NCBI GenBank assembly: GCA_017501665.1
Contig: JAFVWM010000038.1
Span: forward strand, 69,252-133,251
DNA: 64,000 bases
Direction: 5' to 3'
DNA from: Alphaproteobacteria bacterium
GTDB lineage: Bacteria; Pseudomonadota; Alphaproteobacteria; RF32; CAG-239
Of this stretch, positions 1 through 64,000 are shown one piece after another. The translations under genes were made by a program, and so were the position numbers. Below the pieces are notes generated by a model, which saw only the letters and a list, made by a program, of their open reading frames with translations, did not search any database and had not been told where the DNA came from. Each line of letters starts with the position of its first letter. Positions within the stretch are counted from its first letter, which is position 1.

Positions 1-509
1 GTGGTGTTATGACGGCTGCTTTGCGTACTGCATATTTTTATATCACAGGAAAAGAACTTGGTCAGCTTAATTTTGAGGTGATTGAAGGATTGGAAGCGGT
101 TAAAGTTGCCGAAGTAGATATCAATGGTGCCAAAGTAAGAATCGCTGTTGTAAACGGTGTGGGTAATGTTGAGGAAGTTATGGAAAACATTAAAACCGCT
201 CAAGAAGCCGGCGAGGAGCTTCCTTATCATTTTATCGAAGTTATGGCTTGCCCCGGTGGTTGTATCTCAGGTGGCGGTCAGCCAAAAGTGATGATGCAAT
301 GCATGGAAAAACCGTGGGGTATTACCGACGAAATAAGAAAACTTCGTTCAAAAGGTTTGAATGTAGAAGATGAGCAAGCAAAGAATCGCTTATCTCATCA
401 CAACGAATCAATTAAGAAGTTGTATGACGAATTTCTTGGTGAAGCAGGCGGTCACAAGTCGCACGAGTTGTTACATACTAAGTATCGTCAGCGTAACGTT
501 TACAAATAA
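1..509 (+). CDS. hydA: [FeFe]-hydrogenase catalytic subunit, C-terminal part (5' end lies outside the window): the end of the H-cluster domain followed by a C-terminal small-subunit-like domain.
   Basis: The translation contains 'HFIEVMACPGGCISGGGQP', the diagnostic L3/H-cluster cysteine motif of Fe-only hydrogenases. The preceding 'TAALRTAY...VDINGAKVRIAVVNGVGN' matches the CpI-type C-terminus. The tail 'SHHNESIKKLYDEFLGEAGGHKSHELLHTKY' resembles the Fe-hydrogenase small-subunit domain. The reading frame is open from base 3 with no start codon in the window. Confidence 0.85.
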   Translation, partial: GVMTAALRTAYFYITGKELGQLNFEVIEGLEAVKVAEVDINGAKVRIAVVNGVGNVEEVMENIKTAQEAGEELPYHFIEVMACPGGCISGGGQPKVMMQCMEKPWGITDEIRKLRSKGLNVEDEQAKNRLSHHNESIKKLYDEFLGEAGGHKSHELLHTKYRQRNVYK

Positions 510-546
510 AAAACTCGTATAATGGAATACTAATCGCAAAAAGGCG

Positions 547-607
547 AAAGGCTGAAAATTCACGTAGCTATTTGTACGGCTCAAAATTTTCAGCCTTCTT
601 TTTTTGC
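547..607 (+). terminator. Rho-independent terminator downstream of hydA.
   Basis: Inverted repeat 'aaaggctgaaaatt' ... 'aaaattttcagcctt' followed by the run 'cttttttttg'. Confidence 0.6.
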
Positions 608-760
608 TTCTATTATTCTCATTCTCCGAGTTTTTTGTATTGATTCTCGCCTTGAAAATAACTCTATAAATTCTTTTATTCGCCTTTTTTGTACGGCTCA
701 AAATTTTTGTCTCTCCTAGAAATCGCTCTATCTGTACTATTCTCCGAGTTTTTTTGTACA
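575..760. repeat. Direct repeats inside a ~700-bp non-coding region.
   Basis: 'ttgtacggctcaaaatttt' occurs at about 582 and 687, and 'ttctccgagtttttt(t)gta' at about 623 and 741. The small minus-strand ORF 471..791 is judged spurious. Confidence 0.5.
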
Positions 761-774
761 CTTTGCTTACGCTT

Positions 775-1086
775 CGTTTAGGGCATGACAATATTGATTA
801 AAACAAGGAAGATCCCTAGAATTTTTTGTTGCACAAAAAATAGGGATGACGTTTTAAATTTAAAATGTCATCGCCCAGCAAAGTCATTCCTCGCTCGGCG
901 CTTCAGCGTCCGTGCGTCTAGGAATCTCATCTTTGCGTCAGCGCTAATATAATAAAAACAAGGAAGATCCCTTGACCTCACTGCGTTCGGAGGGATGACA
1001 TTTCAGGTTAAAGAAGATCCCTTGACCTCACTGCGTTCGGAGGGATGACGTTATATATTCGTTTAGGGCATGATAATATTGATTTA
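775..1086. repeat. Cluster of GC-rich palindromic elements resembling Rickettsia palindromic elements (RPEs), with flanking direct repeats.
   Basis: Three hairpin units share the stem 'gatccct...agggatgac(g)': 810-850, then a ~51-bp tandem pair at 959-1000 and 1010-1051 ('aagatcccttgacctcactgcgttcggagggatgac'). The palindrome 'gatgacgttttaaatttaaaatgtcatc' lies at about 845-872. The flanking direct repeat 'cgtttagggcatga(c/t)aatattgatt' occurs at 775-800 and 1059-1086. These are GC-rich islands in AT-rich DNA. Confidence 0.6.
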
Positions 1087-1236
1087 TCTCGTTTGTCAGC
1101 TTGTTCAAGTGAAGACGCCAGAGATACAAAAACACCTATAAAATCTATTGCCAAATTTAAAAAAACATCATATAATAAAGTATAATTTGCAAATTTTTAC
1201 GATTTGCGAAACTTTTGTTATTGAGGAATGTGTCAG

Positions 1237-4200
1237 ATGAAGAGAATTATTGCTTTGATTGTACTTATCTGTTGCTGTTGTGTATATTCGGCATATTCTC
1301 TTGTGCAACCTCTTTCTTTGACACGAACCACCGGCTCGTCTTCGACAACTTCGTTGCCAATGTATGCTCCACCGCCTAGTGATACGGAGCAAACGTGTTA
1401 TTGTTCTTCGGATACAACTGATGGAACTAGTGATATTAACGGTGGCTGTTTTTTTTGTTTAAATTATGATGGTTATGAAGCCACTCTATTAACAGATTCG
1501 CATCCACCAGCTTTTACTAATGGTTATTATTGTTGGCAATCCGGAAAAATTAATTCGGAATGTGAAAATAATTATGTAGATGAACCACTTTGTGACCATG
1601 AACATAAGTTTTATGCTGAAATAGCTGGACATTACGGATATAAGACTCTTCAAGATGTAAAAGCAACAAACTTAAAGTGCTGTTATTATATGCATGAGGG
1701 AGATAATAGCTATGGAGATATAAATGCGATAAGCGTTGATGCTAATGGAATTACTATCAACGAAGGTTATTCTCCATGGCTTTATTTTTGTGAGGCTGAT
1801 CCGACACAATGTGAGTGGAAGATAAAGAATCCTAATAATCAATCGTTGCAGCTATATAATGATAACGCTATTAAAAGCTATTTGAATAAGATAAAAGATT
1901 TTGAAGGTGTTTTTCCAACGGAAGGTGAAGATATACTTTGTCGAATATCAGCACTTAATGGAGATGAAGAAACGATTATTGATGATGTTAGAATTTTTTA
2001 TGCTAATTCTAGTCTTCAGAGCTGTGATGATGATTATTCTCCATATGAAACAAGTGAATATAGTAGTCCTTGTAAAATAAGTATAGTTAGTTACAATAAT
2101 GATGAGGCGAGAGGTGAAATAGAGATTACCGAAGAGTATCTTTTAGGTTACCAAAAAGAACCTGAAGAGCCCGCTATTCCTGATTGTTCTGATATTTTTT
2201 CTGATGAGATTATAGATCTTTTGAGATCAGACGGAAAATGTAAACTAGATCATGAGACAAAGTCTTGTGTTCTTAACGGTGTAACCAAATACTACTGTAG
2301 TGCTATTGCAGCTGGAACTTTTTGTAAAGGTGATTTTAGCCTATATTACGACGATACTTACACAGAAACCTGTCCTATAAATAATTCACAAGTCGTAGGA
2401 TATAAAAAACCTGAGGAAGAAGCGGTTCCTTCTGAAGATTGTTCTGATATTTTTTCTGATGATATTATAGATCTTTTGAGATCAGACGGAAAATGTGCTC
2501 AAAATCATGAAACAAAGTCTTGTGTTTATAACAATGAAACCAAATACTACTGTAGTGCTTCTGTAGATGTAGCTAATTGTGCAGGTGATTTTAGCCTATA
2601 TTACTACGATACTTACACAGAAACCTGTTCTATAAATAATTCACAAGTCGTAGGATATAAAAAACCTGAGGTTACCTGTGATGAAGTTTTTGAAGACATA
2701 GATAGTATTATCGGCATATTACCTGAAAAATCAACCATAGAGTGTGGCTCTTACGTGTCAGGATCGTGTACATATGGTAGTAAGGCATACTCTTTCTGCT
2801 ATGGTGATGTCTTAAATGCCTGCCCTGATAACTCAGACGAATACAGTAGGGAATATACCTCATCATACACAGAACCATGTTCTTACACACTAGGCGAACC
2901 GGATGGTCATTATAACGGGATGGACATCAATATTTTAGGGTTTACTCAAAAAGATACAGATAGTTGTGAAAATAAAATACATGACTATTTTGAAAATGAT
3001 AATTGGTTATACGTAAGAGAATCAGATCTTAATGAAGAAGATCGTGAAATTAAAGATAATTTTATTACAGACACATGTATAGATAATGGCACAGAGACAT
3101 ATATATATCGTATATGTACTTTTGAAGAGGTCTGTAACAGGGAAGACGTTAACGGAAGCACCTCTTCCTGTAATTATTACGAAGGTTTACACACTTGCAA
3201 ATGTCCGAATGGTTGGATGACCATCGAAGAATATAGATCCCTTAATGGTTATACGGAGGATACAATAATCACGGGGATAGGTAATGCGTGCAAAGCTGAA
3301 AAAGTTGAAAAATTTAGCGAGTTTGAGGTGGTTTTAGGAACAGATGAGTATCCATCATGTCAAGACATCATAGAACATCAAAATGCCTCAGGTGATCCGA
3401 CTAAACCTAAAGACGGCTATTATGATTATTGCTCAGATGAAATTGATAGAATTGCTTGCCATAATAGTGATACAATGGCTGCTCTTTGCCGTTATTGCGG
3501 AGCAGAGAATAATGTTGAAAACGGATACAATTTTGAAAAATCCTTTAAAATAGACAGTGAAACAGTCCCTTGTCTACAAGGTTGTCATGAGGACTATGCT
3601 TGCAGTTATACGAAGACAGATGGCACCACAATAACCTATTGTTCACAATGTGATTGCAGCGGATATGCCTCCAAGTTGGAACTTTGTTCTGTCGGTTTTG
3701 AGGGAGAAGAAAACAATACCGAGATATTGGCTTCTCCATGTTATACGTCAGGAAAAGTAGATGAAAATGAAAGTTGTAAACTGAGCCCGATTGATAATAC
3801 TTTACCGACTACGTACAAAAAGATATTGTGTCCTGATGATTATGTGACACTGGAAGATTGGCTTGAAACATCTCAGACAATAATTGATGAAAACGAATTT
3901 TTAGGAAACAACTTGAATATTAGCAACGAAAATCAATGGATAAATTATTTTGTACCTCAGACTGATGAAGGATCAGTATGTGATTATGCTGTCGAAGTTG
4001 TTGAATCAGGTTCAAGCGGAACAGATGTAGATTCCGACATTGAAGAGACAAATGATCCCGAAAACCGTTTGTATGAAATAATATCACTTGAAACAAAATA
4101 TAAAGGATTTAACTTAAATTGCCAAGCCTTGGTTGAGACATTACCAAATCTTGAGTTTATCAATCAGGCCTATTTGCACAACTACAATGATTATACAACC

Positions 4201-5214
4201 TGTTGGGATATTGAAGGCAATCAGGAAAAATACCTTGCCACATGTGAGGAGGATTATCTTCTTCCCGAAGAAGGTTATGAAGTGATCGGCAACGAAGATG
4301 TTTGTAAATTTAACGGAAAAGATTATTATAAATATGGCGGATCTTGTCCGGTGATATTCAGCGGTAAAGAAGCTGTTGTTGCTGAGAGCATGAGTGATGA
4401 TGCTATAAGAAATTTGTATGGTAGCGTAAAAATAAGTTATTGCAATGATAAGGGTGTCAAAAAGAAAGTTACTTTATGTGACCCGAATATCTATAACCAA
4501 ATATGCGAATATCCATACACATATGCTGACGGTCTGCCACAAAAAGAATGGTGTTTTAGAAATATTCGAGGAAAAGCCGTTAATCCATACGATACAGCAA
4601 ATAATGTAAAATATTATACAAATACAGGATTGCCCATACAATGTGAGTATGTTCCAGAATCGTGTGATTCTATATTGCAACAAGATAGTAGCGCCAATAA
4701 TGTTTTCATAGAAGACAGCCCTAATGACTGTATAAAAAAATACGGAACGGCAGTCCAAACAAAATTGTGTAGCGGAGATAATAATATTCCGAAATACGCG
4801 TGCTATTATCCGAAAGATACCTATAAATATACTACCCAAAACTGTCCTATCGGAAGAGATTTGTCTCGCCCATACATCTTAATCAACGGTGTAAAACATT
4901 GGGACAGATGTGATTGTCCTCCGGCCTATAAATATCACGTAAATAACTGTCGTGTGTATGATCTTGGCGGTGATACTTGCGAACAACAAATCGACCCGCA
5001 GTTCATTGATGCGGCCAATGATCCGACATTGCCGACATCAGGAAGCATAAAGCTCTATACCAAGTGCAACGATCCTCAGATAAATCAACCGAACGGTTGT
5101 AAAACCCCTTTGGGTACTTGGGCAAAATGCTACTATTGTTGCCCCAAAGGTACCAGAGCTACCGGAAATCTGTCTATTGACAGTTGCGGAGCAAAAATTT
5201 ACGAGTGTAAATAA
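1237..5214 (+). CDS. Very large (~1320 aa) cysteine-rich, acidic, Tyr/Asn/Asp-rich secreted protein with an internal tandem ~82-aa repeat; function unknown.
   Basis: The ORF is long and uninterrupted. 'gagga' sits 8 nt upstream of the ATG at 1237 (an in-frame ATG also exists at 1228). The N-terminus 'MKRIIALIVLICCCCVYSAYS' looks like a signal peptide. Cysteines number in the dozens in patterns such as CxC and CxxC. No recognisable enzymatic motif was found. Confidence 0.7.
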   Translation: MKRIIALIVLICCCCVYSAYSLVQPLSLTRTTGSSSTTSLPMYAPPPSDTEQTCYCSSDTTDGTSDINGGCFFCLNYDGYEATLLTDSHPPAFTNGYYCWQSGKINSECENNYVDEPLCDHEHKFYAEIAGHYGYKTLQDVKATNLKCCYYMHEGDNSYGDINAISVDANGITINEGYSPWLYFCEADPTQCEWKIKNPNNQSLQLYNDNAIKSYLNKIKDFEGVFPTEGEDILCRISALNGDEETIIDDVRIFYANSSLQSCDDDYSPYETSEYSSPCKISIVSYNNDEARGEIEITEEYLLGYQKEPEEPAIPDCSDIFSDEIIDLLRSDGKCKLDHETKSCVLNGVTKYYCSAIAAGTFCKGDFSLYYDDTYTETCPINNSQVVGYKKPEEEAVPSEDCSDIFSDDIIDLLRSDGKCAQNHETKSCVYNNETKYYCSASVDVANCAGDFSLYYYDTYTETCSINNSQVVGYKKPEVTCDEVFEDIDSIIGILPEKSTIECGSYVSGSCTYGSKAYSFCYGDVLNACPDNSDEYSREYTSSYTEPCSYTLGEPDGHYNGMDINILGFTQKDTDSCENKIHDYFENDNWLYVRESDLNEEDREIKDNFITDTCIDNGTETYIYRICTFEEVCNREDVNGSTSSCNYYEGLHTCKCPNGWMTIEEYRSLNGYTEDTIITGIGNACKAEKVEKFSEFEVVLGTDEYPSCQDIIEHQNASGDPTKPKDGYYDYCSDEIDRIACHNSDTMAALCRYCGAENNVENGYNFEKSFKIDSETVPCLQGCHEDYACSYTKTDGTTITYCSQCDCSGYASKLELCSVGFEGEENNTEILASPCYTSGKVDENESCKLSPIDNTLPTTYKKILCPDDYVTLEDWLETSQTIIDENEFLGNNLNISNENQWINYFVPQTDEGSVCDYAVEVVESGSSGTDVDSDIEETNDPENRLYEIISLETKYKGFNLNCQALVETLPNLEFINQAYLHNYNDYTTCWDIEGNQEKYLATCEEDYLLPEEGYEVIGNEDVCKFNGKDYYKYGGSCPVIFSGKEAVVAESMSDDAIRNLYGSVKISYCNDKGVKKKVTLCDPNIYNQICEYPYTYADGLPQKEWCFRNIRGKAVNPYDTANNVKYYTNTGLPIQCEYVPESCDSILQQDSSANNVFIEDSPNDCIKKYGTAVQTKLCSGDNNIPKYACYYPKDTYKYTTQNCPIGRDLSRPYILINGVKHWDRCDCPPAYKYHVNNCRVYDLGGDTCEQQIDPQFIDAANDPTLPTSGSIKLYTKCNDPQINQPNGCKTPLGTWAKCYYCCPKGTRATGNLSIDSCGAKIYECK
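2175..2670 (+). repeat. Two tandem ~246-nt direct repeats inside the Cys-rich gene, encoding duplicated ~82-aa Cys-containing modules.
   Basis: 'tgattgttctgatattttttctgatga(g/t)attatagatcttttgagatcagacggaaaatgt...' recurs at about 2175 and 2424. The protein segments 'PDCSDIFSDEIIDLLRSDGKC...TETCPINNSQVVGYKKPE' and 'EDCSDIFSDDIIDLLRSDGKC...TETCSINNSQVVGYKKPE' are about 85% identical. Confidence 0.85.
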
Positions 5215-5295
5215 TTTTATATTCTTCTTAATTAAATATTATCCTTTGGCAGATAAAATGACAAAAATAAAAAAATCTGCTAAAGGAGCTTTATT

Positions 5296-6564
5296 TTGAA
5301 GAACTTAAAAAAATGGCTAAAATCCATGAAAATTTATGCCGACAAACGTATGCTCGTTATGTTGTTGTTGGGGTTTGTGTCCGGATTGCCTTTTTTGCTT
5401 GTTTCATCAACATTGTCTCTTTGGCTTAAAGATGTCGGCGTTTCATTAACCGCAATCGGTTTGTTTTCACTTGTAAAAGCTCCTTACAGTTTTAAATGGC
5501 TGATTTCGCCGATTATTGACCAATATTCTTTGCCGTTTTTTTCAAAATTGGGACGTCGCAGAAGTTGGGCGGTTTTTTTACAGATATTGTTGATCATATC
5601 TCTGATATATACTGCCTTTACCAATCCGACTTTATCACCGGTGATGTTTGTTGTTTTTGTTTTTATGGTCGCGCTGTTTTCATCTGCCCAAGACATTGTT
5701 CTTGATGCTTATCGTATCGAAAACTTCAATTCTAAAGAACAAGGCGCCGGTGTTGCCGTATTTGTCTTGGGTTACCGCATAGGTCTGTTGTTTTCCGGAG
5801 CAGGAGCTTTGTTTTTGGCCTCGATAATGTCGTGGTCTTATGTATATTTGATTATGGCCGGCGGTGTTTTAATCGGTCTTGTTACTATATTGCTGTCCAA
5901 AGAGCCTAAAAACAACCGCGCTTCAAAACCATATACTCTTCGCGCTACTATTGTTAATGCCGTAATAAAGCCTTTTTCAAATTTTATGAAACGTGATAAA
6001 TGGCTTCTTATTTTGCTGTTTATATTTTTCTATCGCATGAGCGATGCTTATGTCGCGCCAATGGCTTATCCGTTTTTTGATGACATTGGTTTTACCAAAG
6101 TTCAAATTGCCTCAATTATTAAAATATATGGTGTAATTGCTACCATTTTTGGCACTCTTGTCGGCGGTGTCGTGGTTAATCGTATAGGATTGGCTAAAGC
6201 ATTGTTTGTTTGCGGAATATTGCAAGGACTATCCAACCTTGTTTATGTCGGACAAGTTTATGCCGGTAATAACGCTCAAATATTAATGATAAATATTTTT
6301 ATCGAAAATGTTTCGGGCGGAATGGGTACAGCTGCTTTTGTGGCATATTTATCTGCACTTTGTAACAAAAAATATACCGCAACCCAATATGCTTTGTTAT
6401 CTTCATTTATGGGGGCGGCTCGCGACTTGTTTTCTGCGTCGTCCGGTTTTGTGGCGCATATATTATCGTGGCAAAATTTCTTTATTGCCACAACTTTAAT
6501 GTCACTCCCCGGAATGATAATTTTATATTATTTGATAAAAGTAAAAGCTATTCGTAATCGCTAA
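5296..6564 (+). CDS. ampG: AmpG-family muropeptide / MFS permease.
   Basis: TTG start at 5296 lies 7 nt after 'aaggag'. The 422-aa protein is polytopic. The N-terminus 'MLVMLLLGFVSGLPFLLVSSTLSLWLKDVGVSLTAIG' is typical of AmpG. Confidence 0.75.
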   Translation: MKNLKKWLKSMKIYADKRMLVMLLLGFVSGLPFLLVSSTLSLWLKDVGVSLTAIGLFSLVKAPYSFKWLISPIIDQYSLPFFSKLGRRRSWAVFLQILLIISLIYTAFTNPTLSPVMFVVFVFMVALFSSAQDIVLDAYRIENFNSKEQGAGVAVFVLGYRIGLLFSGAGALFLASIMSWSYVYLIMAGGVLIGLVTILLSKEPKNNRASKPYTLRATIVNAVIKPFSNFMKRDKWLLILLFIFFYRMSDAYVAPMAYPFFDDIGFTKVQIASIIKIYGVIATIFGTLVGGVVVNRIGLAKALFVCGILQGLSNLVYVGQVYAGNNAQILMINIFIENVSGGMGTAAFVAYLSALCNKKYTATQYALLSSFMGAARDLFSASSGFVAHILSWQNFFIATTLMSLPGMIILYYLIKVKAIRNR

Positions 6565-7322
6565 ACCTTATATGGTAATTTTGAATAGATAAAATCACTT
6601 ACTTTGTTGGGCAAAATTGAACCTAACCACGTGGCTAACCTCATCTGCCAAGGAAAAGCTATCAATCCGACATTTTTTTCTATGCGCTTGGCAATAATTT
6701 CTGCCGCTTTGTCTGCTTCCATAAAATAGGGCATCGGACAGGTGTTCTTATCGGTAATGCGCGAACGAATAAACCCCGGACAAATTGTCGAAACTCTTAT
6801 ACCCAGAGGTGCTAAAGACAATCTTAATCCCTCTCCCCAAGCTTTAACACAAGCTTTTGTCGCCGAATATGACGGACAAGTCGGCATCCCATGATATCCG
6901 GCAATCGACGAAGTAATTGCAATATGTTTCATTTGCTCTGCCGGAGCTTTCTTAAACAAATCTATCACCGGTAAAACCGTATTTATAACTCCCAAAACAT
7001 TAACAAAAAACGTTCTTCGTACATTATCGGTTGTTTCCTCCAAAGTTGCCACGCCGGCATTGGCAAATACCAAATTAAGAGGCATTTTTTTATTGGCTTC
7101 GTTTATCCATGCTTCAACATCTTTCTTCATTCTTACATCAACGATTCTTGCATCAACCTCAACACCGAACTTACGGCATTCTTCAGCCGTTTTATCCAAT
7201 CTTTCCTTGTTTCTTCCGCACAATGATAACAATTTCACACCTGACTTGGCATAATGAATTGCTAAAGCCTCACCAATTCCCGATGAAGCTCCGGTAATTA
7301 AAACATGATTAAATTTATTCAT
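6561..7322 (-). CDS. Short-chain dehydrogenase/reductase (SDR) family oxidoreductase.
   Basis: 'VLITGASSGIGEALA' is the TGxxxGxG Rossmann motif. The catalytic 'YSATKACVKAW' matches YxxxK. Confidence 0.8.
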   Translation of the reverse strand: MNKFNHVLITGASSGIGEALAIHYAKSGVKLLSLCGRNKERLDKTAEECRKFGVEVDARIVDVRMKKDVEAWINEANKKMPLNLVFANAGVATLEETTDNVRRTFFVNVLGVINTVLPVIDLFKKAPAEQMKHIAITSSIAGYHGMPTCPSYSATKACVKAWGEGLRLSLAPLGIRVSTICPGFIRSRITDKNTCPMPYFMEADKAAEIIAKRIEKNVGLIAFPWQMRLATWLGSILPNKVSDFIYSKLPYKV

Positions 7323-7399
7323 ATCGTTTCCTTAAAAACTTGTTAAGCTTTTTGGTTTATACTGCTCTCAAAATTTTTAATGTTTGAGGAGTTTGTGTT

Positions 7400-8299
7400 T
7401 TGAGTATAGCAAGTATGACCGGCTTTGCAAGGACTAACGGAAATATATCCTTAGGTCAAAATAATATCGCGTGGAGTTGGGAAATAAAAAGCGTTAACGG
7501 CAAAAGCTTGGATTTGAAACTAAGATTGCCCAGCGGTTTTGACGATATGTCACTAACGTTGAAAAATAAAGCATCAGAAATATTAAATCGCGGAAGTGTC
7601 AGCGCATTTTTAGAATTGACCACCGAAAATTTGAGCAAAAATATAAAAATAGATGAAAAACTACTCGAGGATCTGACATTGCAAGCTGTTGCATTGTGTC
7701 AAAAACACCCTGAGATTGCTATGGCTACGGCCGGAGAACTTTTGTCACAGCGTGGTGTGGTCGAGCAAGATGAAAATACATTAAGCGACGAAGATTTGTT
7801 AACCTTAAAAGAAAAAATTTTGGCTGATTTTATAAGTACTTGTCAAAAATTACAGTATGACCGCCAAAAAGAAGGTGAAAAAATAAAAAATGCTCTTGGC
7901 ACTATTTTAGAAAAAATAAACGAGATAACATTGAATATTGAAAAAATATTTGAAACATTACCCGAAAAGTTAAAAGAAAAATTACTTGCGCAAATTAAAA
8001 GTGTTTCCGATGATATAAGTATCTCGGAAGACCGTTTGGCCCAAGAAATTGTACTTATGGTTACCCGCGCAGATATAAAAGAAGAAATTGACCGCTTGAA
8101 AACTCATATAAAATCAGCTTATAATCTGTTAGAATCTGATGAGGCTGTCGGACGCAGACTTGATTTTTTGTGTCAGGAACTTAATCGTGAAGCAAACACC
8201 ACTTGCTCAAAAGCATCGGATATTGCTATTACCAACATGGGAATGGAGCTAAAAGCTCTTATTGAACAATTTAGAGAACAAGTACAAAATATTGAATAA
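7400..8299 (+). CDS. yicC: YicC-family stress-induced protein.
   Basis: N-terminal 'SMTGFAR' is characteristic of YicC. The conserved yicC-gmk adjacency is present. The start may be TTG at 7400 or ATG at 7415. Confidence 0.75.
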   Translation: MSIASMTGFARTNGNISLGQNNIAWSWEIKSVNGKSLDLKLRLPSGFDDMSLTLKNKASEILNRGSVSAFLELTTENLSKNIKIDEKLLEDLTLQAVALCQKHPEIAMATAGELLSQRGVVEQDENTLSDEDLLTLKEKILADFISTCQKLQYDRQKEGEKIKNALGTILEKINEITLNIEKIFETLPEKLKEKLLAQIKSVSDDISISEDRLAQEIVLMVTRADIKEEIDRLKTHIKSAYNLLESDEAVGRRLDFLCQELNREANTTCSKASDIAITNMGMELKALIEQFREQVQNIE

Positions 8300-8313
8300 A
8301 GGAGTTTTATATT

Positions 8314-8979
8314 ATGGATGAAATTATCGATCGTTTACGTAAGGTCCGCAAAGGCGCAATGTTTATAATTGAAGCTCCTTCCGGCACCGGCAAAGGAACA
8401 GTTATCAAAGAGTTGCTGAAAGCCGATGATAACATCAAATTTTCCGTTTCGGTAACAACTCGCCAACCGCGTGAAGGTGAAGTCGAAGGTGTCGACTATT
8501 ACTTCGTAACCGATGAACAATATAACGAATTTTTGGCGCAAGATGCTTTTTATGAATATGTAGATTCTCAATATGGCTCTCGTTACGGCACTTTGCGTTC
8601 CGAAGTGGATAGCTTTATTAATGTCGGTCAAGACGTTTTGTTTGATATGGACTGGGCCGGCGCCAGACAAATGCGCAAAAAGGCCGGTGATGACGTGGTG
8701 ACCATTTATCTTCTTCCGCCCTCAGTCAAAGAACTTCGCAAACGTTTGGAAGGTCGCGGAACCGACAGTAAAGAGGTTATTGAAAAACGAATGGGGATTA
8801 TCTTGGATAAAATAAGCCATTGGGACGAATTTGATTATGTAATCGTAAATGTAAGCTTGCAAGAAACAGTTGCAAAAATTCAAAGAATAATTTCGGGCGA
8901 ACGTATGAAACGTGTACGTCAAGTCGGCTTAAAAGGCTTTGTAAAAGAATTGGTAAAAGAGGCTAAAGAAGAAGCCTAA
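8314..8979 (+). CDS. gmk: Guanylate kinase.
   Basis: 'APSGTGKGT' P-loop; 'aaggag' RBS; follows yicC. Confidence 0.9.
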   Translation: MDEIIDRLRKVRKGAMFIIEAPSGTGKGTVIKELLKADDNIKFSVSVTTRQPREGEVEGVDYYFVTDEQYNEFLAQDAFYEYVDSQYGSRYGTLRSEVDSFINVGQDVLFDMDWAGARQMRKKAGDDVVTIYLLPPSVKELRKRLEGRGTDSKEVIEKRMGIILDKISHWDEFDYVIVNVSLQETVAKIQRIISGERMKRVRQVGLKGFVKELVKEAKEEA

Positions 8980-9545
8980 AGATTGTTTTTAATACGACGG
9001 CGTTGCTCTTCATTCATCGATTTGTAGACTATAATAGCATTTTTTTCGGCATTGGTTACGTTGAGTTGCGCCGCCCTTTTATATAAATTGAAGGCCTCAA
9101 CAAAATCTTTTGAAACACCGACTCCGTTGGTGTACATCCAAGCCAGAATTTCTATTGCCTTGGGGTCTTCGTCGCGAACTCTGTTTGTAATATCATCAAG
9201 CTCGACAGGAGTTACTTGATTTGATTTTATCGCCGCAATAGTTTTGCCCCATTGCAATTGTCTTTCTTGGGCTGTTTTGACTCTTTCACTGACATCGTTG
9301 GTAAGATTTAATATTTCACCTTTATATTCAACAGCTTTTTGTTTTTTAGGTTTTACCGGAATCAAATCTTCTTCTTCCAAGGACACCATCGGTGCTTTGC
9401 GATTTTTAACAAATAAAGGCAAATAACCGCTGTTATCGGCTCGAATAACATCTCGGTACAGCTCATCTAAACTTGTCGCCAAACTTTTTTGCGCAAAGCC
9501 CGATAAGCAACATATTATCAGTAATGTTCTAAAAATTTTTTTCAT
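8976..9545 (-). CDS. Secreted Sel1/TPR-like repeat protein.
   Basis: Signal peptide 'MKKIFRTLLIICCLSGFAQ'; C-terminal 'AIEILAWMYTNGVGVSKDFVEAFNLYKRAAQL' is Sel1-like. Confidence 0.6.
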   Translation of the reverse strand: MKKIFRTLLIICCLSGFAQKSLATSLDELYRDVIRADNSGYLPLFVKNRKAPMVSLEEEDLIPVKPKKQKAVEYKGEILNLTNDVSERVKTAQERQLQWGKTIAAIKSNQVTPVELDDITNRVRDEDPKAIEILAWMYTNGVGVSKDFVEAFNLYKRAAQLNVTNAEKNAIIVYKSMNEEQRRRIKNNL

Positions 9546-9644
9546 AAAACCATATCCGTTTAATTAACGTTTGCAATTATAGCATTTTGCTGTTATACAG
9601 GTCTATATATTTTTAATGTTTATAAACAATTTGGGGATATACAA

Positions 9645-10565
9645 ATGCACAAAATTTTTAATTCGGTAAGCGATATGATCGGCAATACTCCTATGCTTAA
9701 AATAAATAACCTTACCCAAAGATTGGGCTTAAAAGCAAATGTCTTTGCCAAATGTGAGTTTTATAATCCGTTTTTTTCCATTAAGGATCGGGCAGGACTA
9801 AAGATTATTGAAAATGCTCTTAACCGCCAAAAAGTCGATGAGGAAACAATTTTTGTAGAGGCAACCAGCGGAAATATCGGCGTTGCCATTGCCGGTATAT
9901 GTGCTTCAAAAAATCTCAAATCACTTTTGATAATGCCGGAAAACACCTCAAAAGAAAAAATAAAAATGATAAAACATTTCGGTGCCGACGTAATTTTGAC
10001 ACCTAAAGAAGACGGCATGGACGGAGCTATTGCCAAAGCCGAAATGTTGTCCAAAAAATCTGATAAAGTTATATTATTAAAACAATTTGTTAACCAAGGT
10101 TGTGTCGACGCTCACTTATTTGGTACCGCAACCGAAATCTTAAATGATATGAGCGGAAATATTGATGTAATAATTGCTTCTGTCGGCACTTCGGCAACAT
10201 TAACGGGTGTTGCTCAGGCATTAAAAACATCTAACCCCGAATTATACACCGTGGCCGTAGAACCCAAAGAAAGTAACGTATTGAATAATGGCACGAAGGG
10301 AAACCACAAAATACATGGTATTGGTGCCGGTTTTATTCCTCCTTTGTATAAAAAAGAATTGGTCGATGAAGTCTATGATGTCTTAAGTGAAGATGCGTGG
10401 GATATGGCCAAAGCCGTTGCTCAAACAGAAGGTTTGCCTATCGGCATATCTTCAGGTGCTGTTTTTGTGGCTTGCGTTGATATAGCCTCTCGCGAAAAGT
10501 TCAAAGATAAAAATATTGTTATTATTTTACCTGATGCAATTATCAATTACTTATCCGAAATCTAA
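9645..10565 (+). CDS. cysK: Cysteine synthase / O-acetylserine sulfhydrylase (PLP-dependent).
   Basis: 'IGNTPMLKI', 'KDRAGLKII' (PLP-binding Lys context) and 'SSGA' motifs. Confidence 0.85.
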   Translation: MHKIFNSVSDMIGNTPMLKINNLTQRLGLKANVFAKCEFYNPFFSIKDRAGLKIIENALNRQKVDEETIFVEATSGNIGVAIAGICASKNLKSLLIMPENTSKEKIKMIKHFGADVILTPKEDGMDGAIAKAEMLSKKSDKVILLKQFVNQGCVDAHLFGTATEILNDMSGNIDVIIASVGTSATLTGVAQALKTSNPELYTVAVEPKESNVLNNGTKGNHKIHGIGAGFIPPLYKKELVDEVYDVLSEDAWDMAKAVAQTEGLPIGISSGAVFVACVDIASREKFKDKNIVIILPDAIINYLSEI

Positions 10566-10643
10566 ACAACTTTTCCATATTTTACTTGCAAAATACAGCT
10601 TTTTTGCATAATCTTTGATAAACAAAATAAACAGAGATTTCTT

Positions 10644-11750
10644 ATGAAACCGAATTCAATACTGGGAAAATATCTTACAAAACAACTGATATTTAATTTT
10701 ATCGGTGTTTTGCTTATAATTTTGGCCATTATCTTTTTATTTGAAATGGTCGAAAGACTTCGTCGTATATCAGGTAATCCGGATTTCGGAATATGGTTTG
10801 CTTTTCAATTGGCGGTTACCAGACTTCCTAAAACGGCCGAACAAGTATTTCCCTTTGTGATGATGATCGCCGCAATGATAACTTTTTGGCACTTGAGCAA
10901 AACCAGTGAATTTGTTGTAATGCGCGCTGCCGGATTGTCTATTTGGGGTTTTTTAACGCCGGTGTGTATTGCCACATTAATAGTAGGTATCATAAATATA
11001 ACCATGATAAATCCATTGTCTGCAAATTTGTTCAGTATGTTTGAAACGCTGGAAAGACGCATGGATACAAAAAATATGCAAGCGTTGTCCTTTACGGATC
11101 ACGGTCTTTGGATAAGAGAGGCTCTTGATAATGAAAATGTTATGGTCTTAAATGCAAAATCGCTTCACCCCGAAAACAATGAGCTTTTGCTTCGAGGCAT
11201 AACTATTATCGAAACGGATAAAAAGAATCAGCCTATAAGAAGAATAGAGTCTTTTGCCGGTATGTTAAAAGACGGTTATTTTGATCTTAGAGATGTAAAA
11301 ATATATATTGGTGGCAAACCTACCGTTTACAAAAATAATTTACAATATTCCACAAATCTTGATATACATAAAATAGAAGAAAATTTTACCGATCCTGAAG
11401 CTATTTCTTTTTGGGAACTTCCCAGAGTCATAAGTTTTTATGATAAATCTGGATTTGCTGTTGAACGTCACCAAATGCGTTTATATTCGCTGGCAATATC
11501 ACCATTATTTTTGGTTGCCATGGTTTTGATGGCGGCAGTTTTTGCGCTTCGCCCCAATAATCGTCGAGGCGGTGTTATGTATTTGGTAGCCGGCGGTATT
11601 GTTACAGGTTTTGGGGCATATTTCTTAACACAAGTTGTTTATGCTATGGGAATTAGCGGTAATATTCCGGTATTTTTGTCGGTAATGGCACCGACAACTA
11701 TTACGATGCTTATAGCAATATCGTTGCTTCTTCACTTAGAAGATGGTTGA
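10644..11750 (+). CDS. lptG: LPS export permease of the LptF/LptG (YjgP/YjgQ) family.
   Basis: 368 aa with 6 TM helices and a periplasmic beta-jellyroll insert; N-terminal 'YLTKQLIFNFIGVLL' is typical of this family. Confidence 0.7.
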   Translation: MKPNSILGKYLTKQLIFNFIGVLLIILAIIFLFEMVERLRRISGNPDFGIWFAFQLAVTRLPKTAEQVFPFVMMIAAMITFWHLSKTSEFVVMRAAGLSIWGFLTPVCIATLIVGIINITMINPLSANLFSMFETLERRMDTKNMQALSFTDHGLWIREALDNENVMVLNAKSLHPENNELLLRGITIIETDKKNQPIRRIESFAGMLKDGYFDLRDVKIYIGGKPTVYKNNLQYSTNLDIHKIEENFTDPEAISFWELPRVISFYDKSGFAVERHQMRLYSLAISPLFLVAMVLMAAVFALRPNNRRGGVMYLVAGGIVTGFGAYFLTQVVYAMGISGNIPVFLSVMAPTTITMLIAISLLLHLEDG

Positions 11751-11890
11751 TAAATTGTAAAAATTTGAGATAAGCAAAAAAAACGCTGGATTTTTATTTT
11801 TTTTATGTTATATATGCTGATATATTAGATGTGAATTATGTGAAGTGGAGCCCAAAAGCTCCGCTTTTTATTTAGCGAAAGAGAAGCGAT

Positions 11891-12394
11891 ATGCAAGAAA
11901 AACATCCTTTATATGATATGGTTGCTCCGACTATAGAAAGCATGGGGTTTGAAGTTGTCAGAATACTTTTGACCGGTACACAAAAACCGACTTTGCAAAT
12001 TATGATAGAACGTCAAGACCGCAAAAATTTGGTTGTTGATGACTGCGTAGCCGTCAGTCGTGCAGTGTCAGCCATTTTGGATGAAAAAGATCCGATAGAA
12101 AGCGAATACTCTTTGGAGGTAAGTTCTCCGGGTATTGATCGTCCGCTTACAAAACCGGAACATTTTTCTCGCTTCAGCGGATATGAGGCAAAAATAGAAA
12201 CTTCTGATTCTATTGACGGACGTAAAAGATTTAAAGGTAAAATCATTACCCTTAAAGACGATGATACAATCGTATTTTTGATGGATGAAAAAGAATACTC
12301 AATTCCTTATCATTCTGTCAGTAAAGCTAAACTTGTTTTAACCGATGAGCTATGGGATGAATACGTTGCCAATGCTCAAGAAGACGAACAATAA
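11891..12394 (+). CDS. rimP: Ribosome maturation factor RimP.
   Basis: 167 aa immediately upstream of nusA in the conserved rimP-nusA-infB order; 'LEVSSPGIDRPL' motif. Confidence 0.85.
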   Translation: MQEKHPLYDMVAPTIESMGFEVVRILLTGTQKPTLQIMIERQDRKNLVVDDCVAVSRAVSAILDEKDPIESEYSLEVSSPGIDRPLTKPEHFSRFSGYEAKIETSDSIDGRKRFKGKIITLKDDDTIVFLMDEKEYSIPYHSVSKAKLVLTDELWDEYVANAQEDEQ

Positions 12395-12433
12395 ATTTTG
12401 TACTAACCTTAATTTGAATATTTAGAGGAAAAA

Positions 12434-13951
12434 ATGCAAACACAAGAAAATATGCCAAGACCTGAAATAATTTTGGTTGCAGACACCGTAGCCAGAGAAA
12501 AGAATATTGATAAAGAAGATGTTTTTGAAGCAATGGAAGTTGCCATTCAAAAATCAGCTCGTTCAAAATATGGTGCAGAACACGATATCAGAGCGCATAT
12601 TGACAGAAAGACAGGGGCAATTTCACTTGCACGTTATCGTGAAGTTATTGCAGATGATGCAACTAAAGAAAATGAAACAACTCAACTTTTCTTAGATGAA
12701 GCTCAAGCTTATGACGAAAATATAAAGGTAGGCGAATTTATTGTTGATGCTCTTCCGCCGATTGATTTCGGACGTATTGCCGCACAAACAGCAAAACAAG
12801 TTATTGTTCAAAAGGTTCGTGATGCCGAACGCAACAAACAATTTGAAGAATACAGAGAAAAAATAGGTACAATTATTAACGGAACAGTTAAACGTGTTGA
12901 ATTTAACAGTATTTCTGTTGATATCGGCAAAACGGAAGCAGTATTACGTCGTGAAGAAATAATACCTAAAGAAAAATTTAAGGTCGGTGACAGAATCAGA
13001 GCTTATGTTCTCGATGTAAGAAGAGAAAGCAAGGGGCCACAGATCTTCTTATCACGTACATGTCCCGAATTTTTAACTAAATTATTTACGTCAGAAGTTC
13101 CTGAAATTTATGACGGTATTATTCAAATTATGGGCGTTGCTCGTGATCCCGGTTCAAAAGCCAAGATATCTGTTAAAACAGACGATGTTACCGTAGATGC
13201 CGTAGGTTCTTGTGTGGGTTTAAGAGGAATTCGCGTTCAAGCAGTTACTAATGAATTGCAAGGTGAAAGAATTGACATTGTCCCTTATTCTGAAGACAAA
13301 GCTCAATACATGGTTTCAGCACTTTCTCCGGCCGAAGTTACTAAAGTTGTAATCGATGAAGAAAATAATCGTATTGAGGCAGTGGTTCCTCAAGAACAAT
13401 TCTCATTGGCTATCGGTCGTCGCGGTCAAAATGTCAGATTGGCTTCTTTATTGCTCGGTTGTGATATTGATGTTTTGACCGAAGAGCAAGAACAAGAGCG
13501 TCGTTCTAACGAAAATAAAGTTCGTTCACAGAGATTTATGGAAGCTTTGGACGTTGATGAAATGATTGCTCATTTGTTAATTGCCGAAGGCTTCTCCAAT
13601 GTTGATGAAGTGGCTATGGTTGATTTGAGCGAATTGGCCGAAATAGAAGGTTTTGATGATGATGTTGCTCAAGAGTTGCAAAAAAGAGCGAAAGAATATG
13701 TCGAAAACCGTAACAAAGAATTTGAAAAGAAGAGCAAATCGTTGGGCATTGATGAAAAGCTTCAGGCTATTGAAGGCTTAGACAAAGATATGCTTTTGGC
13801 TCTTGCCAATGCAAATATCCGCAATGTTGACGATTTAGGTGACTTGGCAACCGATGAGCTTATAGAAATATTAGGTGAAAACACTTTGTCTGTTAAAGAA
13901 GCAGAAAAAGTTATCATGGCTGCTCGTGCTCACTGGTTTGAAGAAGAGTAA
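12434..13951 (+). CDS. nusA: Transcription termination/antitermination factor NusA.
   Basis: S1 and KH domains ('IDIGKTEAVL', 'GSCVGLRGIRVQAVTNEL') and a C-terminal acidic repeat region. Confidence 0.95.
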   Translation: MQTQENMPRPEIILVADTVAREKNIDKEDVFEAMEVAIQKSARSKYGAEHDIRAHIDRKTGAISLARYREVIADDATKENETTQLFLDEAQAYDENIKVGEFIVDALPPIDFGRIAAQTAKQVIVQKVRDAERNKQFEEYREKIGTIINGTVKRVEFNSISVDIGKTEAVLRREEIIPKEKFKVGDRIRAYVLDVRRESKGPQIFLSRTCPEFLTKLFTSEVPEIYDGIIQIMGVARDPGSKAKISVKTDDVTVDAVGSCVGLRGIRVQAVTNELQGERIDIVPYSEDKAQYMVSALSPAEVTKVVIDEENNRIEAVVPQEQFSLAIGRRGQNVRLASLLLGCDIDVLTEEQEQERRSNENKVRSQRFMEALDVDEMIAHLLIAEGFSNVDEVAMVDLSELAEIEGFDDDVAQELQKRAKEYVENRNKEFEKKSKSLGIDEKLQAIEGLDKDMLLALANANIRNVDDLGDLATDELIEILGENTLSVKEAEKVIMAARAHWFEEE

Positions 13952-13960
13952 CAATCCTTT

Positions 13961-13997
13961 GATTAACCGGAAAGTATTGTTGCTTTCCGGTTAATCA
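13961..13997 (+). promoter_or_regulatory. Perfect 14-bp stem-loop between nusA and ylxR, followed by A8 rather than a T-tract; attenuator/processing-type hairpin.
   Basis: 'gattaaccggaaag' ... 'ctttccggttaatc'. Confidence 0.4.
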
Positions 13998-14016
13998 AAA
14001 AAAACGGAATAAACAA

Positions 14017-14586
14017 ATGAAAAGAGAAACGACCAGAAAATGTATTGTAACCGGAGAAATTCTCGAAAAAGAGAGTTTGTTGCGTTTTGTTGTGCTTCCT
14101 GACAATACAATCGTTCCCGATTTCAAAAAAAAGCTTAACGGTAAGGGTATTTATGTAAAAAACTCCAAAAGTTCTTTGGAAAAAGCCATAAAATCCAATC
14201 TGTTCGGCAAGGCTGTTAAAAAAAATGTAAAAGCAAACTTTGAGCTTATTGAACAAGTAGAGATCTTGCTTTTCAAACAAGCTCTAAGCTCCATTTCTCT
14301 GGCTCGTAAAGCCGGTGCAATGGTTTCCGGCATGGATAAAGTGAAAGAAGCTTTGAAAAAAAACAATGTTGCTTTTTTGCTCGAGGCTCAAGATGCCGGA
14401 GCTGACGGCCACAATAAAATTGTATCATTGGCCAAAAATATTGAAGTTTTTAATTTGTTTAAGATTGAGGAGTTAGACAAAGAATTAGCAAAAGAAAATA
14501 CTGTTCATTTAGCCTTTATCAAAGGCACCATGGCAAATTCGGTTAGAGAAACGTTCGTTCGACTAACCTCATACTTAAACAACTAA
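14017..14586 (+). CDS. ylxR: YlxR (DUF448) RNA-binding protein fused to an L7Ae-like domain.
   Basis: N-terminal 'RKCIVTGEILEKESLLRFVV...GKGIYV' is YlxR-like; C-terminal 'ISLARKAGAMVSG...VAFLLEAQDAG' is L7Ae-like. It sits between nusA and infB. Confidence 0.8.
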   Translation: MKRETTRKCIVTGEILEKESLLRFVVLPDNTIVPDFKKKLNGKGIYVKNSKSSLEKAIKSNLFGKAVKKNVKANFELIEQVEILLFKQALSSISLARKAGAMVSGMDKVKEALKKNNVAFLLEAQDAGADGHNKIVSLAKNIEVFNLFKIEELDKELAKENTVHLAFIKGTMANSVRETFVRLTSYLNN

Positions 14587-14610
14587 ATATAAAAAACGGA
14601 GTAATAATAT

Positions 14611-17103
14611 ATGACAGAAGATAATGCAAAAAAGAAATTAACATTATCAGGAAAATCTACCCTAACACTAAAATTAGGCAGTACACCTAAATCATCAAAT
14701 GACGGCAAAAAAATGATTCAGGTTGAAGTGAGAAAAAAGAGAATTATCGGCCAAAATGTTGAACAAAAGGTTCAAAAACCTCAAATCGACGAAGAAACGG
14801 CTGCAAAATTAAAACTTATTGCCGAAGCCAAAGAGTTTGACAACAAGCGTCGTCAAGAGGAAGAAGAACGTAATGTACAAAGACAAAAAATTAAAGAAGA
14901 AGAGCTAAAAAAACTTAGAGAAAAAGAAGAAGAGAAAAGAATTGCCGAAGAAAAAGCTCAAGAGGAAGCTTTGAAAGTTCAAGAAGAAGCAGAAAAAGCT
15001 CAACAAGAAGCTTTGATTGCTTCTCAAAACGAAGTTGAAAATAAAGCTCTAAATAAATTCAAAGAACGTCAAAAACGCTCTTTCGACGATGATGACGACG
15101 ATGATGATGTAATATCTCGTCACTCTAGTAACAAAAAGCCTGTTTCAAAAGAAGATGTGTTTGAACAGGAACGCAAAAAGCAAATAACCAAACGTTCTTT
15201 TGAACCGCAACGTCGCTCAGGAAAAGTCAGTATTCATAATATCGGAACCGATGATGACGACGATGATTACGGGTTTGGAGCTCCGAGGCGCAGGTTCAAG
15301 AAAAAGCAACCCAAACCTGTTGTTCAAGTTGCGCCGACCGAAAAAGTTATTAAAGAAGTTATTATCCCCGAGATTATAACTGTTCAAGAGCTGGCAAACC
15401 GTATGGCTGAAAAATCTGCCGAAGTTATTAAAAAACTGATGTCTTTAGGCGTTATGGCTACTATCAACCAACCGATTGACGCTGATACCGCTCAAATTAT
15501 TGTTGAAGAATTCGGTCACAAATTTAAACGTGTTGCCGACAGTGATGTTGAAGAAGGTTTGTATAAAGAAGACGACACGCCGGAGCAACTATTACCTCGC
15601 GCGCCGGTTGTTACCGTTATGGGACACGTTGATCATGGTAAAACATCATTACTTGATGCTCTTCGTGAAACCAATGTAGTAGCTCGTGAAGCCGGCGGTA
15701 TTACTCAGCATATAGGAGCTTATCAGATTACCGTTCCTTCCGGCGATAAAATTACCTTTATTGATACCCCAGGTCACGAAGCTTTTTCTGAAATGCGTGC
15801 TCGAGGTGCAAAAGTTACCGATATTGTGGTGTTGGTTGTTGCTGCCAATGATGGTATTATGCCTCAGACCATTGAAGCCATTCGTCATGCCCAAGCGGCT
15901 GAAGTGCCAATTGTTGTAGCAATTAACAAAATCGACTTACCGGCAGCTGATCCGATGAAAGTTAAAACATCGTTATTGCAACACGGTATCGGTGTCGAAG
16001 AAATGGGGGGCGAATGCTTATGTGCCGAAGTTTCTGCAAAAAAACGCATAAACATCGATAAATTGGTTGATGCTATTTTACTTCAAGCTGAAGTGCTTGA
16101 CCTAAAAGCTAATCCCGATCGCAAGGGCGAAGGAGTGGTTGTCGAAGCTAAAATGGAAAAAGGTCGCGGTACTGTCGTTACAGCCTTGGTTCAAAAAGGT
16201 ACATTAAAAGTCGGTGATGTTGTTATTGCCGGCAAAGAATGGGGACACGTTCGCGCTATGTTTAATGAACATGGTCAAAAAATGCCAGAAGCAGGACCTG
16301 CAACTCCTGTTGAGATTTTAGGTTTGCAAGGAACTCCGTCTGCCGGAGATGATATCATCGCTGTTGCGGATGAAAGCAAAGCTAAAGAAATCACAGGATA
16401 CCGTATCCGTAAAGAACGTGAAGCAAAATTGGTTAAATCAGCTAAATCAGCTATGGAACAAATGCTTGATAAAATTAAATCAGGCGAAGTTAAAAACCTG
16501 CCGATTATTATCAAAGCTGACGTTCAGGGTTCTATTGAGGCTATTGAAGGTACTGTTTCAAAACTTTCCAACGATGAAGTTAAGGTTCAAATATTACACT
16601 CTGCCGTTGGCGGTATATCGGAATCAGATGTTACCTTGGCTAAGGCATCAAATGCTTTGATTATAGGTTTTAACGTTCGTGCTAATGCCCAAGCCAGAGA
16701 TATGGCTCGCCGTGACGGTGTCGAAATTAAATATTACTCGATTATCTACGATGTATTAGACGACATTAAAAAAGGTTTGGAAGGTATGTTATCACCGGAA
16801 CTTCGTGAAAAATTACTCGGTTATGCCGAAATTCGTGAAGTTTATAACATTACAGGTGTCGGTAAAGTCGGCGGTTGTATGATTACCGAGGGCTTGGTAA
16901 AACGTGGTGCTAAAATCCGTTTGTTGCGTGATAACGTGGTTATTCATGACGGTGCTATCGGACAACTTAAGCGCTTCAAAGAAGATGTTAAAGAAGTAAA
17001 AGAAGGCTTTGAATGCGGTATTTCGTTTGAAAATTATAATGATATTCAAAAAGGCGACTTTATTGAATGTTATGAGATTGAAGAAATCGCCGCCAAATTG
17101 TAA
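14611..17103 (+). CDS. infB: Translation initiation factor IF-2.
   Basis: G-domain motifs 'GHVDHGKTSLLD', 'DTPGH' and 'NKID'. The N-terminal region is long and charged with poly-Asp tracts. Confidence 0.95.
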   Translation: MTEDNAKKKLTLSGKSTLTLKLGSTPKSSNDGKKMIQVEVRKKRIIGQNVEQKVQKPQIDEETAAKLKLIAEAKEFDNKRRQEEEERNVQRQKIKEEELKKLREKEEEKRIAEEKAQEEALKVQEEAEKAQQEALIASQNEVENKALNKFKERQKRSFDDDDDDDDVISRHSSNKKPVSKEDVFEQERKKQITKRSFEPQRRSGKVSIHNIGTDDDDDDYGFGAPRRRFKKKQPKPVVQVAPTEKVIKEVIIPEIITVQELANRMAEKSAEVIKKLMSLGVMATINQPIDADTAQIIVEEFGHKFKRVADSDVEEGLYKEDDTPEQLLPRAPVVTVMGHVDHGKTSLLDALRETNVVAREAGGITQHIGAYQITVPSGDKITFIDTPGHEAFSEMRARGAKVTDIVVLVVAANDGIMPQTIEAIRHAQAAEVPIVVAINKIDLPAADPMKVKTSLLQHGIGVEEMGGECLCAEVSAKKRINIDKLVDAILLQAEVLDLKANPDRKGEGVVVEAKMEKGRGTVVTALVQKGTLKVGDVVIAGKEWGHVRAMFNEHGQKMPEAGPATPVEILGLQGTPSAGDDIIAVADESKAKEITGYRIRKEREAKLVKSAKSAMEQMLDKIKSGEVKNLPIIIKADVQGSIEAIEGTVSKLSNDEVKVQILHSAVGGISESDVTLAKASNALIIGFNVRANAQARDMARRDGVEIKYYSIIYDVLDDIKKGLEGMLSPELREKLLGYAEIREVYNITGVGKVGGCMITEGLVKRGAKIRLLRDNVVIHDGAIGQLKRFKEDVKEVKEGFECGISFENYNDIQKGDFIECYEIEEIAAKL

Positions 17104-17147
17104 TAATAGCAAGCAAAATAATAAAATACTTTGCTATGAATGATAAA

Positions 17148-17182
17148 ATAAAAACACCTCTTTTTTTAAGAGGTGTTTTTAA
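17148..17182. terminator. Bidirectional intrinsic terminator between convergent infB and pnp.
   Basis: 'aaaaacacctct-tttttta-agaggtgttttt'. Confidence 0.6.
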
Positions 17183-17199
17183 TTGCAATATAGAAGATA

Positions 17200-19320
17200 T
17201 TATTGTTCTAAATCTTCGCCTGTTTCTTGGTTTACTCTTTTGGCAGAAAGTTTAATCTTGCCACGATTATCGGCGCCAAGACATTTAACCCAAATTTGAT
17301 CACCTTCTTTATAGAAATCAGAAACAGAGGCAATACGCTCATTTTTGACTTCGGAAATGTGAACCAAACCTTCGGTTGTGCCGAGGAAGCGTACAAATGC
17401 ACCAAAGTCCATAATTTTGGTAATGGTACCATGATAAATTTTGCCCATTTCCGGTTCGGCAACAATACCCATAATCCACTCTAATGCGGCATCGCCGTCT
17501 TCTTTTTTCATCGAAGCGATTTTTACAACGCCGTCATCGGTAATATCAATCTTGGTGTGAGTGGTTTCGACAATCTCACGAATTACCTTACCACCTGTTC
17601 CGATAACTTCACGAATTTTGTCAGTCGGAATTTTAATAGCAACAATGCGAGGAGCTTTGTCTGAAACAGTTGGTCTGGGTTCGGCAATAGCTTTAGCCAT
17701 TTCGCCAAGAATATGGATACGACCTTCGTGTGCTTGATGAAGAGCTTTTTCCATAATCTCCTTAGTAATAGATGTAATTTTGATATCCATTTGAAGTGCG
17801 GTTACACCGTCTTTTGTTCCGGCTACTTTGAAGTCCATGTCGCCGAGGTGGTCTTCGTCACCTAAGATATCGGTCAAAACAGCTACTCGGCCATCATCTT
17901 CTTTGATCAAGCCCATGGCAATACCGGCAACGGGTTTTATCATCGGAACACCGGCCGACATTAAGGACATGGTGGTACCGCAAACAGTGGCCATAGAAGA
18001 AGAACCGTTTGATTCCATAATTTCGGATACGACACGAATGGTGTATGGAAAGGCGTCTTTGTCCTTTGGCATCATAGGGTGAATAGCTCGCCAAGCTAAT
18101 TTTCCGTGACCGATTTCACGACGTCCGGGCGAACCTAAACGACCGCATTCGCCAACCGAAAACGGTGGAAAGTTATAGTTTAGCATAAAGTCTTGTTTTG
18201 CTTCATCAAATAAGCCGTCGATAATTTGTGCGTCTTCGCCGGTACCTAAAGTCGTAACCACCAGAGCTTGTGTTTCGCCACGGGTAAATAAGGCAGAGCC
18301 ATGAGCAGTGGGCAGAATATCTACTTGGCAAGAAATGGGACGAACGGTTTTAGTGTCACGTCCGTCGATGCGACGGCCGGTGGTCAAAACTTTTTCACGA
18401 ACTACCTTGTGCATCAATTTTTCAATAACATCAAGGATGTAGCGGTTTTCAAATTCGTTTTCGGGGTCAATAGTTGCTTTTACTTCTTCGGAAACTTGAC
18501 CAACCAAAGTGCCACGAGCAAGTTTGTTAGTTTCTTCAAAAGCTTTGGCATATTTTGCTTCAAACTCTTTTTCAACGCGGGCGTATAATTCGTCAAATTC
18601 GGCCGGAAATACAGGAGCTTCCCATTGTTCTTTGCCTGCTTCTTTTTTCAGCTCGTTAATCATATCAATAACCGGTTGGAAGCTTTCAAAACCGAACATT
18701 ACAGCACCGAGCATGGTTTCTTCAGATAATTCATTGGCCTCTGATTCCACCATTAAAACACCTTCTTTAGTGCCGGCAACAGCCAATTCCAATTCAGAAG
18801 AGGGTTGTTGATCCATAGTCGGATTTAAGATGTATTGACCGTCTTTGTAACCTACTTTAGCGGCACCGATAGGTCCTAAGAACGGAATGCCCGAAACAGC
18901 CAATGCGGCAGAAGCGGCAATCATTGATACAACATCAGAATCGGTTTGTTTGTCGTGAGCCAAAACGGTACATACAACTTGAACTTCGTTTTTGAAGGCA
19001 TCGGGGAAAAGAGGGCGAATTGGTCTGTCAATAAGACGAGAAATGAGAACTTCACGTTCGGAAGGCTTGCCTTCTCTTTTCATAAAACCACCGGGGATTT
19101 TTCCGGAAGCATAGTATTTTTCTTGATAGTTAACTGTCAAAGGAAAGAAATCTTGATCCGCCTTTACCTCTTTTGCGGCACAAACCGTACCATGAACTAT
19201 TGTTTCACCATATGTGACAATAACCGAACCGGCGGCTTGTCTTGAAATTTTACCTGTTTCGAGAATGAGTTTTCTTCCGCCCCATTCCATTTCTTTGCGG
19301 ATTTCATTAAATTCGATCAT
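17200..19320 (-). CDS. pnp: Polynucleotide phosphorylase.
   Basis: 706 aa with two RNase PH domains plus KH and S1 domains ('GKVIREI', '[35 protein letters not shown]'). Confidence 0.95.
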
Positions 19321-19388
19321 ATTTCTTTACCTTTCATTTTCCATATAACCTCTACCTGCCCATGCAGGATTTTGTTCTTTCTTTAACA

Positions 19389-19421
19389 GCTTGCGGAGCT
19401 TTTTATATAAGCTCCGCAAGC
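19389..19421 (-). promoter_or_regulatory. 11-bp perfect stem-loop in the rpsO-pnp intergenic region, a candidate pnp-leader processing hairpin or rpsO terminator.
   Basis: 'gcttgcggagc-tttttatataa-gctccgcaagc'. An RNase III site in the pnp leader is established for E. coli; here it is inference only. Confidence 0.4.
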
Positions 19422-19438
19422 TGAGGAATGTTCAAAAA

Positions 19439-19708
19439 TTATCTTCTGATATTTAATTTAGAGATAATATTTTGATATCTTGATTCGTCTTTTGACTTTA
19501 AGTAGTCAAGCAAGTGACGACGACGAGCAACTTTTTTCATCAAGCCGAGACGTGAGTGATTGTCTTTGGCGTGAATTTTGAAGTGTTCGATCAAATTGTT
19601 GATTTCGGCAGTCCAAATAGCAATTTGAACTTCCGGAGAACCTGTGTCATTAGCGCTTAGACCATAAGCTTTTACTAATTCTTGTTTTTTTTCATTAGAA
19701 ATCGACAT
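19439..19708 (-). CDS. rpsO: 30S ribosomal protein S15.
   Basis: '[16 protein letters not shown]...RRHLLDYL' is typical of S15. The start is taken at the MSIS methionine. Confidence 0.9.
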
Positions 19709-19729
19709 CTGTTTTTCCTTATACAAAAT

Positions 19730-20641
19730 TTATTTTAAGTTAAACACGCGAATCGGTGAAATTTTACTTTCCTCAATTCGTACCAAGGCAACCGCTTCGT
19801 TGTTGTATGTGGCTATCACGTCTTGACCGACAATGTTTGTAATGTCATAGGTCTTTGGTGATATCTTTTGCCCCATACGAAGTTTAGTTGCGTCTTCTTC
19901 CCGTACGGCAATCACCGTGATGTCGCACAGTGATGTCAAAAGAGGAAGTAGTTGACTTTGGCGCTCGCCAATATAACTCATATTTTTTAAATTTTCCAGC
20001 AAAATCGTATGTGAGAGGTCAAATTTTGCGCATTTTGTGCGTCTTAGAGCCGTTAAATGACCGAAAGTTGAGAGCTTTTTGGCAATATCGGCGCCAAGTG
20101 TGCGGACATAGGTGCCTTTGGAACACAAAACTTTGAACTTGTATTCTTCGGCAGAGAGAATCGATAAAAGTTCTAATTCATATATTTCGATTTGACGTTC
20201 GGGAATGCTTATATCTTGACCTTTTCTGGCTAAATCATAGGCGCGTTGGCCATTGATTTTTATGGCAGAATAAGCGGGCGGAATTTGAGTTATTTGGCCG
20301 ATAAATTGGGGTAATATATTTAAGATTTCGTCTTTGCTCGGAATTTTGCCGCCACTTTGGGTAATGTTTCCGGTTAAATCTAAGGTGTCGGTGCTTGAGC
20401 CAAACTTTAAGGTAAATTCATATTCTTTGGTTCCGTCGGTAACATAGGGAATTAGCTTGGTTGCTTCACCGAAAGCTATGGGTAAAACACCGGTGGCAAA
20501 CGGATCTAAAGTGCCGGTGTGCCCATTTTTATTTGCATTGAGTAAACGGCGAGTTTGATTGACAACATCGGTAGAACCAATGCCTTCTTGTTTGTCGATT
20601 ATCAACCAACCGTTAATAGAATCGCCTTTATGTTTTCCCAT
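19730..20641 (-). CDS. truB: tRNA pseudouridine(55) synthase.
   Basis: 'GHTGTLDPFATGVLPI' is the catalytic Asp motif. Confidence 0.9.
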   Translation of the reverse strand: MGKHKGDSINGWLIIDKQEGIGSTDVVNQTRRLLNANKNGHTGTLDPFATGVLPIAFGEATKLIPYVTDGTKEYEFTLKFGSSTDTLDLTGNITQSGGKIPSKDEILNILPQFIGQITQIPPAYSAIKINGQRAYDLARKGQDISIPERQIEIYELELLSILSAEEYKFKVLCSKGTYVRTLGADIAKKLSTFGHLTALRRTKCAKFDLSHTILLENLKNMSYIGERQSQLLPLLTSLCDITVIAVREEDATKLRMGQKISPKTYDITNIVGQDVIATYNNEAVALVRIEESKISPIRVFNLK

Positions 20642-20769
20642 ATTGTTTCCTTTGTAAATTTGATTATTTGATATGTGAATTTATCAAATAAGTCAAGATA
20701 GGTCGAAAATGCTTGCTAAATAGCCGTTTTGTGAATATAATCCGTTTATATGATATAAGGAGAAAAATT

Positions 20770-21144
20770 ATGGCTGATAAAGAACCGTCTCAAAGACAGC
20801 TTCGTGTTGCTCAAGAAATCAGAAAAATTATTGCCCAGTTTATTGATAGAGGTGAAGTCCGTAATCTGGAAGGATTGAACACGTTGGTTACGGTTACAAA
20901 AGTTACGGTTTCGCCGGATTTAAAATATTGTACGGTTTGGTTTATTGCTTCTAATAATGATATTGTACAAGAAGTTTTGGGCGGGTTGCAGTTGGCGGCA
21001 AACTATTTTAGAAAACAAGTTGCGCAAAAAACTTCTTTGCGTTATGTGCCGGAAATAAATTTCAGAGTCGACAAATCTTTTGAAGAAGTCGATAAAATTG
21101 AAAAGTTGCTTCATGATCCTCATGTTGCTCAAGATTTGAAATAA
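20770..21144 (+). CDS. rbfA: Ribosome-binding factor A.
   Basis: 'RQLRVAQEIRKIIAQFI' is typical of RbfA. The ATG at 20770 is preceded by 'aggag'. The ORF track starts earlier, at 20713. Confidence 0.85.
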   Translation: MADKEPSQRQLRVAQEIRKIIAQFIDRGEVRNLEGLNTLVTVTKVTVSPDLKYCTVWFIASNNDIVQEVLGGLQLAANYFRKQVAQKTSLRYVPEINFRVDKSFEEVDKIEKLLHDPHVAQDLK

Positions 21145-21145
21145 A

Positions 21146-21180
21146 AAATAAAGGCTTTGAAAAATCAAAGCCTTTTTTGT
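21146..21180. terminator. Bidirectional terminator between rbfA and fabG.
   Basis: 'aaaggctttg-aaaaat-caaagccttttttg'. Confidence 0.6.
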
Positions 21181-21195
21181 GATTGTTTGTCGTAA

Positions 21196-21933
21196 TTAAA
21201 TCATAGCCATTCCGCCGTTGATGTTGATTGTTTGACCGGTGATGTATTGTGATTCATCAGAGGCAAGGAAAGCAACAACGTTGGCAATATCTTGAGCTTC
21301 GCCAAGTTTACCTTCGGGAATTTTGGCTAAAAGAGCTGATTTTACATCTTCGGGCAAAACGTCGGTCATAGGAGTACGAATGAAGCCCGGTGCAATAGAA
21401 TTTACGGTAATACCGCGAGAAGCAACTTCTTGAGCTAAGCATTTGTTCATGGCAATCATACCACCTTTTGAGGCGGCATAGTTGGCTTGACCGGGGTTAC
21501 CCATAACACCTACAACGGAAGCAATACCGATAATGCGTCCGAAACGGCGTTTCATCATTCCTCTGATTACCCCGCGTGCTAATTTGAAGCCGGCGGTAAG
21601 GTTTACATCTAAGACCAATTGCCATTCATCATCGCTCATGCGCATAAACAAGTTGTCGCGGGTAAGACCGGCATTGTTTACCAAAATGTCGATTTGACCG
21701 AATTTTGCTTCAACATCGGAAACAAGTTGTTTAATAGCTTCGGCATCGGAAAGATTGGCTAAAAATACTTCAACATCGCCACCTAATTCGGCTTTTAATT
21801 TTTCCATTGGTTCGGCACGCATATCGGTTAGGGCAAGCTTTGCACCTTGAGCATGAAGAGTGCGAGCTATTTTGTCACCAAGTCCGCCGGCAGCTCCGGT
21901 AATTAAAGCAACTTTTCCATCTAATCTGAACAT
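21196..21933 (-). CDS. fabG: 3-oxoacyl-ACP reductase.
   Basis: SDR motifs 'ALITGAAGGLG', 'NNAG' and 'YAASKGG'. Confidence 0.85.
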   Translation of the reverse strand: MFRLDGKVALITGAAGGLGDKIARTLHAQGAKLALTDMRAEPMEKLKAELGGDVEVFLANLSDAEAIKQLVSDVEAKFGQIDILVNNAGLTRDNLFMRMSDDEWQLVLDVNLTAGFKLARGVIRGMMKRRFGRIIGIASVVGVMGNPGQANYAASKGGMIAMNKCLAQEVASRGITVNSIAPGFIRTPMTDVLPEDVKSALLAKIPEGKLGEAQDIANVVAFLASDESQYITGQTININGGMAMI

Positions 21934-22089
21934 ATGTTTTTCCTTTTTATAAGTTTTTGACTGAATTTAAATTGATTTATGTATTAAAAAAAGTCAAGTA
22001 TTTTGCTTTAGTTATAAAATAATTAAGGGATTTTTGATAATTTGGTTTTATAATTTGGACGAATTGAATTTTAATCAAAAGAGAAAAAA

Positions 22090-24363
22090 ATGGCAAAGAG
22101 AAAAAAACAAAAATCGCTGGTGGCAAAATTTGCAGTACTCGGTTTCGGGATGGCGTTTATTTGTGTCGGTATTGCAATGTTGTTGGCTTGTGTTTCTTAT
22201 AATCCCTACGATAGCGGGTATAACAATGCTAATTCGCGCGAAATAAGTAATTGGTTAGGTGCCTTTGGAGCTTATAATGCTTCGTGGATTTTAGGATGGT
22301 TCGGCTTAGCTTTGCCTATTTTTCTGGTTGCTCCGATTATTTGGGGGTATGAAATTGTCAGATATAAAATGTTTATGCAGTCTTGGGGCCGAATAACGGC
22401 TTTTGTTTGCGGTAGTGTTTTTTTTGCTATTTTTTTGAATTTGTGTTTCGGAAGGGTTGGAATATTTGATGTCGGTGGAGATATAGGCGTATTTTTTTCG
22501 CGCAACATTTTAACGGTTATGAATAAGATGATAAATTTTGCTTATAACTTATATCTCTTAATTTTTATGTGTTTTGTGCTGAGTTTTATTTCGTTTAACT
22601 ATGCTTGCGGAATTACTTTTGGCGCATGGGGAAAGCTGATTAAGAAAATAGTGATATCAGTTGTTTTTGTTTTGAATTTTTTGATTGCAAAAATAAAGGG
22701 TTTTTGGAAATTTTTAGGAAGCAAAAAAAACAATAAAAAAACTCAGCACCCGCAAAGAGTTAAAAAAGAACCCAAACTTAGGGACGATAAATCCGTAAAA
22801 GCACAACCAACTGCGGAAACTATTAAAATAACCAAACAGATAAAGAAAATTGATGATGGTTATGAACTTCCGGATATTGAGCTTTTGTCGGTCGCTAAAG
22901 ATAAAAATACTAATCATATAAGTCAAAAAGAATTGGATAAAATTGCTTCTAAATTGGAAGAGGTTTTGCAAGAGTTTGGTGTTATAGGTAAAATTGTACA
23001 AATCAGACCGGGACCGGTGGTTACTTTATACGAACTTGAACCGGCTCCGGGGACTAAGATGGCAAGAGTTATCGGATTGTCTGATGATATTGCTCGTTCG
23101 ATGAGTGCTGTTTCAGTGCGTATTGCTGTTGTTCCGGGGTCTAATACAATCGGTATTGAAATGCCGAATCCGACACGTGAAATTGTTTATTTGCGGGAGC
23201 TTTTGGAAAGCGAAGAGTTTAGAACATCTAAGGCTAATCTTACTATCAGTTTGGGTAAGGATATCGGAGGTAAAAATACATATGCCGACTTGGCTAAAAT
23301 GCCTCACTTGTTGGTTGCCGGTACTACCGGTTCGGGTAAGTCGGTGGGTGTAAACTCAATGATTATCTCGCTTCTTTATAAAATGCGTCCCGAAGAATGT
23401 AAGCTTATTATGATAGATCCGAAAATGCTTGAATTTACCATGTATAACGGAATTCCACATTTGTTGACACCGGTTATTACTGATCCGGCTAAGGCTGTTA
23501 TCGGGTTAAAATGGGCTGTTAAGGAAATGGAAGACAGGTATAGAGCTATGGCTCAGCTCAATGTCAGAAATATTATCGGATATAATCAAAGATTGGAAGA
23601 ATTGCGCGAAAGTGGTGAAAAGATATCGAGAAAAGTTCAAACAGGATTTGAGCCGGAAACCGGACGACCGATATATGAAGAACAAGAGTTGGATTTAACA
23701 CCGATGCCATATATTGTGATTGTTGTTGATGAAATGGCTGATCTGATGTTGGTAGCAGGTAAGGATGTAGAAGCCGCAATTCAGAGACTTGCGCAAATGG
23801 CTCGTGCTGCGGGTATTCACCTTATTATGTCAACGCAAAGACCATCGGTTGATGTTATTACCGGTACAATTAAAGCAAACTTTCCAACCAGAATTAGCTA
23901 TCAGGTTACTTCTAAAATTGATAGCCGAACTATTTTGGGCGAACAAGGCGCTGAGCAATTACTTGGTATGGGCGATATGTTGTATATGCCGGCAGGTCAA
24001 CGCCCGAGACGTGTTCATGCTCCGTTTGTAAAAGACAGTGAAGTAGAGAAAATTGTCGAGTTTTTGAAAAATCAAAGACAACCTGAATATGTTGAGGCAG
24101 TCACGGAAGGAGAACTAAGTGATGGAAAAGCTTCCGGCGGAGGTGCTGTTTTTGATAATACCTCTATGGGCGGTGGTTCAAGTGATGAAGATTTGTATAA
24201 TCAGGCCGTTGAAATTGTGCGAACCGATAAAAAGGCCTCTATTTCATATATCCAAAGACGCTTGCGTATTGGGTATAATCGAGCTGCTTCTATTATTGAG
24301 AGAATGGAAGATGAGGGTGTCGTTTCAAAAACCGATCATGTCGGAAGACGTGAAGTTTTATAG
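22090..24363 (+). CDS. ftsK: DNA translocase FtsK.
   Basis: N-terminal TM domain, Walker A 'GTTGSGKS', and a C-terminal gamma wHTH ('YNQAVEIV...ASISYIQRRLRIGYNRAASIIE'). Confidence 0.95.
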   Translation: MAKRKKQKSLVAKFAVLGFGMAFICVGIAMLLACVSYNPYDSGYNNANSREISNWLGAFGAYNASWILGWFGLALPIFLVAPIIWGYEIVRYKMFMQSWGRITAFVCGSVFFAIFLNLCFGRVGIFDVGGDIGVFFSRNILTVMNKMINFAYNLYLLIFMCFVLSFISFNYACGITFGAWGKLIKKIVISVVFVLNFLIAKIKGFWKFLGSKKNNKKTQHPQRVKKEPKLRDDKSVKAQPTAETIKITKQIKKIDDGYELPDIELLSVAKDKNTNHISQKELDKIASKLEEVLQEFGVIGKIVQIRPGPVVTLYELEPAPGTKMARVIGLSDDIARSMSAVSVRIAVVPGSNTIGIEMPNPTREIVYLRELLESEEFRTSKANLTISLGKDIGGKNTYADLAKMPHLLVAGTTGSGKSVGVNSMIISLLYKMRPEECKLIMIDPKMLEFTMYNGIPHLLTPVITDPAKAVIGLKWAVKEMEDRYRAMAQLNVRNIIGYNQRLEELRESGEKISRKVQTGFEPETGRPIYEEQELDLTPMPYIVIVVDEMADLMLVAGKDVEAAIQRLAQMARAAGIHLIMSTQRPSVDVITGTIKANFPTRISYQVTSKIDSRTILGEQGAEQLLGMGDMLYMPAGQRPRRVHAPFVKDSEVEKIVEFLKNQRQPEYVEAVTEGELSDGKASGGGAVFDNTSMGGGSSDEDLYNQAVEIVRTDKKASISYIQRRLRIGYNRAASIIERMEDEGVVSKTDHVGRREVL

Positions 24364-25068
24364 ATTGATAAATTCTTCTAAGCTGTTTGCTTGTAAGTAA
24401 GGGTTGCAAAGTTTTTCTTCACCTAGTGAAACAGGAAAAACATGATGTAGTGTTTCTAAGTTTGATTTGGCTTTGTTTAGATATTTTATGATATTTTCGT
24501 TGCCTTGATTGTGTCGGTAAGCAAAGTTGGCGGCAGAGAAAGTATATTCGTGTCCGGGGTAGAACAAAACATCATCAGGTAAAGATTTTATTTTTAAAAG
24601 AGCTTCAAACATTTGTTTCGGCGTTCCTTCAAAAATTCCTCCGATGCAGAGGTTAAAAAGTGTATCACCGGTAAAAAGAGTTTTGTCCTTTTCAAAATAG
24701 TATAGGATATGTCCTTGGGTGTGGGCAGAAACATCAATAATTCGGGCAACAGAATCGCCAAGGCTAAATGTTTGCCCGTCTTCGATAAATATTTCTGCTC
24801 CTTCAATGCGATGTTTGTCGGCTTTGTTGCAGACAATTTTGGCATTATATTTTTTTGCTAATTCAATGTTGCCGTCAGTATGATCAAAATGATGATGAGT
24901 ATTTAAGATATATTGAGGTTTTATGCCAAGTTTATTGCATTTTTCCATGATGGGCTGTGCTTCTGACGGGTCAATAACGGCTGAAATGTTCGTTTCGGTG
25001 TCGGTTATGATGTATGAGTAGTTATTCATAGATCCGGCGCGACAAAGAGTGTAGTCTATTTTTAGCAT
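24358..25068 (-). CDS. gloB: Hydroxyacylglutathione hydrolase (MBL fold, glyoxalase II).
   Basis: 'THHHFDHTDGN' is the metallo-beta-lactamase HxHxDH motif. Confidence 0.8.
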   Translation of the reverse strand: MLKIDYTLCRAGSMNNYSYIITDTETNISAVIDPSEAQPIMEKCNKLGIKPQYILNTHHHFDHTDGNIELAKKYNAKIVCNKADKHRIEGAEIFIEDGQTFSLGDSVARIIDVSAHTQGHILYYFEKDKTLFTGDTLFNLCIGGIFEGTPKQMFEALLKIKSLPDDVLFYPGHEYTFSAANFAYRHNQGNENIIKYLNKAKSNLETLHHVFPVSLGEEKLCNPYLQANSLEEFINL

Positions 25069-25231
25069 TTATAAAATCTCCTCAATATTTAACCCATCTG
25101 TTTGTTAAGCGTGAAGATATTCTTTGGCATAATTAATATATATGTTATTTTTTAATATGTCGGTCAAAACGAATTACCTGCTTGAAAAGTTGATAACAAT
25201 TGTTGTGTAAGATATATAAAAAAACAGATTG

Positions 25232-26338
25232 TTAGCTGATCTTTGATATCAAATAATTAATATCATCTTGGCTGAGATCTTCGTTGTCTTTTATATAGCT
25301 TAAAATTCGTTCTATAACCTTGTGAGCGAAAACTTTTCTGTTTGAACGTCCGCAGTCAAATCGGATTTCACGAATAATTTTCAGTGCAGAAAAAATTGCC
25401 GGAAACATAGATTTCGGTATAAATGCTTTGCGAAGAAGGTTTCGAACCATAAAGTCAGCCTGATTGTTGAATAATATTTTGCGGACCTCGGCTATCGGAG
25501 TTTCTGATAAATAAACAAGTGCATATTCAAAAAAACTGAGATCGCCGAGACAAATAGCTCTGGTTATAAGTCCCGATGTCAGGCGGTTGGCTTTATATAA
25601 TTGATGAACTAAGTCCTCTATTTGTTTATCTGTTGAAAGATCTTCAGAAAGATCCAAGGTTATTTTTTCTTTAATATCTTCTACCAAATTAGAAGCCATA
25701 TTTTTTGGCAGATGATGGTTTAGAATAAGGTGATTTTTTAATTTGTATGATATTTTGTCGATAATCTTTTCGATGACTGATATGGGAAGTTCGGAACGAT
25801 ATATCATATTAGTTTTTATGGTTTCATCTTGAGAATATTTATCGATAATTGTATTAAAGGTTTTTTCTTCTATGTCGGCACTTTCGTTTGATATCAGTGT
25901 GGCGACTATGTCAGAAGGGCAGGTGTTTGTTATATAATCGGATAAATCGGAAGAAACATTTTTTCGCAAAGCAACAGCCTTTTGGCGAGCTTTTTTTTGG
26001 GAATCTATTATTTCTATTAAATCTTCATCAGTTAACGACGAATAATATTGAATGAAGGGAATTGCAATAATATCTGCATCTTTTAATATTGCATCGACGA
26101 CATCTTTAGGTAGGTTGGAGCAATTTTTAAGACAGTTTGACAGTGTTTCACGAACTTTTATTTCTGTATCTCTTATCATAATTCTGAAGATATCTTCGGC
26201 TAATTTTGCAGAAGCCGGAGTGATAATACTACTATTGTATAAGGAGCTGATTTTTTGTGCAATCAGGTTTTTATTTTCAACGGATGGATCGTTTGCCAAG
26301 TTGATAACATCTTGAGCATTTAAACTGTCTTCAATCAT
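25232..26338 (-). CDS. Hypothetical protein, possibly DUF2336-like.
   Basis: 368-aa ORF in an operon with the next three minus-strand genes; no catalytic motif recognised. Confidence 0.45.
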   Translation of the reverse strand: MIEDSLNAQDVINLANDPSVENKNLIAQKISSLYNSSIITPASAKLAEDIFRIMIRDTEIKVRETLSNCLKNCSNLPKDVVDAILKDADIIAIPFIQYYSSLTDEDLIEIIDSQKKARQKAVALRKNVSSDLSDYITNTCPSDIVATLISNESADIEEKTFNTIIDKYSQDETIKTNMIYRSELPISVIEKIIDKISYKLKNHLILNHHLPKNMASNLVEDIKEKITLDLSEDLSTDKQIEDLVHQLYKANRLTSGLITRAICLGDLSFFEYALVYLSETPIAEVRKILFNNQADFMVRNLLRKAFIPKSMFPAIFSALKIIREIRFDCGRSNRKVFAHKVIERILSYIKDNEDLSQDDINYLISKIS

Positions 26339-27293
26339 GTTTTTTTTCCTGTTTTTTATTTTTTACCGTATAAGGCTGATATTTCTTTATAATACTATCC
26401 GAGATTATCTTATCAGTTAAGATTGATTTGTCAATCTCAAGGAGCTCGTAATATGCAAGGGTATAATCAAAAATACCGGGGTAATTGTGAAGGTTTGAGC
26501 TTCCGAAAGTGTAGGGAGCAAGGATATGTCCGACCATGTTGTTGTTTAATTCTCTATATTCACGTCGTAAGTTGCGCAATTTTTCAAAACTTGGTGCAGA
26601 GTTTACTTTTAGTGCATAATCTTTGATCGAACTGTAAAGATCGGGGTATATTTTTATTCGATAGCTGTTATCTTCGTTTTCACCGATAGGTTTTAGGCCT
26701 TCGGTAGTGTGCCATTCCAAAATTTTGTATAAAGAGTTTCCTTCTTTAACAATTCGTGATGCTCCCCAGTTGGTTTCAATAATAGCTGCAGTAACGATTA
26801 TTGAAGGAGGTATTCTGTCAACTCGATTTTGCAATTCGGCCAGAAAATAGTTGTGTCGGATGTCATCATTAAATGTTGTGAAAAGGTCGTATTCTTTAGC
26901 AAGCTTTTCTAAATAATCGATATCTTGTTTGGAAAAATTTTTACCTTCGTCTATTTTTTCTTGAAGTTTAAGCAGTTTTTTTCGCTCGATCATAATATCT
27001 TCGTTAAGTTTTAGAGCCAAAGGAATTAATATTTTTAAGAATAGATTATTGCGTTTGGTTTCGTCGGTAATTTTTTCAAAACCGAGAGGAATATTTTTTA
27101 AGAAAATACGAGGGTACTTCCTATCATCTAATAACAGGTGATCTTTAGGGTATCCTGCATAATTAACCTCTTTGTATAAGGCTTCCAATTTTGCTAAGGG
27201 GATGTTTTTAAGCCATAAATCCTGAGCTTTTGTCTTTGTGGGCAAAAGTATTAAAAGGGTGATAAAAATAAGTGTTTTAGTCAGAGCTTTCAT
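26331..27293 (-). CDS. Secreted glucosaminidase-domain protein (Bax / FlgJ-C-like).
   Basis: Signal peptide 'MKALTKTLIFITLLILLPTKTKA'. 'VTAAIIETNWGASRIVKEGNSLYKI' resembles the mannosyl-glycoprotein endo-beta-N-acetylglucosaminidase domain. Confidence 0.55.
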   Translation of the reverse strand: MKALTKTLIFITLLILLPTKTKAQDLWLKNIPLAKLEALYKEVNYAGYPKDHLLLDDRKYPRIFLKNIPLGFEKITDETKRNNLFLKILIPLALKLNEDIMIERKKLLKLQEKIDEGKNFSKQDIDYLEKLAKEYDLFTTFNDDIRHNYFLAELQNRVDRIPPSIIVTAAIIETNWGASRIVKEGNSLYKILEWHTTEGLKPIGENEDNSYRIKIYPDLYSSIKDYALKVNSAPSFEKLRNLRREYRELNNNMVGHILAPYTFGSSNLHNYPGIFDYTLAYYELLEIDKSILTDKIISDSIIKKYQPYTVKNKKQEKKHD

Positions 27294-27816
27294 CGATGTT
27301 TCTGACTTCCTTAACTTCTGAGATATAGGTTTTTAATATACGTTCCACGCCGTCTTTTAAGGTGCGCATAGCATAAGGGCAACCTTTACAAGCACCTTGC
27401 ATTTCAACCAAGACAATTCCGTTTTCAAAGCTAATGAATTTGATATCACCGCCGTCTTTTTTTACAGCGGGGCGAATACGAGCATTGAGCAGTGCTTTTA
27501 TTTGACTTTCGACGTTGTCGGGTTCGTTGTTATCGGTAATAATTTCTTCGCCGGTTGATAAGTAGTCCATAAGTTCTGCCATAATAAGAGGTTTTATTTC
27601 GTCCCATGAAGCTGTTTCTTGTTTGGTGACGGAAACCATATCGGCGGTTATGAATAATGAGACAATACCGCCAATATCAAAAATTTGTTCGGCCAAAGGA
27701 GATTTACGAATGGATTTGGCGTCCACAAATTCGGCTGAACCTTGCTTTAGCAGTGGTTGAGGCGGAAAAAAGTTGATTACGTCAGAATCGGGGGTTTCTT
27801 GAATCTCTATCATCAT
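27277..27816 (-). CDS. nfuA: Nfu/NifU-family Fe-S cluster biogenesis protein (Nfu_N plus NifU C-terminal domain).
   Basis: 'GACKGCPYAMRTLKDGVERIL' is the CxxC Nfu motif. Confidence 0.8.
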   Translation of the reverse strand: MMIEIQETPDSDVINFFPPQPLLKQGSAEFVDAKSIRKSPLAEQIFDIGGIVSLFITADMVSVTKQETASWDEIKPLIMAELMDYLSTGEEIITDNNEPDNVESQIKALLNARIRPAVKKDGGDIKFISFENGIVLVEMQGACKGCPYAMRTLKDGVERILKTYISEVKEVRNIDESSD

Positions 27817-28982
27817 TATTTTGTATCCGTTAAATTAGTGAGTTTAATTATTATGTTATTTATGTGGTCCAAAGATCGTGATGCCAAGCTGTTGAGTGTA
27901 ATAAGGTGGTTTGGCGCAAAAGACGAATCGGGTGAAGCGTTGCGAATAATCATAGGTTCATAAGTTCCGCCTTCGTTGAGGACACTAAGCATAGAAGTCC
28001 ATTGTTGATAAATGTCGTAGCGGATCATAGTGTCTTTAAAGTCCAAACCCAAATCACGAAAAATTTGTGAATATGCATATAGTTTGCCTTTTTCGAAATA
28101 AAATACCGTATCTGCCGAAAAATCTATGAAGGAAAGACTTTCTTCTCTGATATGATTTTCGGTTTTACCGATAGTATTTTCAAGATCTTTTTTTATAATC
28201 AACATCATCAGCAAAAGGTTTTGCGGTGTACGATCTAAAACCGCATTGCCCGAAGCTATTTCCTGATTGAAGATATTATAATTTTTGCGAGCCTTTTTAT
28301 ATTGGGTATTTGATGATGTAACCGGCAAAAGTTTATTTTGCGGTGAAAACAGCCAAATGTCAGGGGGGTATTGTAAAAGTTTTGTACCTTCAGTGCGGGA
28401 ATTGCGCGCTGTGTCCGATGCTTTGCTTAACGGCAATGTATCTATGGCTCTGGCCATTTGTGAAACAGCAGACATTATACCGGTTTGGAATGCAGGCATA
28501 TTATCCAAAACATATGAGGGGAATAAAAACGGCAGGTTCGGGGTCCATAATTTGTGATGAACTTCGCGATTTATAAGATGACTCATAGTATCGACCGAAG
28601 CCAATCTCCCATCAGATGTCTGAGGGTGAAAATCGCTAGATGTATCAATGTCATTGATAATTAAACTGCCGATAGGATAATAAAGAAAGATTATGCAAAA
28701 CAAGACAATGATAACAACCTGCCACCAAGAAGTAATTTTTGATTTTAGGAAGGATATAACGGGCGTATATAAATTCTTTATTGTTTCAGTGCATTTTTTT
28801 ATATAAGGCGATATTCTACCAAAAAAAGGTTGTGCTTTTTTTATATAAAAATGCATCTTTTTAGCGAAAAGCTTATGTTTTTTTAAGAAAAGATCACGTT
28901 TTTTTATCAGTTGTTCAAATTTTTTACTTTTGAATAAACTCTCACGTTTTTTTACCAGTTGTTCAAATTTTTCCAGTGGCAT
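27816..28982 (-). CDS. Hypothetical membrane-anchored protein, possibly DUF2333-like.
   Basis: Lys-rich N-terminus encoded by a ~45-nt internal tandem duplication (about 28890-28980), then one TM helix ('WWQVVIIVLFCIIFLYY'), then a large soluble domain. Confidence 0.45.
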   Translation of the reverse strand: MPLEKFEQLVKKRESLFKSKKFEQLIKKRDLFLKKHKLFAKKMHFYIKKAQPFFGRISPYIKKCTETIKNLYTPVISFLKSKITSWWQVVIIVLFCIIFLYYPIGSLIINDIDTSSDFHPQTSDGRLASVDTMSHLINREVHHKLWTPNLPFLFPSYVLDNMPAFQTGIMSAVSQMARAIDTLPLSKASDTARNSRTEGTKLLQYPPDIWLFSPQNKLLPVTSSNTQYKKARKNYNIFNQEIASGNAVLDRTPQNLLLMMLIIKKDLENTIGKTENHIREESLSFIDFSADTVFYFEKGKLYAYSQIFRDLGLDFKDTMIRYDIYQQWTSMLSVLNEGGTYEPMIIRNASPDSSFAPNHLITLNSLASRSLDHINNIIIKLTNLTDTK

Positions 28983-30558
28983 CAGATAATTCCTTTTTTA
29001 ACAAATGCGCCATGATTTCTTTTATATTTAGTACACCTGTAAGCTTAGCACATAAAACGAAGGTTACAAGAGCAAAAATACAAATAATTGCGAATATGGC
29101 GAGTTTTGGTAAAATAGTTAAATGTAACCAGTCGGTAAAATGTAAATTTAGGGCATATTGCATAAAATATATTACCAAACTCATAATAAGTGAACATATA
29201 CAAATTTTTATAACTTTTATGCTCAACTCTTTGGAACAAGACCAAAACTTGCGTTTTTTAAGACCGCGCATATATTGAAAAAGTGATACAAAAGCCGAAA
29301 CGGTTGTGGCTGTGGCAATTCCGACGTGTCCGAAAGGTTTCATTAAAAGGACTGCAAAGACAAGGTTTGTGGCTAAAACAACCATACTGTATTTTACCGG
29401 AGTTTTGGTGTCGCCACGTGCAAAAAAGTTTGGAGTTAGGGATTTTACCAAAACATATGCCGGTAAGCCGATGGCATAAACGACAACCGCTTTTGCGGTC
29501 ATAATTGTTTCTTGGTATCCGAATTTGCCGTGTTGGAACAAAATGTTGATTATCGGAGTGGCTAAAGTTATGAGGGCACAGGCGGCAGGAATTGATAAAA
29601 GCGCGCCATATTCAAAAGCTTTGTTTTGAACTTCGAAAGCTTCTTTGGTTTTGTTTGAGCTGATGTGGCGAGATAATATCGGTAATACGGCAACCGAAAT
29701 GGCGGCTCCGACCACTCCGAGAGGTAATTGTTGTAAGCGGTTGGCATAATAGAGCCAAGAAATTGCGCCGGTTCCGACTAAAGAGACCAAAATGGTGTCC
29801 ACGACCATATTGATTTGATAAATTCCGGCGCCTAATACTCCCGGAGCAATACGCTTGAACAGTGTCTTTATTTCAGCATCTTTAAGAATTTGAAAAATTT
29901 TGAATTGAGGTTTTATATATACTTGTTGGCGGTGTAAGAAGAACATAAGCCACAAAATTTCGATAAAACCAGCGGTAGTAATACCTATGGCGATACCGTG
30001 AGCAGGCGAAGGGGCAAAAGGTACAAAGATGACAATAGAAAGTATCATCATCAGGTTTAAAATTACCGGTGCTGCGGCAGGGGCGGCAAATTTGTTTAAC
30101 GAATTTAAGATGCCTGATTGGAACGAAACTATTGAGATAAACAGCAAAAACGGAAAAGTTATACGAGAAAGCTCTATTGCCAGAGATATTTTTTCGGGAT
30201 TGTCAGCGAATCCGGGTGCGAGAATAGCCACCACCCAAGGCATAAGATATTCGACCAAAACAACAAAGAGTCCTACAAAAAAAGCGAGTACCGAAATAGC
30301 TTTGGCAGCAAATAAGACCGCTTGTTTTTTATCTTCACAGACTAATTTTTGCGACAGCATGGGAACAAAAGCGGTGGTAAAAGCACCTTCGGCAAAAAGC
30401 GAGCGAAACAGATTGGGGAGTTTAAATGCTACAAAAAAGGCATCGGATACCAGACCGGCGCCTAAAAAGTTGGCCAAAATCATATCACGAAAGAAGCCGG
30501 TTATGCGTGACAAAAGGGTAAAACCACCAAAAGTGGCAATAGATTTGAATAAATTCAT
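28963..30558 (-). CDS. murJ: Lipid II flippase MurJ (MviN).
   Basis: 531 aa with about 14 TM helices; N-terminal 'GGFTLLSRITGFFRDMILANFLGAG' is characteristic of MurJ. Confidence 0.9.
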   Translation of the reverse strand: MNLFKSIATFGGFTLLSRITGFFRDMILANFLGAGLVSDAFFVAFKLPNLFRSLFAEGAFTTAFVPMLSQKLVCEDKKQAVLFAAKAISVLAFFVGLFVVLVEYLMPWVVAILAPGFADNPEKISLAIELSRITFPFLLFISIVSFQSGILNSLNKFAAPAAAPVILNLMMILSIVIFVPFAPSPAHGIAIGITTAGFIEILWLMFFLHRQQVYIKPQFKIFQILKDAEIKTLFKRIAPGVLGAGIYQINMVVDTILVSLVGTGAISWLYYANRLQQLPLGVVGAAISVAVLPILSRHISSNKTKEAFEVQNKAFEYGALLSIPAACALITLATPIINILFQHGKFGYQETIMTAKAVVVYAIGLPAYVLVKSLTPNFFARGDTKTPVKYSMVVLATNLVFAVLLMKPFGHVGIATATTVSAFVSLFQYMRGLKKRKFWSCSKELSIKVIKICICSLIMSLVIYFMQYALNLHFTDWLHLTILPKLAIFAIICIFALVTFVLCAKLTGVLNIKEIMAHLLKKELSDATGKI

Positions 30559-30699
30559 TTTTTAGACGTCTTTTAATTTGTTGATATATATGAAAAGAGA
30601 TTATATATCATATTTTTCAGATTGAAACAAAAAATATAAGATATTGCATAAAAAGATATTGCGTGTTATAATAAAGAAAAGCCTTGCAAGGAGGGAGTT

Positions 30700-30966
30700 A
30701 TGACAAAAACAGTTAGTGACTTAAAAAAAGAATATACCATAGATTTGTCTTCGGGACAAACAGAATCGCTTAGGGGGGTAAATAATCCGCGCAAGGATAT
30801 TAAGGAGTTGAGAGCCGAGTTTCCTCACCTTCTCGCTAAGGACGATGTAAAAGATATGCCTTCTTATGCTTTGAATAGGTTTAATAAAAATTTGGATAAA
30901 GCGCTTAATAATAAGCCGGTAAATCCTTCGAATATTGTTGCAAGACAATCTCGATATGACAGATAA
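30700..30966 (+). CDS. Small hypothetical protein.
   Basis: Strong RBS 'aaggagggag' 5 nt upstream; 88 aa; no recognised domain. Confidence 0.45.
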   Translation: MTKTVSDLKKEYTIDLSSGQTESLRGVNNPRKDIKELRAEFPHLLAKDDVKDMPSYALNRFNKNLDKALNNKPVNPSNIVARQSRYDR

Positions 30967-31093
30967 AGTGTTTTTTTATCGCACAAATTTTGTGCATTTT
31001 AGAAAATTACGTTAATTTTATTTTATACAGCTTAAAAAATTATCATCAAAAGCATATATAAAAAGTCTCACATAAAAAACGAAAGGATAAGAG

Positions 31094-31537
31094 ATGAAAT
31101 ATTTTGCTTTTGCCATAGGTTTATTTGCTATTTGTACCATTGCCGTAGCACAAGAAAACGATATGTTACAAACCGAGCTGGAGGAAGAATATTATCAAAG
31201 GCTTAATGCCTCACCGGACAAATCACGAATATACATTTTTTTTAATAACGAGCCATGTCCTAATTGTCCGCAAGCTATTGAAATGATTGAAGAAGCATAT
31301 AATCAAAACTATCTCAACAACTATGAACTTTTTTTGATAAACTATGATGAAGATGCCAATTCAGGCTTTATTGAGGAATATAATTTGACTAATCCTTTAG
31401 AGGTGGTGATGGTTGATATTGAAAATGCGACTCCGATAGGTTTTCAAAAAATTGAGGGTTTGCAAAATATGATTAATAATCCCGAAGCTTTTAATCAGTT
31501 TTTTACCACACAGGTCAACGGATATTTACAAAATTGA
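31094..31537 (+). CDS. Secreted thioredoxin-like protein.
   Basis: Signal peptide 'MKYFAFAIGLFAICTIAVA' and a 'CPNCP' redox-type motif. Confidence 0.5.
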   Translation: MKYFAFAIGLFAICTIAVAQENDMLQTELEEEYYQRLNASPDKSRIYIFFNNEPCPNCPQAIEMIEEAYNQNYLNNYELFLINYDEDANSGFIEEYNLTNPLEVVMVDIENATPIGFQKIEGLQNMINNPEAFNQFFTTQVNGYLQN

Positions 31538-31836
31538 TAATATTTTTGTGATTTTAATGAGTTAAAGCATGTTTTTTGTCAAAAAGTATTGCCAGTTGAT
31601 GAAAAACATGCTATTATTAAAATGCAAAATTATTTTTTATTGATCATTATTTGAACTATTATTAAAAATTAAGGGATTTTTATAAAGACGATAGCGTTTG
31701 TCTTTAGAAAGATATGCCTATTTGTTAAAAATTTTTTTAATTTTATTTTAGTTTTATGCGGTTAATAAAAAAATTGCCCTTACATTAGCGTATGTGAGGT
31801 AAGAAAAGAATGTTTAATTAAAAAAAATTAAAAAAA

Positions 31837-33675
31837 ATGAAAAAATTATTATTATTCATTGTTGCTATAACGATAGTTATGGCAACAGCTTGTCGCCACC
31901 CACTGAATGATCCATTTGGCGAGTGGACAAAATTGGAAGGCAACGAGGAGTTGCCAACAATAGTTGATACCGTATCAATTGTTGATACAGTGTCAATTGT
32001 TGATACAGTGTCAATTATTGATACTATCTTTATCGACAATGTTATAGTCATAGACAGTATCATATACATCACTGTTACAGACACTGTTACAGTGATTGAT
32101 ACAATTAACAATGAAATAATCATTGTTGATACGGTATTTGTCGAGACAGTCTTCGACTGTTTCGGAATCGATAGAAACGGCTATATTGTTGCCACGTCAA
32201 CCGACGGTGACGATTATACGATTTCGTATAATGTTACGGTCGACGTGACCGGTGACGTGTTCTTTGATCAGCCGAGCGAAGAGCCGTTTACGTTGGATAA
32301 ACAATCATCATTATTTGAGAATGATCACGCTTACTTCAAAGTAAGTAAGGGCGATCAAGAGTTTAATCTTCCTGTATATGTCAGGGGAGCGAACTCAGTT
32401 ATCATCAATGATGAATTGGTTAAGCCGTGTAATCCATTTTCTGTATCGGCAAATGTAAATCCAAAACCGGATACTGAAATTGACGGAGAATTGTACGAAA
32501 CTGCTGAGGTTACGTATGTATTCCGAAACGGAGAAAATGTGCCTATCGCCACGGCGTTACAGCGCGTTTATGCGCCAAAACCAGAGGGCGAAGAACCGGA
32601 AGATCCGGAAGAACCGGAAGAGCCGGAGAATGAAAGAATAGTTACAATTGAACACAGCACACAAGGAGGTGTGTTGGTTGTAACAGGCGTTATCGACAAC
32701 ACTATTTATGGTGACACCATTGCAGAGGTAATGATACCATTATCTTTGGCATTGGAATGCCAAAATAGAGTTGTTGTTGAAGGAAATTCTTTCAACTTCA
32801 GCTTGAACGGAAGTTGTTTCTCTGTCAACAAACAAGTTTTGAACTCACTCCAAAGTGAGAACAATGGAATGGTTGTTGAGTATGAGAATGTCGAAGAAAC
32901 ATTCCATCAAGATTACACTGCTTGCGGAAACATTGTGACTGCCGAGCAAAAAGTTTTTTATAATAACAACTTTAAAGTGAATTTTGGTGGAGAAACAAGA
33001 GATATAGTGATACCTCTTACAGTTTCTTCCGGAGCACCAACACTCGGTTCAACCGAAGTGATAGAAAATGAGGCACATAAATTAGCAACAGTGCCTTATA
33101 CTGCAACAATGGCAGAAATGACGGCATCAGCTTCGCAAGAAGTTGAGATGATTATTAGAGCGATAAGCTTTGATGGTCAAAGAGTCGTTGAAGCATATAG
33201 AACACTGTCAACAAACAGCCATACAAGTTGGTTCGTTTATGACTGCGTTTTAGCAGTAACGAATGATGGTGCCGACCATTACTATCACTATCGTGAGATA
33301 GTTAATGGTGTTGAAGGAGCATGGATTTCCGAGAAATTAACCGATGAAAATTATGCCTTTATTACCAATAAGGCATATTTCAACGGTCACGGGAAATATG
33401 GTTTAGCCATATACTATCATAAAAATTATAGTGGACCTTTCGTTGGTGTTGTAACCGACGACATCGGAGGTTCCTATAATGAGGTCGTCTATCACGCCTT
33501 CGGCAAGGAGCAGAAAACCGTTACGGCATCTCGTTTTGCAGTATTCGGTGAGTTAAATACGGCAATCGCAGGTTCATCGGTTGAGGAAAATGGCCTCATC
33601 AAGATGACCTGTCAGGAAGTAACATTAAATGAGACTCAGGTACTTTCGAATGCCGGAACAGTTTATTTTTATTAA
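31837..33675 (+). CDS. Putative lipoprotein with N-terminal (IVDTVS)n and Ile/Val/Asp/Thr-rich repeats and a (PEEPEE) acidic linker.
   Basis: Lipobox 'IVMATAC'; 612-aa ORF; no recognised homology. Confidence 0.55.
   Translation: MKKLLLFIVAITIVMATACRHPLNDPFGEWTKLEGNEELPTIVDTVSIVDTVSIVDTVSIIDTIFIDNVIVIDSIIYITVTDTVTVIDTINNEIIIVDTVFVETVFDCFGIDRNGYIVATSTDGDDYTISYNVTVDVTGDVFFDQPSEEPFTLDKQSSLFENDHAYFKVSKGDQEFNLPVYVRGANSVIINDELVKPCNPFSVSANVNPKPDTEIDGELYETAEVTYVFRNGENVPIATALQRVYAPKPEGEEPEDPEEPEEPENERIVTIEHSTQGGVLVVTGVIDNTIYGDTIAEVMIPLSLALECQNRVVVEGNSFNFSLNGSCFSVNKQVLNSLQSENNGMVVEYENVEETFHQDYTACGNIVTAEQKVFYNNNFKVNFGGETRDIVIPLTVSSGAPTLGSTEVIENEAHKLATVPYTATMAEMTASASQEVEMIIRAISFDGQRVVEAYRTLSTNSHTSWFVYDCVLAVTNDGADHYYHYREIVNGVEGAWISEKLTDENYAFITNKAYFNGHGKYGLAIYYHKNYSGPFVGVVTDDIGGSYNEVVYHAFGKEQKTVTASRFAVFGELNTAIAGSSVEENGLIKMTCQEVTLNETQVLSNAGTVYFY
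31969..32040 (+). repeat. 18-nt tandem repeat (3.5 units) inside the lipoprotein gene.
   Basis: 'gttgata c(c/a)gt(a/g)tcaatt' x3, then 'attgatactatc'. Confidence 0.8.
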
Positions 33676-33741
33676 TGTTTATTAACCAACCGACCGCTTG
33701 CAAATTTGTTTTGTGAGCAGGTCGGTATAAAACTAAAAAAA

Positions 33742-34863
33742 ATGAGTAAAAAATTTATAATAGCGCTGATTATAATTATCGGCGCAACAAATAATTTGTT
33801 TGCCCAAAGAGGTAGACAAGCAGGCAATGGCAATAGAAACTTACGTGAAAACAACGCCACAACACTCCTTGGAGTGAACGGCGTTTATAAACAAAACGGC
33901 GACAGCGCTTTTGGCGCCGGATTAAGTGTAACCAATCTTTATGATTGGTTCCACTTCGGAACATCTGTTGATTATTCAAAAGGATGTTTCGCCGGCAAAT
34001 TCCAAATCGGACCAGCTATCTGGTTTGGAAATTTCTACGGAGCTCTTTCCTTAGACATGGGCTTAGCTCAATGTCTAAGAATTGAAGAATACGTCAATGA
34101 GAATACTCTTGACGTATTCAAGACGAGAACTCCGGCGCCAAAAATGACGCTGGGCGGATCGGTTAGAATGGGATTCGTTTTTGAGCGCGTTGGTATCCAA
34201 GCAAGAGTATCTTATGACAATGCAAACGGATACAAACGCGGAACGATGTTGGGAGAGCCTTGGGTCTTAAGATCCAGCATCGAAAACGAAAATATTATCA
34301 CCGCAGAACTTGGCATAAGCCTTGTTTTGGGAAGTAACGAAATTCGATACTCCGGTGATAATTGTTATGAATTTAGTGGTTTCGGAGGAATATCGTCTTA
34401 TGGCGTATTTTTCGGTTCGGAACTGCTTAAGTTTGAAAGAACCGGATACTCGGTCGGTCAAAGCTATGGCGGTTTTGCCAGTTTCTATTTAGGAAACGGT
34501 AACGCCGAGCTTGGTGGCAAATATATGTTTAATTGGTACCCCGGCGGTTCCAATAGCATATATACCGGCTCTATTGGTGCTGAGTTGGCCATGGGTCAAT
34601 ATAAGCGTCAATGGAATGGTGCTGCCGACGATCCCGAGCGTTTTTCTGTCAAAGCACGTAATTATGCGTTTGGCGGACGCTTTGCCGGTGTTGTAGAACC
34701 TGTTGCGTTACAGCTGGGACAATTTAAGGTCTCGGCTTTCGGAAGCATCGGCTATGCCGTATGGATTCCTGTAAAAGCAACTGGAAACCTCGGCTATGAG
34801 ACATCATCCGAAAATTCCGGTTTATACTGGAATATGGGAGCAAAGCTGTCGATAGCCTTATAA
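33742..34863 (+). CDS. Secreted Gly/aromatic-rich protein, probably an outer-membrane beta-barrel.
   Basis: Signal peptide 'MSKKFIIALIIIIGATNNLFAQ'; alternating beta-strand-like segments with many G, Y and F residues. Confidence 0.5.
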   Translation: MSKKFIIALIIIIGATNNLFAQRGRQAGNGNRNLRENNATTLLGVNGVYKQNGDSAFGAGLSVTNLYDWFHFGTSVDYSKGCFAGKFQIGPAIWFGNFYGALSLDMGLAQCLRIEEYVNENTLDVFKTRTPAPKMTLGGSVRMGFVFERVGIQARVSYDNANGYKRGTMLGEPWVLRSSIENENIITAELGISLVLGSNEIRYSGDNCYEFSGFGGISSYGVFFGSELLKFERTGYSVGQSYGGFASFYLGNGNAELGGKYMFNWYPGGSNSIYTGSIGAELAMGQYKRQWNGAADDPERFSVKARNYAFGGRFAGVVEPVALQLGQFKVSAFGSIGYAVWIPVKATGNLGYETSSENSGLYWNMGAKLSIAL

Positions 34864-34945
34864 TACAATCCCTTAAAAAAAAGAGCTGACACGTTATGTT
34901 GTCGGCTCTTTTTTTTGTTTTTGTGATACAATATAGTAATATTTT

Positions 34946-37900
34946 TTACCATGCATCGTCGTAAGGCAAGCTTGGGTCGTTGACTTGCTTGGCCCAGCCT
35001 TCACCTTTACCGGCGTTTTCGAGGGTAGGGTCAACAGGTTCTCTATTCAAAGTATTAGGATCGCGAAAAGTGTTAGAATTCAGCTGGTTATAATTTAGGA
35101 CAGGGCTTTCAATGTTATTGGAATCCCATCTGTTACCTGCGGTGGGCGCAAAAGCGCAATAAGTGGTAACGATAGAAGCCATTTCGTGGGCGTATACAGG
35201 AAAGATGTTCCAGTGTAATGCATCAGGGTCGGCACCATAGAGTCCTGTATCATCGAGAAGATCTGTATAATCGTTCGGTTTATATAAGAAACCCATTAAA
35301 ATATGCCAGCCATCTGTGCTACCATCGGAGCTATCGTGAGGTAAAACAGAAGAATTTAGCCATGTATTTGTTTGAAAAGTTATTGGTGTTGCCGAAGTTT
35401 TATGTTTGTGCGGGGTTGTCGTGGCTAATTCCTCTTTAATACTGAAAAAAGCTTCTTTGGGGTTGTGATGTTTTTTGAAATAATAGGAGAATCTTTCATC
35501 AGCGGTAGGTGGTGTATCGCTTTCATCCATTTGAGATTTTAAGTCTTTGATAATTATGTTGTATTTTTTCTCGTCCAAAATATCCTCAAGATCGTTATCT
35601 TGATCGTCGTCGATGTCATGTAAATAGTAAACTTCGGACATACGCCATCTGATAGGGTTATTAGTGACAACTGCTAAATAATGTTCAGGGCATTGTGGTT
35701 TAGGGACAAATCCCAACCAAGGCGATGCCACGCAATCGGCATTTTGGCAAGAATATATTTCGCAATCAGGATTTGGTGTTCCTGTATTATCTATTGGTAC
35801 GCAAGATGTGTTACCAGTGACGTTATTTGCTTTAATGACGCCGGCCTTTACTGCGCCTTTTTCTATCGGTATTACATCCCAGATGAGAGCATCGCTATTT
35901 AGTCCGGATACCCACTCGTTCTGTATATTGAAACCTTCATTTTCAGAATAACCTGCATGATAAGTGTTATCCCCGACGTAGATGCCTTTTATGATATAAT
36001 CGGATAAAATATCACTAAGACGAGCACCGCCTCGTGAGGCCAGTTTTATATCATTCATAATAGAGGTATAGGCAGGGTTTACCTGATAGTAATCGTAAGG
36101 ATGCGCTACATCGTGTCCATCATATGTAGCTCCATCGAAGTGCGGATGATCATAATAAGGAATATCACTGACTAAACGTCGAGCGCGGATAAAGCCGGCT
36201 TTAGTACCGTCATTAGCTCCTGATGTTCCGTAGTCGGAAGGTGGGGCAAGTTCAATGTAGCCGTTGCGGGAAATGATAACTTTTTGATTACTTTGTGGGG
36301 TTAAAGGATTAGTGATCGGATTGTCTCTGTTTCCACCACTGTCTGTTAAATTTTCACCTATGGCAAGACCGCCATTGTCAAGGAAAAAATCTGCTGCACT
36401 AACCCTAAATTTATCAGTATTAAGCTCGAAGTTATCGCTATCAACTGTTAATTTGTTCGAAGCGTCCAAAAATAGCGATGCAGTGGTATCAGGACTATCA
36501 GTACTGTTTTTGCTAAAACCAAAAGTTTCAGGGCTAAGAAAGAGCTTAGTATACATATCATTGTTGTTGCCAGATTCAATGTAAGTATCTCCTGAATTAA
36601 TTGCCAATCTATCTTTTCCATTATGTTTTAACTGAGCGACCGGGGCTCCTGATTTTTTTATAATAAACTGGGTATCATCTGTTTTCATGCTAATAGAATT
36701 GTTTGTAGCATCAGAGATAAATTCTCCTGCATTAGATCCTAATCGGGCAAAGGTTTTGTTGTCAGGATCATTAGACAATTCCATAAAAACATTGCCAGTT
36801 GGATTTTTCAATAAAGTTTGATTTTCGGTCATAGAAAGTTGGGATCCTGCTGAATTTGCTATGTTAACGTTAAATTCGCTACCATTGAAAGAAGCTTTAT
36901 CACTGTTAACATTAAATGTGTTGCTGTCAACCTTCATTACTGATGGGCTATCGGGGGTGTTACCGACGGTTAGTTGGGTTTCGGCATGTAAGTTGTTGGA
37001 AATTAAAGTTCCCTCTATGGTTAGATCACCACCAACAGTTGCATCGTTAGTGACGGCTAAGGATGTAAGATCGGTTTCACCGGCAGACAGTTCGTTTAAT
37101 TTTGTGGCGCCGGTAACATCTAAGGTTGAGTCGAGAGTTGTGGCGCCGATTACCTTTAAGGTTGAGTCGAGAGTTGTTGCTCCGTCAACATCTAAGGTTG
37201 ATTTGAGAGTTGTTGCTCCGTCAACATCTAAGATTCCTTTAACAGATGCATCGGCCAAGGTTGTTAATCCGGTTACATTTAAGGTTGATCCGAGAGTTGT
37301 GGCGCCGCTTACCTTTAAGGCTGAGCTGAGAGTTGTATCGCCGCTTACCCCTAAGGTTGAGCTAATCTTGGCTGCACCCTTAACAACCAAATTATCACTA
37401 TCATCACTACCTATTGTAAGTTCTCCGCCTTGACCGAATAATGCATTGATGTCTTGGATGTCATGGCTTCCCATTATCAAATTGGTTTCCATAGTATTCT
37501 TTACTGGATCATCATCATTAACACGATAGAGTAATTTTGAAGTATTGGCGGTGGCTGATTCGGCAATCGCCTCATTAGAAATAGACATCAATGAACCGGT
37601 CTTCAAATCAGTCGAAGGGACCTCAAACCATTCTTGCGGATTAGCACGCCATGCACCTTGCGCACCCACAAACCTATCTTCTTTTATCGTACCGCCGTTA
37701 ATGCCTATCATTGAAGCAATTTTGGAAGCACGATTGAATGTTATCGGATTGAGTGACGGGGCTAAAACAGCTGTTGTGTATACACTGCGCGTTTTACCGG
37801 TCATATCTGTATCATCTTCACGCTTTATCGAAAATTTTAAATTATTGGCATCAAAATATTTTGACTGCGAAAGATTGAAACCCGCCGGCAAATAAGCATT

Positions 37901-38188
37901 TACCCCTTTCACAATATCATTGGAAGAGTCTGTTGCAGTTACGATTTCATACTCTCCATTATCAACCAAGGTCGGAAGATCGTTATAGTTGTTGCGTACA
38001 TAATTATCCAAAGCCTCATTTAGTGTACGCATTTGAGTTGCAATGTTAATATCTTGTAACTCGGTGGTACGCTCTGCGGCTTTTTTGTACATAACAGGTG
38101 TAACCATCGTAATAAGCCCGAGCAAAGCCAAAGCTTCAACCATTAAGCTACCTCTTTGCAAAACTTTATACATATCTTGTTTTTTCAT
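34946..38188 (-). CDS. Giant (1080 aa) protein with a type IV prepilin-like N-terminus, a beta-helix-like repeat region and a C-terminal Cys-containing globular domain; possible pilin-fused adhesin.
   Basis: N-terminal 'MKKQDMYKVLQRG|SLMVEALALLGLITMVTPV' has a short basic leader ending in Gly, Glu at +5 and a 20-aa hydrophobic helix. This is a class III (prepilin peptidase) signal. Repeats of the 'GATTLDSTLDVTG' type occur at about aa 280-370. Confidence 0.6.
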   Translation of the reverse strand: MKKQDMYKVLQRGSLMVEALALLGLITMVTPVMYKKAAERTTELQDINIATQMRTLNEALDNYVRNNYNDLPTLVDNGEYEIVTATDSSNDIVKGVNAYLPAGFNLSQSKYFDANNLKFSIKREDDTDMTGKTRSVYTTAVLAPSLNPITFNRASKIASMIGINGGTIKEDRFVGAQGAWRANPQEWFEVPSTDLKTGSLMSISNEAIAESATANTSKLLYRVNDDDPVKNTMETNLIMGSHDIQDINALFGQGGELTIGSDDSDNLVVKGAAKISSTLGVSGDTTLSSALKVSGATTLGSTLNVTGLTTLADASVKGILDVDGATTLKSTLDVDGATTLDSTLKVIGATTLDSTLDVTGATKLNELSAGETDLTSLAVTNDATVGGDLTIEGTLISNNLHAETQLTVGNTPDSPSVMKVDSNTFNVNSDKASFNGSEFNVNIANSAGSQLSMTENQTLLKNPTGNVFMELSNDPDNKTFARLGSNAGEFISDATNNSISMKTDDTQFIIKKSGAPVAQLKHNGKDRLAINSGDTYIESGNNNDMYTKLFLSPETFGFSKNSTDSPDTTASLFLDASNKLTVDSDNFELNTDKFRVSAADFFLDNGGLAIGENLTDSGGNRDNPITNPLTPQSNQKVIISRNGYIELAPPSDYGTSGANDGTKAGFIRARRLVSDIPYYDHPHFDGATYDGHDVAHPYDYYQVNPAYTSIMNDIKLASRGGARLSDILSDYIIKGIYVGDNTYHAGYSENEGFNIQNEWVSGLNSDALIWDVIPIEKGAVKAGVIKANNVTGNTSCVPIDNTGTPNPDCEIYSCQNADCVASPWLGFVPKPQCPEHYLAVVTNNPIRWRMSEVYYLHDIDDDQDNDLEDILDEKKYNIIIKDLKSQMDESDTPPTADERFSYYFKKHHNPKEAFFSIKEELATTTPHKHKTSATPITFQTNTWLNSSVLPHDSSDGSTDGWHILMGFLYKPNDYTDLLDDTGLYGADPDALHWNIFPVYAHEMASIVTTYCAFAPTAGNRWDSNNIESPVLNYNQLNSNTFRDPNTLNREPVDPTLENAGKGEGWAKQVNDPSLPYDDAW

Positions 38189-38200
38189 AACGCACCTACC

Positions 38201-38896
38201 TTACAGCTTGCTGACATATGCAATACATGAACCGTTGTAATTTGTATTACAATTAGCCGATATTTCATTCCACATATCATCAGGAATTGTATACACGGGT
38301 GTTCCCTGATAATTTATAATTTCTTTTTCTTCACCGTTTTCTCTTATATAACCGACCCATTCATCATACCCGAAGTGATTTCTGAAAGCCTTTATTACAT
38401 CATCGTTCGGCGTAACCACAGTTTTTTCGGTACCTCCAGCAGTAGCAATTTCTTGTGTGGCCAGCCACCTTATATGCAAATCGCCATATGTGATCAAAAG
38501 TCTTGTTTTTGGGTTATCAGTAACATCATGACACTCATCTGCATGAGATTCGTCCTTGTTGTAACAAAAAATTTGTGATGTATACTCCTCACTACGCACA
38601 AAACCGTTGGGAATATAATCATCCAATTCTTCAGGGTCTATAGAACCCGGAGTAAATCCAATTCGTTTATCTGGATCGCACTCTGTAACAGTGTCGCCTT
38701 CAGCAGTACCGGCGCAATAATACGGCCATTTCAATTTTCTGGCATATTTTAATGCAACTCGATGATTTATTACCATTTTAACCATATGTGCCGACGCCAC
38801 CGGAACATTAACTTTTTCCGGAGTGTCGGACCTCATCGGCAATGAATATCCCGCCAAAATAGCCAAAAACGTAGATAATACCAGCCACATATACAT
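38201..38896 (-). CDS. Hypothetical Cys-containing exported protein, co-directional with and immediately upstream of the giant prepilin-like gene.
   Basis: N-terminal hydrophobic segment 'MYMWLVLSTFLAILAGYSLPM'; 13-nt gap to the downstream gene. Confidence 0.45.
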   Translation of the reverse strand: MYMWLVLSTFLAILAGYSLPMRSDTPEKVNVPVASAHMVKMVINHRVALKYARKLKWPYYCAGTAEGDTVTECDPDKRIGFTPGSIDPEELDDYIPNGFVRSEEYTSQIFCYNKDESHADECHDVTDNPKTRLLITYGDLHIRWLATQEIATAGGTEKTVVTPNDDVIKAFRNHFGYDEWVGYIRENGEEKEIINYQGTPVYTIPDDMWNEISANCNTNYNGSCIAYVSKL

Positions 38897-39095
38897 GTTT
38901 TATGCCCTACAAATTAAACATTATACTTCATTATAACATAAAAATTATTTCAATAATGTTAAATTTTGCTTTTTTTTAATTTATTTCATTTTTTTTTGTT
39001 AAAATATTTAATAACTGACAAATTTACGTTTATTTATAAAAATAATGAGCTAAAATATGCAAAAATAATGTTGGGTGTTAATTTAGTCGGATGGT

Positions 39096-39611
39096 TTGTT
39101 TTCTATGATCAATGACGATTTGGATGATATTGAAGAGATTATAGCTCCACCATATGCAAAGCGCAAAAAACTAATGCTTTTGTTGCTTCCTGCCGTTGTG
39201 GTAATCGGTGTTTCGGTGGGTTTGTATTTTGCGTTTAATAAGAAAAATGATACACGTGGAGTCGGATTTAATGTTATTCAATATAGCAAAGATTCTAAAG
39301 ATGATGCTACGGTTTTTTATGATTTGCCCGAAATAAAGGTCGATGTTAAGGGTAAGGATAGAAGGCATGCATTAAGATTGAAGCTTAATATTGAACTTTC
39401 GAGCGTTGATGATATTGGTGTTGTTCAGGCAATGAGCGCTCGTTTGATTAATGCGGTGTTAAGCCATGTGGTTGAATTGTATGTCGAAGAAGTTGAGGGT
39501 TCGACAGGGTTGTATTGGCTTAAGGAGGAGTTGCTTTATAGGTTTAATTTGGTGGCTTCGCCCATAAAGATTAAGAATCTTAATTTTAGTGTGTTTGAGT
39601 TGGAAAAATAA
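39096..39611 (+). CDS. fliL: Flagellar basal-body-associated protein FliL.
   Basis: Single TM helix, then 'KVDVKGKDRRHALRLKLNIELSS...LKEELLYRFN', the typical FliL architecture; directly upstream of fliM. Confidence 0.7.
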   Translation: MFSMINDDLDDIEEIIAPPYAKRKKLMLLLLPAVVVIGVSVGLYFAFNKKNDTRGVGFNVIQYSKDSKDDATVFYDLPEIKVDVKGKDRRHALRLKLNIELSSVDDIGVVQAMSARLINAVLSHVVELYVEEVEGSTGLYWLKEELLYRFNLVASPIKIKNLNFSVFELEK

Positions 39612-39629
39612 ATAAAAGGACAATTTTAA

Positions 39630-40631
39630 GTGGCTGAAAATAACGATGATATATTAGAAAATGAGGCTCAAGATTTTAGGGCGTTGAATCAGGAAGAGAT
39701 TGACGCTTTGTTGGGTTATGGATATTCTGATGAATATGAGACACATCAAAAAAACGGTCTTCAGGCTATTTTGCGAAGCAATATGGTGTCGTATGAACGA
39801 TTGCCAATGTTGGAGATTGTTTTTGATCGCCTTATTCGACTTTTGGCAACATCATTACGTAATTATGCACAAGATAACGTTGAGGTTGCCTTAGATTCTA
39901 TAGAGTCTATGCGTTTCGGTGAATATATCGATTCACTTACTTTGCCTACCTTGATAAGCGTTTTTAAGGCAGAGGAGTGGGATAATTATGGCTTGATAAC
40001 CATGGATAGTGCAATGATATATTCTATGGTTGATGTTTTGCTCGGAGGTCGTCATGGTACGGCGGCTATGCGTATTGAAGGACGTCCGTATACTCCGATC
40101 GAGCTTAATATTATTAAAGAAATTGTCCATATTATTTTGAATGATCTGTCGTCGGCTTTTGATCCGGTTACATCTATCGGATTTGCTTTTGACAGATTGG
40201 AAACGAATCCTCGTTTTGCTACAATTACCAGAATGTCGAATGCCGTAATAGTCGCACGTCTTCGTGTTGATATGGAGGATCGTGGCGGTAAAATAGATCT
40301 TATAATCCCGTATGCTTCTTTAGAGCCTGTTCGTGATTTGTTGGTTCAAATGTTTATGGGAGAAAGATTTGGTCGAGATGTAATTTGGGAAAACCATTTG
40401 ATGTCACAGCTGTGGGATACCAGTGTTGAAGTTAAAGCTGTTATTAAGGAAACTAAAGTTTTTCTTAGTGAGGTGTCGTCTTGGAAAAAAGGATCGTTCT
40501 TTCCGTTGGATATTTCGCCTTGCGATGATATATCTGTTTTGTGTGGTGATGTGCCTTTGTTTAACGGCGTTATGGGTAGAAAAGAGGATAATGTTGTGGT
40601 GAAAATTAACGGAAGGGCAGATAAAAAATGA
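39630..40631 (+). CDS. fliM: Flagellar motor switch protein FliM.
   Basis: GTG start after 'aaagga'. N-terminal 'LNQEEIDALLG' is the CheY-P-binding-like motif. A middle CheC-like domain and a C-terminal SpoA-like domain are present. Confidence 0.8.
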   Translation: MAENNDDILENEAQDFRALNQEEIDALLGYGYSDEYETHQKNGLQAILRSNMVSYERLPMLEIVFDRLIRLLATSLRNYAQDNVEVALDSIESMRFGEYIDSLTLPTLISVFKAEEWDNYGLITMDSAMIYSMVDVLLGGRHGTAAMRIEGRPYTPIELNIIKEIVHIILNDLSSAFDPVTSIGFAFDRLETNPRFATITRMSNAVIVARLRVDMEDRGGKIDLIIPYASLEPVRDLLVQMFMGERFGRDVIWENHLMSQLWDTSVEVKAVIKETKVFLSEVSSWKKGSFFPLDISPCDDISVLCGDVPLFNGVMGRKEDNVVVKINGRADKK

Positions 40632-41056
40632 ATAATTTGGAGTTTATTGTTGATATTGTTATTATAGCTCTGCTTATTCCGACAATTATATACGCATATA
40701 ATTTGAACAAGAGTCTTAATATGCTTCGCCAAAACCAAAAAAGTATGGCTCAGCTTATAAGTGCTTTGAATGAGGCTACATTTAAAGCTGAAAATTCTAT
40801 ACCTAAACTTAAATCGGTAACCGAACATTCTTCAGAAGGGTTGAAAGAAGTTGTTGATAATGCTAAAGAACTTAAAAATGATTTGTTGTTTATAAATGAA
40901 AGAGCTGATAGCTTGGCTGACAGATTGGAAAATGTTATAAGCTCTTCACGTAATATCGAAAATCGATCTGCAAAAAATATTGAAAATGTGGCTGATTCGG
41001 ATGACAGAGCTTCTGCCGAACTTGAATTGTTAAAAGCATTGCGCGCTATAAAATAA
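40628..41056 (+). CDS. Hypothetical single-TM coiled-coil protein in the flagellar operon.
   Basis: Translationally coupled to fliM ('ATGA' overlap); N-terminal TM helix 'FIVDIVIIALLIPTIIYAY'. Confidence 0.45.
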   Translation: MNNLEFIVDIVIIALLIPTIIYAYNLNKSLNMLRQNQKSMAQLISALNEATFKAENSIPKLKSVTEHSSEGLKEVVDNAKELKNDLLFINERADSLADRLENVISSSRNIENRSAKNIENVADSDDRASAELELLKALRAIK

Positions 41057-41066
41057 GGGAATACAA

Positions 41067-41711
41067 ATGTTTGATAAAAAAATAAAATTGCGTCTTATTC
41101 CTGTTTTTATCTTTGTTGCCTTTTTGTCTTTAAGTCTTAAGGTTGTAAGTGTGTATGATTATTATACGGATTTTAATACAAAAAAAATTATTATCGCACC
41201 TTCCAGTGCCGTTGCTAAAGATAAGCAGACAAAAGACACAGAAGAGCTTACAAAAGTTTTGAATAATTCTTCAAACAATCAAAACAATACCTTACCAACG
41301 AAGTACTTTACTGATTCGGAAATTATAATATTGCAAGAATTGGCTGAAAGACGCGAAATGCTTGATGCCAGAGCAAAAGAAATTGATAAACGAGCATTAC
41401 AGTTGAAGGTTGCAGAAGATGAAATTGACAGAAAAATAGCTCAACTAAAAAAATATGAAGAACGTTTGATTGAGCTTACAAGTCAATATAATAAAAAAGA
41501 AAAAGAAAATATTGATTCTTTGGTTAAATTGTATACAGCCATGAAACCGAAAGATGCTGCGCGTATTTTTAATACTTTGGATTTGGAAATAACCGTTGCA
41601 ATATTAAAAGGTATGAAGCCGTCTACCACCTCAACGATAATATCGCAAATGAATTCCGAAAGAGCTCAGGAAATAACCGCGGTGTTGATAGGTAATAACT
41701 TTAATAATTAA
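41067..41711 (+). CDS. MotE/FlbB-like flagellar protein (MgtE_N-type domain).
   Basis: 'YTAMKPKDAARIFNTLDLEITVAILKGMKPSTTSTIISQMNSERAQEIT' resembles the MgtE_N/MotE domain; N-terminal TM helix. Confidence 0.55.
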   Translation: MFDKKIKLRLIPVFIFVAFLSLSLKVVSVYDYYTDFNTKKIIIAPSSAVAKDKQTKDTEELTKVLNNSSNNQNNTLPTKYFTDSEIIILQELAERREMLDARAKEIDKRALQLKVAEDEIDRKIAQLKKYEERLIELTSQYNKKEKENIDSLVKLYTAMKPKDAARIFNTLDLEITVAILKGMKPSTTSTIISQMNSERAQEITAVLIGNNFNN

Positions 41712-41728
41712 AACAAAGACTTAAAAAA

Positions 41729-44308
41729 TTGATAAAGGCAAAGTATATTTTAATTTCTTTTTTTACCGCCGGTGTTTTGACATTCGGTAGTTTGCCTGCG
41801 ATGTCTCAAGAAATAATAGGAGAAAATTCCTTTGGTATAAATGTTTCCGATATTGAAACAGACAGAAATTTTGTAGAAGCTTTTAATGACGGGGATGAAG
41901 CTGTTGATGATGTTGAAAAAGATGAAATTGTCAGCCTTAGGTTTGTTTGGAATACACCTGTAAATATGGCCAGTTTCGTTAGAAATGGAAAAATTTGGGT
42001 CGTTTTTGATCATCAAAATAAGTTTGATATAGACGTTTTGAAAGCAGAAGCCGGAGCCATGGCAAAAGAAATATATTATCTGTTTCATCCGGATGGCGCT
42101 ATTATTGTTATTGAACCGGAAGATGGTGTGAAATATGCTGTTCGTAAAGAAGGTTTGTTGTGGATATTGGATTTATATAAGGGAAAACCACCGGCGTTTA
42201 AGGTTAATAATTATACAATTTTTACTCAATTTGACAGTTTGAAAAATTCATATTTGTTTATTCCTATTCAAGATGCCGGAAAGGTTCTGTCCTTTATGGA
42301 TCCGGAATTGGGTGATATTATTACAGTATCGACGACTTCGGTTTTGGGGCAAGGTATTGATGCTACGTATAGATATGTTGATTTTGATGTTTTGCGCTCT
42401 TTACAAGGTGTGGCTTTTGTTTTTAACAATTCGGATATTGTCTTAAATCGCGGTAATTCCGGTATTACCTTAAAGGCAATAGGTAGAGGCCTTAATATTT
42501 CGGATGATTTGAGCAGTTTAAAACGTAGTAAGTTTTTTTCGGCAAGCTCAAAGCCTTCGGTGGATAAAGTTTTTGACCTGCAAATACCGTCGTCTTTGGC
42601 CAGACAGAGCTTTGAAAAAGTTACCGAAAAATATAAAAATCAAATTGTGGCGGCGAAACATAGTGAAAAAAACGATATAAGATTACAGTTAGCTAAGTAT
42701 CTTATATATAATGGTTTGGGTACGGATGCTTTGTTTATCTTAAATCAAATGAAAAAACTGAAAATTCCCGAATCTCAAACGGATACTTTTTACGCTCTTT
42801 CAGGAATTGCTAATTTTTTAGCTCGCAGGTATGACGAGGCTATAAGCGATTTTTCACAAGGAAATATACCTCTTAGTGATGAGGGAGCTTTTTGGAGGAC
42901 AATTGCTAAATCGGCTAAACAGTACAGTGAAGAAAATAATGCCATAATATTTGCTCATGTCTCGCTGATGAAAGACTATCCACAACCGATTAAAGATCAA
43001 ATATCTATAATTGCTGCTGAAAATGCCATTGAAACAGGTGATGATATTACTTCGCAAAACTTTATTGATATTTTAGATTCCGTGCAAGAAAGATTAAGAA
43101 ATTTGGATCCCCAAATAACATATTTGAATGCAAAAAAACTTGAAATGCAAGGATATGTGCGCAATGCCGTTAAAGAATATAAAAAACTGAAGGATATTGA
43201 TTCTGCAATGTTTTCGGCATATGCTCGCTTGCGATATACAGTGCTGAGTGAAAATCTTAAATATATGGAAACAAAGGAAGCCATTGCGGAATTGGAAAAA
43301 CTGCGATTTGCTTGGGGGGAGAAAGAATTTAAAATTAATGTTTTGAACCATTTGGCAAAACTTTATTTGAAAAACAATGATTATTATAATACGTTAAACG
43401 TCTTGAATGATCAAGGATTTTTAGTAGATGATGAGCAACGAAAAGGTGTTGCCGAACGCATGGTTAAAATCTTTGAGGATGTTTTTGTTTCTAATCATGC
43501 GGATAGCATTATATCTCCTGTAAAAGCGTTGGCTTTGTTTCAGGATTTTAAATGGTTGGCTCCGTTAAGTAAAATACACTATAAAATTGTTCAAAAATTG
43601 GCAGACAGATTAGTGGCGGTTGATTTGTTGCCTCGTGCACAATCATTGTTGTTGTCGTTACTATATAAACAAGATTTATCTCAAGAAGATCAAGCTAAGG
43701 TCGGGGCTCGTTTGGCGATAATTTACTTGTTCGAAGGGAAGGCTTCTGATGCTTTACTCGCTATTGAAGCAACAGATTTTTCAAATATTTCGGATACTCT
43801 CAAAAGTCAAAGAAATATAATAGCATCGCGTGCTTTGTCCGATATGGGGCGTGTTGATGAAGCATTGGCTCTTATTAAAGATGATTTCAGCGCACAGGCT
43901 ATTGTTCGTAAATTTGAAGTATACTGGAATGCAAAGGATTGGGATAGTGCTTCTGATACTATAAAGTATCTGATAGAAGAGCCTGTGCCGGGTAAACCTC
44001 TGTCAAACGAACAAATGAATTATATCTTAGACTGGGCAACTACATTAAAACAAGCAGGAAAAGAGACTGTTTTGGTTCGTTTAAGAAATAAATTTGCTCA
44101 ATATTTTGAAGGTACTGCACATCAGAGTGCATTTAACGTTCTTACAAAACATTTGGATGAAGATAAGATTGATGTCGGTGCGATAAAAACCGTAATTTCC
44201 GATATTAAGAATTTTAATGATTTTGCAAGTTTTTATATTGGGAAACTTGAGCATGAACCACAAAAAGAAAATTCTGAAAAACAACCTAAAAGTATAATCG
44301 GCAAGTAA
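41729..44308 (+). CDS. Large exported TPR-like / alpha-helical repeat protein of unknown function.
   Basis: Signal peptide 'MIKAKYILISFFTAGVLTFGSLPAMSQ'; 859 aa; it follows the flagellar genes and ends 1 nt before uvrB. Confidence 0.45.
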   Translation: MIKAKYILISFFTAGVLTFGSLPAMSQEIIGENSFGINVSDIETDRNFVEAFNDGDEAVDDVEKDEIVSLRFVWNTPVNMASFVRNGKIWVVFDHQNKFDIDVLKAEAGAMAKEIYYLFHPDGAIIVIEPEDGVKYAVRKEGLLWILDLYKGKPPAFKVNNYTIFTQFDSLKNSYLFIPIQDAGKVLSFMDPELGDIITVSTTSVLGQGIDATYRYVDFDVLRSLQGVAFVFNNSDIVLNRGNSGITLKAIGRGLNISDDLSSLKRSKFFSASSKPSVDKVFDLQIPSSLARQSFEKVTEKYKNQIVAAKHSEKNDIRLQLAKYLIYNGLGTDALFILNQMKKLKIPESQTDTFYALSGIANFLARRYDEAISDFSQGNIPLSDEGAFWRTIAKSAKQYSEENNAIIFAHVSLMKDYPQPIKDQISIIAAENAIETGDDITSQNFIDILDSVQERLRNLDPQITYLNAKKLEMQGYVRNAVKEYKKLKDIDSAMFSAYARLRYTVLSENLKYMETKEAIAELEKLRFAWGEKEFKINVLNHLAKLYLKNNDYYNTLNVLNDQGFLVDDEQRKGVAERMVKIFEDVFVSNHADSIISPVKALALFQDFKWLAPLSKIHYKIVQKLADRLVAVDLLPRAQSLLLSLLYKQDLSQEDQAKVGARLAIIYLFEGKASDALLAIEATDFSNISDTLKSQRNIIASRALSDMGRVDEALALIKDDFSAQAIVRKFEVYWNAKDWDSASDTIKYLIEEPVPGKPLSNEQMNYILDWATTLKQAGKETVLVRLRNKFAQYFEGTAHQSAFNVLTKHLDEDKIDVGAIKTVISDIKNFNDFASFYIGKLEHEPQKENSEKQPKSIIGK

Positions 44309-46279
44309 ATGAACAGCATTTTTAAGCTAAAAGCACCTTTTGAGCCTGCCGGAGATCAGCCTCAGGCTATATCTGAATTACTTGATGGGTTAAACAACGG
44401 AATCAAAGATCAAGTATTACTCGGTGTTACCGGCTCGGGCAAAACATTTACTATGGCAAAGATAATTGAACAAAGTTCAAGACCTGCCTTAATTATGGCT
44501 CCGAATAAGACTTTGGCAGCACAGCTATATGCGGAAATGAAAGATTTTTTTCCGGATAATCATGTTGAATATTTTGTTTCATATTATGATTATTTTCAAC
44601 CCGAAGCCTATGTTCCTAAAACCGATACCTATATCGAAAAAGATTCAGCCATAAATGAACAAATTGATCGTATGCGTAACTCGGCAACACGTTCGTTATT
44701 GGAGCATAGAGATGTTATTATTGTGGCATCTGTTTCGTGTATTTATGGACTTGGTGATGTAGAATCCTATTCTTCAATGACTTTGCCCTTAAGAGTGGGC
44801 GAAGAAATTCCACCAAAAGAAATTTATGCACGGTTAACCGAGTTACAATATGAGCGAAATCAACAAAATTTTGTTCGTTCGACTTTTAGAGTTAGAGGCG
44901 ATGTCTTAGATATTTTTCCGGCTCACTATGAAGATAGGGCTTGGCGTATTTCTTTTTTTGGCGATGAGATCGAAAAAATTGATGAATTTGACTCGCTTAC
45001 AGGCAAAAAGACTGCTTCATTACAAGACATTATTATCTATCCGGCTAATCATTATGTAACACCTCGTCCGGCAATTTCACAGGCAATTGTCAATATAAGA
45101 AAAGAACTGAAAGCACGTATTGAAGAATATAACGAGCAAAACAAATTGCTTGAAGCTCAACGTATAGAACAGCGCACACGTTTCGATTTAGAAATGTTAG
45201 AAACCACCGGACACTGCAAAGGGATTGAAAACTATTCTCGTTATTTAACCGGACGTCCGGCAGGTGCTCCTCCACCGACGTTGTTTGAATATCTGCCTCA
45301 AGATACTATTTTATTTATTGATGAAAGTCACGTTTCCGTTCCGCAAATCGGCGGTATGTATCGTGGCGATTTTAACCGCAAATCAACCCTGGCTCAATAT
45401 GGTTTCAGATTGCCGTCATGTTTGGATAATCGTCCGTTGAAGTTTGACGAATGGAATGCTATGCGCCAACAAACAATCTATGTCTCTGCCACTCCCGGCG
45501 ATTGGGAACTTGAGCAAAGTCAAGGTGTTTTTGCTGAGCAAATCATTCGCCCCACAGGCCTTACCGACCCGATTTGTATAGTTCGTCCGGTTGAAAATCA
45601 GATTGATGATTTGATGTACGAATGTCAAAAAGTAATTGCGCAAGGGAATCGTGTGTTGGTTACAACCCTAACCAAAAAAATGGCCGAAGATTTGACCGAA
45701 TATCTTAATGAAAATGGTATAAAAGTTCGCTATCTACACTCTGATATAGATACTTTGGAACGTGTGGAAATTATCAGAGATTTGCGACTTGGAACATTTG
45801 ATGTTTTAGTGGGAATTAATTTGTTGCGCGAAGGTTTGGATATTCCCGAATGCTCACTGGTAGCAATCTTAGATGCTGACAAAGAAGGTTTTTTACGTTC
45901 AACACGTTCTTTAATACAAACAATAGGCCGAGCCGCACGTAATGTTGACGGAAAAGTTATTTTATACGCTGATAAAATTACCGGCTCAATTCAAACAGCG
46001 TTAGACGAAACAGAACGCCGTCGCAAAAAACAAATTGAGTATAATATCAAAAATGGTATTACACCTCAGACCATTAAGAAAAAAATATCAGATAATTTGC
46101 AAGAAACCGTTGAAAATGAAACAAATAAAATTTCTTCTGATGAGATTAAAAATATTGATAAGAAATTGCGTGAATATAATAAATTGATGCAACAGGCCGC
46201 ATCTGATTTAGATTTTGAAACGGCTATTATGTATCGCGACAAAATAAAACAATTGGAAGAAATTTATATAAAGGCTTAA
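44309..46279 (+). CDS. uvrB: Excinuclease ABC subunit B.
   Basis: Starts '[17 protein letters not shown]'; Walker A 'GVTGSGKT'; C-terminal UVR domain '[21 protein letters not shown]'. Confidence 0.95.
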
Positions 46280-46280
46280 A

Positions 46281-46333
46281 AAAAGCCCTTAACTTTTTGA
46301 ATGATTCGATTTTTATTAAGGGCTTTTTTATTA
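46281..46333. terminator. Bidirectional terminator between uvrB and pssA.
   Basis: 'aaaaagcccttaa...ttaagggctttttta'. Confidence 0.55.
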
Positions 46334-47116
46334 TTTATTTTCAAATTTTTGTTTTTCTCTAACAAAAACGAGTATACCCACCGGAATTGACAAAATATAA
46401 GTCAAGGTCATAATTCCTAATGTCAACCAAGGTTGTGAAATAATAAATGATGCAAATAGCACTACACACAACATTATCGGTAACACCAAATAAGTAGGAA
46501 CTTTTAATTTCTTTGTTGAGAAAGTCGGAATTCGACTAACCATCAAAAACGAAACAACACACAACAAAGTTGCACAAAATACGTGTGATTTGATGATATA
46601 ATTTATTTCCGGAAAATCAAAAGAAATCATTACCGGCATCATGGCAATTGCTGCTGCAGCAGGGGCTGGTACTCCAACGAAGAAGTGTTGCCAATATTCC
46701 GGTTGAGGGTCTTCGTCTAACATTGTATTAAATCTGGCTAAACGCAAGGCCATACCGATGGACATCAATAGACAGAAAAACCAACCAAATTTCGGCAAAT
46801 CAAACAATGACCACTGAAACAACAAAATTGCCGGAGCTACACCAAAACTTACAAAATCAGACAAAGAGTCTAATTCAGCACCAAATTTTGTAGAACCTTT
46901 GAGCATTCTGGCAACCCGACCATCAAGTCCGTCAAAAAATGCCGCAGCAAAAATGCAAAGTACAGCTTTCATCCATTCAGCTGATATCGAATAGCGAATA
47001 GAAGTTACACCTGCACACAAAGCCAACATAGTAACGATATTAGGAGCAATTTTTCTAAAAGAAATACTTTTAAGTTTTTCTTTTGAAAGTTGCAATTGTT
47101 TGTTAATTCTTTCCAT
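46331..47116 (-). CDS. pssA: CDP-diacylglycerol--serine O-phosphatidyltransferase.
   Basis: CDP-alcohol phosphotransferase motif 'DGLDGRVAR...GAELDSLSD'. Confidence 0.85.
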   Translation of the reverse strand: MERINKQLQLSKEKLKSISFRKIAPNIVTMLALCAGVTSIRYSISAEWMKAVLCIFAAAFFDGLDGRVARMLKGSTKFGAELDSLSDFVSFGVAPAILLFQWSLFDLPKFGWFFCLLMSIGMALRLARFNTMLDEDPQPEYWQHFFVGVPAPAAAAIAMMPVMISFDFPEINYIIKSHVFCATLLCVVSFLMVSRIPTFSTKKLKVPTYLVLPIMLCVVLFASFIISQPWLTLGIMTLTYILSIPVGILVFVREKQKFENK

Positions 47117-47826
47117 TATCTCATAACTCCGTCCATAGCTTTAGCATCAGAAGTTAAATTAGCAATAACGGTTTCACCGGCAACCATTGTTTGACCAAGA
47201 ACAACCTGAGGTTCAACACCTTCAGGCAAATATACATCCAAGCGTGATCCGAAACGTATCATACCAAAGCGTTCGCCCACTTTATAATCTTGACCGATTT
47301 GAGCATCACAAACAATACGACGAGCAATAAGTCCGGCAATTTGAACAAAACAAATTTCCTTACCTGATGTAGTTTTCATAGCCAAAAGTTGACGCTCATT
47401 GTCCTTACTGGCTTTATCTAAAGTAGCATTAAGAAATTTTCCCGGAACATAAACAGCGTTGGTAATACGTCCGCTTGCAGGAGCTCTGTTAACATGAACA
47501 TTGAATACGCTCATAAAAATGCTGACACGAGTAAATTTTTTCTTACCCATGTTGAGTTCTTCAGGAGCTTCGACTTTGGCAATCATTTGAACGGTGCCAT
47601 CTGCCGGTGAAACAACAACATCTTTAATTTCAGGTGTAACTCTTTGGGGGTCTCTAAAGAAATAATAGCACCAAACAGTTAATACTAAGCCAATCCAACC
47701 CAAAGGTTCCCAAATCATTGCCAATAACGCTGTTATTGCCGCAAAGATTCCTACAAAACGCCATCCTTCACTATGGATGGAGGGAAACAAATAGGTTTTC
47801 CATGAAATATCAAAAGTTTTAATCAT
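47116..47826 (-). CDS. psd: Phosphatidylserine decarboxylase proenzyme.
   Basis: Small-type Psd with self-cleavage motif context 'FGSRLDVY'; translationally coupled to pssA. Confidence 0.85.
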
Positions 47827-48049
47827 TTTATTTTCCTTTAATATGTAGTATATTTTTTTGAAAAAGCCGTGACGCTGTCAACTGTCGCTTAATGACAAAA
47901 AATAAATACCAAATGTTATAACAGCTTTACAAAACCACAGATAAAATAAAAAAACAACCCTAAAATATGTTTATGCAAAAATCTCTAATAAAAATAAAAA
48001 ATATTCTTGCATTTAACAAAAAAGATATGTATAAGAATTTTTAGATTAT

Positions 48050-48136
48050 GCGCTTGTGGCGGAACAGGTAGACGCTGCAGACTTAAAATCTGTTGGCCGC
48101 AAGGCCGTGCCGGTTCGATTCCGGCCTAGCGCACCA
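48050..48136 (+). tRNA. tRNA-Leu (anticodon UAA), class II with long variable arm and encoded CCA.
   Basis: D-arm 'ggcggaacaggtagacgc', anticodon loop 'cuUAAaa', long variable arm 'gttggccgcaaggccgtgcc', T-arm 'ccggttcgattccgg', 3' 'gcacca'. There is one mismatch in the acceptor stem. Confidence 0.85.
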
Positions 48137-48283
48137 TTTAAAAAAGTCCTCTTTATGAGGGCTTTTTTAATTGGTATGATATATCAGAGTATCGAAGCGG
48201 CACGGTGCCGGTTTGAACCGCAGTTCGCAGGCGAACGGAGTGCGCCGGTCAAATTTTTGAGCGAACAAGGTCGGCGAAGCCAT

Positions 48284-48338
48284 TCCGGCCTAGCGCACCA
48301 ATTTGGAGAGGGTTGGCAAAATTTTTTGCTAACCCTTG
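48284..48338 (+). repeat. Direct repeat of the last 18 nt of tRNA-Leu, fused to att-like repeat A; the left boundary of the island stack.
   Basis: 'ttccggcctagcgcacca' is identical to tRNA positions 48119-48136. It is followed by 'atttggagagggttggcaaaattttttgctaaccct', an imperfect hairpin. Confidence 0.8.
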
Positions 48339-48627
48339 ATTTTTAAGGCTTTGCGTCGGTTCGATTGATTTCAAACGGTTACAAATTGTAACGGTTTGTT
48401 ATTTTAGAACGTTTTGCTAGTGTCAGCAAAACGATATTCCTTCCTTTTAATTATGGCGAATTTTCTACAATTAACTCAAACATATCGAATTCGACACCTT
48501 TAAGATTAGAAAAAATCCCCATACAAAATCAAACAAATTTTAATTTTTGGTTGAATTTCAAAACGTTTTACTTTAGCCTCAAGGTATTGTTATCTCCTAA
48601 ATTTAGAGCTAAAATATAAAAGATATA

Positions 48628-49734
48628 ATGAGGACACAAATGGCTAAAAGTAAAATTATGAAAAAAAATAAAAAAGAAGTTATTTATGAAGATAAATTAA
48701 ATTTATTTAAATTAAAACTTCAAGAACTAACAACTGTAGTACAAATTTATAATCCAACAAGTTCCATACTAGACATAAAGTTAGTTGATATCATAGATGA
48801 GTTAGATTTAGATAATACTGAATACTTTACTATTTCCTACTTTTATAATGGGTTAAATAAAATTTCTAGAATATTAGAAGGAAACCCCAACGACATTCAC
48901 TATACATTATGGGTTATAGTTTGCGCAACTTATGAAAGATTCTTAAAATTTAATGATTCAAAAATTTTTACCTATTTTGAAAAACTTTATTCCGGAAAAT
49001 ATTATTATAAAATATTTTCAAAAGGGAGTGGTACGACACAAAAAATGCTAGAATTACAAGCGGAGGAAAAGCGCTTTATTACAGAGAAATTAGCATTTTT
49101 GATAAATTCTAAAAAAATAAACGATATCATAGAACGCATAACAAATCCTGATGATAAGTTTATAACAATGTGCGATAAGTTAGATTCAAAAGAAAAAAGT
49201 ATTGATTCTAAGTTAGAAAAATATCAAAACCGAGCAAATGAAATTGTTAAATTCATAAAAGAACAACAAACAAAATTAAATTTTGTAGGGTTAGGTAGTG
49301 CCTTTAAACAAATAACAAAAGAAAAAAATACTGTTAAAAATAATTTAGAAAGTTACTTATTTATTACTTTCATAATATTAATAGTTATTCCTTTATCTAC
49401 AGCTATTGCAATTTTCTGTTGTGGCAAACCCAATTACTATATTTATATTCCTCTTGTAACGATAGAGCTTCTTCTGTTGTATGCGTTTAGATTGTTCTAT
49501 CAACAATATATGTTTATAAAATCAGAACTACTTCAAGTTAATTTAAGACACAGCTTATGCGCCTTTATTGAGTCATATATGGAGTTTAAGAAAAATAATA
49601 AAGATAACACAGTTGATTTATTTGAACAACTTATCTTTAGCAATATTATATCTGATGAAAAGAAAGTTCCTGCAACGGTTGATGGTTTAGATAGTATTGC
49701 AAATATAATACAATCAATTAAAGGTAGAACATAG
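48628..49734 (+). CDS. Hypothetical protein with an N-terminal soluble coiled-coil-like domain and two C-terminal TM helices; first gene of the island.
   Basis: Extremely AT-rich and Lys/Ile/Asn-rich. TM helices 'YLFITFIILIVIPLSTAIAIF' and 'IYIPLVTIELLLLYAFRLF'. No recognised motif. Confidence 0.5.
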   Translation: MRTQMAKSKIMKKNKKEVIYEDKLNLFKLKLQELTTVVQIYNPTSSILDIKLVDIIDELDLDNTEYFTISYFYNGLNKISRILEGNPNDIHYTLWVIVCATYERFLKFNDSKIFTYFEKLYSGKYYYKIFSKGSGTTQKMLELQAEEKRFITEKLAFLINSKKINDIIERITNPDDKFITMCDKLDSKEKSIDSKLEKYQNRANEIVKFIKEQQTKLNFVGLGSAFKQITKEKNTVKNNLESYLFITFIILIVIPLSTAIAIFCCGKPNYYIYIPLVTIELLLLYAFRLFYQQYMFIKSELLQVNLRHSLCAFIESYMEFKKNNKDNTVDLFEQLIFSNIISDEKKVPATVDGLDSIANIIQSIKGRT

Positions 49735-49857
49735 AACTATTGCAAAAAATTTATTGGAATAAATTATATTTCTTATAAAATTGATGAAAAACTTGATTCT
49801 TTCATAATAAGTCAGTAAATTGACGTAATCTATAACACAAGTTTGTGGGCCTAAAGT

Positions 49858-51153
49858 ATGACAAAAATAAAAAAAGAAATTACTGAAGATAATGAAAAAA
49901 TAAAGAAGGCAAGAGTGGCTGTCCAAAAAAAGGGTCTTAAACTTTCCAATGGGGAAATTATTGAAGAAAAAATATCATCACAGACATGGAAAGAAAAAGA
50001 ATTTAAATATCCTACTAAAACAATTCGAATTGGAACATGTTTTAGTGGTATTGGTGCAATTGAACACGCTTTTCAACGATTGAGATTAAACCATAAAATA
50101 ATATTTGCTGGTGACATTGATGAAAACTGCCGCAAAAGTTACTTAGCAAATTATAAGATATCTGAAGATGATTGGTTTTCTGATATCAGAGATTTCGATG
50201 CAAAAAGATATAAAAATAAAATAGATTTTTTAATAGGAGGAGCTCCATGCCAAGCATTTTCAATGGTCGGTAAAAGATTGGGGTTTGAAGATGCAAGGGG
50301 AACTTTATTTTATGAATTTGCAAGAATCATAAAAGAGACTCAACCAAAAGTTTTTCTGTTTGAAAATGTTAAAGGAATGCTAAATCATGATAACGGGAGA
50401 ACATGGAAAATAATTCACAGTATTTTTGAAGAGCTCGGATATGACATACATTTTCGTGTCTTAAATAGTAAAGATTATGGAATTCCTCAGCACAGAGAAC
50501 GTTTGTATTGTTTGGGGTTTAAGAAAAAAAGAAAATTTTTATTTCCAGCCCCTATAAAACTAGAATATACAATGTTTGATTTTTTAGAAGATTATGCAGA
50601 TTCAAAATATTTTCTAAAAGAGAAAGGCATAAAATTTGTAACTAGTCATAAAAATAAAACAAAATGCTACACTCAAATAAATGGAGACATAGCACTTTGT
50701 CAAAAAAGAAATCAAGAATTTAATTGGCACGGAGATTTTATCTTTCACCCTATTGATGAAAGTATTGATAATGAACAATATGATGAGTTTGTTTTTAACG
50801 TAAAAGATGTTGAAGAAAAATATTATCTATCTGAAAAAGTTGCAAAATATGTTTTAGCAGGAGGAACAAAAAACTTCAAGACATCTACTAAAACTGATTT
50901 AGAAATAGCTCGCCCATTATTACAAACAATGCATAAAATGCATAGGGCAGGTGTTGATAATTATGTAACTCATAACAAAGGAAGAATTAGAAAGTTAACA
51001 CCAAGAGAATGTCTAAGGTTAATGGGATTTAAAGATAGTTTTAATATTGTAGTTTCAGATACTGCGACATATCAACAAGCTGGAAATAGTATAGTTGTTG
51101 ATGTTCTTATAGCTTTGTTAAGACAGTTAGATATAACGGAATATGGTGTGTAA
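49858..51153 (+). CDS. DNA (cytosine-5)-methyltransferase.
   Basis: Motif I 'FSGIGA', motif IV 'GGAPCQAFS', motif VI 'ENVKGM', motif X 'QAGNSI'. Confidence 0.9.
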   Translation: MTKIKKEITEDNEKIKKARVAVQKKGLKLSNGEIIEEKISSQTWKEKEFKYPTKTIRIGTCFSGIGAIEHAFQRLRLNHKIIFAGDIDENCRKSYLANYKISEDDWFSDIRDFDAKRYKNKIDFLIGGAPCQAFSMVGKRLGFEDARGTLFYEFARIIKETQPKVFLFENVKGMLNHDNGRTWKIIHSIFEELGYDIHFRVLNSKDYGIPQHRERLYCLGFKKKRKFLFPAPIKLEYTMFDFLEDYADSKYFLKEKGIKFVTSHKNKTKCYTQINGDIALCQKRNQEFNWHGDFIFHPIDESIDNEQYDEFVFNVKDVEEKYYLSEKVAKYVLAGGTKNFKTSTKTDLEIARPLLQTMHKMHRAGVDNYVTHNKGRIRKLTPRECLRLMGFKDSFNIVVSDTATYQQAGNSIVVDVLIALLRQLDITEYGV

Positions 51154-52174
51154 TATGATTATAAATGATACTAAATTCAAGATAGTAGATACATTTGATA
51201 ATTTTATGACTGTTCCTGATTGTTTTGTAAAAAATCCAAACAAAATAGGAAGTGGTAATGGAGAAGCAAAATTTTACATTTCAAATAAAGATGAAATGAG
51301 AAGATTTTATGGAGGGGAAGGCTTTACAAAAAAATGTTTTTTATTAAAACAGGATTTAATAAACTATATGATAGCCGTAAAAAATGAGTATATTACACCG
51401 TCCCAAGATTATAGAAACAAAGAAGAATTTCCTACTTTATGGGATAAACGGATGTCTTTAATCAATTCCCAACCTGATGTTATAATGTTTGATATTATTG
51501 ACCAAACTCAGATTGAAGGACCTAGAGGATACGTTAACTCTAGGGATTTTGGATATGAACTCATACGAACAATAGCACTTCCTTTAATCTCATATTTGTC
51601 TGCAATGGAACTAAAGGATAAGAAAGGGGCAACATTGTATTATTGGAAATTATTTGCTGATTTTGAAGCTATTGCACAAAAAAAATGTGAACCTCTTGTT
51701 TTTAGTTACGGTAAGAAGAAAAGAGAAAACGATGAAGAAGACAAAGATAGTGAAATAATTTTACCACTAGAAACCCCGCAACAAAAAGAGATAAGATATG
51801 CAAGAAATGGACAAGGCAAATATAGGGAAACACTATTAGAAGAATGTCCCTTTTGCCCTATTACAATGATAAATGATGAACGTATACTAATTGCTAGCCA
51901 CATAAAACCATGGGCTGCGTCAAATGATAAAGAAAAAATTGACCCTCAAAATGGCTTCATGCTTTCACCATTATATGACAAACTATTTGATAGAGGTTTT
52001 ATAACATTTACAAACGATAGAATCTTACATATTTCAAAATGGATATCACCTAAGAATATTCAGCGAATGGGACTAAAAGATAAGATGTTTATACAGCAGC
52101 TGCCTTTAACTAAAGAACGTTGTTGTTACTTAGATTTTCATATATCATCGGTCTTTCATGGAATAATTGAATAA
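51143..52174 (+). CDS. HNH-family endonuclease, the candidate type II restriction enzyme partner of the MTase.
   Basis: 'CPFCPI...HIKPWAASNDKEKIDPQNGFMLSPLYDKLFDRGFITF' is an HNH-type motif. The gene overlaps the MTase by 11 nt. Confidence 0.65.
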   Translation: MVCNMIINDTKFKIVDTFDNFMTVPDCFVKNPNKIGSGNGEAKFYISNKDEMRRFYGGEGFTKKCFLLKQDLINYMIAVKNEYITPSQDYRNKEEFPTLWDKRMSLINSQPDVIMFDIIDQTQIEGPRGYVNSRDFGYELIRTIALPLISYLSAMELKDKKGATLYYWKLFADFEAIAQKKCEPLVFSYGKKKRENDEEDKDSEIILPLETPQQKEIRYARNGQGKYRETLLEECPFCPITMINDERILIASHIKPWAASNDKEKIDPQNGFMLSPLYDKLFDRGFITFTNDRILHISKWISPKNIQRMGLKDKMFIQQLPLTKERCCYLDFHISSVFHGIIE

Positions 52175-52564
52175 CAAACAAATACAACAGATAAAAGAGC
52201 GGCATTTTATGATGTCGCTCTTTCTAGTTATGTATATGCATAACTTCACCCTTTCAAGCAATCTTTACCTTAAATAGTATTGATTACGAATGTTTTGTTT
52301 TGCTTGATATATCAAGCATTCTGTTAAAAAGCAATTTGCTGCAATATAGCATACATCTGCAGGTGTCCTAGCTTGAGTAAAATCATAGCACGTTTTTGCT
52401 CTTGACACCCAAGATAGTACAGTTAACAATTCTAACACATTTCTCAACCTCCAATCAGAACCCTAGACTTGATATAACACAACAACATATTGTGTTTTAT
52501 CGGATTCGTAATACATTATATTGAAATAAATTTAGATTGTCAAATTAGCGAAGTCTAATATTTC

Positions 52565-53095
52565 TTAGGCATTGGTCACATCTCCCATCATCCTCTCCAC
52601 ATCCTCCAAATCAATACCTTTTGATGATAAAACAGACATCAAGGTTTCTAGTGCGTTTTTGTAGCTATCTCGCTCATTTTCTAATGATTTGATACGGATT
52701 TGAGCCTCGTTTAGCTCATTTTTATAGTAGTTTGCCCATTGCTCTTGGTCTTGGGCATCGTGTTTTAGCATATTCTTTTCAATGTTGCCCATATTAACAC
52801 CGTCTAGAGGCATAAATTCGCGTCCGGAGAGCGATAATTGTCTTCTGCCCTTATCATCACAGTTTTTTATCAAATAACCCTCTCTGACGAGTTTATTAAC
52901 CATAACTTTGGTTGATGAAGTTTTACAACAAATCGCCTTTGCCAATGTCTCGTTATTCATGAAAAATTTGAAGTTGCGATTGGTTTTATAACCGATATAT
53001 GTTAAAATTAAACGCTCTGTAATAGTGAGCTTTCTTTGTCTTTCACTCATTTTAATTCCTTTAATATGTATTTTAACATGAGTATTTATCGGCAA
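52565..53095 (-). CDS. Winged-helix DNA-binding protein, a putative iteron-binding autoregulator or replication-initiator-like protein.
   Basis: 'LTITERLILTYIGYKTNRNFKFFMNNETLAKAICCKTSSTKVMVNKLVREGYL' looks wHTH-like. A C-terminal coiled coil is present. The iteron array lies immediately upstream. The start may be at 53050 (MSERQRK). Confidence 0.5.
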   Translation of the reverse strand: MPINTHVKIHIKGIKMSERQRKLTITERLILTYIGYKTNRNFKFFMNNETLAKAICCKTSSTKVMVNKLVREGYLIKNCDDKGRRQLSLSGREFMPLDGVNMGNIEKNMLKHDAQDQEQWANYYKNELNEAQIRIKSLENERDSYKNALETLMSVLSSKGIDLEDVERMMGDVTNA

Positions 53096-53130
53096 ATTTT
53101 ACGCTTTGTAATTTTAACAAAAAATGCTGC

Positions 53131-53274
53131 GGAAATGAATATTTCCACCTAAAATCGCAGCGGAAATGGATATTTCCACTAAAACGCCAAATGGAAATGA
53201 ATATTTCCGCTATCGGAAACGGTTATTTCCGTAGGTGGAAATGGATATTTCCGTAAGCGGAAACAGATATTTCC
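53131..53274. promoter_or_regulatory. Array of six 16-bp imperfect palindromes 'GGAAA(T/C)NNNTATTTCC' (iterons or operators).
   Basis: Units start at 53131, 53162, 53193, 53215, 53237 and 53259 (see finding at 52565-53290 for spacing and sequences). Confidence 0.75.
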
Positions 53275-53632
53275 GCCGCACTTTGCTGAAACTGTTGATA
53301 CACAAGGAATTGAGAGCTGTTTTTTGCTCCTATAATATAATTATAATAGAAATAAAATAGCTATTATAATAGCAAAATTTGTTTTGATTAAAATACAAAA
53401 CCAAAGGAAATCAAAGGGATTTAACTCACTTAAAATAAAAAAAGTGCAATAGGAATACCCATCGCACTTATTTGTTAAAAAACATATTAATGAAGTAAAA
53501 GGCAATATTTAACTTCACATGTATTTATCGGTTAATTAAGCGAATTTGTTAAAATAAAAAATTACAAGTTGTAATGATAAATACATTTGTAATGAAGAAA
53601 AAGGAGCAAATATATTCGGCTACAATGCGATA

Positions 53633-53827
53633 ATGTCAGTGATTTTGAACGAAAATATGACTGATGAGCAAAAACTGGATGTGATTCAAATGTTGATTGA
53701 TAAGGGATGTGATGTAAATTGGCTCAATTACCAACGCGAAACAGCACTTCTTATCGCTTTGGAACGAATAGAAATAGATATTGCTAATTTGCTTTTAGAC
53801 AATGGTGCAGTGATTTATAAGGAATAA
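53633..53827 (+). pseudogene. Short ankyrin-repeat-like ORF, likely a gene remnant.
   Basis: 'ETALLIALERIEIDIANLLLDNGAVIYKE' resembles an ankyrin repeat consensus; only 64 aa. Confidence 0.35.
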
Positions 53828-53888
53828 GCCCATTAAATCATAAATTCTCCTACAAAATCGCTACTTTTAATGAAGTGGCGGTTTTGTT

Positions 53889-54449
53889 TTACAAATTAGA
53901 ATTATCTATATCAATCCAATATCTTTTATACTTCTGCCCATTATTTTGCCATGGTAACGTAATTATATTTTCTAAAACACCACCATTTTTTTCAATGGCT
54001 TTCCAAGAGCCTATATTTTCTTCTTTAGCAGCTATAAGCAATTTATTCATTCCTAATTCACGAGCTTTTATTATTAGCAATGATAAACCTTTGGTTGCAT
54101 ATCCCTTTCTTCTGTACTTAGGCGTAACGCCGTATCCGACATTTCCGCCGATATACATTAAAAAATCATTCAACTCCGTTCGCAAATTAAATGCACCAAT
54201 AAATTTTCCTTCATCTATAAGCCAATATGGTATTTGCGGGGCATTGGGATAATATTTGCCATCATCCCGCAATCTTGGTGTAGGGTCATAAGGCTTTAGT
54301 ACTTTATTCATTAAAAAAGCTTCAAAATCTTTTTCAATATCAGCAATTGCATCATCACTCATCGGCGATTGTGAGCCTAAATAAAATCCATCTTTTAATG
54401 CTTCAACAAAACTATCTTTGTATTTTACATCCGGTTTGACTAGTTCCAT
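53889..54449 (-). CDS. GNAT-family N-acetyltransferase.
   Basis: 'KYRRKGYATKGLSLLI' is GNAT motif A. Confidence 0.65.
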   Translation of the reverse strand: MELVKPDVKYKDSFVEALKDGFYLGSQSPMSDDAIADIEKDFEAFLMNKVLKPYDPTPRLRDDGKYYPNAPQIPYWLIDEGKFIGAFNLRTELNDFLMYIGGNVGYGVTPKYRRKGYATKGLSLLIIKARELGMNKLLIAAKEENIGSWKAIEKNGGVLENIITLPWQNNGQKYKRYWIDIDNSNL

Positions 54450-54482
54450 ATCATAATCCTTTCTTTAATCACATCTTGTGAT

Positions 54483-54575
54483 ACCTAGTGAATTTGTTCG
54501 GCATTTGGTTTTCTTGCCGTTTTGGTCGGTGTAGGTTGTAACGCCTAATGAATTTGTGCGAGCTTTTATAGTGTT
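54483..54575. repeat. ~93-nt exact duplicate of the 3' end of the repeat-protein gene (55383-55475), displaced into an intergenic position.
   Basis: 'acctagtgaatttgttcggcatttggttttcttgccgttttggtcggtgtaggttgtaacgcctaatgaatttgtgcgagcttttatagtgtt' is present at both sites. Confidence 0.85.
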
Positions 54576-54591
54576 ATTTACTTGCTGAAAC

Positions 54592-55278
54592 TTATTTTAA
54601 TTTTTTCTTTAGTTCTACTGAATCTACATTAATTTTTTTTCTTATTATTTCCAATGCTTGTTTTATATTATCTGCTGCAACTTTTCTTCGTAGTGTAGGC
54701 CAACCATCATATCCTCGCCACATAGCCATGAGATTAGAATTTGAAACATTTTCGACATATCTCTTTATTATTTCTTTTTTATTATTCATTATTTGTACTT
54801 CAACTTCCAGCGTTTCTTTTAATTTATTGTACGGAAACCCCATAAAATTAATAGTAAATAACGAAACAATTGAAACTAAGGGATAAACATATGATTGTTC
54901 ACTTCCTCTATATCCTAATCTTAGTGAAATATATCCTTTTTTAACACCATAAGGATTAGATATATTTTCTAAGACTTCTTTATTAAAAATATTTATAGCA
55001 TCATTAACTCGAGCATCTTTATAATGTTGCCCTTGTGTGTTAGCTATCTGAGCCCATCCTCCGAAAGCATGATTATTCATATATGCAGTTCCAAAATTAT
55101 TCGCTATACTGCTAAATGAACCACTTGAATATGTAGCTTCTAAATTATTAATATCAACCAATATATCTATAGCCGGTAATAAATTATTATTAGGTTCAAT
55201 TATTGGATTAACATCTTGATATGTTATCGATTTACATGAACATAATAAAAAACAGGCTACGTAAAATATCTTTTTCAT
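54592..55278 (-). CDS. Putative lipoprotein, unknown function.
   Basis: 'MKKIFYVACFLLCSCKS' is a lipobox-like signal. Confidence 0.5.
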   Translation of the reverse strand: MKKIFYVACFLLCSCKSITYQDVNPIIEPNNNLLPAIDILVDINNLEATYSSGSFSSIANNFGTAYMNNHAFGGWAQIANTQGQHYKDARVNDAINIFNKEVLENISNPYGVKKGYISLRLGYRGSEQSYVYPLVSIVSLFTINFMGFPYNKLKETLEVEVQIMNNKKEIIKRYVENVSNSNLMAMWRGYDGWPTLRRKVAADNIKQALEIIRKKINVDSVELKKKLK

Positions 55279-55367
55279 ATTCTAGTCCTTTTAGCTATAT
55301 AACTCATGTGACTAGTCTAAACATAAGAAACAAAAAGATTCAACAATTTTATTGTATTAGTAGCGAT

Positions 55368-55769
55368 TTAATCGCACCTCGTAACACCTAGTGAATTTGT
55401 TCGGCATTTGGTTTTCTTGCCGTTTTGGTCGGTGTAGGTTGTAACGCCTAATGAATTTGTGCGAGCTTTTATAGTGTTGCCTTTATTATCTTTATAAGTG
55501 GTCGTCCCAAGCGAATTTGTTTTTGCTGTGCCTCTTGTGCCATCGCTACCGGTATAGGTTGTTGTACCCAAAGAGTTGGTTCTTGCTTTTACTTTATTTC
55601 CTTTGTTATCGGTATAAGTCGTTACACCGAGTGAATTTGTGCGAGATTTGATAATCCGACCGTCATTATCCTTACAAGTTGTAACCCCCAAAGAATTGGT
55701 AGAGCAACGCATATCAGCCCAAGCCGAGCCGACACAAAACATACAAATCAAAGCAATTACATACCGCAT
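55368..55769 (-). CDS. Small secreted protein made of six 21-aa tandem repeats.
   Basis: Signal peptide 'MRYVIALICMFCVGSAWA'. Repeats are of the form 'RTNSLGVTTYTDNKGNKVKA' (63-nt DNA repeats). Confidence 0.6.
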   Translation of the reverse strand: MRYVIALICMFCVGSAWADMRCSTNSLGVTTCKDNDGRIIKSRTNSLGVTTYTDNKGNKVKARTNSLGTTTYTGSDGTRGTAKTNSLGTTTYKDNKGNTIKARTNSLGVTTYTDQNGKKTKCRTNSLGVTRCD

Positions 55770-55773
55770 CCAA

Positions 55774-56505
55774 TCATTCCTTTTTTCCAAAAATATAACA
55801 AATAGGATTTGCCATACCGTATTTCTTAAATGAATTATGCTTGTTTACATATTGTGGGTATTGAGACGAGACATCAACACCTTCAAATAACCAACGTTTT
55901 CTTCCTCTTTCATCAGTCTCATTACTCCACTGAAGCGGTTTATATACAGCTCTAAATATTCCATGGTATTCACTAATTACTAATTCAATATCTTTTATCT
56001 TATTAGAATTTAACAACCAGCTTTTTCGTGTCGCCTCATAAACATCTTTGGCTGTTTCATAAGTTTTGTTTATATTAACAATCAAACAATTATGAAAAAT
56101 ATCTTCTTTTGCTATGTCATCAACACAATAAAAGGCTTCAATTTCAGATATTGATTTCATACCGTTATCAAGAGAATGATATCCACCCATAATATTTAAT
56201 AAATTTCTATCATTCCAAGATTTTGAAGAGAAAATATCAATCAATGCGGCTTCTAAATGAAATGCTTCAATTTCTGTTAGACCATGTCTAATGATAAATT
56301 TTTGAACATTTGCTCCCGATGATTTTATGTCCGCAATTCGTTTGTTTTTCTCTTTTTCCGCAACTTCTTGTTCGTGAGCAAATACTCTATTACCACAACC
56401 TTTGCCAATATAGAATATTTGTTTATTGCGAGAATCAATTAAACAGTATACATAATAACCAATACTTTCTATTGTAGCTTTAGAAAATTCAATAACATCA
56501 GACAT
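55774..56505 (-). CDS. GIY-YIG nuclease-domain protein with a C-terminal domain of unknown function.
   Basis: 'YYVYCLIDSRNKQIFYIGKGCGNRVFAH' is the GIY-YIG motif. The start is taken at 'MSDVIEF', which is preceded by 'aggag'; the ORF track begins earlier, at 56556. Confidence 0.65.
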   Translation of the reverse strand: MSDVIEFSKATIESIGYYVYCLIDSRNKQIFYIGKGCGNRVFAHEQEVAEKEKNKRIADIKSSGANVQKFIIRHGLTEIEAFHLEAALIDIFSSKSWNDRNLLNIMGGYHSLDNGMKSISEIEAFYCVDDIAKEDIFHNCLIVNINKTYETAKDVYEATRKSWLLNSNKIKDIELVISEYHGIFRAVYKPLQWSNETDERGRKRWLFEGVDVSSQYPQYVNKHNSFKKYGMANPICYIFGKKE

Positions 56506-56638
56506 CAAAACATCTCCTAACATCATTATCTTACAAGCTATATAACGAAAAAACAAAGAAAAAAGTTCAGTTTATGCTATAATTTATAGCTTTTTTAACA
56601 AACTGTGCTTTATCATTTTTATAAAGAGTGAGGTTTAG

Positions 56639-57199
56639 ATGAACTACAAATTTGGTGTTTATGGCGATAGTATTGCATTTGGTTATGGCAACAATAACCA
56701 AAGTTGGTTTGATGAGCTTTATTTAGGAAATGAAGCTTTGAAACTCGCGCAAAACGGTGAGAAGATTGAAGATGTTTTACGCAAAATCAAACAAGACGAC
56801 AATCATTATGACACTTTGTTTTTAGCAGTAGGCATTAACAATTTGCTGTCCGGAGCTCCTAAACCCAACCGAATAGACATTTCCAGTCTTATCAATCAGT
56901 ATGAAGAAGTCTTAAAAGTAGCCAAAACAAAGGCTTCTAACATTATTGTTCAGTCAGTTTTACCTGTCAGGGAAGAGCTTTTTCCAAATCAAGCTTGGCT
57001 TGATGAGGATAAATGGGGTTTTAATGCAGATGTTGAAACATTTAATCAAAAACTGGCAAAACTGTGTGAAACGCATCAAATCAAGTATTTAGATGCTTAT
57101 ATGAGCTTTTGCTCACTGGATTTATCAAAGATTTATATGGATGCTGTCCACTTAAATAAAGAAGGACAACAAGAACTTGCGATGGTTTATAAGAAATAA
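56639..57199 (+). CDS. SGNH/GDSL hydrolase.
   Basis: 'FGVYGDSIAFGYG' is the GDS(L) block I; C-terminal 'DAVHLNKEG' is the DxxH block V. Confidence 0.7.
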   Translation: MNYKFGVYGDSIAFGYGNNNQSWFDELYLGNEALKLAQNGEKIEDVLRKIKQDDNHYDTLFLAVGINNLLSGAPKPNRIDISSLINQYEEVLKVAKTKASNIIVQSVLPVREELFPNQAWLDEDKWGFNADVETFNQKLAKLCETHQIKYLDAYMSFCSLDLSKIYMDAVHLNKEGQQELAMVYKK

Positions 57200-57368
57200 G
57201 AATTTTGTCATTTTATAAAAGATATAACCAAACCTTGGATTTCTTTCGAAAAGACCCATTGCTCGAAGCAATTTGTTGTATTTGTCGCTTTTATCGGTCA
57301 TTTCAAAAAATGCGTACAAATAGACTTCTTTAAAAGGTGTTATTCTTCTATAAATTGATTATATAAAA

Positions 57369-58013
57369 CTATCTTTCTTTATCTTGTTTTAGTTGCTCAT
57401 TATAGCTGTTTTGTAGTAAACTATATATCTCGCAACCGGCTTTTATATCAAAGTATGATTTCAATTTATATCTTGGTTCTATTACTTCTTGAGGTAATTC
57501 TACTCCATGGCGTTCAGAATATTCTTTTGCTCTTTGCTCCAACGTAACAATACCATCTTTATTTGCCAAACTATCAGCTAATTGTATTAATAAATCCTCA
57601 TCTGTTGTTTCATGTTTTTTAATAAAATCTGCAACAAAATCATAATCCTCTTGTTTATAAAAAAACATTTTTGAACATTTTTCATATTCAGGTAACTTAT
57701 TCCAAGGAAACATATGAAGCAATGCAGAACGAGCTGACTTTTCATCAATATCCTTCAGTTTTTCATACCCTAATATTCCATGAAATCTTTGTTTTCTATC
57801 TTCTTCTGTACGGCATATATCATGCAACATTGCAGAAACATATACTTCTCCAATATTCATACCATCTATTTTAGAAGCTATTTTTTTTGCAACGTTGGCA
57901 ACCCCCATAATATGATTTTCATAAGTAAACCATGTTTCTGGCTTTCTTCCTAAAATTATTTCTCTTTCTTTTAGTTCTTCTATTAATTTTTTTGCATTTT
58001 CAATTGATAGCAT
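57369..58013 (-). CDS. HD-domain phosphohydrolase.
   Basis: 'HIMGVANVA...SAMLHDICR' is the H...HD motif. Confidence 0.65.
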   Translation of the reverse strand: MLSIENAKKLIEELKEREIILGRKPETWFTYENHIMGVANVAKKIASKIDGMNIGEVYVSAMLHDICRTEEDRKQRFHGILGYEKLKDIDEKSARSALLHMFPWNKLPEYEKCSKMFFYKQEDYDFVADFIKKHETTDEDLLIQLADSLANKDGIVTLEQRAKEYSERHGVELPQEVIEPRYKLKSYFDIKAGCEIYSLLQNSYNEQLKQDKER

Positions 58014-58069
58014 ATATTTGCTCCTATATTTTTTACCGATTTTATATTATCAAGACAAAAAGTAAATAT

Positions 58070-58312
58070 CTATTTCAAATATCCTCTAACCAAACCTTGG
58101 ATTTTGCTTGTATATCTGGAAGCTTTGAGAAGGTTTTTATATCTATCTCTTTGGTCTGTCATTCCAAAGAAAGCACAAAGCAACATTTGTCCTAAATCAT
58201 CAGCTCGTTTCATAACATCTTGAAGCAATTCTTCAAAAGTACCGTTATAGGCTTCTTTTAAGATTTTGTAGCTTTTAATCTTCTTACGATTTTCGTTCAA
58301 AAACTTGCCCAA
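58070..58312 (-). CDS. Small hypothetical protein.
   Basis: 80-aa ORF; no motif. Confidence 0.3.
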   Translation of the reverse strand: MGKFLNENRKKIKSYKILKEAYNGTFEELLQDVMKRADDLGQMLLCAFFGMTDQRDRYKNLLKASRYTSKIQGLVRGYLK

Positions 58313-58552
58313 ACTATCAATATCATTAAAATTCTTATACCCTTTACGGTTTGTAATAACTCAATTAACATTTCTTATATTAAGAAGGGAAAACTAATCA
58401 ATCATCGATTTGAATACGATGATACGGAAAAATATACTCCGACCGATGAGGTGAAACGGATTTTGAGGAATTTGAGATAATAATAAAAATTATCCTTTTC
58501 TACTTGATTTTATTTCTTATAGATAATATAATATCTATAAGATTGTTAAATA

Positions 58553-58870
58553 TTGATTAAGGATAATATAATGTCTTTTATACTAAAGTCCCCATTAGAA
58601 GTTATGCAAGATATTGCTTATAAAGCGAAATCCAAACGTTTAGAGCAGAATTTAACACAACAAGGGTTGTCTGTTCGTTCAGGTGTGAGTTTGGGTACAA
58701 TTAAGCGTTTTGAGCGTTTTGGCGAAATATCTCTTAAATCTTTAATTGATATTGCTTTAACTTTAGGCTGTATGAATGATTTTGAAGAACTTTTTAAGGA
58801 TAATCAAAAACCACAAAGCCTTTTTGAAAAAAAATCTGACCAAACACGCAAAAGAGGAACAATAAAATGA
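58553..58870 (+). CDS. hipB: HipB-like XRE-family HTH antitoxin.
   Basis: 'LTQQGLSVRSGVSLGTIKRFERF' is an HTH; 4-nt overlap with hipA. Confidence 0.75.
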   Translation: MIKDNIMSFILKSPLEVMQDIAYKAKSKRLEQNLTQQGLSVRSGVSLGTIKRFERFGEISLKSLIDIALTLGCMNDFEELFKDNQKPQSLFEKKSDQTRKRGTIK

Positions 58871-60039
58871 GGTTAAATGTATTTTTGAATACTTATGGAA
58901 ACCGTCTTTTTGTAGGTGTTTTGGAAGAACAGAAGCAACGTATATTTTTTGAATATGCGCCGGAGTTTATTCAATCAAACATTCCTTTATCACCTTTTAT
59001 GCTTCCTTTAAAACAACAAGTTTATGAAGATGAAAAATACACTTTTGATGGTTTATTCGGTGTATTTAATGATAGTTTACCGGATGGTTGGGGGTGCTTA
59101 TTATTAGATAGAAAACTACAAAAAAAAGGTTTGAGTTATAATTCAATCACTCCTTTGCAACGATTATCTCTTATCGGCTTAAATGCTATGGGTGCTTTAG
59201 AATATGAACCCATAACCGAAATTGATAAAGAATTTGTCGGAGATATAGTGTTGGATGCTTTATCAATGGAAGCCGGCAAAATTTTACAAGGCAACAGTTC
59301 AGATGTTTTAGATGAACTTTTAAGCCTTAATGGGTCTTCAGGGGGAGCAAGACCCAAAATCGTAGCACTTGTTTCAAAAGATAAACAAACATTGATTCAC
59401 GGAAACCTTACACAAGAAAATTATGAGCCTTGGTTAATAAAATTTAACTCATCTCTTGATGACAAAGATATCGGAGCAAAAGAATACATTTATTCATTGA
59501 TGGCTAAGGATGCAGGAATTGAAATGCCTGATACCTTTTTGTTCCCTTCAAAAGATAGTAGTGGACATTTTGGTGTAAAACGCTTTGATAGAACAACAGA
59601 AAGTAAAATTCATGTTCATACAGCATGTGGATTGTTGCATGCAAGCCACCGTTTTGCTTCTTTAGACTATACATCTCTCTTAAAATTAACAGCAATTTTA
59701 ACCAAAGATGTCCGTGAAGTTGAAAAAATGGTCAGATTAATGATATTCAACATCAAATCCAATAATAAAGATGACCACAGCAAAAACTTTTCATTTATGC
59801 TAACAAAAGATAATGTCTGGAAAATGACACCGGCATACGATTTAACTCCATCTCAAGGTTTAAATGGTGAACAAACAGCAATGGTAAATGGTAAAGGAAA
59901 AAATATCACAAAAGAAGACTTTATAAAAGTTGCAGAACCTTTTGGTTTTGATGCTAAAAAAGTAGAAGAAATTGTAGAACAAGTTGATGATGCTTTATTC
60001 TGTTACAAAAAATATGCAAGCAATGTTGGGATTAAGTAA
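58867..60039 (+). CDS. hipA: HipA-family Ser/Thr kinase toxin.
   Basis: HipA N-terminal region 'LSPFMLPL', 'FGVFNDSLPDGWGCLLL'. Catalytic 'NNKDDHSKNFSF' matches the D-x-H-x-KN-S motif. Confidence 0.85.
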   Translation: MRLNVFLNTYGNRLFVGVLEEQKQRIFFEYAPEFIQSNIPLSPFMLPLKQQVYEDEKYTFDGLFGVFNDSLPDGWGCLLLDRKLQKKGLSYNSITPLQRLSLIGLNAMGALEYEPITEIDKEFVGDIVLDALSMEAGKILQGNSSDVLDELLSLNGSSGGARPKIVALVSKDKQTLIHGNLTQENYEPWLIKFNSSLDDKDIGAKEYIYSLMAKDAGIEMPDTFLFPSKDSSGHFGVKRFDRTTESKIHVHTACGLLHASHRFASLDYTSLLKLTAILTKDVREVEKMVRLMIFNIKSNNKDDHSKNFSFMLTKDNVWKMTPAYDLTPSQGLNGEQTAMVNGKGKNITKEDFIKVAEPFGFDAKKVEEIVEQVDDALFCYKKYASNVGIK

Positions 60040-60165
60040 TTAGTTATAAATGTTAAACAATATGCACAAACTAATCTGTTCTTTCATTTCTAAAATTTCC
60101 TCTCTGTGCTCTATAAAAAAGTTGATATTAATACTCAATTTTATAGTATTTTCACTATAACGTGG

Positions 60166-60251
60166 CGCACCAATTTGGAGAGGGTTATCAAAGAATTTTG
60201 CTAACCCTGTACAGTCTGGCTGGAGACGACTTGCAATCTGCGAGTAAATTG
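60166..60251 (+). repeat. att-like composite repeat: repeat A (a copy of 48294-48338) immediately followed by repeat B (a copy recurs at 62016-62051).
   Basis: 'gcgcaccaatttggagagggttatcaaagaattttgctaaccct' + 'gtacagtctggctggagacgacttgcaatctgcgagtaaattg'. Confidence 0.8.
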
Positions 60252-60328
60252 CATATAAAAAGCATTGAAAATATAATTTATTTCTGTAATAATTTATCTG
60301 AGTTAAACAAAGACCTAATGGGGATAAT

Positions 60329-61147
60329 ATGTTCAAACTAATTGATTTTGATGATAAAATTTTCACTTCTCAACAATTTAAGAAAGACGAAATTTCGTTT
60401 AATATAATTCTTACTTTGATACAAAAACGGGAATATTATCCTCAAATCAAGTGTTATTCTGACCAAAAAGATGTCATAATTTTAAATACAGATGCTAATC
60501 ATCCAGTCGTTGTTTGGACAAGTGAAAATTTTAATGATTTTGAATTAATTTATAATTTTGTAAGTAAAGTTTTTTCTAAAAACGAACCTTTAAGCCTTAT
60601 TGCTAAACAATCTTGTTATCAATTTTTTCAGAAAAGAAACTGGGTTTCAGATGATGAAAATACAAAAATTCTTGGTGTTTATAAATTAGATAAACTGATA
60701 GATATTGAAAAACAAGGATATCTTGATTGTGTAAAATCAACAGATGTTGAAATAGTTGCCAATATGATAAAAGCTTTTGAGGAAGAAGCACTACCTGAAG
60801 AAAAACATCCTTTTTCTTATTATTTAGAGCAAGCAAATAAATATACCACACTTGCTTATACTCACAAAGTATGGAAAAATGAAAATGGAAATATTGTTAG
60901 TATTGGACATATAAATAACTCTGAAAACACAGGAAGAATAAGCCAAATATATACTGTTCCAACAGAAAGAGGTAAATCTTATGCCAAAATGTTGGTTGTA
61001 GAATTAGCAGAAATTACGTTAAAAAATAATTTAATGCCAGTTTTATATACTAATTTTCAATATGAACCATCAAATAAATGTTATCAAGCAGTTGGATTTG
61101 AATTATTGAATACAATATATACTTACTCAGTAAAAAAGATTGCATAA
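60329..61147 (+). CDS. Hypothetical protein with a probable C-terminal GNAT-like fold.
   Basis: C-terminal 'ISQIYTVPTERGKSYAKMLVVELAE' resembles acetyltransferase motif A. Confidence 0.4.
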   Translation: MFKLIDFDDKIFTSQQFKKDEISFNIILTLIQKREYYPQIKCYSDQKDVIILNTDANHPVVVWTSENFNDFELIYNFVSKVFSKNEPLSLIAKQSCYQFFQKRNWVSDDENTKILGVYKLDKLIDIEKQGYLDCVKSTDVEIVANMIKAFEEEALPEEKHPFSYYLEQANKYTTLAYTHKVWKNENGNIVSIGHINNSENTGRISQIYTVPTERGKSYAKMLVVELAEITLKNNLMPVLYTNFQYEPSNKCYQAVGFELLNTIYTYSVKKIA

Positions 61148-61449
61148 ACATTTTTTAATTAAATATTTTTTATTTAACCTTTGCAAAAATTTGCATAGGT
61201 TCCTTTTTTGCTCAAAAAAGGCTAAAATTAGCTAAGTTATTGAAAAATATAGAACAGAGTTCGAAGATGTTGTAAAACAAGCTATCAAAACATATTCATC
61301 TTCGAACCAGTTTAAGTGCTTGGAAATACAAGTTATTTTGTTAATAGATGTCTTGCTATGAGTAAATAGGTATAGATAGAGTTTATTATTGCATTAAGAT
61401 ATATTTTGTGGTATATGTTTATAAGTGTAATTTATAATCAGTATTAAAA

Positions 61450-61947
61450 ATGTTAAGGTTTCAAAATTTAGTTATTAGAAAAGCGCAAATAACAGATGTT
61501 CCTCAATTGGTTTCTTGGTGGAATGATGGAAAAGTTATGGCGCATGCTGGCTTTCCAAACGGATTAGGTACAACTTCGGAAAAAGTAATATCTCTTCTAC
61601 AAAAAGATACAGAGGATAGATGTCATTTTATAATTGAAATAGATAATGCTTCTGTAGGAGAAATGCATTATAAAAAAATAAAAGACTTTTATGTGGAAAT
61701 TGGTATTAAGATTTGTGAACAAGATTTTCAAAATAAAGGATTTGGAAAAAAGATTTTATCTCTTTTTATTCAAGAGTTATTTCATAATAAATGTTATAAA
61801 ATAATTCAGATTAATGTCTCAAATGCAAACAATATTGCAAAACATGTGTATACACAGTTAGGGTTTAAAGAAAAATTTAAAGCCGCAGATTTATCTTATG
61901 TACAATATGAACTTGCTTTAGCTGATTTTGTTAGTTATTTAAGGTAA
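61450..61947 (+). CDS. GNAT-family N-acetyltransferase (aminoglycoside / ribosomal-protein acetyltransferase-like).
   Basis: 'FQNKGFGKKILSLFIQELF' is motif A. Confidence 0.7.
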   Translation: MLRFQNLVIRKAQITDVPQLVSWWNDGKVMAHAGFPNGLGTTSEKVISLLQKDTEDRCHFIIEIDNASVGEMHYKKIKDFYVEIGIKICEQDFQNKGFGKKILSLFIQELFHNKCYKIIQINVSNANNIAKHVYTQLGFKEKFKAADLSYVQYELALADFVSYLR

Positions 61948-62015
61948 ATGTTTTATACAAGTAAAACTTATGTTAATTTTAGCAGAAAATACTTTTTAAA
62001 TATGGCTTTTTAACT

Positions 62016-62051
62016 CTGACTGAAGACGACTTGCAATCTGCGAGTAAATTG
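62016..62051 (+). repeat. Repeat B copy, the right boundary of the second small island unit.
   Basis: 'ctgactgaagacgacttgcaatctgcgagtaaattg' matches 60216-60251 at 33 of 36 positions. Confidence 0.8.
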
Positions 62052-62132
62052 GTGATATTTAAATAAAGTTATTGAAAAACAGAATACAAACAATAGTATT
62101 AAATAAAACAAGATATACGAAAAGGGAATAGC

Positions 62133-62693
62133 ATGAAAGTACTTTACATTAATTCTTGTATAAGAGAAAACTCTCGAACAAAAACATTAGCTGATTATTT
62201 AGTTAATAAAATCGGTGGTAATGTTAAAGAAATAGTGTTGAGTAAAGAAAAAATATCACCGGTTGATAGTGCTTTTTTGCAAAAAAGAGATAAGCTAATA
62301 TCTGAAGGCAATTTTAATGATGAAATGTTTTCATATGCTAAAGATTTTGCAGAAGCTGATGTTATTGTTGTTGCTGCGCCTTACTGGGATTTGTCTTTTC
62401 CATCAATATTAAAAGTATTTTTTGAACATATTAACGTATTAAAATTGGTTTTTGATTATTCTGATAAGGGCGAAATAGTTTCCTTGTGCAAAGCAAAAAA
62501 ACTTTATTATATAACGACCAAAGGCGGATATGGTCCTGATGATTTTGGTTTTAGGTATATTGAAGCTTTAAGTAAAACATTTTATGGTATAAGAGATGTT
62601 GTTTTAATTAATGCTGAAGGTCTGGATATATATGGTAATAATGTTGAAGATATTTTAGCTAAAGCAAAAGAAGATATAGATAAAGTAGTATAA
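62133..62693 (+). CDS. Flavodoxin-like fold NAD(P)H-dependent oxidoreductase (FMN reductase / azoreductase-like).
   Basis: 'MKVLYINSCIRENSRTKTLADYL...ADVIVVAAPYWDLSFPSILKVFFEHI' is typical of the Flavodoxin_2 family. Confidence 0.65.
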   Translation: MKVLYINSCIRENSRTKTLADYLVNKIGGNVKEIVLSKEKISPVDSAFLQKRDKLISEGNFNDEMFSYAKDFAEADVIVVAAPYWDLSFPSILKVFFEHINVLKLVFDYSDKGEIVSLCKAKKLYYITTKGGYGPDDFGFRYIEALSKTFYGIRDVVLINAEGLDIYGNNVEDILAKAKEDIDKVV

Positions 62694-62697
62694 ATCA

Positions 62698-62949
62698 CTA
62701 TTTTATAAAGTCATAAATAGCTTTATACAGATCATCTTGATTTTGTTTTTTTACAAAATTGTGTGTACTTTGCGAAATTTTTGCAATTTTTGCTTTCATC
62801 AAGTCGGCAACCTTATGAACATCTTTTTCTTCAATTACCCTATCTTTTTCTGCAGTTGCTTCTAATTCTTGACGCTGTTTCGCAATTTGCTCTTGTTTTG
62901 CTTCATATGTTGCTTGAGGAAGTTTTCCTTCTAAATAAAAATCAAGCAA
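62698..62949 (-). pseudogene. Possible C-terminal fragment of a (serine) recombinase-type gene.
   Basis: 83-aa coiled-coil-like 'DFYLEGKLPQATYEAKQEQIAKQRQELE...' with no upstream continuation. Weak resemblance only. Confidence 0.25.
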
Positions 62950-63308
62950 AGCATAGTCTTTTGTTTTTTATTCAATAGAGGCTTAAATTTGTCTGCTAAT
63001 TGACTTTGTATTTAATAATCATTGGGCTTGAATTGTCGTATTCCAAGCCCTTAATAAAAGAAACTTCGCTATTGTGAAGTATTATAATAATCAATATTCG
63101 GTGATTGAGATGTAGAAACCAACTGCTTCACTTCTTTGTTCTGATATAACGCAATGTCTGTTGGTTGAATATATAATCATCTGCTAATTTATATAAAATT
63201 AGTTATTGTTTTATCAAAAAGGTACTAAATATTAATACTTTACAAAAGTGGATATTTGTAGTAATATTATATATATATGATAAATAAAATTTAACGAAGG
63301 AAAAAGAT

Positions 63309-64000
63309 ATGACTAAAAATGTTAATGATGATCGTCTTGCCGAAATGGATAGGATTTTCAAAATTAATAATCCTGATTACCAAGATATTCATTTTACTTC
63401 CTTAAAAGAAGTTAATGGTTTCTATGTTGCTTCAGTTACTGATAAAAAAACTATAGAAGAAACATATCCTTATACTGATTCTCAAGAGGAGTGCGGAAGT
63501 GCTCTTTATTTCATATTACCTAAAGATAATAAGCAATCAAAAGGTGCTGTTATTAAAATGAATAGTCATCCTACGTTTGATTGGGATGCTGGAAAGCATG
63601 ATGGAATTTCTTTAGCACATACATCTATAAAATTGGACGTAGAAGGTAAGGAGGTAGAGAAGGTGTATGGAGATAGATTTCTAGATGTAGCAGATATGTT
63701 ATCAGTAAGACAATTTCTTAAAGAACATAAAAAAGGTAGAGGTATAATAAAATTTTTAGATAAATTTATTATTGATAAAGAAGACTTAAGACAAAAAAGA
63801 AGAGAAGAACTAAAGGATAAAGCTTCAGCTATAAAGAACGATTTTGAAGGAATGTTTGGGTTTGGTGTCGGTGCGATTAAAAATAAAATTGAACATCTAA
63901 AAAATAGGTGCCGAGATACATATGATAGAACAACAGAAAACGTAAAACAAGCAAGGGAAAATCAAAAAGTTAAAAAAACAATAAACTATTATACTAAACG
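63309..64000 (+). CDS. Hypothetical protein, 3' end outside the window.
   Basis: ATG preceded by 'aaggaaaaag'; open for 230 codons to the window end. Confidence 0.4.
   Translation, partial: MTKNVNDDRLAEMDRIFKINNPDYQDIHFTSLKEVNGFYVASVTDKKTIEETYPYTDSQEECGSALYFILPKDNKQSKGAVIKMNSHPTFDWDAGKHDGISLAHTSIKLDVEGKEVEKVYGDRFLDVADMLSVRQFLKEHKKGRGIIKFLDKFIIDKEDLRQKRREELKDKASAIKNDFEGMFGFGVGAIKNKIEHLKNRCRDTYDRTTENVKQARENQKVKKTINYYTK

Follow-up and report, generated by a model that had tools for sequence, protein, structure and literature searches.

What does the DNA that follows the tRNA-Leu(UAA) gene of this alphaproteobacterial contig represent, and how did it arrive there? An initial annotation of the window (the whole stretch of 64,000 nucleotides analysed here) read it as a stack of decayed islands that had each targeted the tRNA 3' end. 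The tRNA gene provides a firm anchor (Table 1): the psd-tRNA-Leu junction is kept in about 50 related MAGs, and the DNA 3' of the tRNA differs among them. GC content drops from 0.375 upstream to 0.307, 0.258 and 0.284 in three downstream segments. The window's genes were absent from the tRNA-Leu locus of the ~50 related MAGs, except for three short blocks in the closest relative, L004, which cover the greater part of orf64, the TNSLG gene and 86 nt at the start of the GIY-YIG gene. Both comparisons had been suggested as checks, and they bear out the earlier view that the genes are unrelated to the surrounding core; a foreign origin of the DNA after tRNA-Leu is supported. The proposed island end near 62.05 kb did not hold. 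Low GC and strain-variable modules run past 62051 to the window end (64000) and beyond, none of this DNA occurs at the relatives' tRNA-Leu loci, and a right-flank block common to 12 related MAGs, located 0.9-6.6 kb from the tRNA, is not in the window.

Table 1. Features of the tRNA-Leu(UAA) region, in window coordinates.
Feature	Position	Strand	Evidence or remark
tRNA-Leu(UAA), single, intact, locus anchor	48050-48136	+	ARAGORN tRNA-Leu(taa); Rfam tRNA 55.1 bits
146-bp module: terminator T1, T-arm palindrome, second hairpin	48137-48282	+	folding, homology, covariation
Second copy of the tRNA-Leu 3' end (19 nt), displaced; att-type direct repeat	48282-48300	+	exact match
Repeat A copy 1 (U1): GCGCACCA, then ATTTGGAG, then terminator hairpin with 13-bp stem	48293-48336	+	
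Degenerate fragment like tRNA variable arm/T-loop, AAGGCTTTGCGTCGGTTCGATT	48345-48366	+	local alignment score 23
Membrane protein, function unknown (phrog_9373), first gene of unit 1, not an integrase	48640-49734	+	
C5 cytosine methyltransferase, type II R-M	49858-51153	+	Pfam 1.8e-82; PADLOC MTase_II
HNH endonuclease, type II R-M	51143-52174	+	Pfam 3.5e-11; PADLOC HNH REase
Winged-helix HTH_36 / replication-initiator-O-like protein	52565-53095	-	Pfam HTH_36 3.6e-5; PHROG replication initiation O-like 4e-4
Six 22-bp palindromic iterons, just upstream of the HTH_36 gene start	53129-53278		
Ankyrin-like orf64	within 53633-55790	+	
GNAT, unit 1	53889-54449	-	Pfam
Lipoprotein-like gene	54592-55278	-	between 112-bp direct repeats 54464-54575 and 55367-55478
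TNSLG-repeat secreted protein	55368-55790	-	
GIY-YIG protein, PD-T4-3-like	55774-56556	-	PADLOC PD-T4-3 1.4e-41; Pfam LEM-3_GIY-YIG
GDSL hydrolase	56639-57199	+	Pfam
HD-domain protein	57369-58013	-	Pfam
hipBA toxin-antitoxin pair, right end of unit 1	58553-60039	+	HTH_3; HipA_C 7e-49; Couple_hipA
Repeat A copy 2 (U2): 8 terminal tRNA nt + degraded hairpin	60165-60208	+	
Repeat B copy 1 (B1), without tRNA sequence	60215-60251	+	
GNAT, 1.8-kb unit	60329-61147	+	Pfam
Repeat C, ~160 nt	61166-61324	+	nhmmer
Second GNAT, 1.8-kb unit	61450-61947	+	Pfam
Repeat B copy 2 (B2)	62015-62051	+	
Flavodoxin-like / NAD(P)H-dependent FMN reductase-like gene	62133-62693	+	Pfam Flavodoxin_2 1e-20
Chimeric ORF, recombination scar	62698-62949	-	homologues P0003/P0005 and P0002
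Partial left part of repeat C	~62955-62991	+	opens strain-variable module 62955-64000
236-aa ORF, runs off the window	63309 to ~64019	+	strain-variable module

The recurrence of the tRNA end, annotated earlier as 18 nt at 48284 after a gap of 148 bp, is real, with corrected dimensions. The 3' end TTCCGGCCTAGCGCACCA has its second copy at 48283-48300, 19 nt are identical when the preceding A is counted, and the gap is 146 bp; the 19-nt copy reached a local alignment score of 38, compared with 25 or less in shuffles. The intervening 146 bp, overlooked as an inner layer in the initial annotation, form a conserved module, which several species have with the tRNA-end repeat as its boundary. Its terminator T1 (48138-48170; -17.3 kcal/mol, z -6.3 on folding) is typical of the clade, and its palindrome (ATCGAAGCGGCACGGTGCCGGTTTGA, 48191-48216) is built from tRNA T-arm sequence. 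The complete module, including the second tRNA-end copy, has homologues in L004, L006 and L008, with four compensatory pairs among four species. Its first half is present in L005, L048 and L054 align partially, and L026 and L032 contain a spacer of different sequence closed by a degenerate tRNA-end copy. The module probably represents the joined arms of an earlier insertion that was almost fully deleted. The degenerate fragment AAGGCTTTGCGTCGGTTCGATT beyond U1 is possibly an older att scar; its score is borderline against whole-window shuffles, though the fragment lies within 250 nt of the tRNA. Sequence common to the window and L004 ends at 48376, with divergence at 48376/48377.

The two copies of the hairpin-containing repeat A are identical at 39 of 44 positions, matching the earlier estimate of about 89%, and their first 22 nt and last 13 nt are exact. 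The motif GCGCACCA was found only three times on both strands, namely at the tRNA end and in the two copies of A. Neither A nor B has further copies in the 64-kb window at up to three mismatches, and 100 shuffles yielded no match. The hairpin of U1 (-18.4 kcal/mol, z -4.2) is the best terminator-like site of the region; that of U2 is degraded (-13.0 kcal/mol, z -1.9). After 22 perfect nucleotides, U1 and U2 show mismatches inside the hairpin, and the sequences left of U2 and right of U1 are unrelated, a layout that would be expected from an attB x attP crossover. The two units described earlier, of ~11.9 and ~1.8 kb, both exist, with exact borders at 48337-60164 (unit 1, 11,828 bp) and 60252-62014 (1,763 bp). 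Unit 1 is bounded by direct repeats with the tRNA 3' end, the 19-nt copy on one side and the 8-nt copy on the other, together with a common 36-nt extension. We propose U1 as its attL-like junction, and U2 as its attR-like junction or as the left end of the next element. U1 lies 146 bp past the intact tRNA and not within it, so that integration of the island would have to have occurred at a displaced secondary site, unless the small module arrived afterwards. Such a later arrival is at odds with the occurrence of the module in more distant species. For unit 1, we detected neither an integrase or excisionase nor a circular junction, and an empty U1/U2 site was not present in any of the contigs compared.

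Domain and repeat searches confirmed the gene content first described for the region (R-M, iterons, hipBA, GNATs and GIY-YIG), with one of the three GNATs in unit 1 and two in the 1.8-kb unit. The HTH_36 protein (176 aa; below the Pfam cut-off at 23.9 vs 25 bits) is preceded immediately by six 22-bp repeats. Together these could constitute a replication-like (Rep-like) module, and the repeats could equally be operators. The GIY-YIG protein is a predicted homologue (PADLOC) of PD-T4-3, a single-gene anti-phage system. Its gene is absent from L004, where the flanks are joined directly, and CATC microhomology is found at the gene; orf64 and the TNSLG gene are ~90% identical to L004. Unit 1 is a mosaic that has only pieces in common with L004 and contains internal indels at repeats or microhomology (the 112-bp repeat and the GIY-YIG gene), and possibly it never existed as one element. 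No prophage or phage satellite was recognised: PHROG matches within the region were restricted to families of unknown function and the weak replication-O-like hit, and megablast against phages and plasmids returned no match.

The absence of an intact integrase was confirmed: Pfam detected no PF00589 or other integrase or recombinase domain in any ORF between 48 and 64 kb, and tblastn with the L017 integrase found nothing in the window. The supposed recombinase fragment at 62698-62949 proved to be a fusion ORF. Its residues 1-36 show weak similarity to the C-terminal coiled coil of large serine recombinases, and its last 47 residues (37-83) correspond to the C-terminal end of an alpha/beta hydrolase (DLH 3.6e-5). 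The first part belongs to a short-ORF family that matches residues 417-505 of the 558 in CcrC with an E value of ~4e-4, far below the cut-off. An island of the large-serine-recombinase type (SCC or Dehalococcoides ssrA-GI) was rejected, as this 36-aa stretch is all that was found and no intact recombinase lies beside the att repeats. Among the relatives, L017 encodes a 500-aa tyrosine integrase (PF00589, 6.9e-11) immediately 3' of tRNA-Leu; 7.19 kb further on, the 18-nt repeat occurs again and precedes another copy of the element end, in a tandem arrangement. Ends of this type were also present in L013, L016, L019, L024 and L025. Several relatives carry a tyrosine-integrase element at tRNA-Leu with the same 18-nt repeat, which identifies the site as an integration hot spot. 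The arms of this element family are unrelated to those beside U1 and U2.

On the right side, repeat B recurs downstream as annotated, with 35 of 37 positions identical, 27 of them in an exact run. Since tRNA sequence is missing from B, the 1.8-kb unit was not targeted to the tRNA 3' end; the idea that every element had used this target agrees with the copies of A, which carry the tRNA end, and fails for B. An empty site for the unit is present in L084, L087 and L088, where a single B with a left part of B1 type and a right flank of B2 type lies right before the flavodoxin-like gene. The 1.8-kb unit is a presence/absence polymorphism (indel). Other strains lack it or have the hairpin in another arrangement, and the islands cannot be called simply fixed, as had been assumed. 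The flavodoxin-like gene had no match in the tRNA-Leu loci of the relatives. Beyond the window end, the 236-aa ORF is followed in the same strain by a full repeat C. A B-like copy was also found in L181, an unrelated metagenome contig with the order B, three lipoprotein genes and C, and L111 contains three copies of C. B and C belong to an intergenic repeat family that is seen around other cargo elsewhere.

The explanation that we favour, with slightly better than even confidence, is that the tRNA-Leu 3' region is an integration hot spot with layered foreign DNA, in which unit 1 is an island without integrase and further accessory DNA lies to its right. The innermost layer would be the 146-bp module closed by the 19-nt tRNA-end copy, probably the joined arms of a deleted earlier element. 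Unit 1 would then have entered by site-specific recombination at a target consisting of the tRNA 3' end and the terminator hairpin. We infer an integrase-mediated crossover within the 22-nt exact block GCGCACCAATTTGGAGAGGGTT, which would have left an attL-like U1 with the host tRNA end on its left and element sequence on its right, and an attR-like U2 with element sequence on its left, followed by GCGCACCA and the hairpin. The integrase would have been lost after entry, so that unit 1 would no longer be self-mobile, and cargo favouring retention or defence may have been kept (the type II R-M system, hipBA, PD-T4-3, and the Rep-like gene with its iterons). To the right, accessory DNA made up of small gene modules, with the intergenic repeats B and C between them, continues past the window; exchange between copies of B, and not integration at the tRNA, presumably accounts for gain or loss of the two-GNAT module of 1.8 kb. 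Several observations weigh against this explanation of unit 1, namely the missing integrase, excisionase, circular junction and empty U1/U2 site, arms unlike those of the relatives' elements, the 146-bp offset of U1 from the tRNA, the mosaic make-up of the unit, and the indels at B and C, which show that recombination independent of the tRNA also shapes the region.

It is possible, though doubtful, that the region is instead a hypervariable accessory or defence slot, in which homologous or short-homology recombination at the hairpin of A, at B, C and the 112-bp repeat swapped, deleted and inverted modules, the tRNA-end copies being old scars with no role in delivery. The tRNA-free repeats B and C bound different cargo in L181 and L111, and at least three further indels coincide with repeats or microhomology (the GNAT pair with B, the 236-aa ORF with parts of C, and the lipoprotein gene with the 112-bp repeat), as does the GIY-YIG gene with CATC. 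In L087, the hairpin is preceded by the reverse complement of the sequence that lies right of U1 (in an L004-like version), an inverted arrangement that would be expected from recombination between two palindrome copies. The pieces of unit 1 in common with L004 are scattered and otherwise arranged, and the lack of an integrase agrees with such a slot as well. However, the tRNA terminus is represented in U1 by 19 nt and in U2 by 8 nt, a feature specific to duplication of tRNA att sites; integrase-mediated insertion occurs at the same site in relatives; and an exact block of 22 nt offers little length for RecA to act on efficiently. Recombination within a slot and integration at a hot spot are not mutually exclusive.

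An undescribed, non-integron cassette-exchange system appears unlikely. In such a system, the hairpin of A, B and C would be recombination sites that insert and excise single-gene modules (GNAT, APH, CAT, flavodoxin-like and defence genes) beside tRNA-Leu in gut RF32-like Alphaproteobacteria, with the post-tRNA module and its T-arm palindrome as the primary docking site. Small modules of acetyltransferase or phosphotransferase type do lie between conserved hairpin-bearing repeats of ~40-160 nt, both in the window and in L110 and L111, the boundaries of module presence and absence fall exactly at the repeats, and the stem of C is preserved by compensatory changes in one copy (L111c). Nevertheless, no IntI-like or other recombinase gene was found nearby in any contig examined, B and C show by eye no attC R''/R' consensus (RYYYAAC...GTTRRRY), and genes occur in both orientations; the same three findings led to the rejection of an integron or CALIN array. 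Furthermore, B, positioned 77-81 nt ahead of the next gene, resembles in its placement a promoter -35 region plus spacer, and a terminator follows C in several copies, which suggests that the repeats may be shared expression signals. A chimeric contig joining strains at short repeats is very improbable: the window comes from an assembly of an uncultured organism, and many short contigs of other samples end at U1, C and 63067 or close to them, but every junction was reproduced at 99.8-100% in independent assemblies from several samples, including tRNA-U1-R-M (L001, at 100%, and L095), R-M to HTH (L096, L100, L101) and HTH to orf83 across U2, B1 and B2 (L099), each at 99.8-100%, and HipA-U2-B1-GNAT (L091-L093) and GNAT-B2-flavodoxin (L085, L086, L102), both at 100%.

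The region is an ordinary, known kind of structure, probably the footprint of old mobile-element insertions without their integrase. A remnant of this type, linked to a tRNA gene and holding defence and addiction genes, is a textbook trace of horizontal transfer, seen here in a poorly known lineage of uncultured gut Alphaproteobacteria. The recurrent use of tRNA-Leu(UAA) as an integration site in the clade and the integrase-bearing element family identified in related MAGs should aid MAG annotation and the description of strain-level variation. No new mechanistic question arises, unless B, C or the conserved post-tRNA module are active recombination sites.

Low-GC, strain-specific islands are arranged in tandem at ssrA in Dehalococcoides, each with a ~20-bp direct repeat of the gene 3' end; the insertion point lies in the T-loop/3' region, and some of these islands, which have no integration module, have been interpreted as fixed or mobilizable in cis (PMC3146451). 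The window resembles them in having a single-copy RNA gene followed by low-GC, strain-specific DNA with 3'-end repeats. In contrast, it has only two tRNA-derived repeats (19 and 8 nt) and no integration module, its repeat reaches 36 nt past the tRNA into a terminator hairpin, and its relatives encode a tyrosine integrase instead of the serine recombinase of ~540 aa used by the Dehalococcoides islands (PMC3146451). The tandem arrangement with other elements also recalls CIMEs and the ICESt1/ICESt3-type accretion of Streptococcus thermophilus (PMC5704250). The window has no integration or transfer genes, and the repeats that may act as its att sites are only 89% identical (39/44, 22 nt exact). 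Neither an autonomous element with the same arms nor intact or remnant genes for conjugation or mobilization were detected; the integrase elements on the same tRNA 3' end (L016, L017, L019, L024 and L025) have arms unrelated to the flanks of U1 and U2. A composite tRNA-gene island stabilized by HipAB is likewise known at tRNA-Trp of Shewanella putrefaciens (CGI48). CGI48 is described as able to revert into its components, whereas the window has no recombinase gene (PMC8978831), and by analogy hipBA could retain the otherwise immobile island here. Finally, the low-GC clustering of R-M, the PD-T4-3 homologue and a toxin-antitoxin pair resembles defence islands on integrated mobile elements, from which the window differs in that its predicted defence genes lie among genes of GNAT, GDSL, HD, flavodoxin-like and lipoprotein type (PMC10201445).

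The window contains a single tRNA gene, tRNA-Leu(taa), detected by ARAGORN and confirmed by Rfam at 55.1 bits, and the genes upstream of it (uvrB, pssA and psd) belong to the core. Its last 18 nt are present again after a 146-bp spacer, or 19 identical nt when the preceding A is added; the initial annotation had recognised this recurrence, and its start is corrected from 48284 to 48283. Repeat alignments and shuffles bore out the remaining repeats with small adjustments of coordinates. The two copies of repeat A, U1 and U2, are identical at 39 of 44 positions and exact over the first 22 and the last 13 nt, and the two copies of repeat B, B1 and B2, at 35 of 37, with 27 nt exact. No further copy of A or B was found in the 64-kb window at up to three mismatches, and none in the shuffles. 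The octamer GCGCACCA is limited to three places, namely the tRNA end and both A copies. Repeat A contains a hairpin with a 13-bp stem followed by a T-run; in U1 it is the best terminator-like site of the region (-18.4 kcal/mol, z -4.2), and in U2 it is degraded (-13.0 kcal/mol). An Rfam search of 44-64 kb at E values up to 1 returned the tRNA and one chance miRNA match, so the 146-bp module and repeats A, B and C are not described RNA families. Viral contigs (exact A and B patterns) and JGI metagenomes (degenerate A hairpin) gave no match, these collections being uninformative on repeat dispersal.

Positions of the features around tRNA-Leu(UAA), and comparison contigs (L-numbers) that carry or span them
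Feature	Position (window, unless a contig is named)	Remarks
tRNA-Leu(UAA)	48050-48136	
Inner module	48137-48300	146-bp spacer and tRNA-end copy
tRNA-end copy	48283-48300	
Repeat A, copy 1 (U1)	48293-48336	
Unit 1	48337-60164	Cargo: membrane protein of unknown function; C5 methyltransferase and HNH endonuclease pair (R-M); small winged-helix HTH_36/replication-O-like protein with six 22-bp palindromic iterons directly upstream; ankyrin-like ORF (orf64); GNAT; lipoprotein-like gene; TNSLG-repeat protein; GIY-YIG protein, PD-T4-3 homologue (1.4e-41); GDSL hydrolase; HD protein; hipBA
T-loop-like fragment	48345-48366	degenerate; shortly after hairpin A
112-bp direct repeat	54464-54575 / 55367-55478	96% identical
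Lipoprotein-like gene	54592-55278	between the 112-bp repeats
Repeat A, copy 2 (U2)	60165-60208	
Repeat B, copy 1 (B1)	60215-60251	
Repeat B, copy 2 (B2)	62015-62051	unit 2 (1.8 kb, two GNATs) between B1 and B2
Repeat C	61166-61324	between the two GNATs
Repeat C, partial	~62955-62991	
Repeat C	L107 1303-1484	same strain, just beyond the window
Repeat C	L111 1540, 4100, 6173	three copies
Repeat C	L084 927-1088	after orf83, L084-type strains
Repeat C	L094, L110	
orf83	62698-62949 (-)	
236-aa ORF module	62992 to ~64385	
Junction tRNA-U1-R-M		spanned by L001, L095
Junction R-M to HTH gene		spanned by L096, L100, L101
Junction HTH gene to orf83		spanned by L099
Junction HipA-U2-B1-GNAT		spanned by L091-L093
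Junction GNAT-B2-flavodoxin		spanned by L085, L086, L102

Comparators were collected by a psd-anchored scan with one genome per species, which yielded about 50 close relatives, all of them MAGs of uncultured Alphaproteobacteria and mostly from the gut. GC content falls from 0.375 in 1-48049 to 0.307, 0.258 and 0.284 in three segments after the tRNA and does not recover by 64000. Nucleotide similarity to the relatives spans psd and the tRNA and ends at the tRNA end or at most ~80 nt beyond it. Within 10 kb downstream of the relatives' tRNA-Leu, no homologue of the window's island proteins was found save three short blocks in L004, the closest relative (92% flank identity), which comprise the greater part of orf64, the TNSLG gene and an 86-nt piece from the 5' end of the GIY-YIG gene; in addition, weak paralogues of the GNAT and GDSL genes were seen there in relatives. 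A right-flank block with a flavin-reductase-like first gene is common to 12 relatives, 0.9-6.6 kb from the tRNA, and is absent from the window. Together, the low GC, the stop in similarity, the differing content of the relatives and the missing block indicate that the site after the tRNA is variable across the clade and that its right border is not reached within the window. The GC drop and the absence from relatives' loci thus support the view that this DNA is foreign to the core, but the proposed end of the island at 62051 has to be given up, since low GC continues to 64000 and the relatives' right flank does not appear.

Same-strain sequence was followed rightward to about w64572 (window coordinate) in L107, and about 10 kb was obtained in each of two other contigs with the 236-aa ORF, L110 and L111. 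Neither of these two contains another tRNA-end repeat or the right flank of the relatives. The product of the 236-aa ORF is MBR2922896.1, encoded on a 212-kb NCBI contig, and ERZ28654013 scaffold_1487 spans about w52238-86500. Right of this ORF, which is 90-97% identical there, L110 (3088-12327) and L111 (1848-10736) carry more accessory genes, including CAT, a hexapeptide acetyltransferase, an APH-like kinase, LemA, an S66 peptidase and a GNAT 83% identical to window 53903-54462, so that the variable region reaches at least 10 kb further. In L006, genes 5.0-9.0 kb after tRNA-Leu are homologues (68-89% aa) of window 17169-21141, a stretch 27-31 kb upstream of the window's tRNA, indicating that the locus is also a synteny breakpoint between species.

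The same tRNA gene harbors a family of integrative elements with conserved ends in at least six related species (L013, L016, L017, L019, L024 and L025). In L017 (element at 10949-18296, reverse-complemented), the gene for a 500-aa protein begins 135 nt beyond tRNA-Leu; the protein has a Phage_integrase domain (6.9e-11), and an exact 18-nt copy of the tRNA end lies 7.19 kb downstream. This copy is followed by a repeat of the tRNA-following sequence (98.7% over 158 nt), and the duplicated element end indicates two related elements in tandem. The same ends enclose a 3.9-kb low-GC insert in L019, where we take the higher-GC, differing sequence after the second repeat to be native DNA. The left end also follows the tRNA in L016, which keeps an integrase fragment, and in L024 and L025, and the right end was found in L013. 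The tRNA-Leu site is therefore an integration hot spot. The arms of this family are unrelated to the sequences adjoining U1 and U2, and a tblastn search of the window with the L017 tyrosine integrase gave chance matches only.

On balance, the window is probably best explained by this hot spot, with unit 1 as a site-specifically integrated element and the DNA beyond U2 as remodelled accessory DNA. Elements would have entered at tRNA-Leu(UAA) by site-specific recombination; unit 1 would be one of them, its integrase gone, retained by its R-M and hipBA genes; and from U2 rightward more accessory DNA would follow, reshaped by recombination at B and C. The flanks of unit 1 bear on the first of these steps. 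Left of U1 lies the tRNA end, and left of U2 an unrelated AT-rich sequence that runs as far as GCGCACCA; from there on, U1 and U2 have 22 exact nt and the hairpin in common, with five hairpin mismatches, before they diverge. A crossover of attB and attP inside GCGCACCAATTTGGAGAGGGTT would yield this pattern, provided that the attP of the element mimicked a tRNA end plus terminator, so that a terminator behind the RNA gene was restored.

Domain and repeat searches showed the initial list of gene content to be correct. No integrase, excisionase, relaxase or phage genes were found in unit 1, and a megablast search of 48137-64000 against plasmids and phages gave no match. Unit 1 itself is a mosaic. 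Its ankyrin-like and TNSLG pieces stand in another context in L004, which lacks the GIY-YIG gene and in which the flanks of that gene meet at a CATC microhomology (window 55772-56508 versus L004 16825-16930, reverse complement). The GIY-YIG gene is placed right where the TNSLG-repeat gene begins, and both ORFs start with MMLGDVLM. One copy of the 112-bp direct repeat forms the 3' end of the TNSLG-repeat gene, and the lipoprotein-like gene is another repeat-flanked insertion inside unit 1.

Between the tRNA and U1 lies a further layer, the inner 146-bp module, which is conserved across species and closed by a tRNA-end copy and which the initial count of layers had missed. It opens with a terminator, T1 (-17.3 kcal/mol), and T1 with ~60 nt is common to the window, L005, L006 and L008, and partly to L048 and L054. 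In this stretch stands the palindrome ATCGAAGCGGCACGGTGCCGGTTTGA, with a copy of the tRNA T-arm as its right half; in L005 the tRNA T-stem is altered and the palindrome is altered to match. The module closes with the 19-nt tRNA-end copy. Homologous modules occur in L004, L006 and L008, and in L006 and L008 the species' own terminator is repeated behind the second tRNA-end copy. Spacers of different sequence (~210-230 nt) close alike in L026 and L032. L005 has the first half of the module and then 1.1 kb with a 305-aa ORF, beyond which come GCGCACCA, a terminator and a renewed module start. A comparison of four species revealed four compensatory pairs in the two hairpins of the module. The module may best be read as the joined arms of an almost wholly deleted element, a miniature attL-attR remnant; alternatively, it could serve as a secondary attachment site or be a small structured element of RNA or DNA. 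Past the T-loop-like fragment, the sequence shared by the window and L004 stops at 48376, and L004 goes on with another CCAATTTGGAGA motif. Singly, these weaker tRNA-like fragments do not exceed what shuffles give; it is only their clustering beside the tRNA that is suggestive.

Repeat B had been taken, with the 1.8-kb unit that it bounds, as targeting the tRNA 3' end, but it contains no tRNA sequence and recurs with other cargo in L181. Its reverse complement was considered as a decayed tRNA 3' end and dropped, ~9-10 of 16-17 positions matching. In L084, L087 and L088, from other samples, a single B stands directly before the flavodoxin-like gene (98.8% identical), its left part of B1 type and its right flank of B2 type, which makes it an empty site or the product of a deletion. 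The two-GNAT unit is thus a presence/absence polymorphism between strains, at odds with the earlier view of the islands as fixed. In these strains the A hairpin also directly precedes B and the flavodoxin-like gene (L087 1-146, L088, L084 1-38). In L087 the sequence to the left of this hairpin corresponds, in reverse complement, to an L004-like version of what lies right of U1, as expected if two hairpin copies recombined and inverted the island between them; this suggests inversion of the whole island by recombination between two palindromic hairpin copies.

Repeat C is ~160 nt long, with the core GCTAAGTTATTGAAAAATATA followed by a 10-11-bp stem GTTCGAAGATG...CATCTTCGAAC that one copy preserves via compensatory changes. 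It borders strain-variable gene modules, such as that of the 236-aa ORF, which has a partial C on one side and a full C on the other and is missing in L084-type strains. C occurs neither in the other 48 kb (core) of the window nor at the tRNA-Leu loci of the relatives, and Rfam gave no match to it. The 18-nt core is too short and AT-rich as a query, most of ~150 collection matches being chance; among these, profile searches identified genuine C only in L128, L150, L181, L191 and L195. In L181, an unrelated metagenome contig, a terminator hairpin comes first, then a B copy (118-182, 94% over 36 nt), three small lipoprotein genes and finally C at 1828-1982. Since neither contains tRNA sequence and both accompany different cargo elsewhere, B and C form a family of intergenic repeats that recurs around varied cargo and are not tRNA att sites. 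The next start codon lies 77 and 81 nt beyond the end of B, and by inspection B reads like a -35 box plus spacer, which a simple promoter scan did not flag; a terminator hairpin follows several C copies. B and C may thus be shared expression signals that double as homology for recombination. In the main rival account, possible though less probable, the present cargo would have been built by homologous or short-homology exchange at repeats, with the tRNA-end copies as mere old scars. This account is compatible with site-specific integration of unit 1.

The ORF orf83, previously proposed as a possible recombinase fragment, gave no Pfam, PHROG or plasmid (tblastn) match, and its homologues show it to be made of two pieces. 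Residues 1-36 match the beginning of the 123-141-aa ORFs of one family (proteins P0003 and P0005), which aligns weakly with positions 417-505 of 558 of the model for the large serine recombinase CcrC (E about 4e-4 and 19 bits, against a model cut-off of 900). Residues 37-83 match an alpha/beta hydrolase C-terminus (P0002; DLH 3.6e-5). The ORF is a fusion across a deletion, lacking any catalytic part. Just past the window lies a 30-aa HTH fragment with sub-threshold HTH_23 and HTH_7 matches. P0003, which of the full-length relatives is closest to the N-terminal part, is located at a contig end in L094 (1-10426), next to a pAgo (Piwi) gene, a DpnII/MboI-type gene and two MmeI/Eco57I-like N6_Mtase genes, which look like a defence island.

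A dedicated cassette system is improbable, as neither a recombinase nor attC-like cores were found; C had itself been considered as attC and was rejected on motif grounds. An assembly artefact is very unlikely, because every junction of the window was recovered at 99.8-100% identity in same-strain contigs that exact-protein look-ups retrieved from several independent metagenomes (HipA, as delimited in this analysis, gave no record). Samples with this strain include SRR12529304, SRR13872430 and SRR17418338.

The initial interpretation of decayed islands stacked at tRNA-Leu is therefore supported in part: the foreign DNA and the tRNA-end repeats stand, and B as a tRNA-targeted repeat, the end at 62051 and the recombinase do not. 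The window lacks an integrase and its att sites are putative, but it fits a known kind of tRNA island. At ssrA of Dehalococcoides, tandem islands have direct repeats of the RNA gene's 3' end at their borders, and some of them lack integration modules and are possibly fixed or cis-mobilizable (PMC3146451). Integration, decay to a CIME and accretion have been reviewed as three steps (PMC5704250), and a composite island that sits at a tRNA gene and is stabilised by hipAB has been reported (PMC8978831).

Follow-up and report, generated by a model that had tools for sequence, protein, structure and literature searches.

Ronin of E. coli ECOR55, composed of RonA and HsdMS, is a decoy/guardian system in which RonA, a protein of 61 aa with one transmembrane (TM) helix, is encoded next to hsdS/hsdM, typically without hsdR (bioRxiv 10.1101/2023.04.06.535777). 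PrrC is an accessory suicide effector encoded in or next to a type I restriction-modification (R-M) operon, which acts when restriction is countered (PMC12707154). Gene X, described here from a 64,000-nt stretch of DNA (the window), resembles Ronin in that it encodes a membrane-helix protein tightly linked to type I methyltransferase (MTase)/specificity genes, for which inner-membrane damage that kills or arrests the cell is the proposed back-up to restriction. However, RonA has no sensor domain, whereas X is a 364-aa protein with an N-terminal domain, a stalk, two TM helices and a conserved tail; by description the two are set apart, since X does not share the traits of RonA (about 61 aa, a single TM helix, usually no hsdR). 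Moreover, unlike Ronin, the operons containing X retain the nuclease-helicase, and X is also found alone or with type IIG, DpnII-type and C5/HNH systems.

Analogous to the anticodon nucleases PrrC and RloC, X would be an accessory suicide effector encoded inside or adjoining a type I R-M locus. PrrC, however, is a soluble ABC-ATPase-like tRNA nuclease, while X is a membrane protein in which no ATPase or nuclease family is detected by Pfam or NCBIfam; in place of an ABC-ATPase-like N-domain and an anticodon-nuclease C-domain, it displays a predicted alpha/beta domain and a helical TM hairpin. With the 2-TM effectors of signalling-based defence (SLATT and other such modules of CBASS, Pycsar, retron Ec48 and Panoptes), X has in common the two-helix hairpin, the cytoplasmic flanks, the defence-island context and membrane depolarisation as the expected outcome. 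Contrary to these effectors, it has no consistently adjacent cyclase, SMODS, reverse transcriptase or other signal generator, carries a large variable domain of its own and gives no SLATT/Pfam or PADLOC match. The moron genes of P2-like phages (old, tin and fun/Z; hotspots in PMC9122126) are likewise single, non-essential, AT-rich, opposite-strand genes in a conserved late-gene region; however, X is located in the gpS/gpV (Orf30) slot, and neither orf30 nor gpV is mentioned in the paper on the P2-like hotspots (PMC9122126). P2 Orf30 itself is unrelated to X and was rejected as a homologue (hhalign probability of 0.2%).

The tRNA-Leu island edge

The locus is best explained as two independent neighbours, i.e., X and a MTase/HNH pair, within a defence/toxin island that an uncultured alphaproteobacterium of gut type carries at tRNA-Leu. 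The three open reading frames (ORFs) named in the initial annotation (X, C5-MTase and HNH nuclease) were all found on the forward strand at the positions that it had given, downstream of tRNA-Leu(taa) at the low-GC edge of the island (Table 1). Past this tRNA, the GC content changes from 0.376 to 0.30, and X is indeed extremely AT-rich, with a GC content of 0.254 vs 0.376 in the 48 kb upstream. The placement of X at an island edge proved correct, since it is the first gene after tRNA-Leu(taa) and the 3' 18 nt of the tRNA are duplicated between the two. The conserved 5' region of X is presumed, from its sequence, to be the gene's own promoter/operator, and hexamers resembling a promoter follow it at 48587-48629. 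A search for a decayed R-M gene in the 490 bp preceding X in the window yielded noise only. Further cargo of the window island includes HipBA, GNATs and additional non-defence genes.

Table 1. Features of the X locus, with positions in the window.
Feature	Position	Strand	Remarks
tRNA-Leu(taa)	48050..48136	+	Integration target at island edge; ARAGORN
att-like scar, exact copy of tRNA 3' end, TTCCGGCCTAGCGCACCA	48283..48300	+	2 copies in window vs 0 expected
27-nt palindrome, CAAACGGTTACAAATTGTAACGGTTTG	48372..48398	.	Related copies flank gene cassettes, X included, in locus L009
Conserved 5' region of X	48510..48592	+	90% identity to region upstream of standalone homologue in L009
Gene X (probably 364 aa; ORF opens at 48628)	48640..49734	+	Uncharacterised family matching phrog_9373; GenBank MBR2922878.1, 'hypothetical protein'
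X N-terminal alpha/beta domain (residues 17-172), predicted	48676..49143	+	Hypervariable; pLDDT above 90
X cytoplasmic stalk helix (residues 174-240), predicted	49147..49347	+	Runs unbroken into TM1; conserved LNFVGL..AF motif
X transmembrane hairpin, predicted	49348..49503	+	TM1 241-264, loop CGKPNYY, TM2 272-292
X conserved cytoplasmic C-terminal tail (residues 293-368), predicted	49504..49731	+	76 residues
C5 cytosine DNA methyltransferase (431 aa)	49858..51153	+	PF00145, TIGR00675, PADLOC MTase_II
HNH_2 endonuclease (339 aa from probable start 51155)	51143..52174	+	Pfam, PADLOC; conserved pairing with MTase
HTH_36 regulator or replication-initiator-like gene	52565..53095	-	Island backbone gene

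The methyltransferase and HNH nuclease pair

The C5-MTase matches PF00145 (1.8e-82, 277.8 bits; cut-off 22), TIGR00675 (7e-86, 288.8 bits; cut-off 100.65) and PADLOC MTase_II (8.6e-93), and its translation contains FSGIGA, GGAPCQAFS, ENVKG, QHRER and GNSIVV (the FxGxG, PCQ, ENV, QxRxR and GN motifs), i.e., the complete catalytic motif set that a type II R-M system requires of its DNA methyltransferase. The adjacent nuclease, presumed to be the cognate restriction enzyme, scores 43.2 bits against PF13391 HNH_2 (cut-off 21) and matches the PADLOC models for HNH (3e-21) and type II REase (3.8e-12). Its translation probably starts at ATG 51155, as all of 28 homologues share Met5 and the GenBank entry (MBR2922880.1) has a length of 339 aa; with this start, the 11-nt overlap of the two genes reported in the initial annotation becomes a spacing of 1 nt, while tight coupling holds with either start.

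An alignment-based viral scan revealed orthologues of both proteins, paired and adjacent, in two viral contigs (L041 and L042), in which the alignments overlap by 5 nt; identities to the window proteins are 73% and 57% for the MTase and 56% and 42% for the nuclease, respectively. The endonuclease is thus co-inherited with its adjacent methyltransferase, and the assignment as a genuine, conserved R-M-type pair stands. A scan of the same kind with the single HNH protein sequence as the query gave no match, whereas the alignment query did find homologues. The pair shares all sequence hallmarks, along with the conserved two-gene arrangement, of type II R-M systems that combine a C5-MTase with an HNH-family nuclease, and therefore appears to be an ordinary, autonomous and self-contained type II-like module, whose enzymology we infer from these hallmarks; in itself, it is routine. 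The HNH_2 protein may instead have modification-dependent activity: the nearest solved HNH domain, 6yex, comes from a modification-dependent enzyme, with which the window nuclease shares the catalytic domain only.

Architecture, extent and variability of the X family

Translation of X probably begins at ATG 48640, which is preceded by GAGGA 7 nt upstream and agrees with the 364 aa of GenBank MBR2922878.1; the previously reported length of 368 aa corresponds to the ORF opened at 48628. The two TM helices that had been described at its C-terminus are present as hydrophobic helices; however, they are not terminal, as a tail of 76 residues follows. Their Kyte–Doolittle peaks are 2.76 and 1.84, and K/R-rich flanks on both sides of the hairpin indicate an N-in/C-in topology. 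The predicted structure (pLDDT of 88) contains a helical hairpin with a hydrophobic tip. Residues Pro275, Glu280, Tyr285, Phe287 and Arg288 are conserved in TM2, whereas conservation is highest in the cytoplasmic tail, above that of the hairpin, with Gln303, Arg307, Phe332 and Gly353 invariant among 136 diverse family members. The hydrophobicity of TM1 is such that it likely inserts in the membrane constitutively, which makes any gating step entirely hypothetical.

The earlier description of X as having no recognisable motif was nearly right, the exception being a match between its C-terminal half and phrog_9373, a family of phage proteins without an assigned function (E of 2e-36; residues 163-365 aligned to positions 170-385 of the 388-position profile). 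No match to X was obtained in Pfam or NCBIfam, and no family of PADLOC-DB v2.0.0, which covers known and candidate defence proteins, was hit at E <= 0.1. A Pfam scan of the 136 family members at E <= 1 returned no consistent family; a DUF2207_C match in 12 of them was dismissed as TM-segment noise, and the check for a SLATT fold that had been suggested found no such match in X or in any of the 136. Foldseek searches of two X models (pLDDT of 75 and 88) against PDB and BFVD retrieved generic helical hairpins only (best E 0.16-0.5), the family profile aligned to PDB sequences with coiled-coil noise only, and no description of the family was found in the literature. The family comprised 45 clusters in a first search and at least 818 clusters/representatives at 50% identity, nearly all of 340-400 aa and named only 'hypothetical protein'. 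Its members are spread across gut Alphaproteobacteria, Burkholderiales, Yersinia prophages and Klebsiella/E. coli phage-plasmids. A metagenome scan with a narrow X alignment recovered 5 loci only; at the DNA level, the Klebsiella gene matched only phage-plasmid copies in E. coli, and nothing was found in E. coli for the Yersinia gene.

Variability is concentrated in the N-domain, the mean pairwise identity being 27% there and 64% in the C-module. On one operon backbone, identities are 78% for the helicase, 80% for the MTase, 45% for the target recognition domain (TRD), 29% for the X N-domain and 68% for the X C-module. Across operons whose helicase and MTase core is 87-90% identical, the N-domain is 24-28% identical, and its variation is uncorrelated with that of the TRDs (r = 0.03). 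Between the window X and its homologue in L009, the N-domain has no DNA similarity while both flanks are 90-93% identical, which suggests a cassette-like swap. Among Klebsiella alleles, identity rises from 52-72% in the front part to 90% in the tail, within flanking DNA that is 97-98% identical, and two close relatives (P0002 and P0003; N-domain 70%, C-module 88% identical) have different R-M types alongside. A hypervariable N-domain on a conserved backbone is taken as an arms-race signature.

Genomic contexts and candidate roles of X

The linkage of X to defence genes, proposed in the initial annotation, was confirmed: intact R-M genes lie within 300 nt of X in 13 of 18 distinct alphaproteobacterial contexts, and R-M gene stubs adjoin it in 2 more. 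In at least 10 contexts, a type I-like or type IIG enzyme gene precedes X at a distance of no more than about 21 nt. Nine distinct lineages share the order of a type I-like nuclease-helicase, a fused MTase-specificity gene and then directly X, with a gap of 0-3 nt or a small overlap where the gene ends could be read; since these may derive from a single ancestral operon, they do not represent nine independent events. The partner genes in these operons match PADLOC REase_I (1.2e-61) and MTase_I (7e-100). X lies 6-21 nt behind type IIG enzyme genes in two lineages and is intact next to IIG gene stubs in two lineages. In one context, a DpnII R-M system and an AAA ATPase precede X; further neighbours include HEPN_AbiU2/PLD genes and T5orf172/ResIII/RelA-SpoT genes. 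Outside these islands, X occupies the non-essential Orf30 slot of P2-like Yersinia phages as a single gene on the opposite strand, and about 220 Klebsiella/E. coli phage-plasmids carry it in a conserved slot, where it again stands alone on the opposite strand in those of Klebsiella. X without defence neighbours, which had been named beforehand as evidence against a defence role, was encountered three times among about 24 contexts, namely at two Burkholderiales loci linked to glnS and on a Catenovulum megaplasmid, so that the defence reading is strong but not airtight. The earlier interpretation of X and the window R-M genes is partly supported: the two are neighbours rather than one module, as the pair is found without X, and X is found with four other kinds of R-M system or with none.

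Taken together, X looks like an undescribed single-gene anti-phage protein. Our main reading, to which we assign a probability of roughly 45%, is that it is an autonomous sensor-effector membrane protein that acts by abortive infection or exclusion. The variable N-domain would sense a phage-derived cue, and sensing would alter the stalk and hairpin, whereupon the conserved module would oligomerise and depolarise or permeabilise the inner membrane, i.e., abortive infection; alternatively, X might otherwise stop the infection at the membrane. X would work autonomously under a 5' control region of its own. It is preferentially found at the end of type I-like and type IIG restriction operons, where it would serve as a second defence layer behind restriction. 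Its autonomy is suggested by the conserved 5' region common to the standalone copy, by the different R-M types beside the related P0002 and P0003, by the location of the islands at four different tRNA genes and by the occurrence of the window R-M pair elsewhere without X. However, X might depend functionally on the MTase/TRD genes to which it is so regularly and tightly coupled, the stronger conservation of the tail than of the TM hairpin could point to a conserved host partner instead of a pore, no homology to any proven defence protein emerged from PADLOC, Pfam or PDB, and the three contexts without a recognisable defence neighbour also weigh against an anti-phage protein.

That coupling is central to the main rival view, X as an R-M guardian or accessory similar to Ronin/RonA or PrrC, which we consider rather unlikely. 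Here, X would be restrained by the adjacent restriction/methyltransferase complex and freed to damage the membrane when phage anti-restriction disables this complex, or it would sense such anti-restriction proteins directly; the window copy would then be either the guardian of the C5-MTase/HNH pair or the orphan of a lost type I-like/IIG partner. As expected for a guardian, X either overlaps the MTase/TRD gene or follows it within 0-21 nt; this linkage spans two enzyme classes and at least 10 lineages and is kept down to 35-39% X identity. Ronin, a membrane effector restrained by HsdMS, provides a precedent (bioRxiv 10.1101/2023.04.06.535777), and a guardian role in R-M is established for PrrC and PARIS (PMC12707154). 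Nevertheless, the N-domain diverges over nearly constant helicase/MTase cores independently of the TRDs, intact X outlasts the decay of its enzyme gene, closely related X proteins (P0002/P0003) stand beside unrelated R-M types, and X occurs alone in phages, phage-plasmids and chromosomes. Moreover, in the window X precedes the R-M genes, which belong to a different class; it is separated from the MTase by 123 nt and has a conserved 5' region of its own.

Superinfection exclusion, in which X would block phage DNA entry or an early membrane step at the inner membrane with no cell death, like prophage Sie-type proteins, appears improbable. Its moron positions in P2-like prophages and phage-plasmids are typical exclusion-gene sites, the likely constitutive membrane insertion fits such a block, and the variable domain could follow variable phage ejection proteins; however, both large domains are predicted to be cytoplasmic with a periplasmic loop of only about 7 residues, so that contact with incoming phage components would be intracellular, and a strong association with R-M operons outside prophages, in other islands, is rather what one sees for intracellular defence. 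A role unrelated to phages is given an equally small weight: X would be mobile-element cargo, e.g., a membrane toxin/addiction factor stabilising the island, a membrane anchor/regulator for DNA enzymes or a niche-specific membrane protein, and its R-M proximity would reflect shared island cargo. The three contexts without defence neighbours, the lack of resemblance to known defence families and the HipBA, GNAT and other non-defence genes of the window island favour this view, whereas random island cargo would show far less R-M adjacency than the 13 of 18 contexts, with translational coupling, that were observed, the hypervariable N-domain on a conserved backbone bears the signature of an arms race, and no antitoxin-like cognate partner is conserved beside X.

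A bolder and on the whole doubtful proposal would make X a new, widespread, R-M-coupled membrane 'second-line' immunity, in which the N-domain reads phage anti-restriction or other early proteins, its cassettes are exchanged between conserved flanks as in HsdS TRDs, and the 2-TM/C-tail module collapses the membrane potential; if true, the guardian principle of Ronin/PrrC would also apply to type I-like, type IIG and type II systems and to prophage cargo across Proteobacteria. Should X be an anti-phage gene, it would bring in a large family, with no fewer than 818 clusters at 50% identity, that is missing from current defence catalogues and whose carriers include clinically common Klebsiella/E. 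coli phage-plasmids. Its position directly behind restriction genes would offer a natural system for studying restriction layered with a membrane-level back-up, and the cassette-like N-domain variants could serve as a ready-made specificity set for finding phage triggers.

With respect to the surrounding islands, a recurrent downstream gene, p318, has no Pfam/PADLOC match and is absent from the window. The HTH_36 gene retains the same relative position after X in four loci (L001, L002, L027 and L016), and the interval between X and this gene in relatives is a variable slot occupied by other genes.

Architecture and family of X

X (48640-49734, 364 aa), the first of three same-strand genes after tRNA-Leu, had no match in Pfam, NCBIfam or PADLOC. 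Its residues 163-365 match phrog_9373, a PHROG with no assigned function (2e-36), and this unannotated group is its sole family membership. A word-indexed search gathered 45 clusters of the family. An exhaustive profile search, with representatives taken at 50% identity, gave at least 818, of which 517 scored below 1e-30; almost every representative is 340-400 aa long. The named members, from Undibacterium, Jeongeupia, Pectobacterium, Pseudoalteromonas and E. coli/Klebsiella phage-plasmids, are called 'hypothetical protein' without exception, and no description of the family was found in the published literature.

The AlphaFold model of X, built from a 136-sequence alignment (pLDDT 88, pTM 0.61), comprises a front alpha/beta domain (N-domain) followed by a stalk, a 2-TM hairpin and a tail (C-module). 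From hydropathy and charge distribution, both termini are predicted to face the cytoplasm (N-in/C-in), with ~7 residues looping into the periplasm. Conservation is concentrated in an LNFVGL..AF motif ahead of TM1, in P275, E280, Y285, F287 and R288 of TM2 and, most of all, in the cytoplasmic tail, in which Q303, R307, F332 and G353 are invariant among 136 diverse members. The model resembled no solved or viral predicted structure (best E 0.16-0.5), and no Pfam family recurred among the 136 members at E <= 1. The SLATT relationship raised in the initial annotation found no support, as no SLATT match recurred at that threshold.

Coordinates of features in the window, in X and in the loci (L) compared with the window
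Feature	Location	Strand	Evidence or detail
tRNA-Leu(taa)	48050-48136		
27-nt palindrome 5' of X	48372-48398		core GTTACAAATTGTAAC
Related palindrome copies	L009 6303-6329, 9293-9319, 10303-10329, 13241-13267		four intergenic gaps
X alpha/beta domain	residues 20-172		AlphaFold model
X continuous helix	residues 174-265		AlphaFold model; its end is TM1
X turn between the two helices			AlphaFold model; 4 residues
X return helix	residues 270-323		AlphaFold model; TM2 at its start
X C-terminus			AlphaFold model; two short helices
Type IIG stub upstream of intact X	L019 9632-9985; L038 35-733		117-aa C-terminal piece, or DUF7149 fragment fused to aminotransferase fragment
Ankyrin-repeat genes, recurrent backbone	53633-53827; L001, L002, L017, L027, L033		64-aa fragment only in the window
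p318, ~318-aa gene	L001 11117-12073; L002 11841-12791; L027 8078-9040; L037 3169-4122		~12 nt after X in several type I-like operons
Shorter relative of p318	L006 11115-11729		
GIY-YIG protein	55774-56556	-	PADLOC PD-T4-3 model 1.4e-41; phrog_5356 1.2e-46
HTH_3 gene overlapping HipA-family kinase gene (HipBA-type toxin-antitoxin pair)	58553-60039	+	HipA_C 7.1e-49

Genomic contexts and variation of X

Distinct contexts were counted in the alphaproteobacterial clade for homologues 35-90% identical to X, and they reveal a strong linkage to restriction-modification (R-M) genes. X lies directly after a type I-like nuclease-helicase gene (~825 aa) and a fused MTase-Eco57I-TRD gene (~830 aa; TRD, target-recognition domain) in nine lineages, with a 0-3 nt gap or a small overlap in the cases whose gene ends were read. 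It follows a type IIG enzyme (~1,220-1,250 aa) by 6-21 nt in two lineages, stands intact directly behind the stub of a type IIG gene in two, follows a DpnII-type R-M system and an AAA ATPase in one, and precedes the C5-MTase/HNH pair in one, the window. There is no adjacent R-M in three, two of which have HEPN_AbiU2/PLD or T5orf172/ResIII/RelA-SpoT genes beside X. In the two stub-bearing loci, X has been retained and the restriction enzyme lost. In another locus (L033 3550-6274), two ORFs of 650 aa and 259 aa precede X in place of the single fused MTase-TRD gene; a frameshift could be responsible, or the specificity subunit could be genuinely separate.

The islands with X are located at tRNA-Gln, tRNA-Val, tRNA-Pro or tRNA-Leu depending on the genome and have HTH_36 and ankyrin genes as a common backbone; in L017, a 413-aa ankyrin protein is encoded immediately 5' of X. 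The segment from X to HTH_36 is variable, with the C5/HNH pair in the window and p318 in several relatives. The latter gene, absent from the window and with no Pfam or PADLOC match, may be a further module component in those relatives.

X is mobile and also occurs beyond the clade. In P2-like Yersinia phages, each homologue stands alone on the opposite strand between gpV and gpS, in the position of the non-essential P2 Orf30; Orf30 itself was rejected as a homologue, the proteins being unrelated. Approximately 220 Klebsiella/E. coli phage-plasmids carry homologues in a fixed slot beside the primase gene, and one viral contig has a homologue near its terminase gene. Homologues adjoin glnS in Burkholderiales and lie amid sugar-catabolism genes on a Catenovulum megaplasmid, with no defence neighbours visible in either case.

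In X, a variable front is joined to a conserved back. Mean pairwise identity in the alphaproteobacterial clade is 27% for the N-domain and 64% for the C-module; in six operons with a shared conserved backbone, the means are 78% for the helicase, 80% for the MTase core, 45% for the TRDs, 29% for the N-domain and 68% for the C-module. N-domain similarity did not track TRD similarity in these six operons (r = 0.03). Between the window and L009 copies of X, identity is 90% across 83 nt of non-coding DNA on the 5' side, the gene's own 5' region, and 93% over the last 496 nt, whereas the ~660 nt encoding the N-domain have no detectable similarity, a pattern that reads as the exchange of a cassette with both flanks conserved. 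The variable front recurs in the Klebsiella phage-plasmid alleles, on flanks 97-98% identical; two of these alleles (L026 6449-7615 and L044 6764-7930) share 52-72% over residues 1-280 and ~90% afterwards, and across ~215 plasmids the many alleles of the primase-side slot give tblastn matches starting from residue 103 to 264. Two further homologues with different R-M types alongside, P0002 and P0003, are 70% identical in the N-domain and 88% in the C-module. The palindromes of L009 flank p217-p249-X, T5orf172 and the ResIII helicase like cassette boundaries. A search of the other 42 loci did not recover the palindrome, which could serve as an operator bound by a shared regulator, as a terminator or as a site of recombination.

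Possible function of X

We favour, with a probability of about 0.45, the reading that X combines sensor and effector in one autonomous protein and acts by abortive infection or exclusion. The N-domain would be a sensor under arms-race selection, the 2-TM/C-tail module would act on the membrane as effector, and co-transcription with restriction enzymes would make X a second defensive layer. A role for X as guardian of the R-M system, in the manner of Ronin or PrrC/PARIS, would account for its close coupling to MTase/TRD genes. This main rival is unlikely. It is hard to reconcile with an N-domain falling to 24% identity on an enzyme core 87-90% identical, with the persistence of X where the enzyme gene has decayed, and with the solitary copies in phages. 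Superinfection exclusion by X is less probable still, and a non-defence cargo role is doubtful to the same degree. The likeliest functional resemblance is to the R-M-linked suicide effectors RonA and PrrC, and to the 2-TM effectors that serve signalling-based defence systems, although by the membership tests for these groups X belongs to none of them. X is a credible candidate for a membrane-acting defence determinant carried in R-M operons, in defence islands and in the cargo slots of prophages; it is uncatalogued at present and testable as such.

The R-M pair and the island in the window

The three ORFs of the initial annotation are all present, with two starts revised, to 48640 for X and probably to 51155 for the nuclease; in GenBank, in a MAG labelled 'Alphaproteobacteria bacterium', they are MBR2922878-80 (X as 'hypothetical protein', 364 aa; C5-MTase; HNH endonuclease). 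The pairing of the latter two as an R-M system is borne out by profile matches, C5 motifs and conserved adjacent orthologues. The C5-MTase scores far over the Pfam and NCBIfam cut-offs and has a complete set of C5-MTase motifs, while the nuclease has an HNH_2 domain (residues 238-289) and also matched the PADLOC HNH and type II REase models. Its family (~330 aa) retains ~60% identity across Bacteroidales, Firmicutes and Elusimicrobia MAGs, a spread typical for horizontally mobile R-M genes. The only solved relative, 6yex, a modification-dependent enzyme, has just the HNH domain in common. Two viral contigs encode nuclease orthologues (56% and 42% identity), each immediately preceded by its orthologous MTase (73% and 57%), the alignments overlapping by 5 nt, and neither contig carries an X homologue; therefore, the pair is a conserved, autonomous two-gene module, and X, earlier grouped with it in one module, is its neighbour. 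The window pair is real and routine, its cleavage mode being a prediction.

The last 18 nt of tRNA-Leu(taa) have an exact second copy at 48283-48300 (0 expected), and GC content falls from 0.376 upstream to 0.30 within the island and 0.254 in X; a tRNA-borne island thus begins here, with X as its first gene. The 146 bp separating the tRNA from its 3'-end repeat resemble what is left of a former integration or excision event. A 96-aa 'ORF' at 48056-48346 was dismissed as spurious, as it overlaps the tRNA. Beyond the R-M pair, the island contains HTH_36, an ankyrin fragment, GNAT genes, a GIY-YIG protein and a HipBA-type pair. The GIY-YIG protein is a second defence gene of the island, of known type. 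HTH_3 and HipA pairs resembling that of the window also occur in two X-bearing loci (L001 and L012). A 140-aa protein (55368-55790, minus strand), with no Pfam match, has a hydrophobic signal-like N-terminus and ~8 tandem 'TNSLG(V/T)TTY.D..G' repeats. Between the ends of the HTH_36 and HNH genes, a 12/12 sigma-70 consensus (TTGACA-17 nt-TATAAT; 52515-52543, minus strand) faces antisense into the nuclease-gene 3' end and a 60-aa ORF (52265-52447) with no family match; the restriction gene may have an antisense regulator expressed from this putative promoter.

Follow-up and report, generated by a model that had tools for sequence, protein, structure and literature searches.

What is the role of an array of phased palindromic sites that stands upstream of the gene for a small winged-helix protein, in a defence island of an alphaproteobacterium? 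A preliminary description of the 64,000-nucleotide stretch of DNA analysed here (the window) had taken the array and an adjoining AT-rich tract either for a fossil replication origin or for the operators of a multi-operator repressor. We found that the array belongs to a conserved and previously undescribed module of four parts, namely the protein (called W here), the phased sites, the AT-rich element and a small RNA (sRNA).

The six units are present in the window as first described, each a 16-bp GGAAAY-N4-RTTTCC site, with starts at 53131, 53162, 53193, 53215, 53237 and 53259 and start-to-start spacings of 31, 31, 22, 22 and 22 bp. They had been called palindromic iterons, and palindromes they are, but imperfect ones, and all six share one orientation; read in the direction of the gene they give the consensus GGAAATA-W-N-C-R-TTTCC. 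Iteron 1 (53259-53274), the distal one, adjoins the AT-rich element and is followed by iterons 2 (53237-53252), 3 (53215-53230), 4 (53193-53208), 5 (53162-53177) and 6 (53131-53146), all on the minus strand, and the promoter-proximal iteron 6 has its centre at about -62 relative to the inferred start of W transcription. Thus four sites 22 bp apart lie beside the AT-rich element and two more, 31 bp apart, beside the W promoter, all six phased onto one helical face. The sequence GGAAAYNNNTATTTCC has six exact plus-strand matches in the window, all six within the array. When one mismatch and both strands were allowed we found 12 matches against 0.44 expected, a count reached in 0 of 100 shuffles. 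In the window and 503 kb of related loci the site is confined to these arrays.

The gene for W occupies 52565-53050 on the minus strand, as defined by its open reading frame and a conserved start codon. The start is ATG 53050 (MSERQ..., ribosome-binding site AAGGA), which is kept in all homologues, and not TTG 53095; since this is so, W has 161 residues and not the 176 first given, and the sites are found 81-224 bp before the start codon, where 35-180 bp had been stated. Conserved columns in a 19-locus alignment, together with the Shine-Dalgarno (SD) sequence AAGGA, mark the W promoter and 5'UTR at 53051-53124 on the minus strand. This region contains a -10-like GATAAATA at 53090->53083, which places a putative transcription start, and a conserved block, TTTTTGTTAAAAT, at 53112-53124. 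The same arrangement of GATAAATA plus ribosome-binding site also precedes other island genes. Relative to the inferred start the array spans about -55 to -198, which leaves the core promoter uncovered.

On its other side the array is joined to the AT-rich element by a 55-bp linker (53275-53329) of fixed length, indel-free in every aligned locus. The linker carries a decayed inverted repeat that in other lineages reads AAYCCTT-N7-AAGGRTT and that has undergone compensatory changes in loci L005, L017 and L022. The AT-rich tract that had been reported at 53300-53400 is real, with a GC content of 14-18% at 53325-53400 in the GC profile. Its regional minimum, the AT-rich element at 53330-53372, holds a palindrome-like 20-bp sequence, CTATAATATAATTATAATAG, at 53330-53349 and a perfect 12-bp palindrome, CTATTATAATAG, at 53361-53372; within the 503 kb scanned both were found only in this module. 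A promoter scan gave a candidate divergent promoter at 53310-53338 on the plus strand, with TTGAGA (53310-53315) as its -35 element, a spacer of 15-17 nt and TATAAT. No conserved copy of the DnaA box TTATCCACA (one mismatch allowed) or of the IHF site WATCAANNNNTTR was found across 12 loci.

An inverted repeat, a terminator and fold prediction point to an sRNA of ~82 nt at 53435-53516 on the minus strand. It would begin with a 5' hairpin, continue through a single-stranded linker and end in an intrinsic terminator (stem 53442-53469, then a T run), with a fold of -22 kcal/mol (z = -4.8), and no Rfam family matches it. Its promoter (53522-53552, minus strand), which is conserved in related loci, is made up of TTAACA, a 17-nt spacer and a -10-like GATAAATA. 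The gene stands ~400 bp upstream of W on the same strand and is not cis-antisense to the W leader. The linker of the sRNA (53473-53500) pairs with the W 5'UTR and SD at 53051-78, in a predicted duplex of -26.8 kcal/mol for the window. About 82% of the 28 nt are complementary, and this partial match is co-evolving, in that the sRNA linker and the W ribosome-binding site co-vary across lineages. MAFFT/RNAalifold gave no consensus structure because the lineages are too divergent, and the comparison therefore consists of per-lineage folds and a matrix of cognate and non-cognate duplexes. The sRNA was predicted in all 10 of the representative loci of distinct lineages, with lineage-specific terminator stems, and the predicted duplexes with W range from -21 to -29 kcal/mol and cover the SD. 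For six to seven lineages the cognate pair was the best in the matrix: the best predicted target was the sRNA's own W 5'UTR in the WIN-type group, L003, L005, L017, L027 and L029, and marginally so in L024. The W 5'UTR and the sRNA together make a long inverted repeat, and an invertible segment was considered and rejected, as the orientation of the array relative to W is constant wherever the two adjoin and the distal repeat arm has its own promoter and terminator.

We found that the array, the AT-rich palindromes, the sRNA and W co-occur in 39 of the 42 related loci with enough upstream sequence. These loci come from uncultured gut Alphaproteobacteria and carry 3-7 sites per array. The window copy of W is intact and 92-97% identical to its closest relatives, and among array-bearing loci identity to it drops to about 40%. 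All measured spacings between adjacent recognised sites are 20-22 or 29-32 bp, that is two or three helical turns, with larger gaps being sums of these, and array indels between lineages amount to whole helical turns (31 to 20/21) or to whole 22-bp units. Majority-base conservation is 0.93 in the iteron half-sites, 0.72 in the site centres and 0.60 in the spacers, and it is higher still in the two AT-rich palindromes (0.94 and 0.99). As read from these alignments, selection acts on the iteron sites themselves, with family-level purifying selection on both the sites and their phasing.

Some loci depart from the common plan. A seventh, flipped site lies over the -35 region of the W promoter in the L005/L019/L038-41 group only. 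L027 retains the array in its 31, 31, 22, 22, 22 layout, with the linker and the AT-rich palindromes; its W-like gene has moved away, and another gene is predicted to be driven by the array-proximal promoter. W is disrupted in L006, L013 and L016, while in L016 and L020 the array is lost and the W promoter kept. Apparent W 'paralogues' in several loci proved to be small serine recombinases, whose one link to W was a W::recombinase fusion ORF in L016. Outside these loci, blastn of 52400-53600 against plasmid and phage collections gave no match, tblastn of W found no homologue in 72,556 plasmids or 50,697 phages, and 2.9 M IMG/VR viral contigs held no W relative. A test for circular contigs found no terminal overlaps among short contigs.

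The claim that the island derives from an integrative element is supported. A tRNA-Leu(UAA) gene (48050-48136, plus strand) faces the island with its 3' end, and past it the GC content falls from about 37% to about 30%. The first 8 nt of an att-like direct repeat of 44 nt at 48293-48336 (plus strand) are the closing 8 nt of the tRNA, and the 3' end of the tRNA recurs as a 19-nt copy at 48282-48300. The right copy of the repeat (60165-60208, plus strand) is 89% identical to the left. The two repeats bound an 11.9-kb segment that holds W, the array and defence genes and in which no integrase was found. Related modules adjoin the 3' ends of Met, His and Trp tRNA genes, int and xis stand beside the module in L027 and L048, and the gene order in L027 is int, xis-like, ..., W-like, array. 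On these sequence features the island is a tRNA-linked integrative-type element. A reading of the module as a chromosomal terminus, with an RTP-like protein, was rejected, as the module occupies different tRNA loci in different genomes and the GC skew of the window bears no terminus signal.

The backbone genes near W encode two ankyrin proteins, DUF3768, DUF6626 and a small tyrosine recombinase. One ankyrin-repeat gene is divergent from W in most loci, and in the window a truncated remnant of 64 aa is left of it (53633-53827, plus strand). Most genes downstream of W point toward the array. Variable defence genes flank the module, and the window neighbours match MTase_II, HNH REase and PD-T4-3 in PADLOC, in which W itself has no match. 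A Hsp70/ParM-like gene occurs in L003 only, as part of the variable cargo, and in L005 genes for a lambda-type terminase, gpW, a portal and a protease stand 5-10 kb away from W. In the neighbourhoods of the related loci W has no conserved helicase, loader, primase or P-like gene close by.

The N-terminal winged helix-turn-helix of W (residues ~10-75) is followed by a helix of 54 residues (91-144) and then by a short terminal one; in the AlphaFold model (pLDDT 77) the C-terminus is a coiled coil only. The Pfam HMM search that the preliminary description had proposed found no Rep_3, RepA_N or RepL match at E <= 1, and phage-repressor HMMs did not match either. The top Pfam match is HTH_36, a weak one at 24.2 bits against a cut-off of 25, which some relatives pass. 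By HHpred, HTH_36 is the domain at the N-terminus of lambda O (PMC5509034); it also marks the Rep proteins of iteron-bearing Paracoccus plasmids (PMC3832669). In PHROGs, 13 of the 16 W-family members match phrog_270 'replication initiation protein' (best E 7.9e-7) and 13 of 16 match phrog_345 'replication initiation O-like'; further matches are to phrog_428, phrog_391 and a DnaD-like loader family. These matches are weak, with E-values of 1e-3 to 1e-7, and no repressor or terminase family was matched. The nearest outgroup proteins of the W family join HTH_36 to DnaD_N. MarR/SarA models also give weak matches; the Pfam MarR score of 16.5 bits is below the gathering score of 24.6, and MarR_2 does not pass its own either. 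With the W model as query, Foldseek returned only generic MarR-like winged-helix folds from the PDB, the best being MarR regulators, and 'HTH / replisome organizer' proteins from a viral library, while the matches from profile searching of PDB sequences were marginal, no more than MarR and coiled-coil noise. Neither Pfam nor PHROGs yielded homology to terminase small subunits or to partition adaptors.

We favour, tentatively and at somewhat less than an even chance, the reading of the module as an iteron origin with a lambda-O-like initiator whose synthesis an antisense RNA controls, carried in an integrative defence island. In its favour are the remote homology of W, which points to origin-binding domains, the co-occurrence of the four parts, the helical phasing, the selection on sites and palindromes, the parallels with lambdoid origins and, in L027, with SGI1, the cognate pairing of the sRNA and the position of the islands at tRNA genes. 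The preliminary idea of a Rep protein, iterons and an AT-rich region making up an origin thus survives as the best-supported one, with the protein now probably of the HTH_36 / lambda-O-like class. W would be a miniature lambda-O-like origin-binding protein that binds DNA through its HTH_36 winged helix and dimerises through its long coiled coil. Such dimers could fill the six same-orientation imperfect palindromes, and the phased complex may bend or wrap the DNA like an O-some. It might then destabilise or mark the AT-rich palindromes 55 bp away, as an entry for replication proteins of the host or a helper. Pairing of the sRNA linker with the W SD region would throttle W synthesis, as in antisense control of copy number, and replication, fired after excision or in situ, could stabilise or amplify the island.

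Several observations count against this reading of the module as an origin: the lack of a partner gene, of an O-type C-terminal domain and of conserved DnaA/IHF sites; the lack of plasmid, phage or viral relatives, of a circular contig and of an integrase between the direct repeats of the window; and also the weakness of the initiator homology, the MarR proteins as best PDB folds, the decayed copies and the downstream genes that face the array. A bolder form of the idea, which we consider improbable, is that of a domesticated lambda-O-type origin without a loader, kept in the defence islands by a whole clade of gut Alphaproteobacteria. A trigger, for instance an infecting phage or a release from the sRNA brake, would set off local over-replication there, in situ or post-excision, and so amplify or export the defence cassettes.

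The main competitor of the origin reading, to which we give an appreciable but clearly lower probability, is a purely transcriptional switch, in which a MarR-like W would cooperatively coat the ~195 bp between its own promoter and a divergent one. The divergent promoter in the AT-rich element would read toward the sRNA/ankyrin side, and W, the sRNA and the promoters would make a bistable circuit that sets the state of the island. In favour of the switch, the inferred W promoter and the candidate divergent promoter stand at the two ends of the array; the centre of the proximal site is at about -62 relative to the W start, and that of the distal site at about -77 relative to the divergent one. 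MarR-family repressors are also the top PDB folds, MarR/SarA models match weakly, replication partner genes are absent, the array-proximal promoter of L027 drives a different gene, and the flipped seventh site of L005/L019/L038-41 lies over the W -35 as an autorepression operator would. However, in most lineages, the window included, no site covers the core promoter; this also weakens, without refuting it, the simple multi-operator repressor first proposed. Six phased sites, an invariant pair of AT-rich palindromes at a set distance and an antisense RNA far exceed what ordinary autoregulation needs, and the homology of W is to initiator DNA-binding domains and not to repressor families, with Pfam MarR below threshold.

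Other functions for the array fare worse. Partition systems such as parC/ParR and tubC/TubR have a repeat array upstream of the gene for the adaptor, and the phased array before the gene of its own winged-helix, coiled-coil protein resembles them. W could then be a KfrA-, TubR- or ParR-like adaptor forming a filament on a centromere-like site that partitions or tethers the excised island. We consider such a segregation or DNA-organising role quite unlikely, as no ParA, ParM or TubZ-type NTPase is conserved beside W, partition-adaptor homology was not detected, and the AT-rich palindromes would be left without a role. It is very unlikely that the module is a decaying relic without present function in the window genome, even though the segment between the direct repeats lacks an integrase, the neighbouring ankyrin gene is truncated and W is disrupted in three of the related loci. 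The term 'fossil' does not fit because the protein, half-sites, phasing, palindromes and cognate sRNA are conserved over ~40 loci and deep divergence, with purifying selection apparent at the family level, and because the window copy, with its W, six sites, palindromes and strongly cognate-pairing sRNA, is intact. Least probable of all is a packaging module of a phage satellite, in which W would be a small-terminase-like protein that binds cosB/pac-like repeats beside an AT-rich nicking site and hijacks a helper phage. Lambda Nu1 binds repeated R elements, the domain layout of W resembles small terminase subunits such as Nu1, and L005 has head genes 5-10 kb from W; yet these occur in one lineage and are not adjacent, no small-subunit family matches W, and the 2.9 M viral contigs contain no relative of it.

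If the module is a working replicon, it represents a new minimal type of initiator, a single O-like winged helix with a coiled coil and no loader partner, coupled to a trans-encoded antisense RNA. The defence islands of this uncultured gut lineage would then be replicating mobile elements and not passive hotspots. Should it prove a transcriptional switch and no more, the circuit of protein plus sRNA would remain unusually elaborate, conserved with its cis-elements across deep divergence. The signature of W, phased GGAAAT-N4-ATTTCC sites and CTATTATAATAG palindromes can be used to find such islands and their variable defence cargo in metagenomes, and for a clade without genetic tools the module might supply a replicon or a part for vectors.

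Among known systems, the Rep_3 plasmids pSC101, pPS10, R6K and F share with the module the iteron phasing of ~22 bp and the adjoining AT-rich region. They also have an inverted-repeat operator, which the flipped site over the initiator promoter resembles in the L005 group only. Unlike their initiators, W has no Rep_3 match and one winged-helix domain instead of two, and the module iterons are palindromic where theirs are direct repeats bound by monomers; DnaA/IHF boxes are lacking. The MarR regulators offer the best structural matches to the winged helix and flanking helices of W, and palindromic 16-bp sites. In contrast to them, W falls below the Pfam thresholds and lacks the MarR N-terminal dimerisation helix, having a 54-residue coiled coil instead, and six phased sites lie outside the core promoter. 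The sRNA is like the antisense copy-control RNAs (R1 CopA/repA, pIP501 RNAIII, ColE2 RNAI) in being a short, stable, terminated RNA that pairs with the translation-initiation region of the initiator. However, the plasmid RNAs are cis-antisense countertranscripts of perfect complementarity, whereas the module RNA is encoded ~400 bp away on the same strand and is partially complementary.

As in SGI1, where the order is int-xis-rep-oriV (PMC7433901), and as in the pri-rep-ori of PICI/SaPI, the module would be an initiator gene with an iteron origin and AT-rich region in an integrated island; int and xis stand by it in L027 and L048, and both are absent from the segment between the direct repeats of the window. 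The gene order of L027 mirrors that of SGI1. Replication would be expected after excision. SGI1 differs in its RepA_C-type Rep, 17-bp GC-rich direct repeats, DnaA box and antibiotic-resistance cargo, where the module has a single winged helix plus coiled coil, palindromic sites, no DnaA box and anti-phage defence cargo. As an origin-driven amplifier of a defence island, the module would loosely resemble prophage escape replication or the run-off replication origin of Bartonella.

From the lambdoid origins and their O proteins the module differs in its array, which is upstream of the initiator gene and not inside it, in the sRNA that targets the initiator SD, in the lack of a P, DnaC or DnaB partner gene, and in its host, a tRNA-linked island and not a phage. 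W is also half the size of O and lacks the C-terminal domain that binds P and recruits the loader. In lambdoid origins O dimers bind imperfect inverted-repeat iterons of 19 bp that adjoin an AT-rich tract, and Stx phages have six, of which the four by the AT-rich tract are strongly bound and the other two are still required (PMC7466680). The module shares with them imperfect inverted-repeat iterons suited to dimer binding and four to six same-orientation copies by an AT-rich tract, in a four-plus-two arrangement like that of the Stx phages (PMC7466680), and the winged helix of W, with its consistent but weak matches, is probably of the same HTH_36 / O-like class as that of O.

The region upstream of W, the minus-strand gene of a winged-helix protein, contains six 16-bp units starting at 53131, 53162, 53193, 53215, 53237 and 53259, with spacings of 31, 31, 22, 22 and 22 bp as the preliminary description had claimed. 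We found six exact plus-strand matches to its pattern in the window, each inside the array; with one mismatch allowed on both strands there were 12 matches against 0.44 expected, a number reached in 0 of 100 shuffles. The units are indeed palindromes, but imperfect ones, all oriented alike, and their consensus in gene orientation is GGAAATA-W-N-C-R-TTTCC. The AT-rich tract was also confirmed, with a local GC minimum (14-18%) at 53325-53400. Across 503 kb of related loci and the window the site was found only in the module, as were its AT-rich palindromes. The protein had been given as 176 residues starting at TTG 53095, with the sites 35-180 bp upstream. We place the start at ATG 53050, which is preceded by AAGGA and gives the N-terminus MSERQ..., as in all homologues; W (52565-53050) is therefore 161 residues long and the sites lie 81-224 bp upstream.

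Homologues of W were found solely in gut and rumen metagenomes and MAGs, nearly all labelled Alphaproteobacteria and a few binned under other labels. We examined 42 loci whose upstream sequence was long enough; in 39 of them, 3-7 sites occupy conserved positions (six sites in 22 loci, seven in four). Adjacent recognised sites are two or three helical turns apart in every case measured (20-22 or 29-32 bp), and larger gaps are sums of these spacings, a degenerate site being skipped. Indels between lineages within the array amount to complete turns (31 to 20/21) or complete 22-bp units. Majority-base conservation is 0.93 in half-sites, 0.72 in site centres and 0.60 in spacers. At the level of sequence, the module is conserved across loci and is not a one-off.

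W is disrupted in three related loci (L006, L013 and L016), and L016 and L020 share a deletion of array and palindromes. L013 and L016 belong to one MAG. In L016 (10004-10438) the array is lost and the N-terminus of W continues in frame into the C-terminal part of a small serine recombinase; L013 (9810-15560) holds a W pseudogene, that serine recombinase, and a second, inverted array with its palindromes and without W. This arrangement looks like a recombinase-mediated rearrangement.

The AT-rich palindromes are CTATTATAATAG (53361-53372 in the window, conservation 0.99) and CTATTATAAT-N3-ATTATAG (53330-53349, conservation 0.94). The linker between them and iteron 1 has no indels in any aligned locus; it holds a short inverted repeat with compensatory changes in three lineages, decayed in the window. 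Beyond the last site lies a conserved block, TTTTTGTTAAAAT, followed by a -10-like GATAAATA.

A small RNA (sRNA) of ~82 nt is predicted on the minus strand from 53516 to 53435, with a promoter (TTAACA, 17 nt, GATAAATA) between the AT-rich element and the divergent ankyrin gene. It would comprise a 5' hairpin, a single-stranded linker and a strong intrinsic terminator (predicted fold -22 kcal/mol, z = -4.8). The linker shows complementarity to the 5'UTR of W, the Shine-Dalgarno sequence included (inverted repeat I2; duplex -26.8 kcal/mol). The sRNA sequences, terminator stems and UTRs are almost wholly different from lineage to lineage; because of this divergence no alignment-based consensus fold was obtained, and the sRNA matches no Rfam family. 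When sRNAs and UTRs were compared in a cross-matrix, the best partner was the sRNA's own UTR for the window-type group, L003, L005, L017, L027 and L029, and marginally for L024; this preference fails for L030. For example, CTCCTTCAG lies opposite CTGAAGGAG in L005, and ATCCTTTAT opposite ATAAAGGAT in L017.

The AlphaFold model of W (pLDDT 77) predicts a winged helix-turn-helix (helices 11-23, 34-41 and 45-57, wing 61-75), then a 54-residue helix (91-144) and a short terminal helix. Rep_3, RepA_N and RepL, the families that had been put forward for comparison, gave no match to W by HMM search. The best Pfam match was HTH_36 (24.2 bits, cut-off 25), and the MarR and SarA models scored well under threshold. 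HTH_36 is what HHpred finds in the N-terminal domain of lambda O (PMC5509034), and it also marks Rep proteins of iteron-bearing alphaproteobacterial plasmids (PMC3832669). In PHROGs, 13 of 16 family members matched phrog_270, 'replication initiation protein' (best E 7.9e-7), and 13 of 16 matched phrog_345, 'replication initiation O-like'; other matches were phrog_428, phrog_391 and a DnaD-like loader family. When 1.84 billion representatives were scanned exhaustively with HMMER, a small family of 92 clusters emerged, many further matches being fragments. In clusters matched over the full-length domain the winged helix-turn-helix is nearly always N-terminal and followed by a tail of variable length; the closest outgroup proteins combine HTH_36 with DnaD_N. 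Foldseek retrieved MarR regulators from the PDB (TM ~0.37) and 'HTH domain' or 'replisome organizer' proteins of 240-360 residues from a viral library, so that fold searches were not decisive. W was unmatched in PADLOC, PLSDB plasmids, INPHARED phages and IMG/VR contigs.

In the window the module lies downstream of a tRNA-Leu(UAA) gene (48050-48136), after which GC falls from ~37% to ~30%. A 19-nt copy of the tRNA 3' end (48118-48136) recurs at 48282-48300, a 44-nt att-like direct repeat (48293-48336 and 60165-60208) bounds 11.9 kb, and a further att-like repeat lies at 60215-60251 and 62015-62051. These repeats, tRNA-Leu 3'-end copies included, are nested, which suggests that several islands accreted in tandem at tRNA-Leu. 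No integrase was found in the 11.9-kb segment or within 48.1-64 kb. Besides W with its array, a truncated ankyrin gene and acetyltransferases, the segment carries defence and addiction cargo: a type II restriction-modification pair (C5 methylase and HNH_2 endonuclease, 49858-52174), a PD-T4-3-like GIY-YIG protein (55774-56556) and a HipB/HipA toxin-antitoxin pair (58553-60039). A perfect sigma-70-type promoter (TTGACA, 17 nt, TATAAT; 52515-52543, minus strand), located immediately past the stop codon of W, reads into a 390-bp gap (52175-52564) with no convincing ORF, and may drive an sRNA or type I toxin transcript. A 112-nt repeat (54464-54575, 55367-55478 and 55547-55658; copies one and two 96% identical) originates from the 3' part of a repetitive 'TNSLGVTTY' lipoprotein gene (55368-55790) and is duplicated beside a 228-aa lipoprotein gene. 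Small ORFs of ~100 aa with no Pfam family (protein cluster C2; 58070-58312 and 57152-57319 (minus strand)) recur in 11 related loci, once or twice per island and apparently at cassette borders, with short repeats alongside at 57210 and 58072.

Other genomes have the module at the 3' end of a tRNA-Met, tRNA-His or tRNA-Trp gene; in further loci a tRNA-Arg or tRNA-Val gene is located no more than a few kb away, with its 3' end pointing away from W. The most informative relative is L027, in which tRNA-Val is followed by an integrase, an HTH_17 xis-like gene, two ORFs, a W-like gene and an opposite-strand ankyrin-like gene, and then by a GGAAATGAMTATTGCC site array, linker and palindromes, the sRNA and a giant restriction-modification-like gene. 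The array layout is again 31, 31, 22, 22, 22, with linker and palindromes as elsewhere. Here the array-proximal promoter would drive the ankyrin-like gene, not W; array and palindromes stay one unit, and the sRNA is predicted to pair with the W-like Shine-Dalgarno sequence. In L005 (1-5300) a set of lambda-type head genes (GpA terminase, gpW, portal, S49 protease), located 5-10 kb from W, ends abruptly, and the capsid gene is absent; the set may represent a prophage remnant or belong to a satellite-like element. In a recurring block beside W, DUF6626 and DUF3768 genes are paired with a tyrosine recombinase of 194-209 aa that has the catalytic domain only (cluster C7; L008, L015, L017/18, L022, L024, L028, L030).

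The preliminary description had offered a fossil replication origin or an autoregulated operator. We tentatively favour a replication-origin module because of its parallels with lambdoid origins and the SGI1 rep-oriV. What is established is the sequence architecture, its conservation and its co-variation; W would bind the sites, the DNA would wrap and then melt, and the RNA would act as a repressor. Against an origin count the weak homology of W to initiators, the lack of the C-terminal domain of lambda O, and the decay of some module copies. We also found no helicase, loader or primase partner beside W, nor did searches reveal DnaA or IHF boxes, episomal or viral relatives, or circular contigs. 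The main rival, a transcriptional switch, seems somewhat less likely to us. In its favour, the array occupies the interval that separates the inferred W promoter from a candidate divergent promoter (53310-53338), its proximal site is centred at about -62 relative to the former, and one lineage has a flipped seventh site over the W -35. Repressor and terminase families were absent from the PHROGs matches of the 16 family members. We give little weight to centromere-like, small-terminase-like or inert-relic readings.

Precedents exist for integrated islands that carry an iteron replicon of their own, for O-type origins and for antisense control of initiators. The W family is unnamed, matches no Pfam family above threshold, lacks a PADLOC entry and did not surface in targeted literature searches. 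What is new is the combination of a half-size, loader-less O-like protein with a proposed origin outside its gene, a putative antisense RNA that is encoded in trans and co-evolves, and invariant AT-rich palindromes, all of it within islands that bear defence cargo in an uncultured gut clade.

Lambdoid origins consist of 19-bp imperfect inverted repeats bound by O dimers, with an adjoining AT-rich tract; in Stx phages the six iterons comprise four strong ones and two auxiliary ones (PMC7466680). The putative origin module resembles them in the DNA-binding domain of W, which is of the initiator class; in its 4+2 same-orientation palindromic sites, phased on one helical face; in the invariant AT-rich element at a fixed distance; in its putative RNA brake on initiator translation; and in its position near the int-xis genes of an integrative element in one relative. 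The rep-oriV module of the integrated island SGI1 enables it to replicate once excised (PMC7433901), and features of the module described here parallel that rep-oriV.
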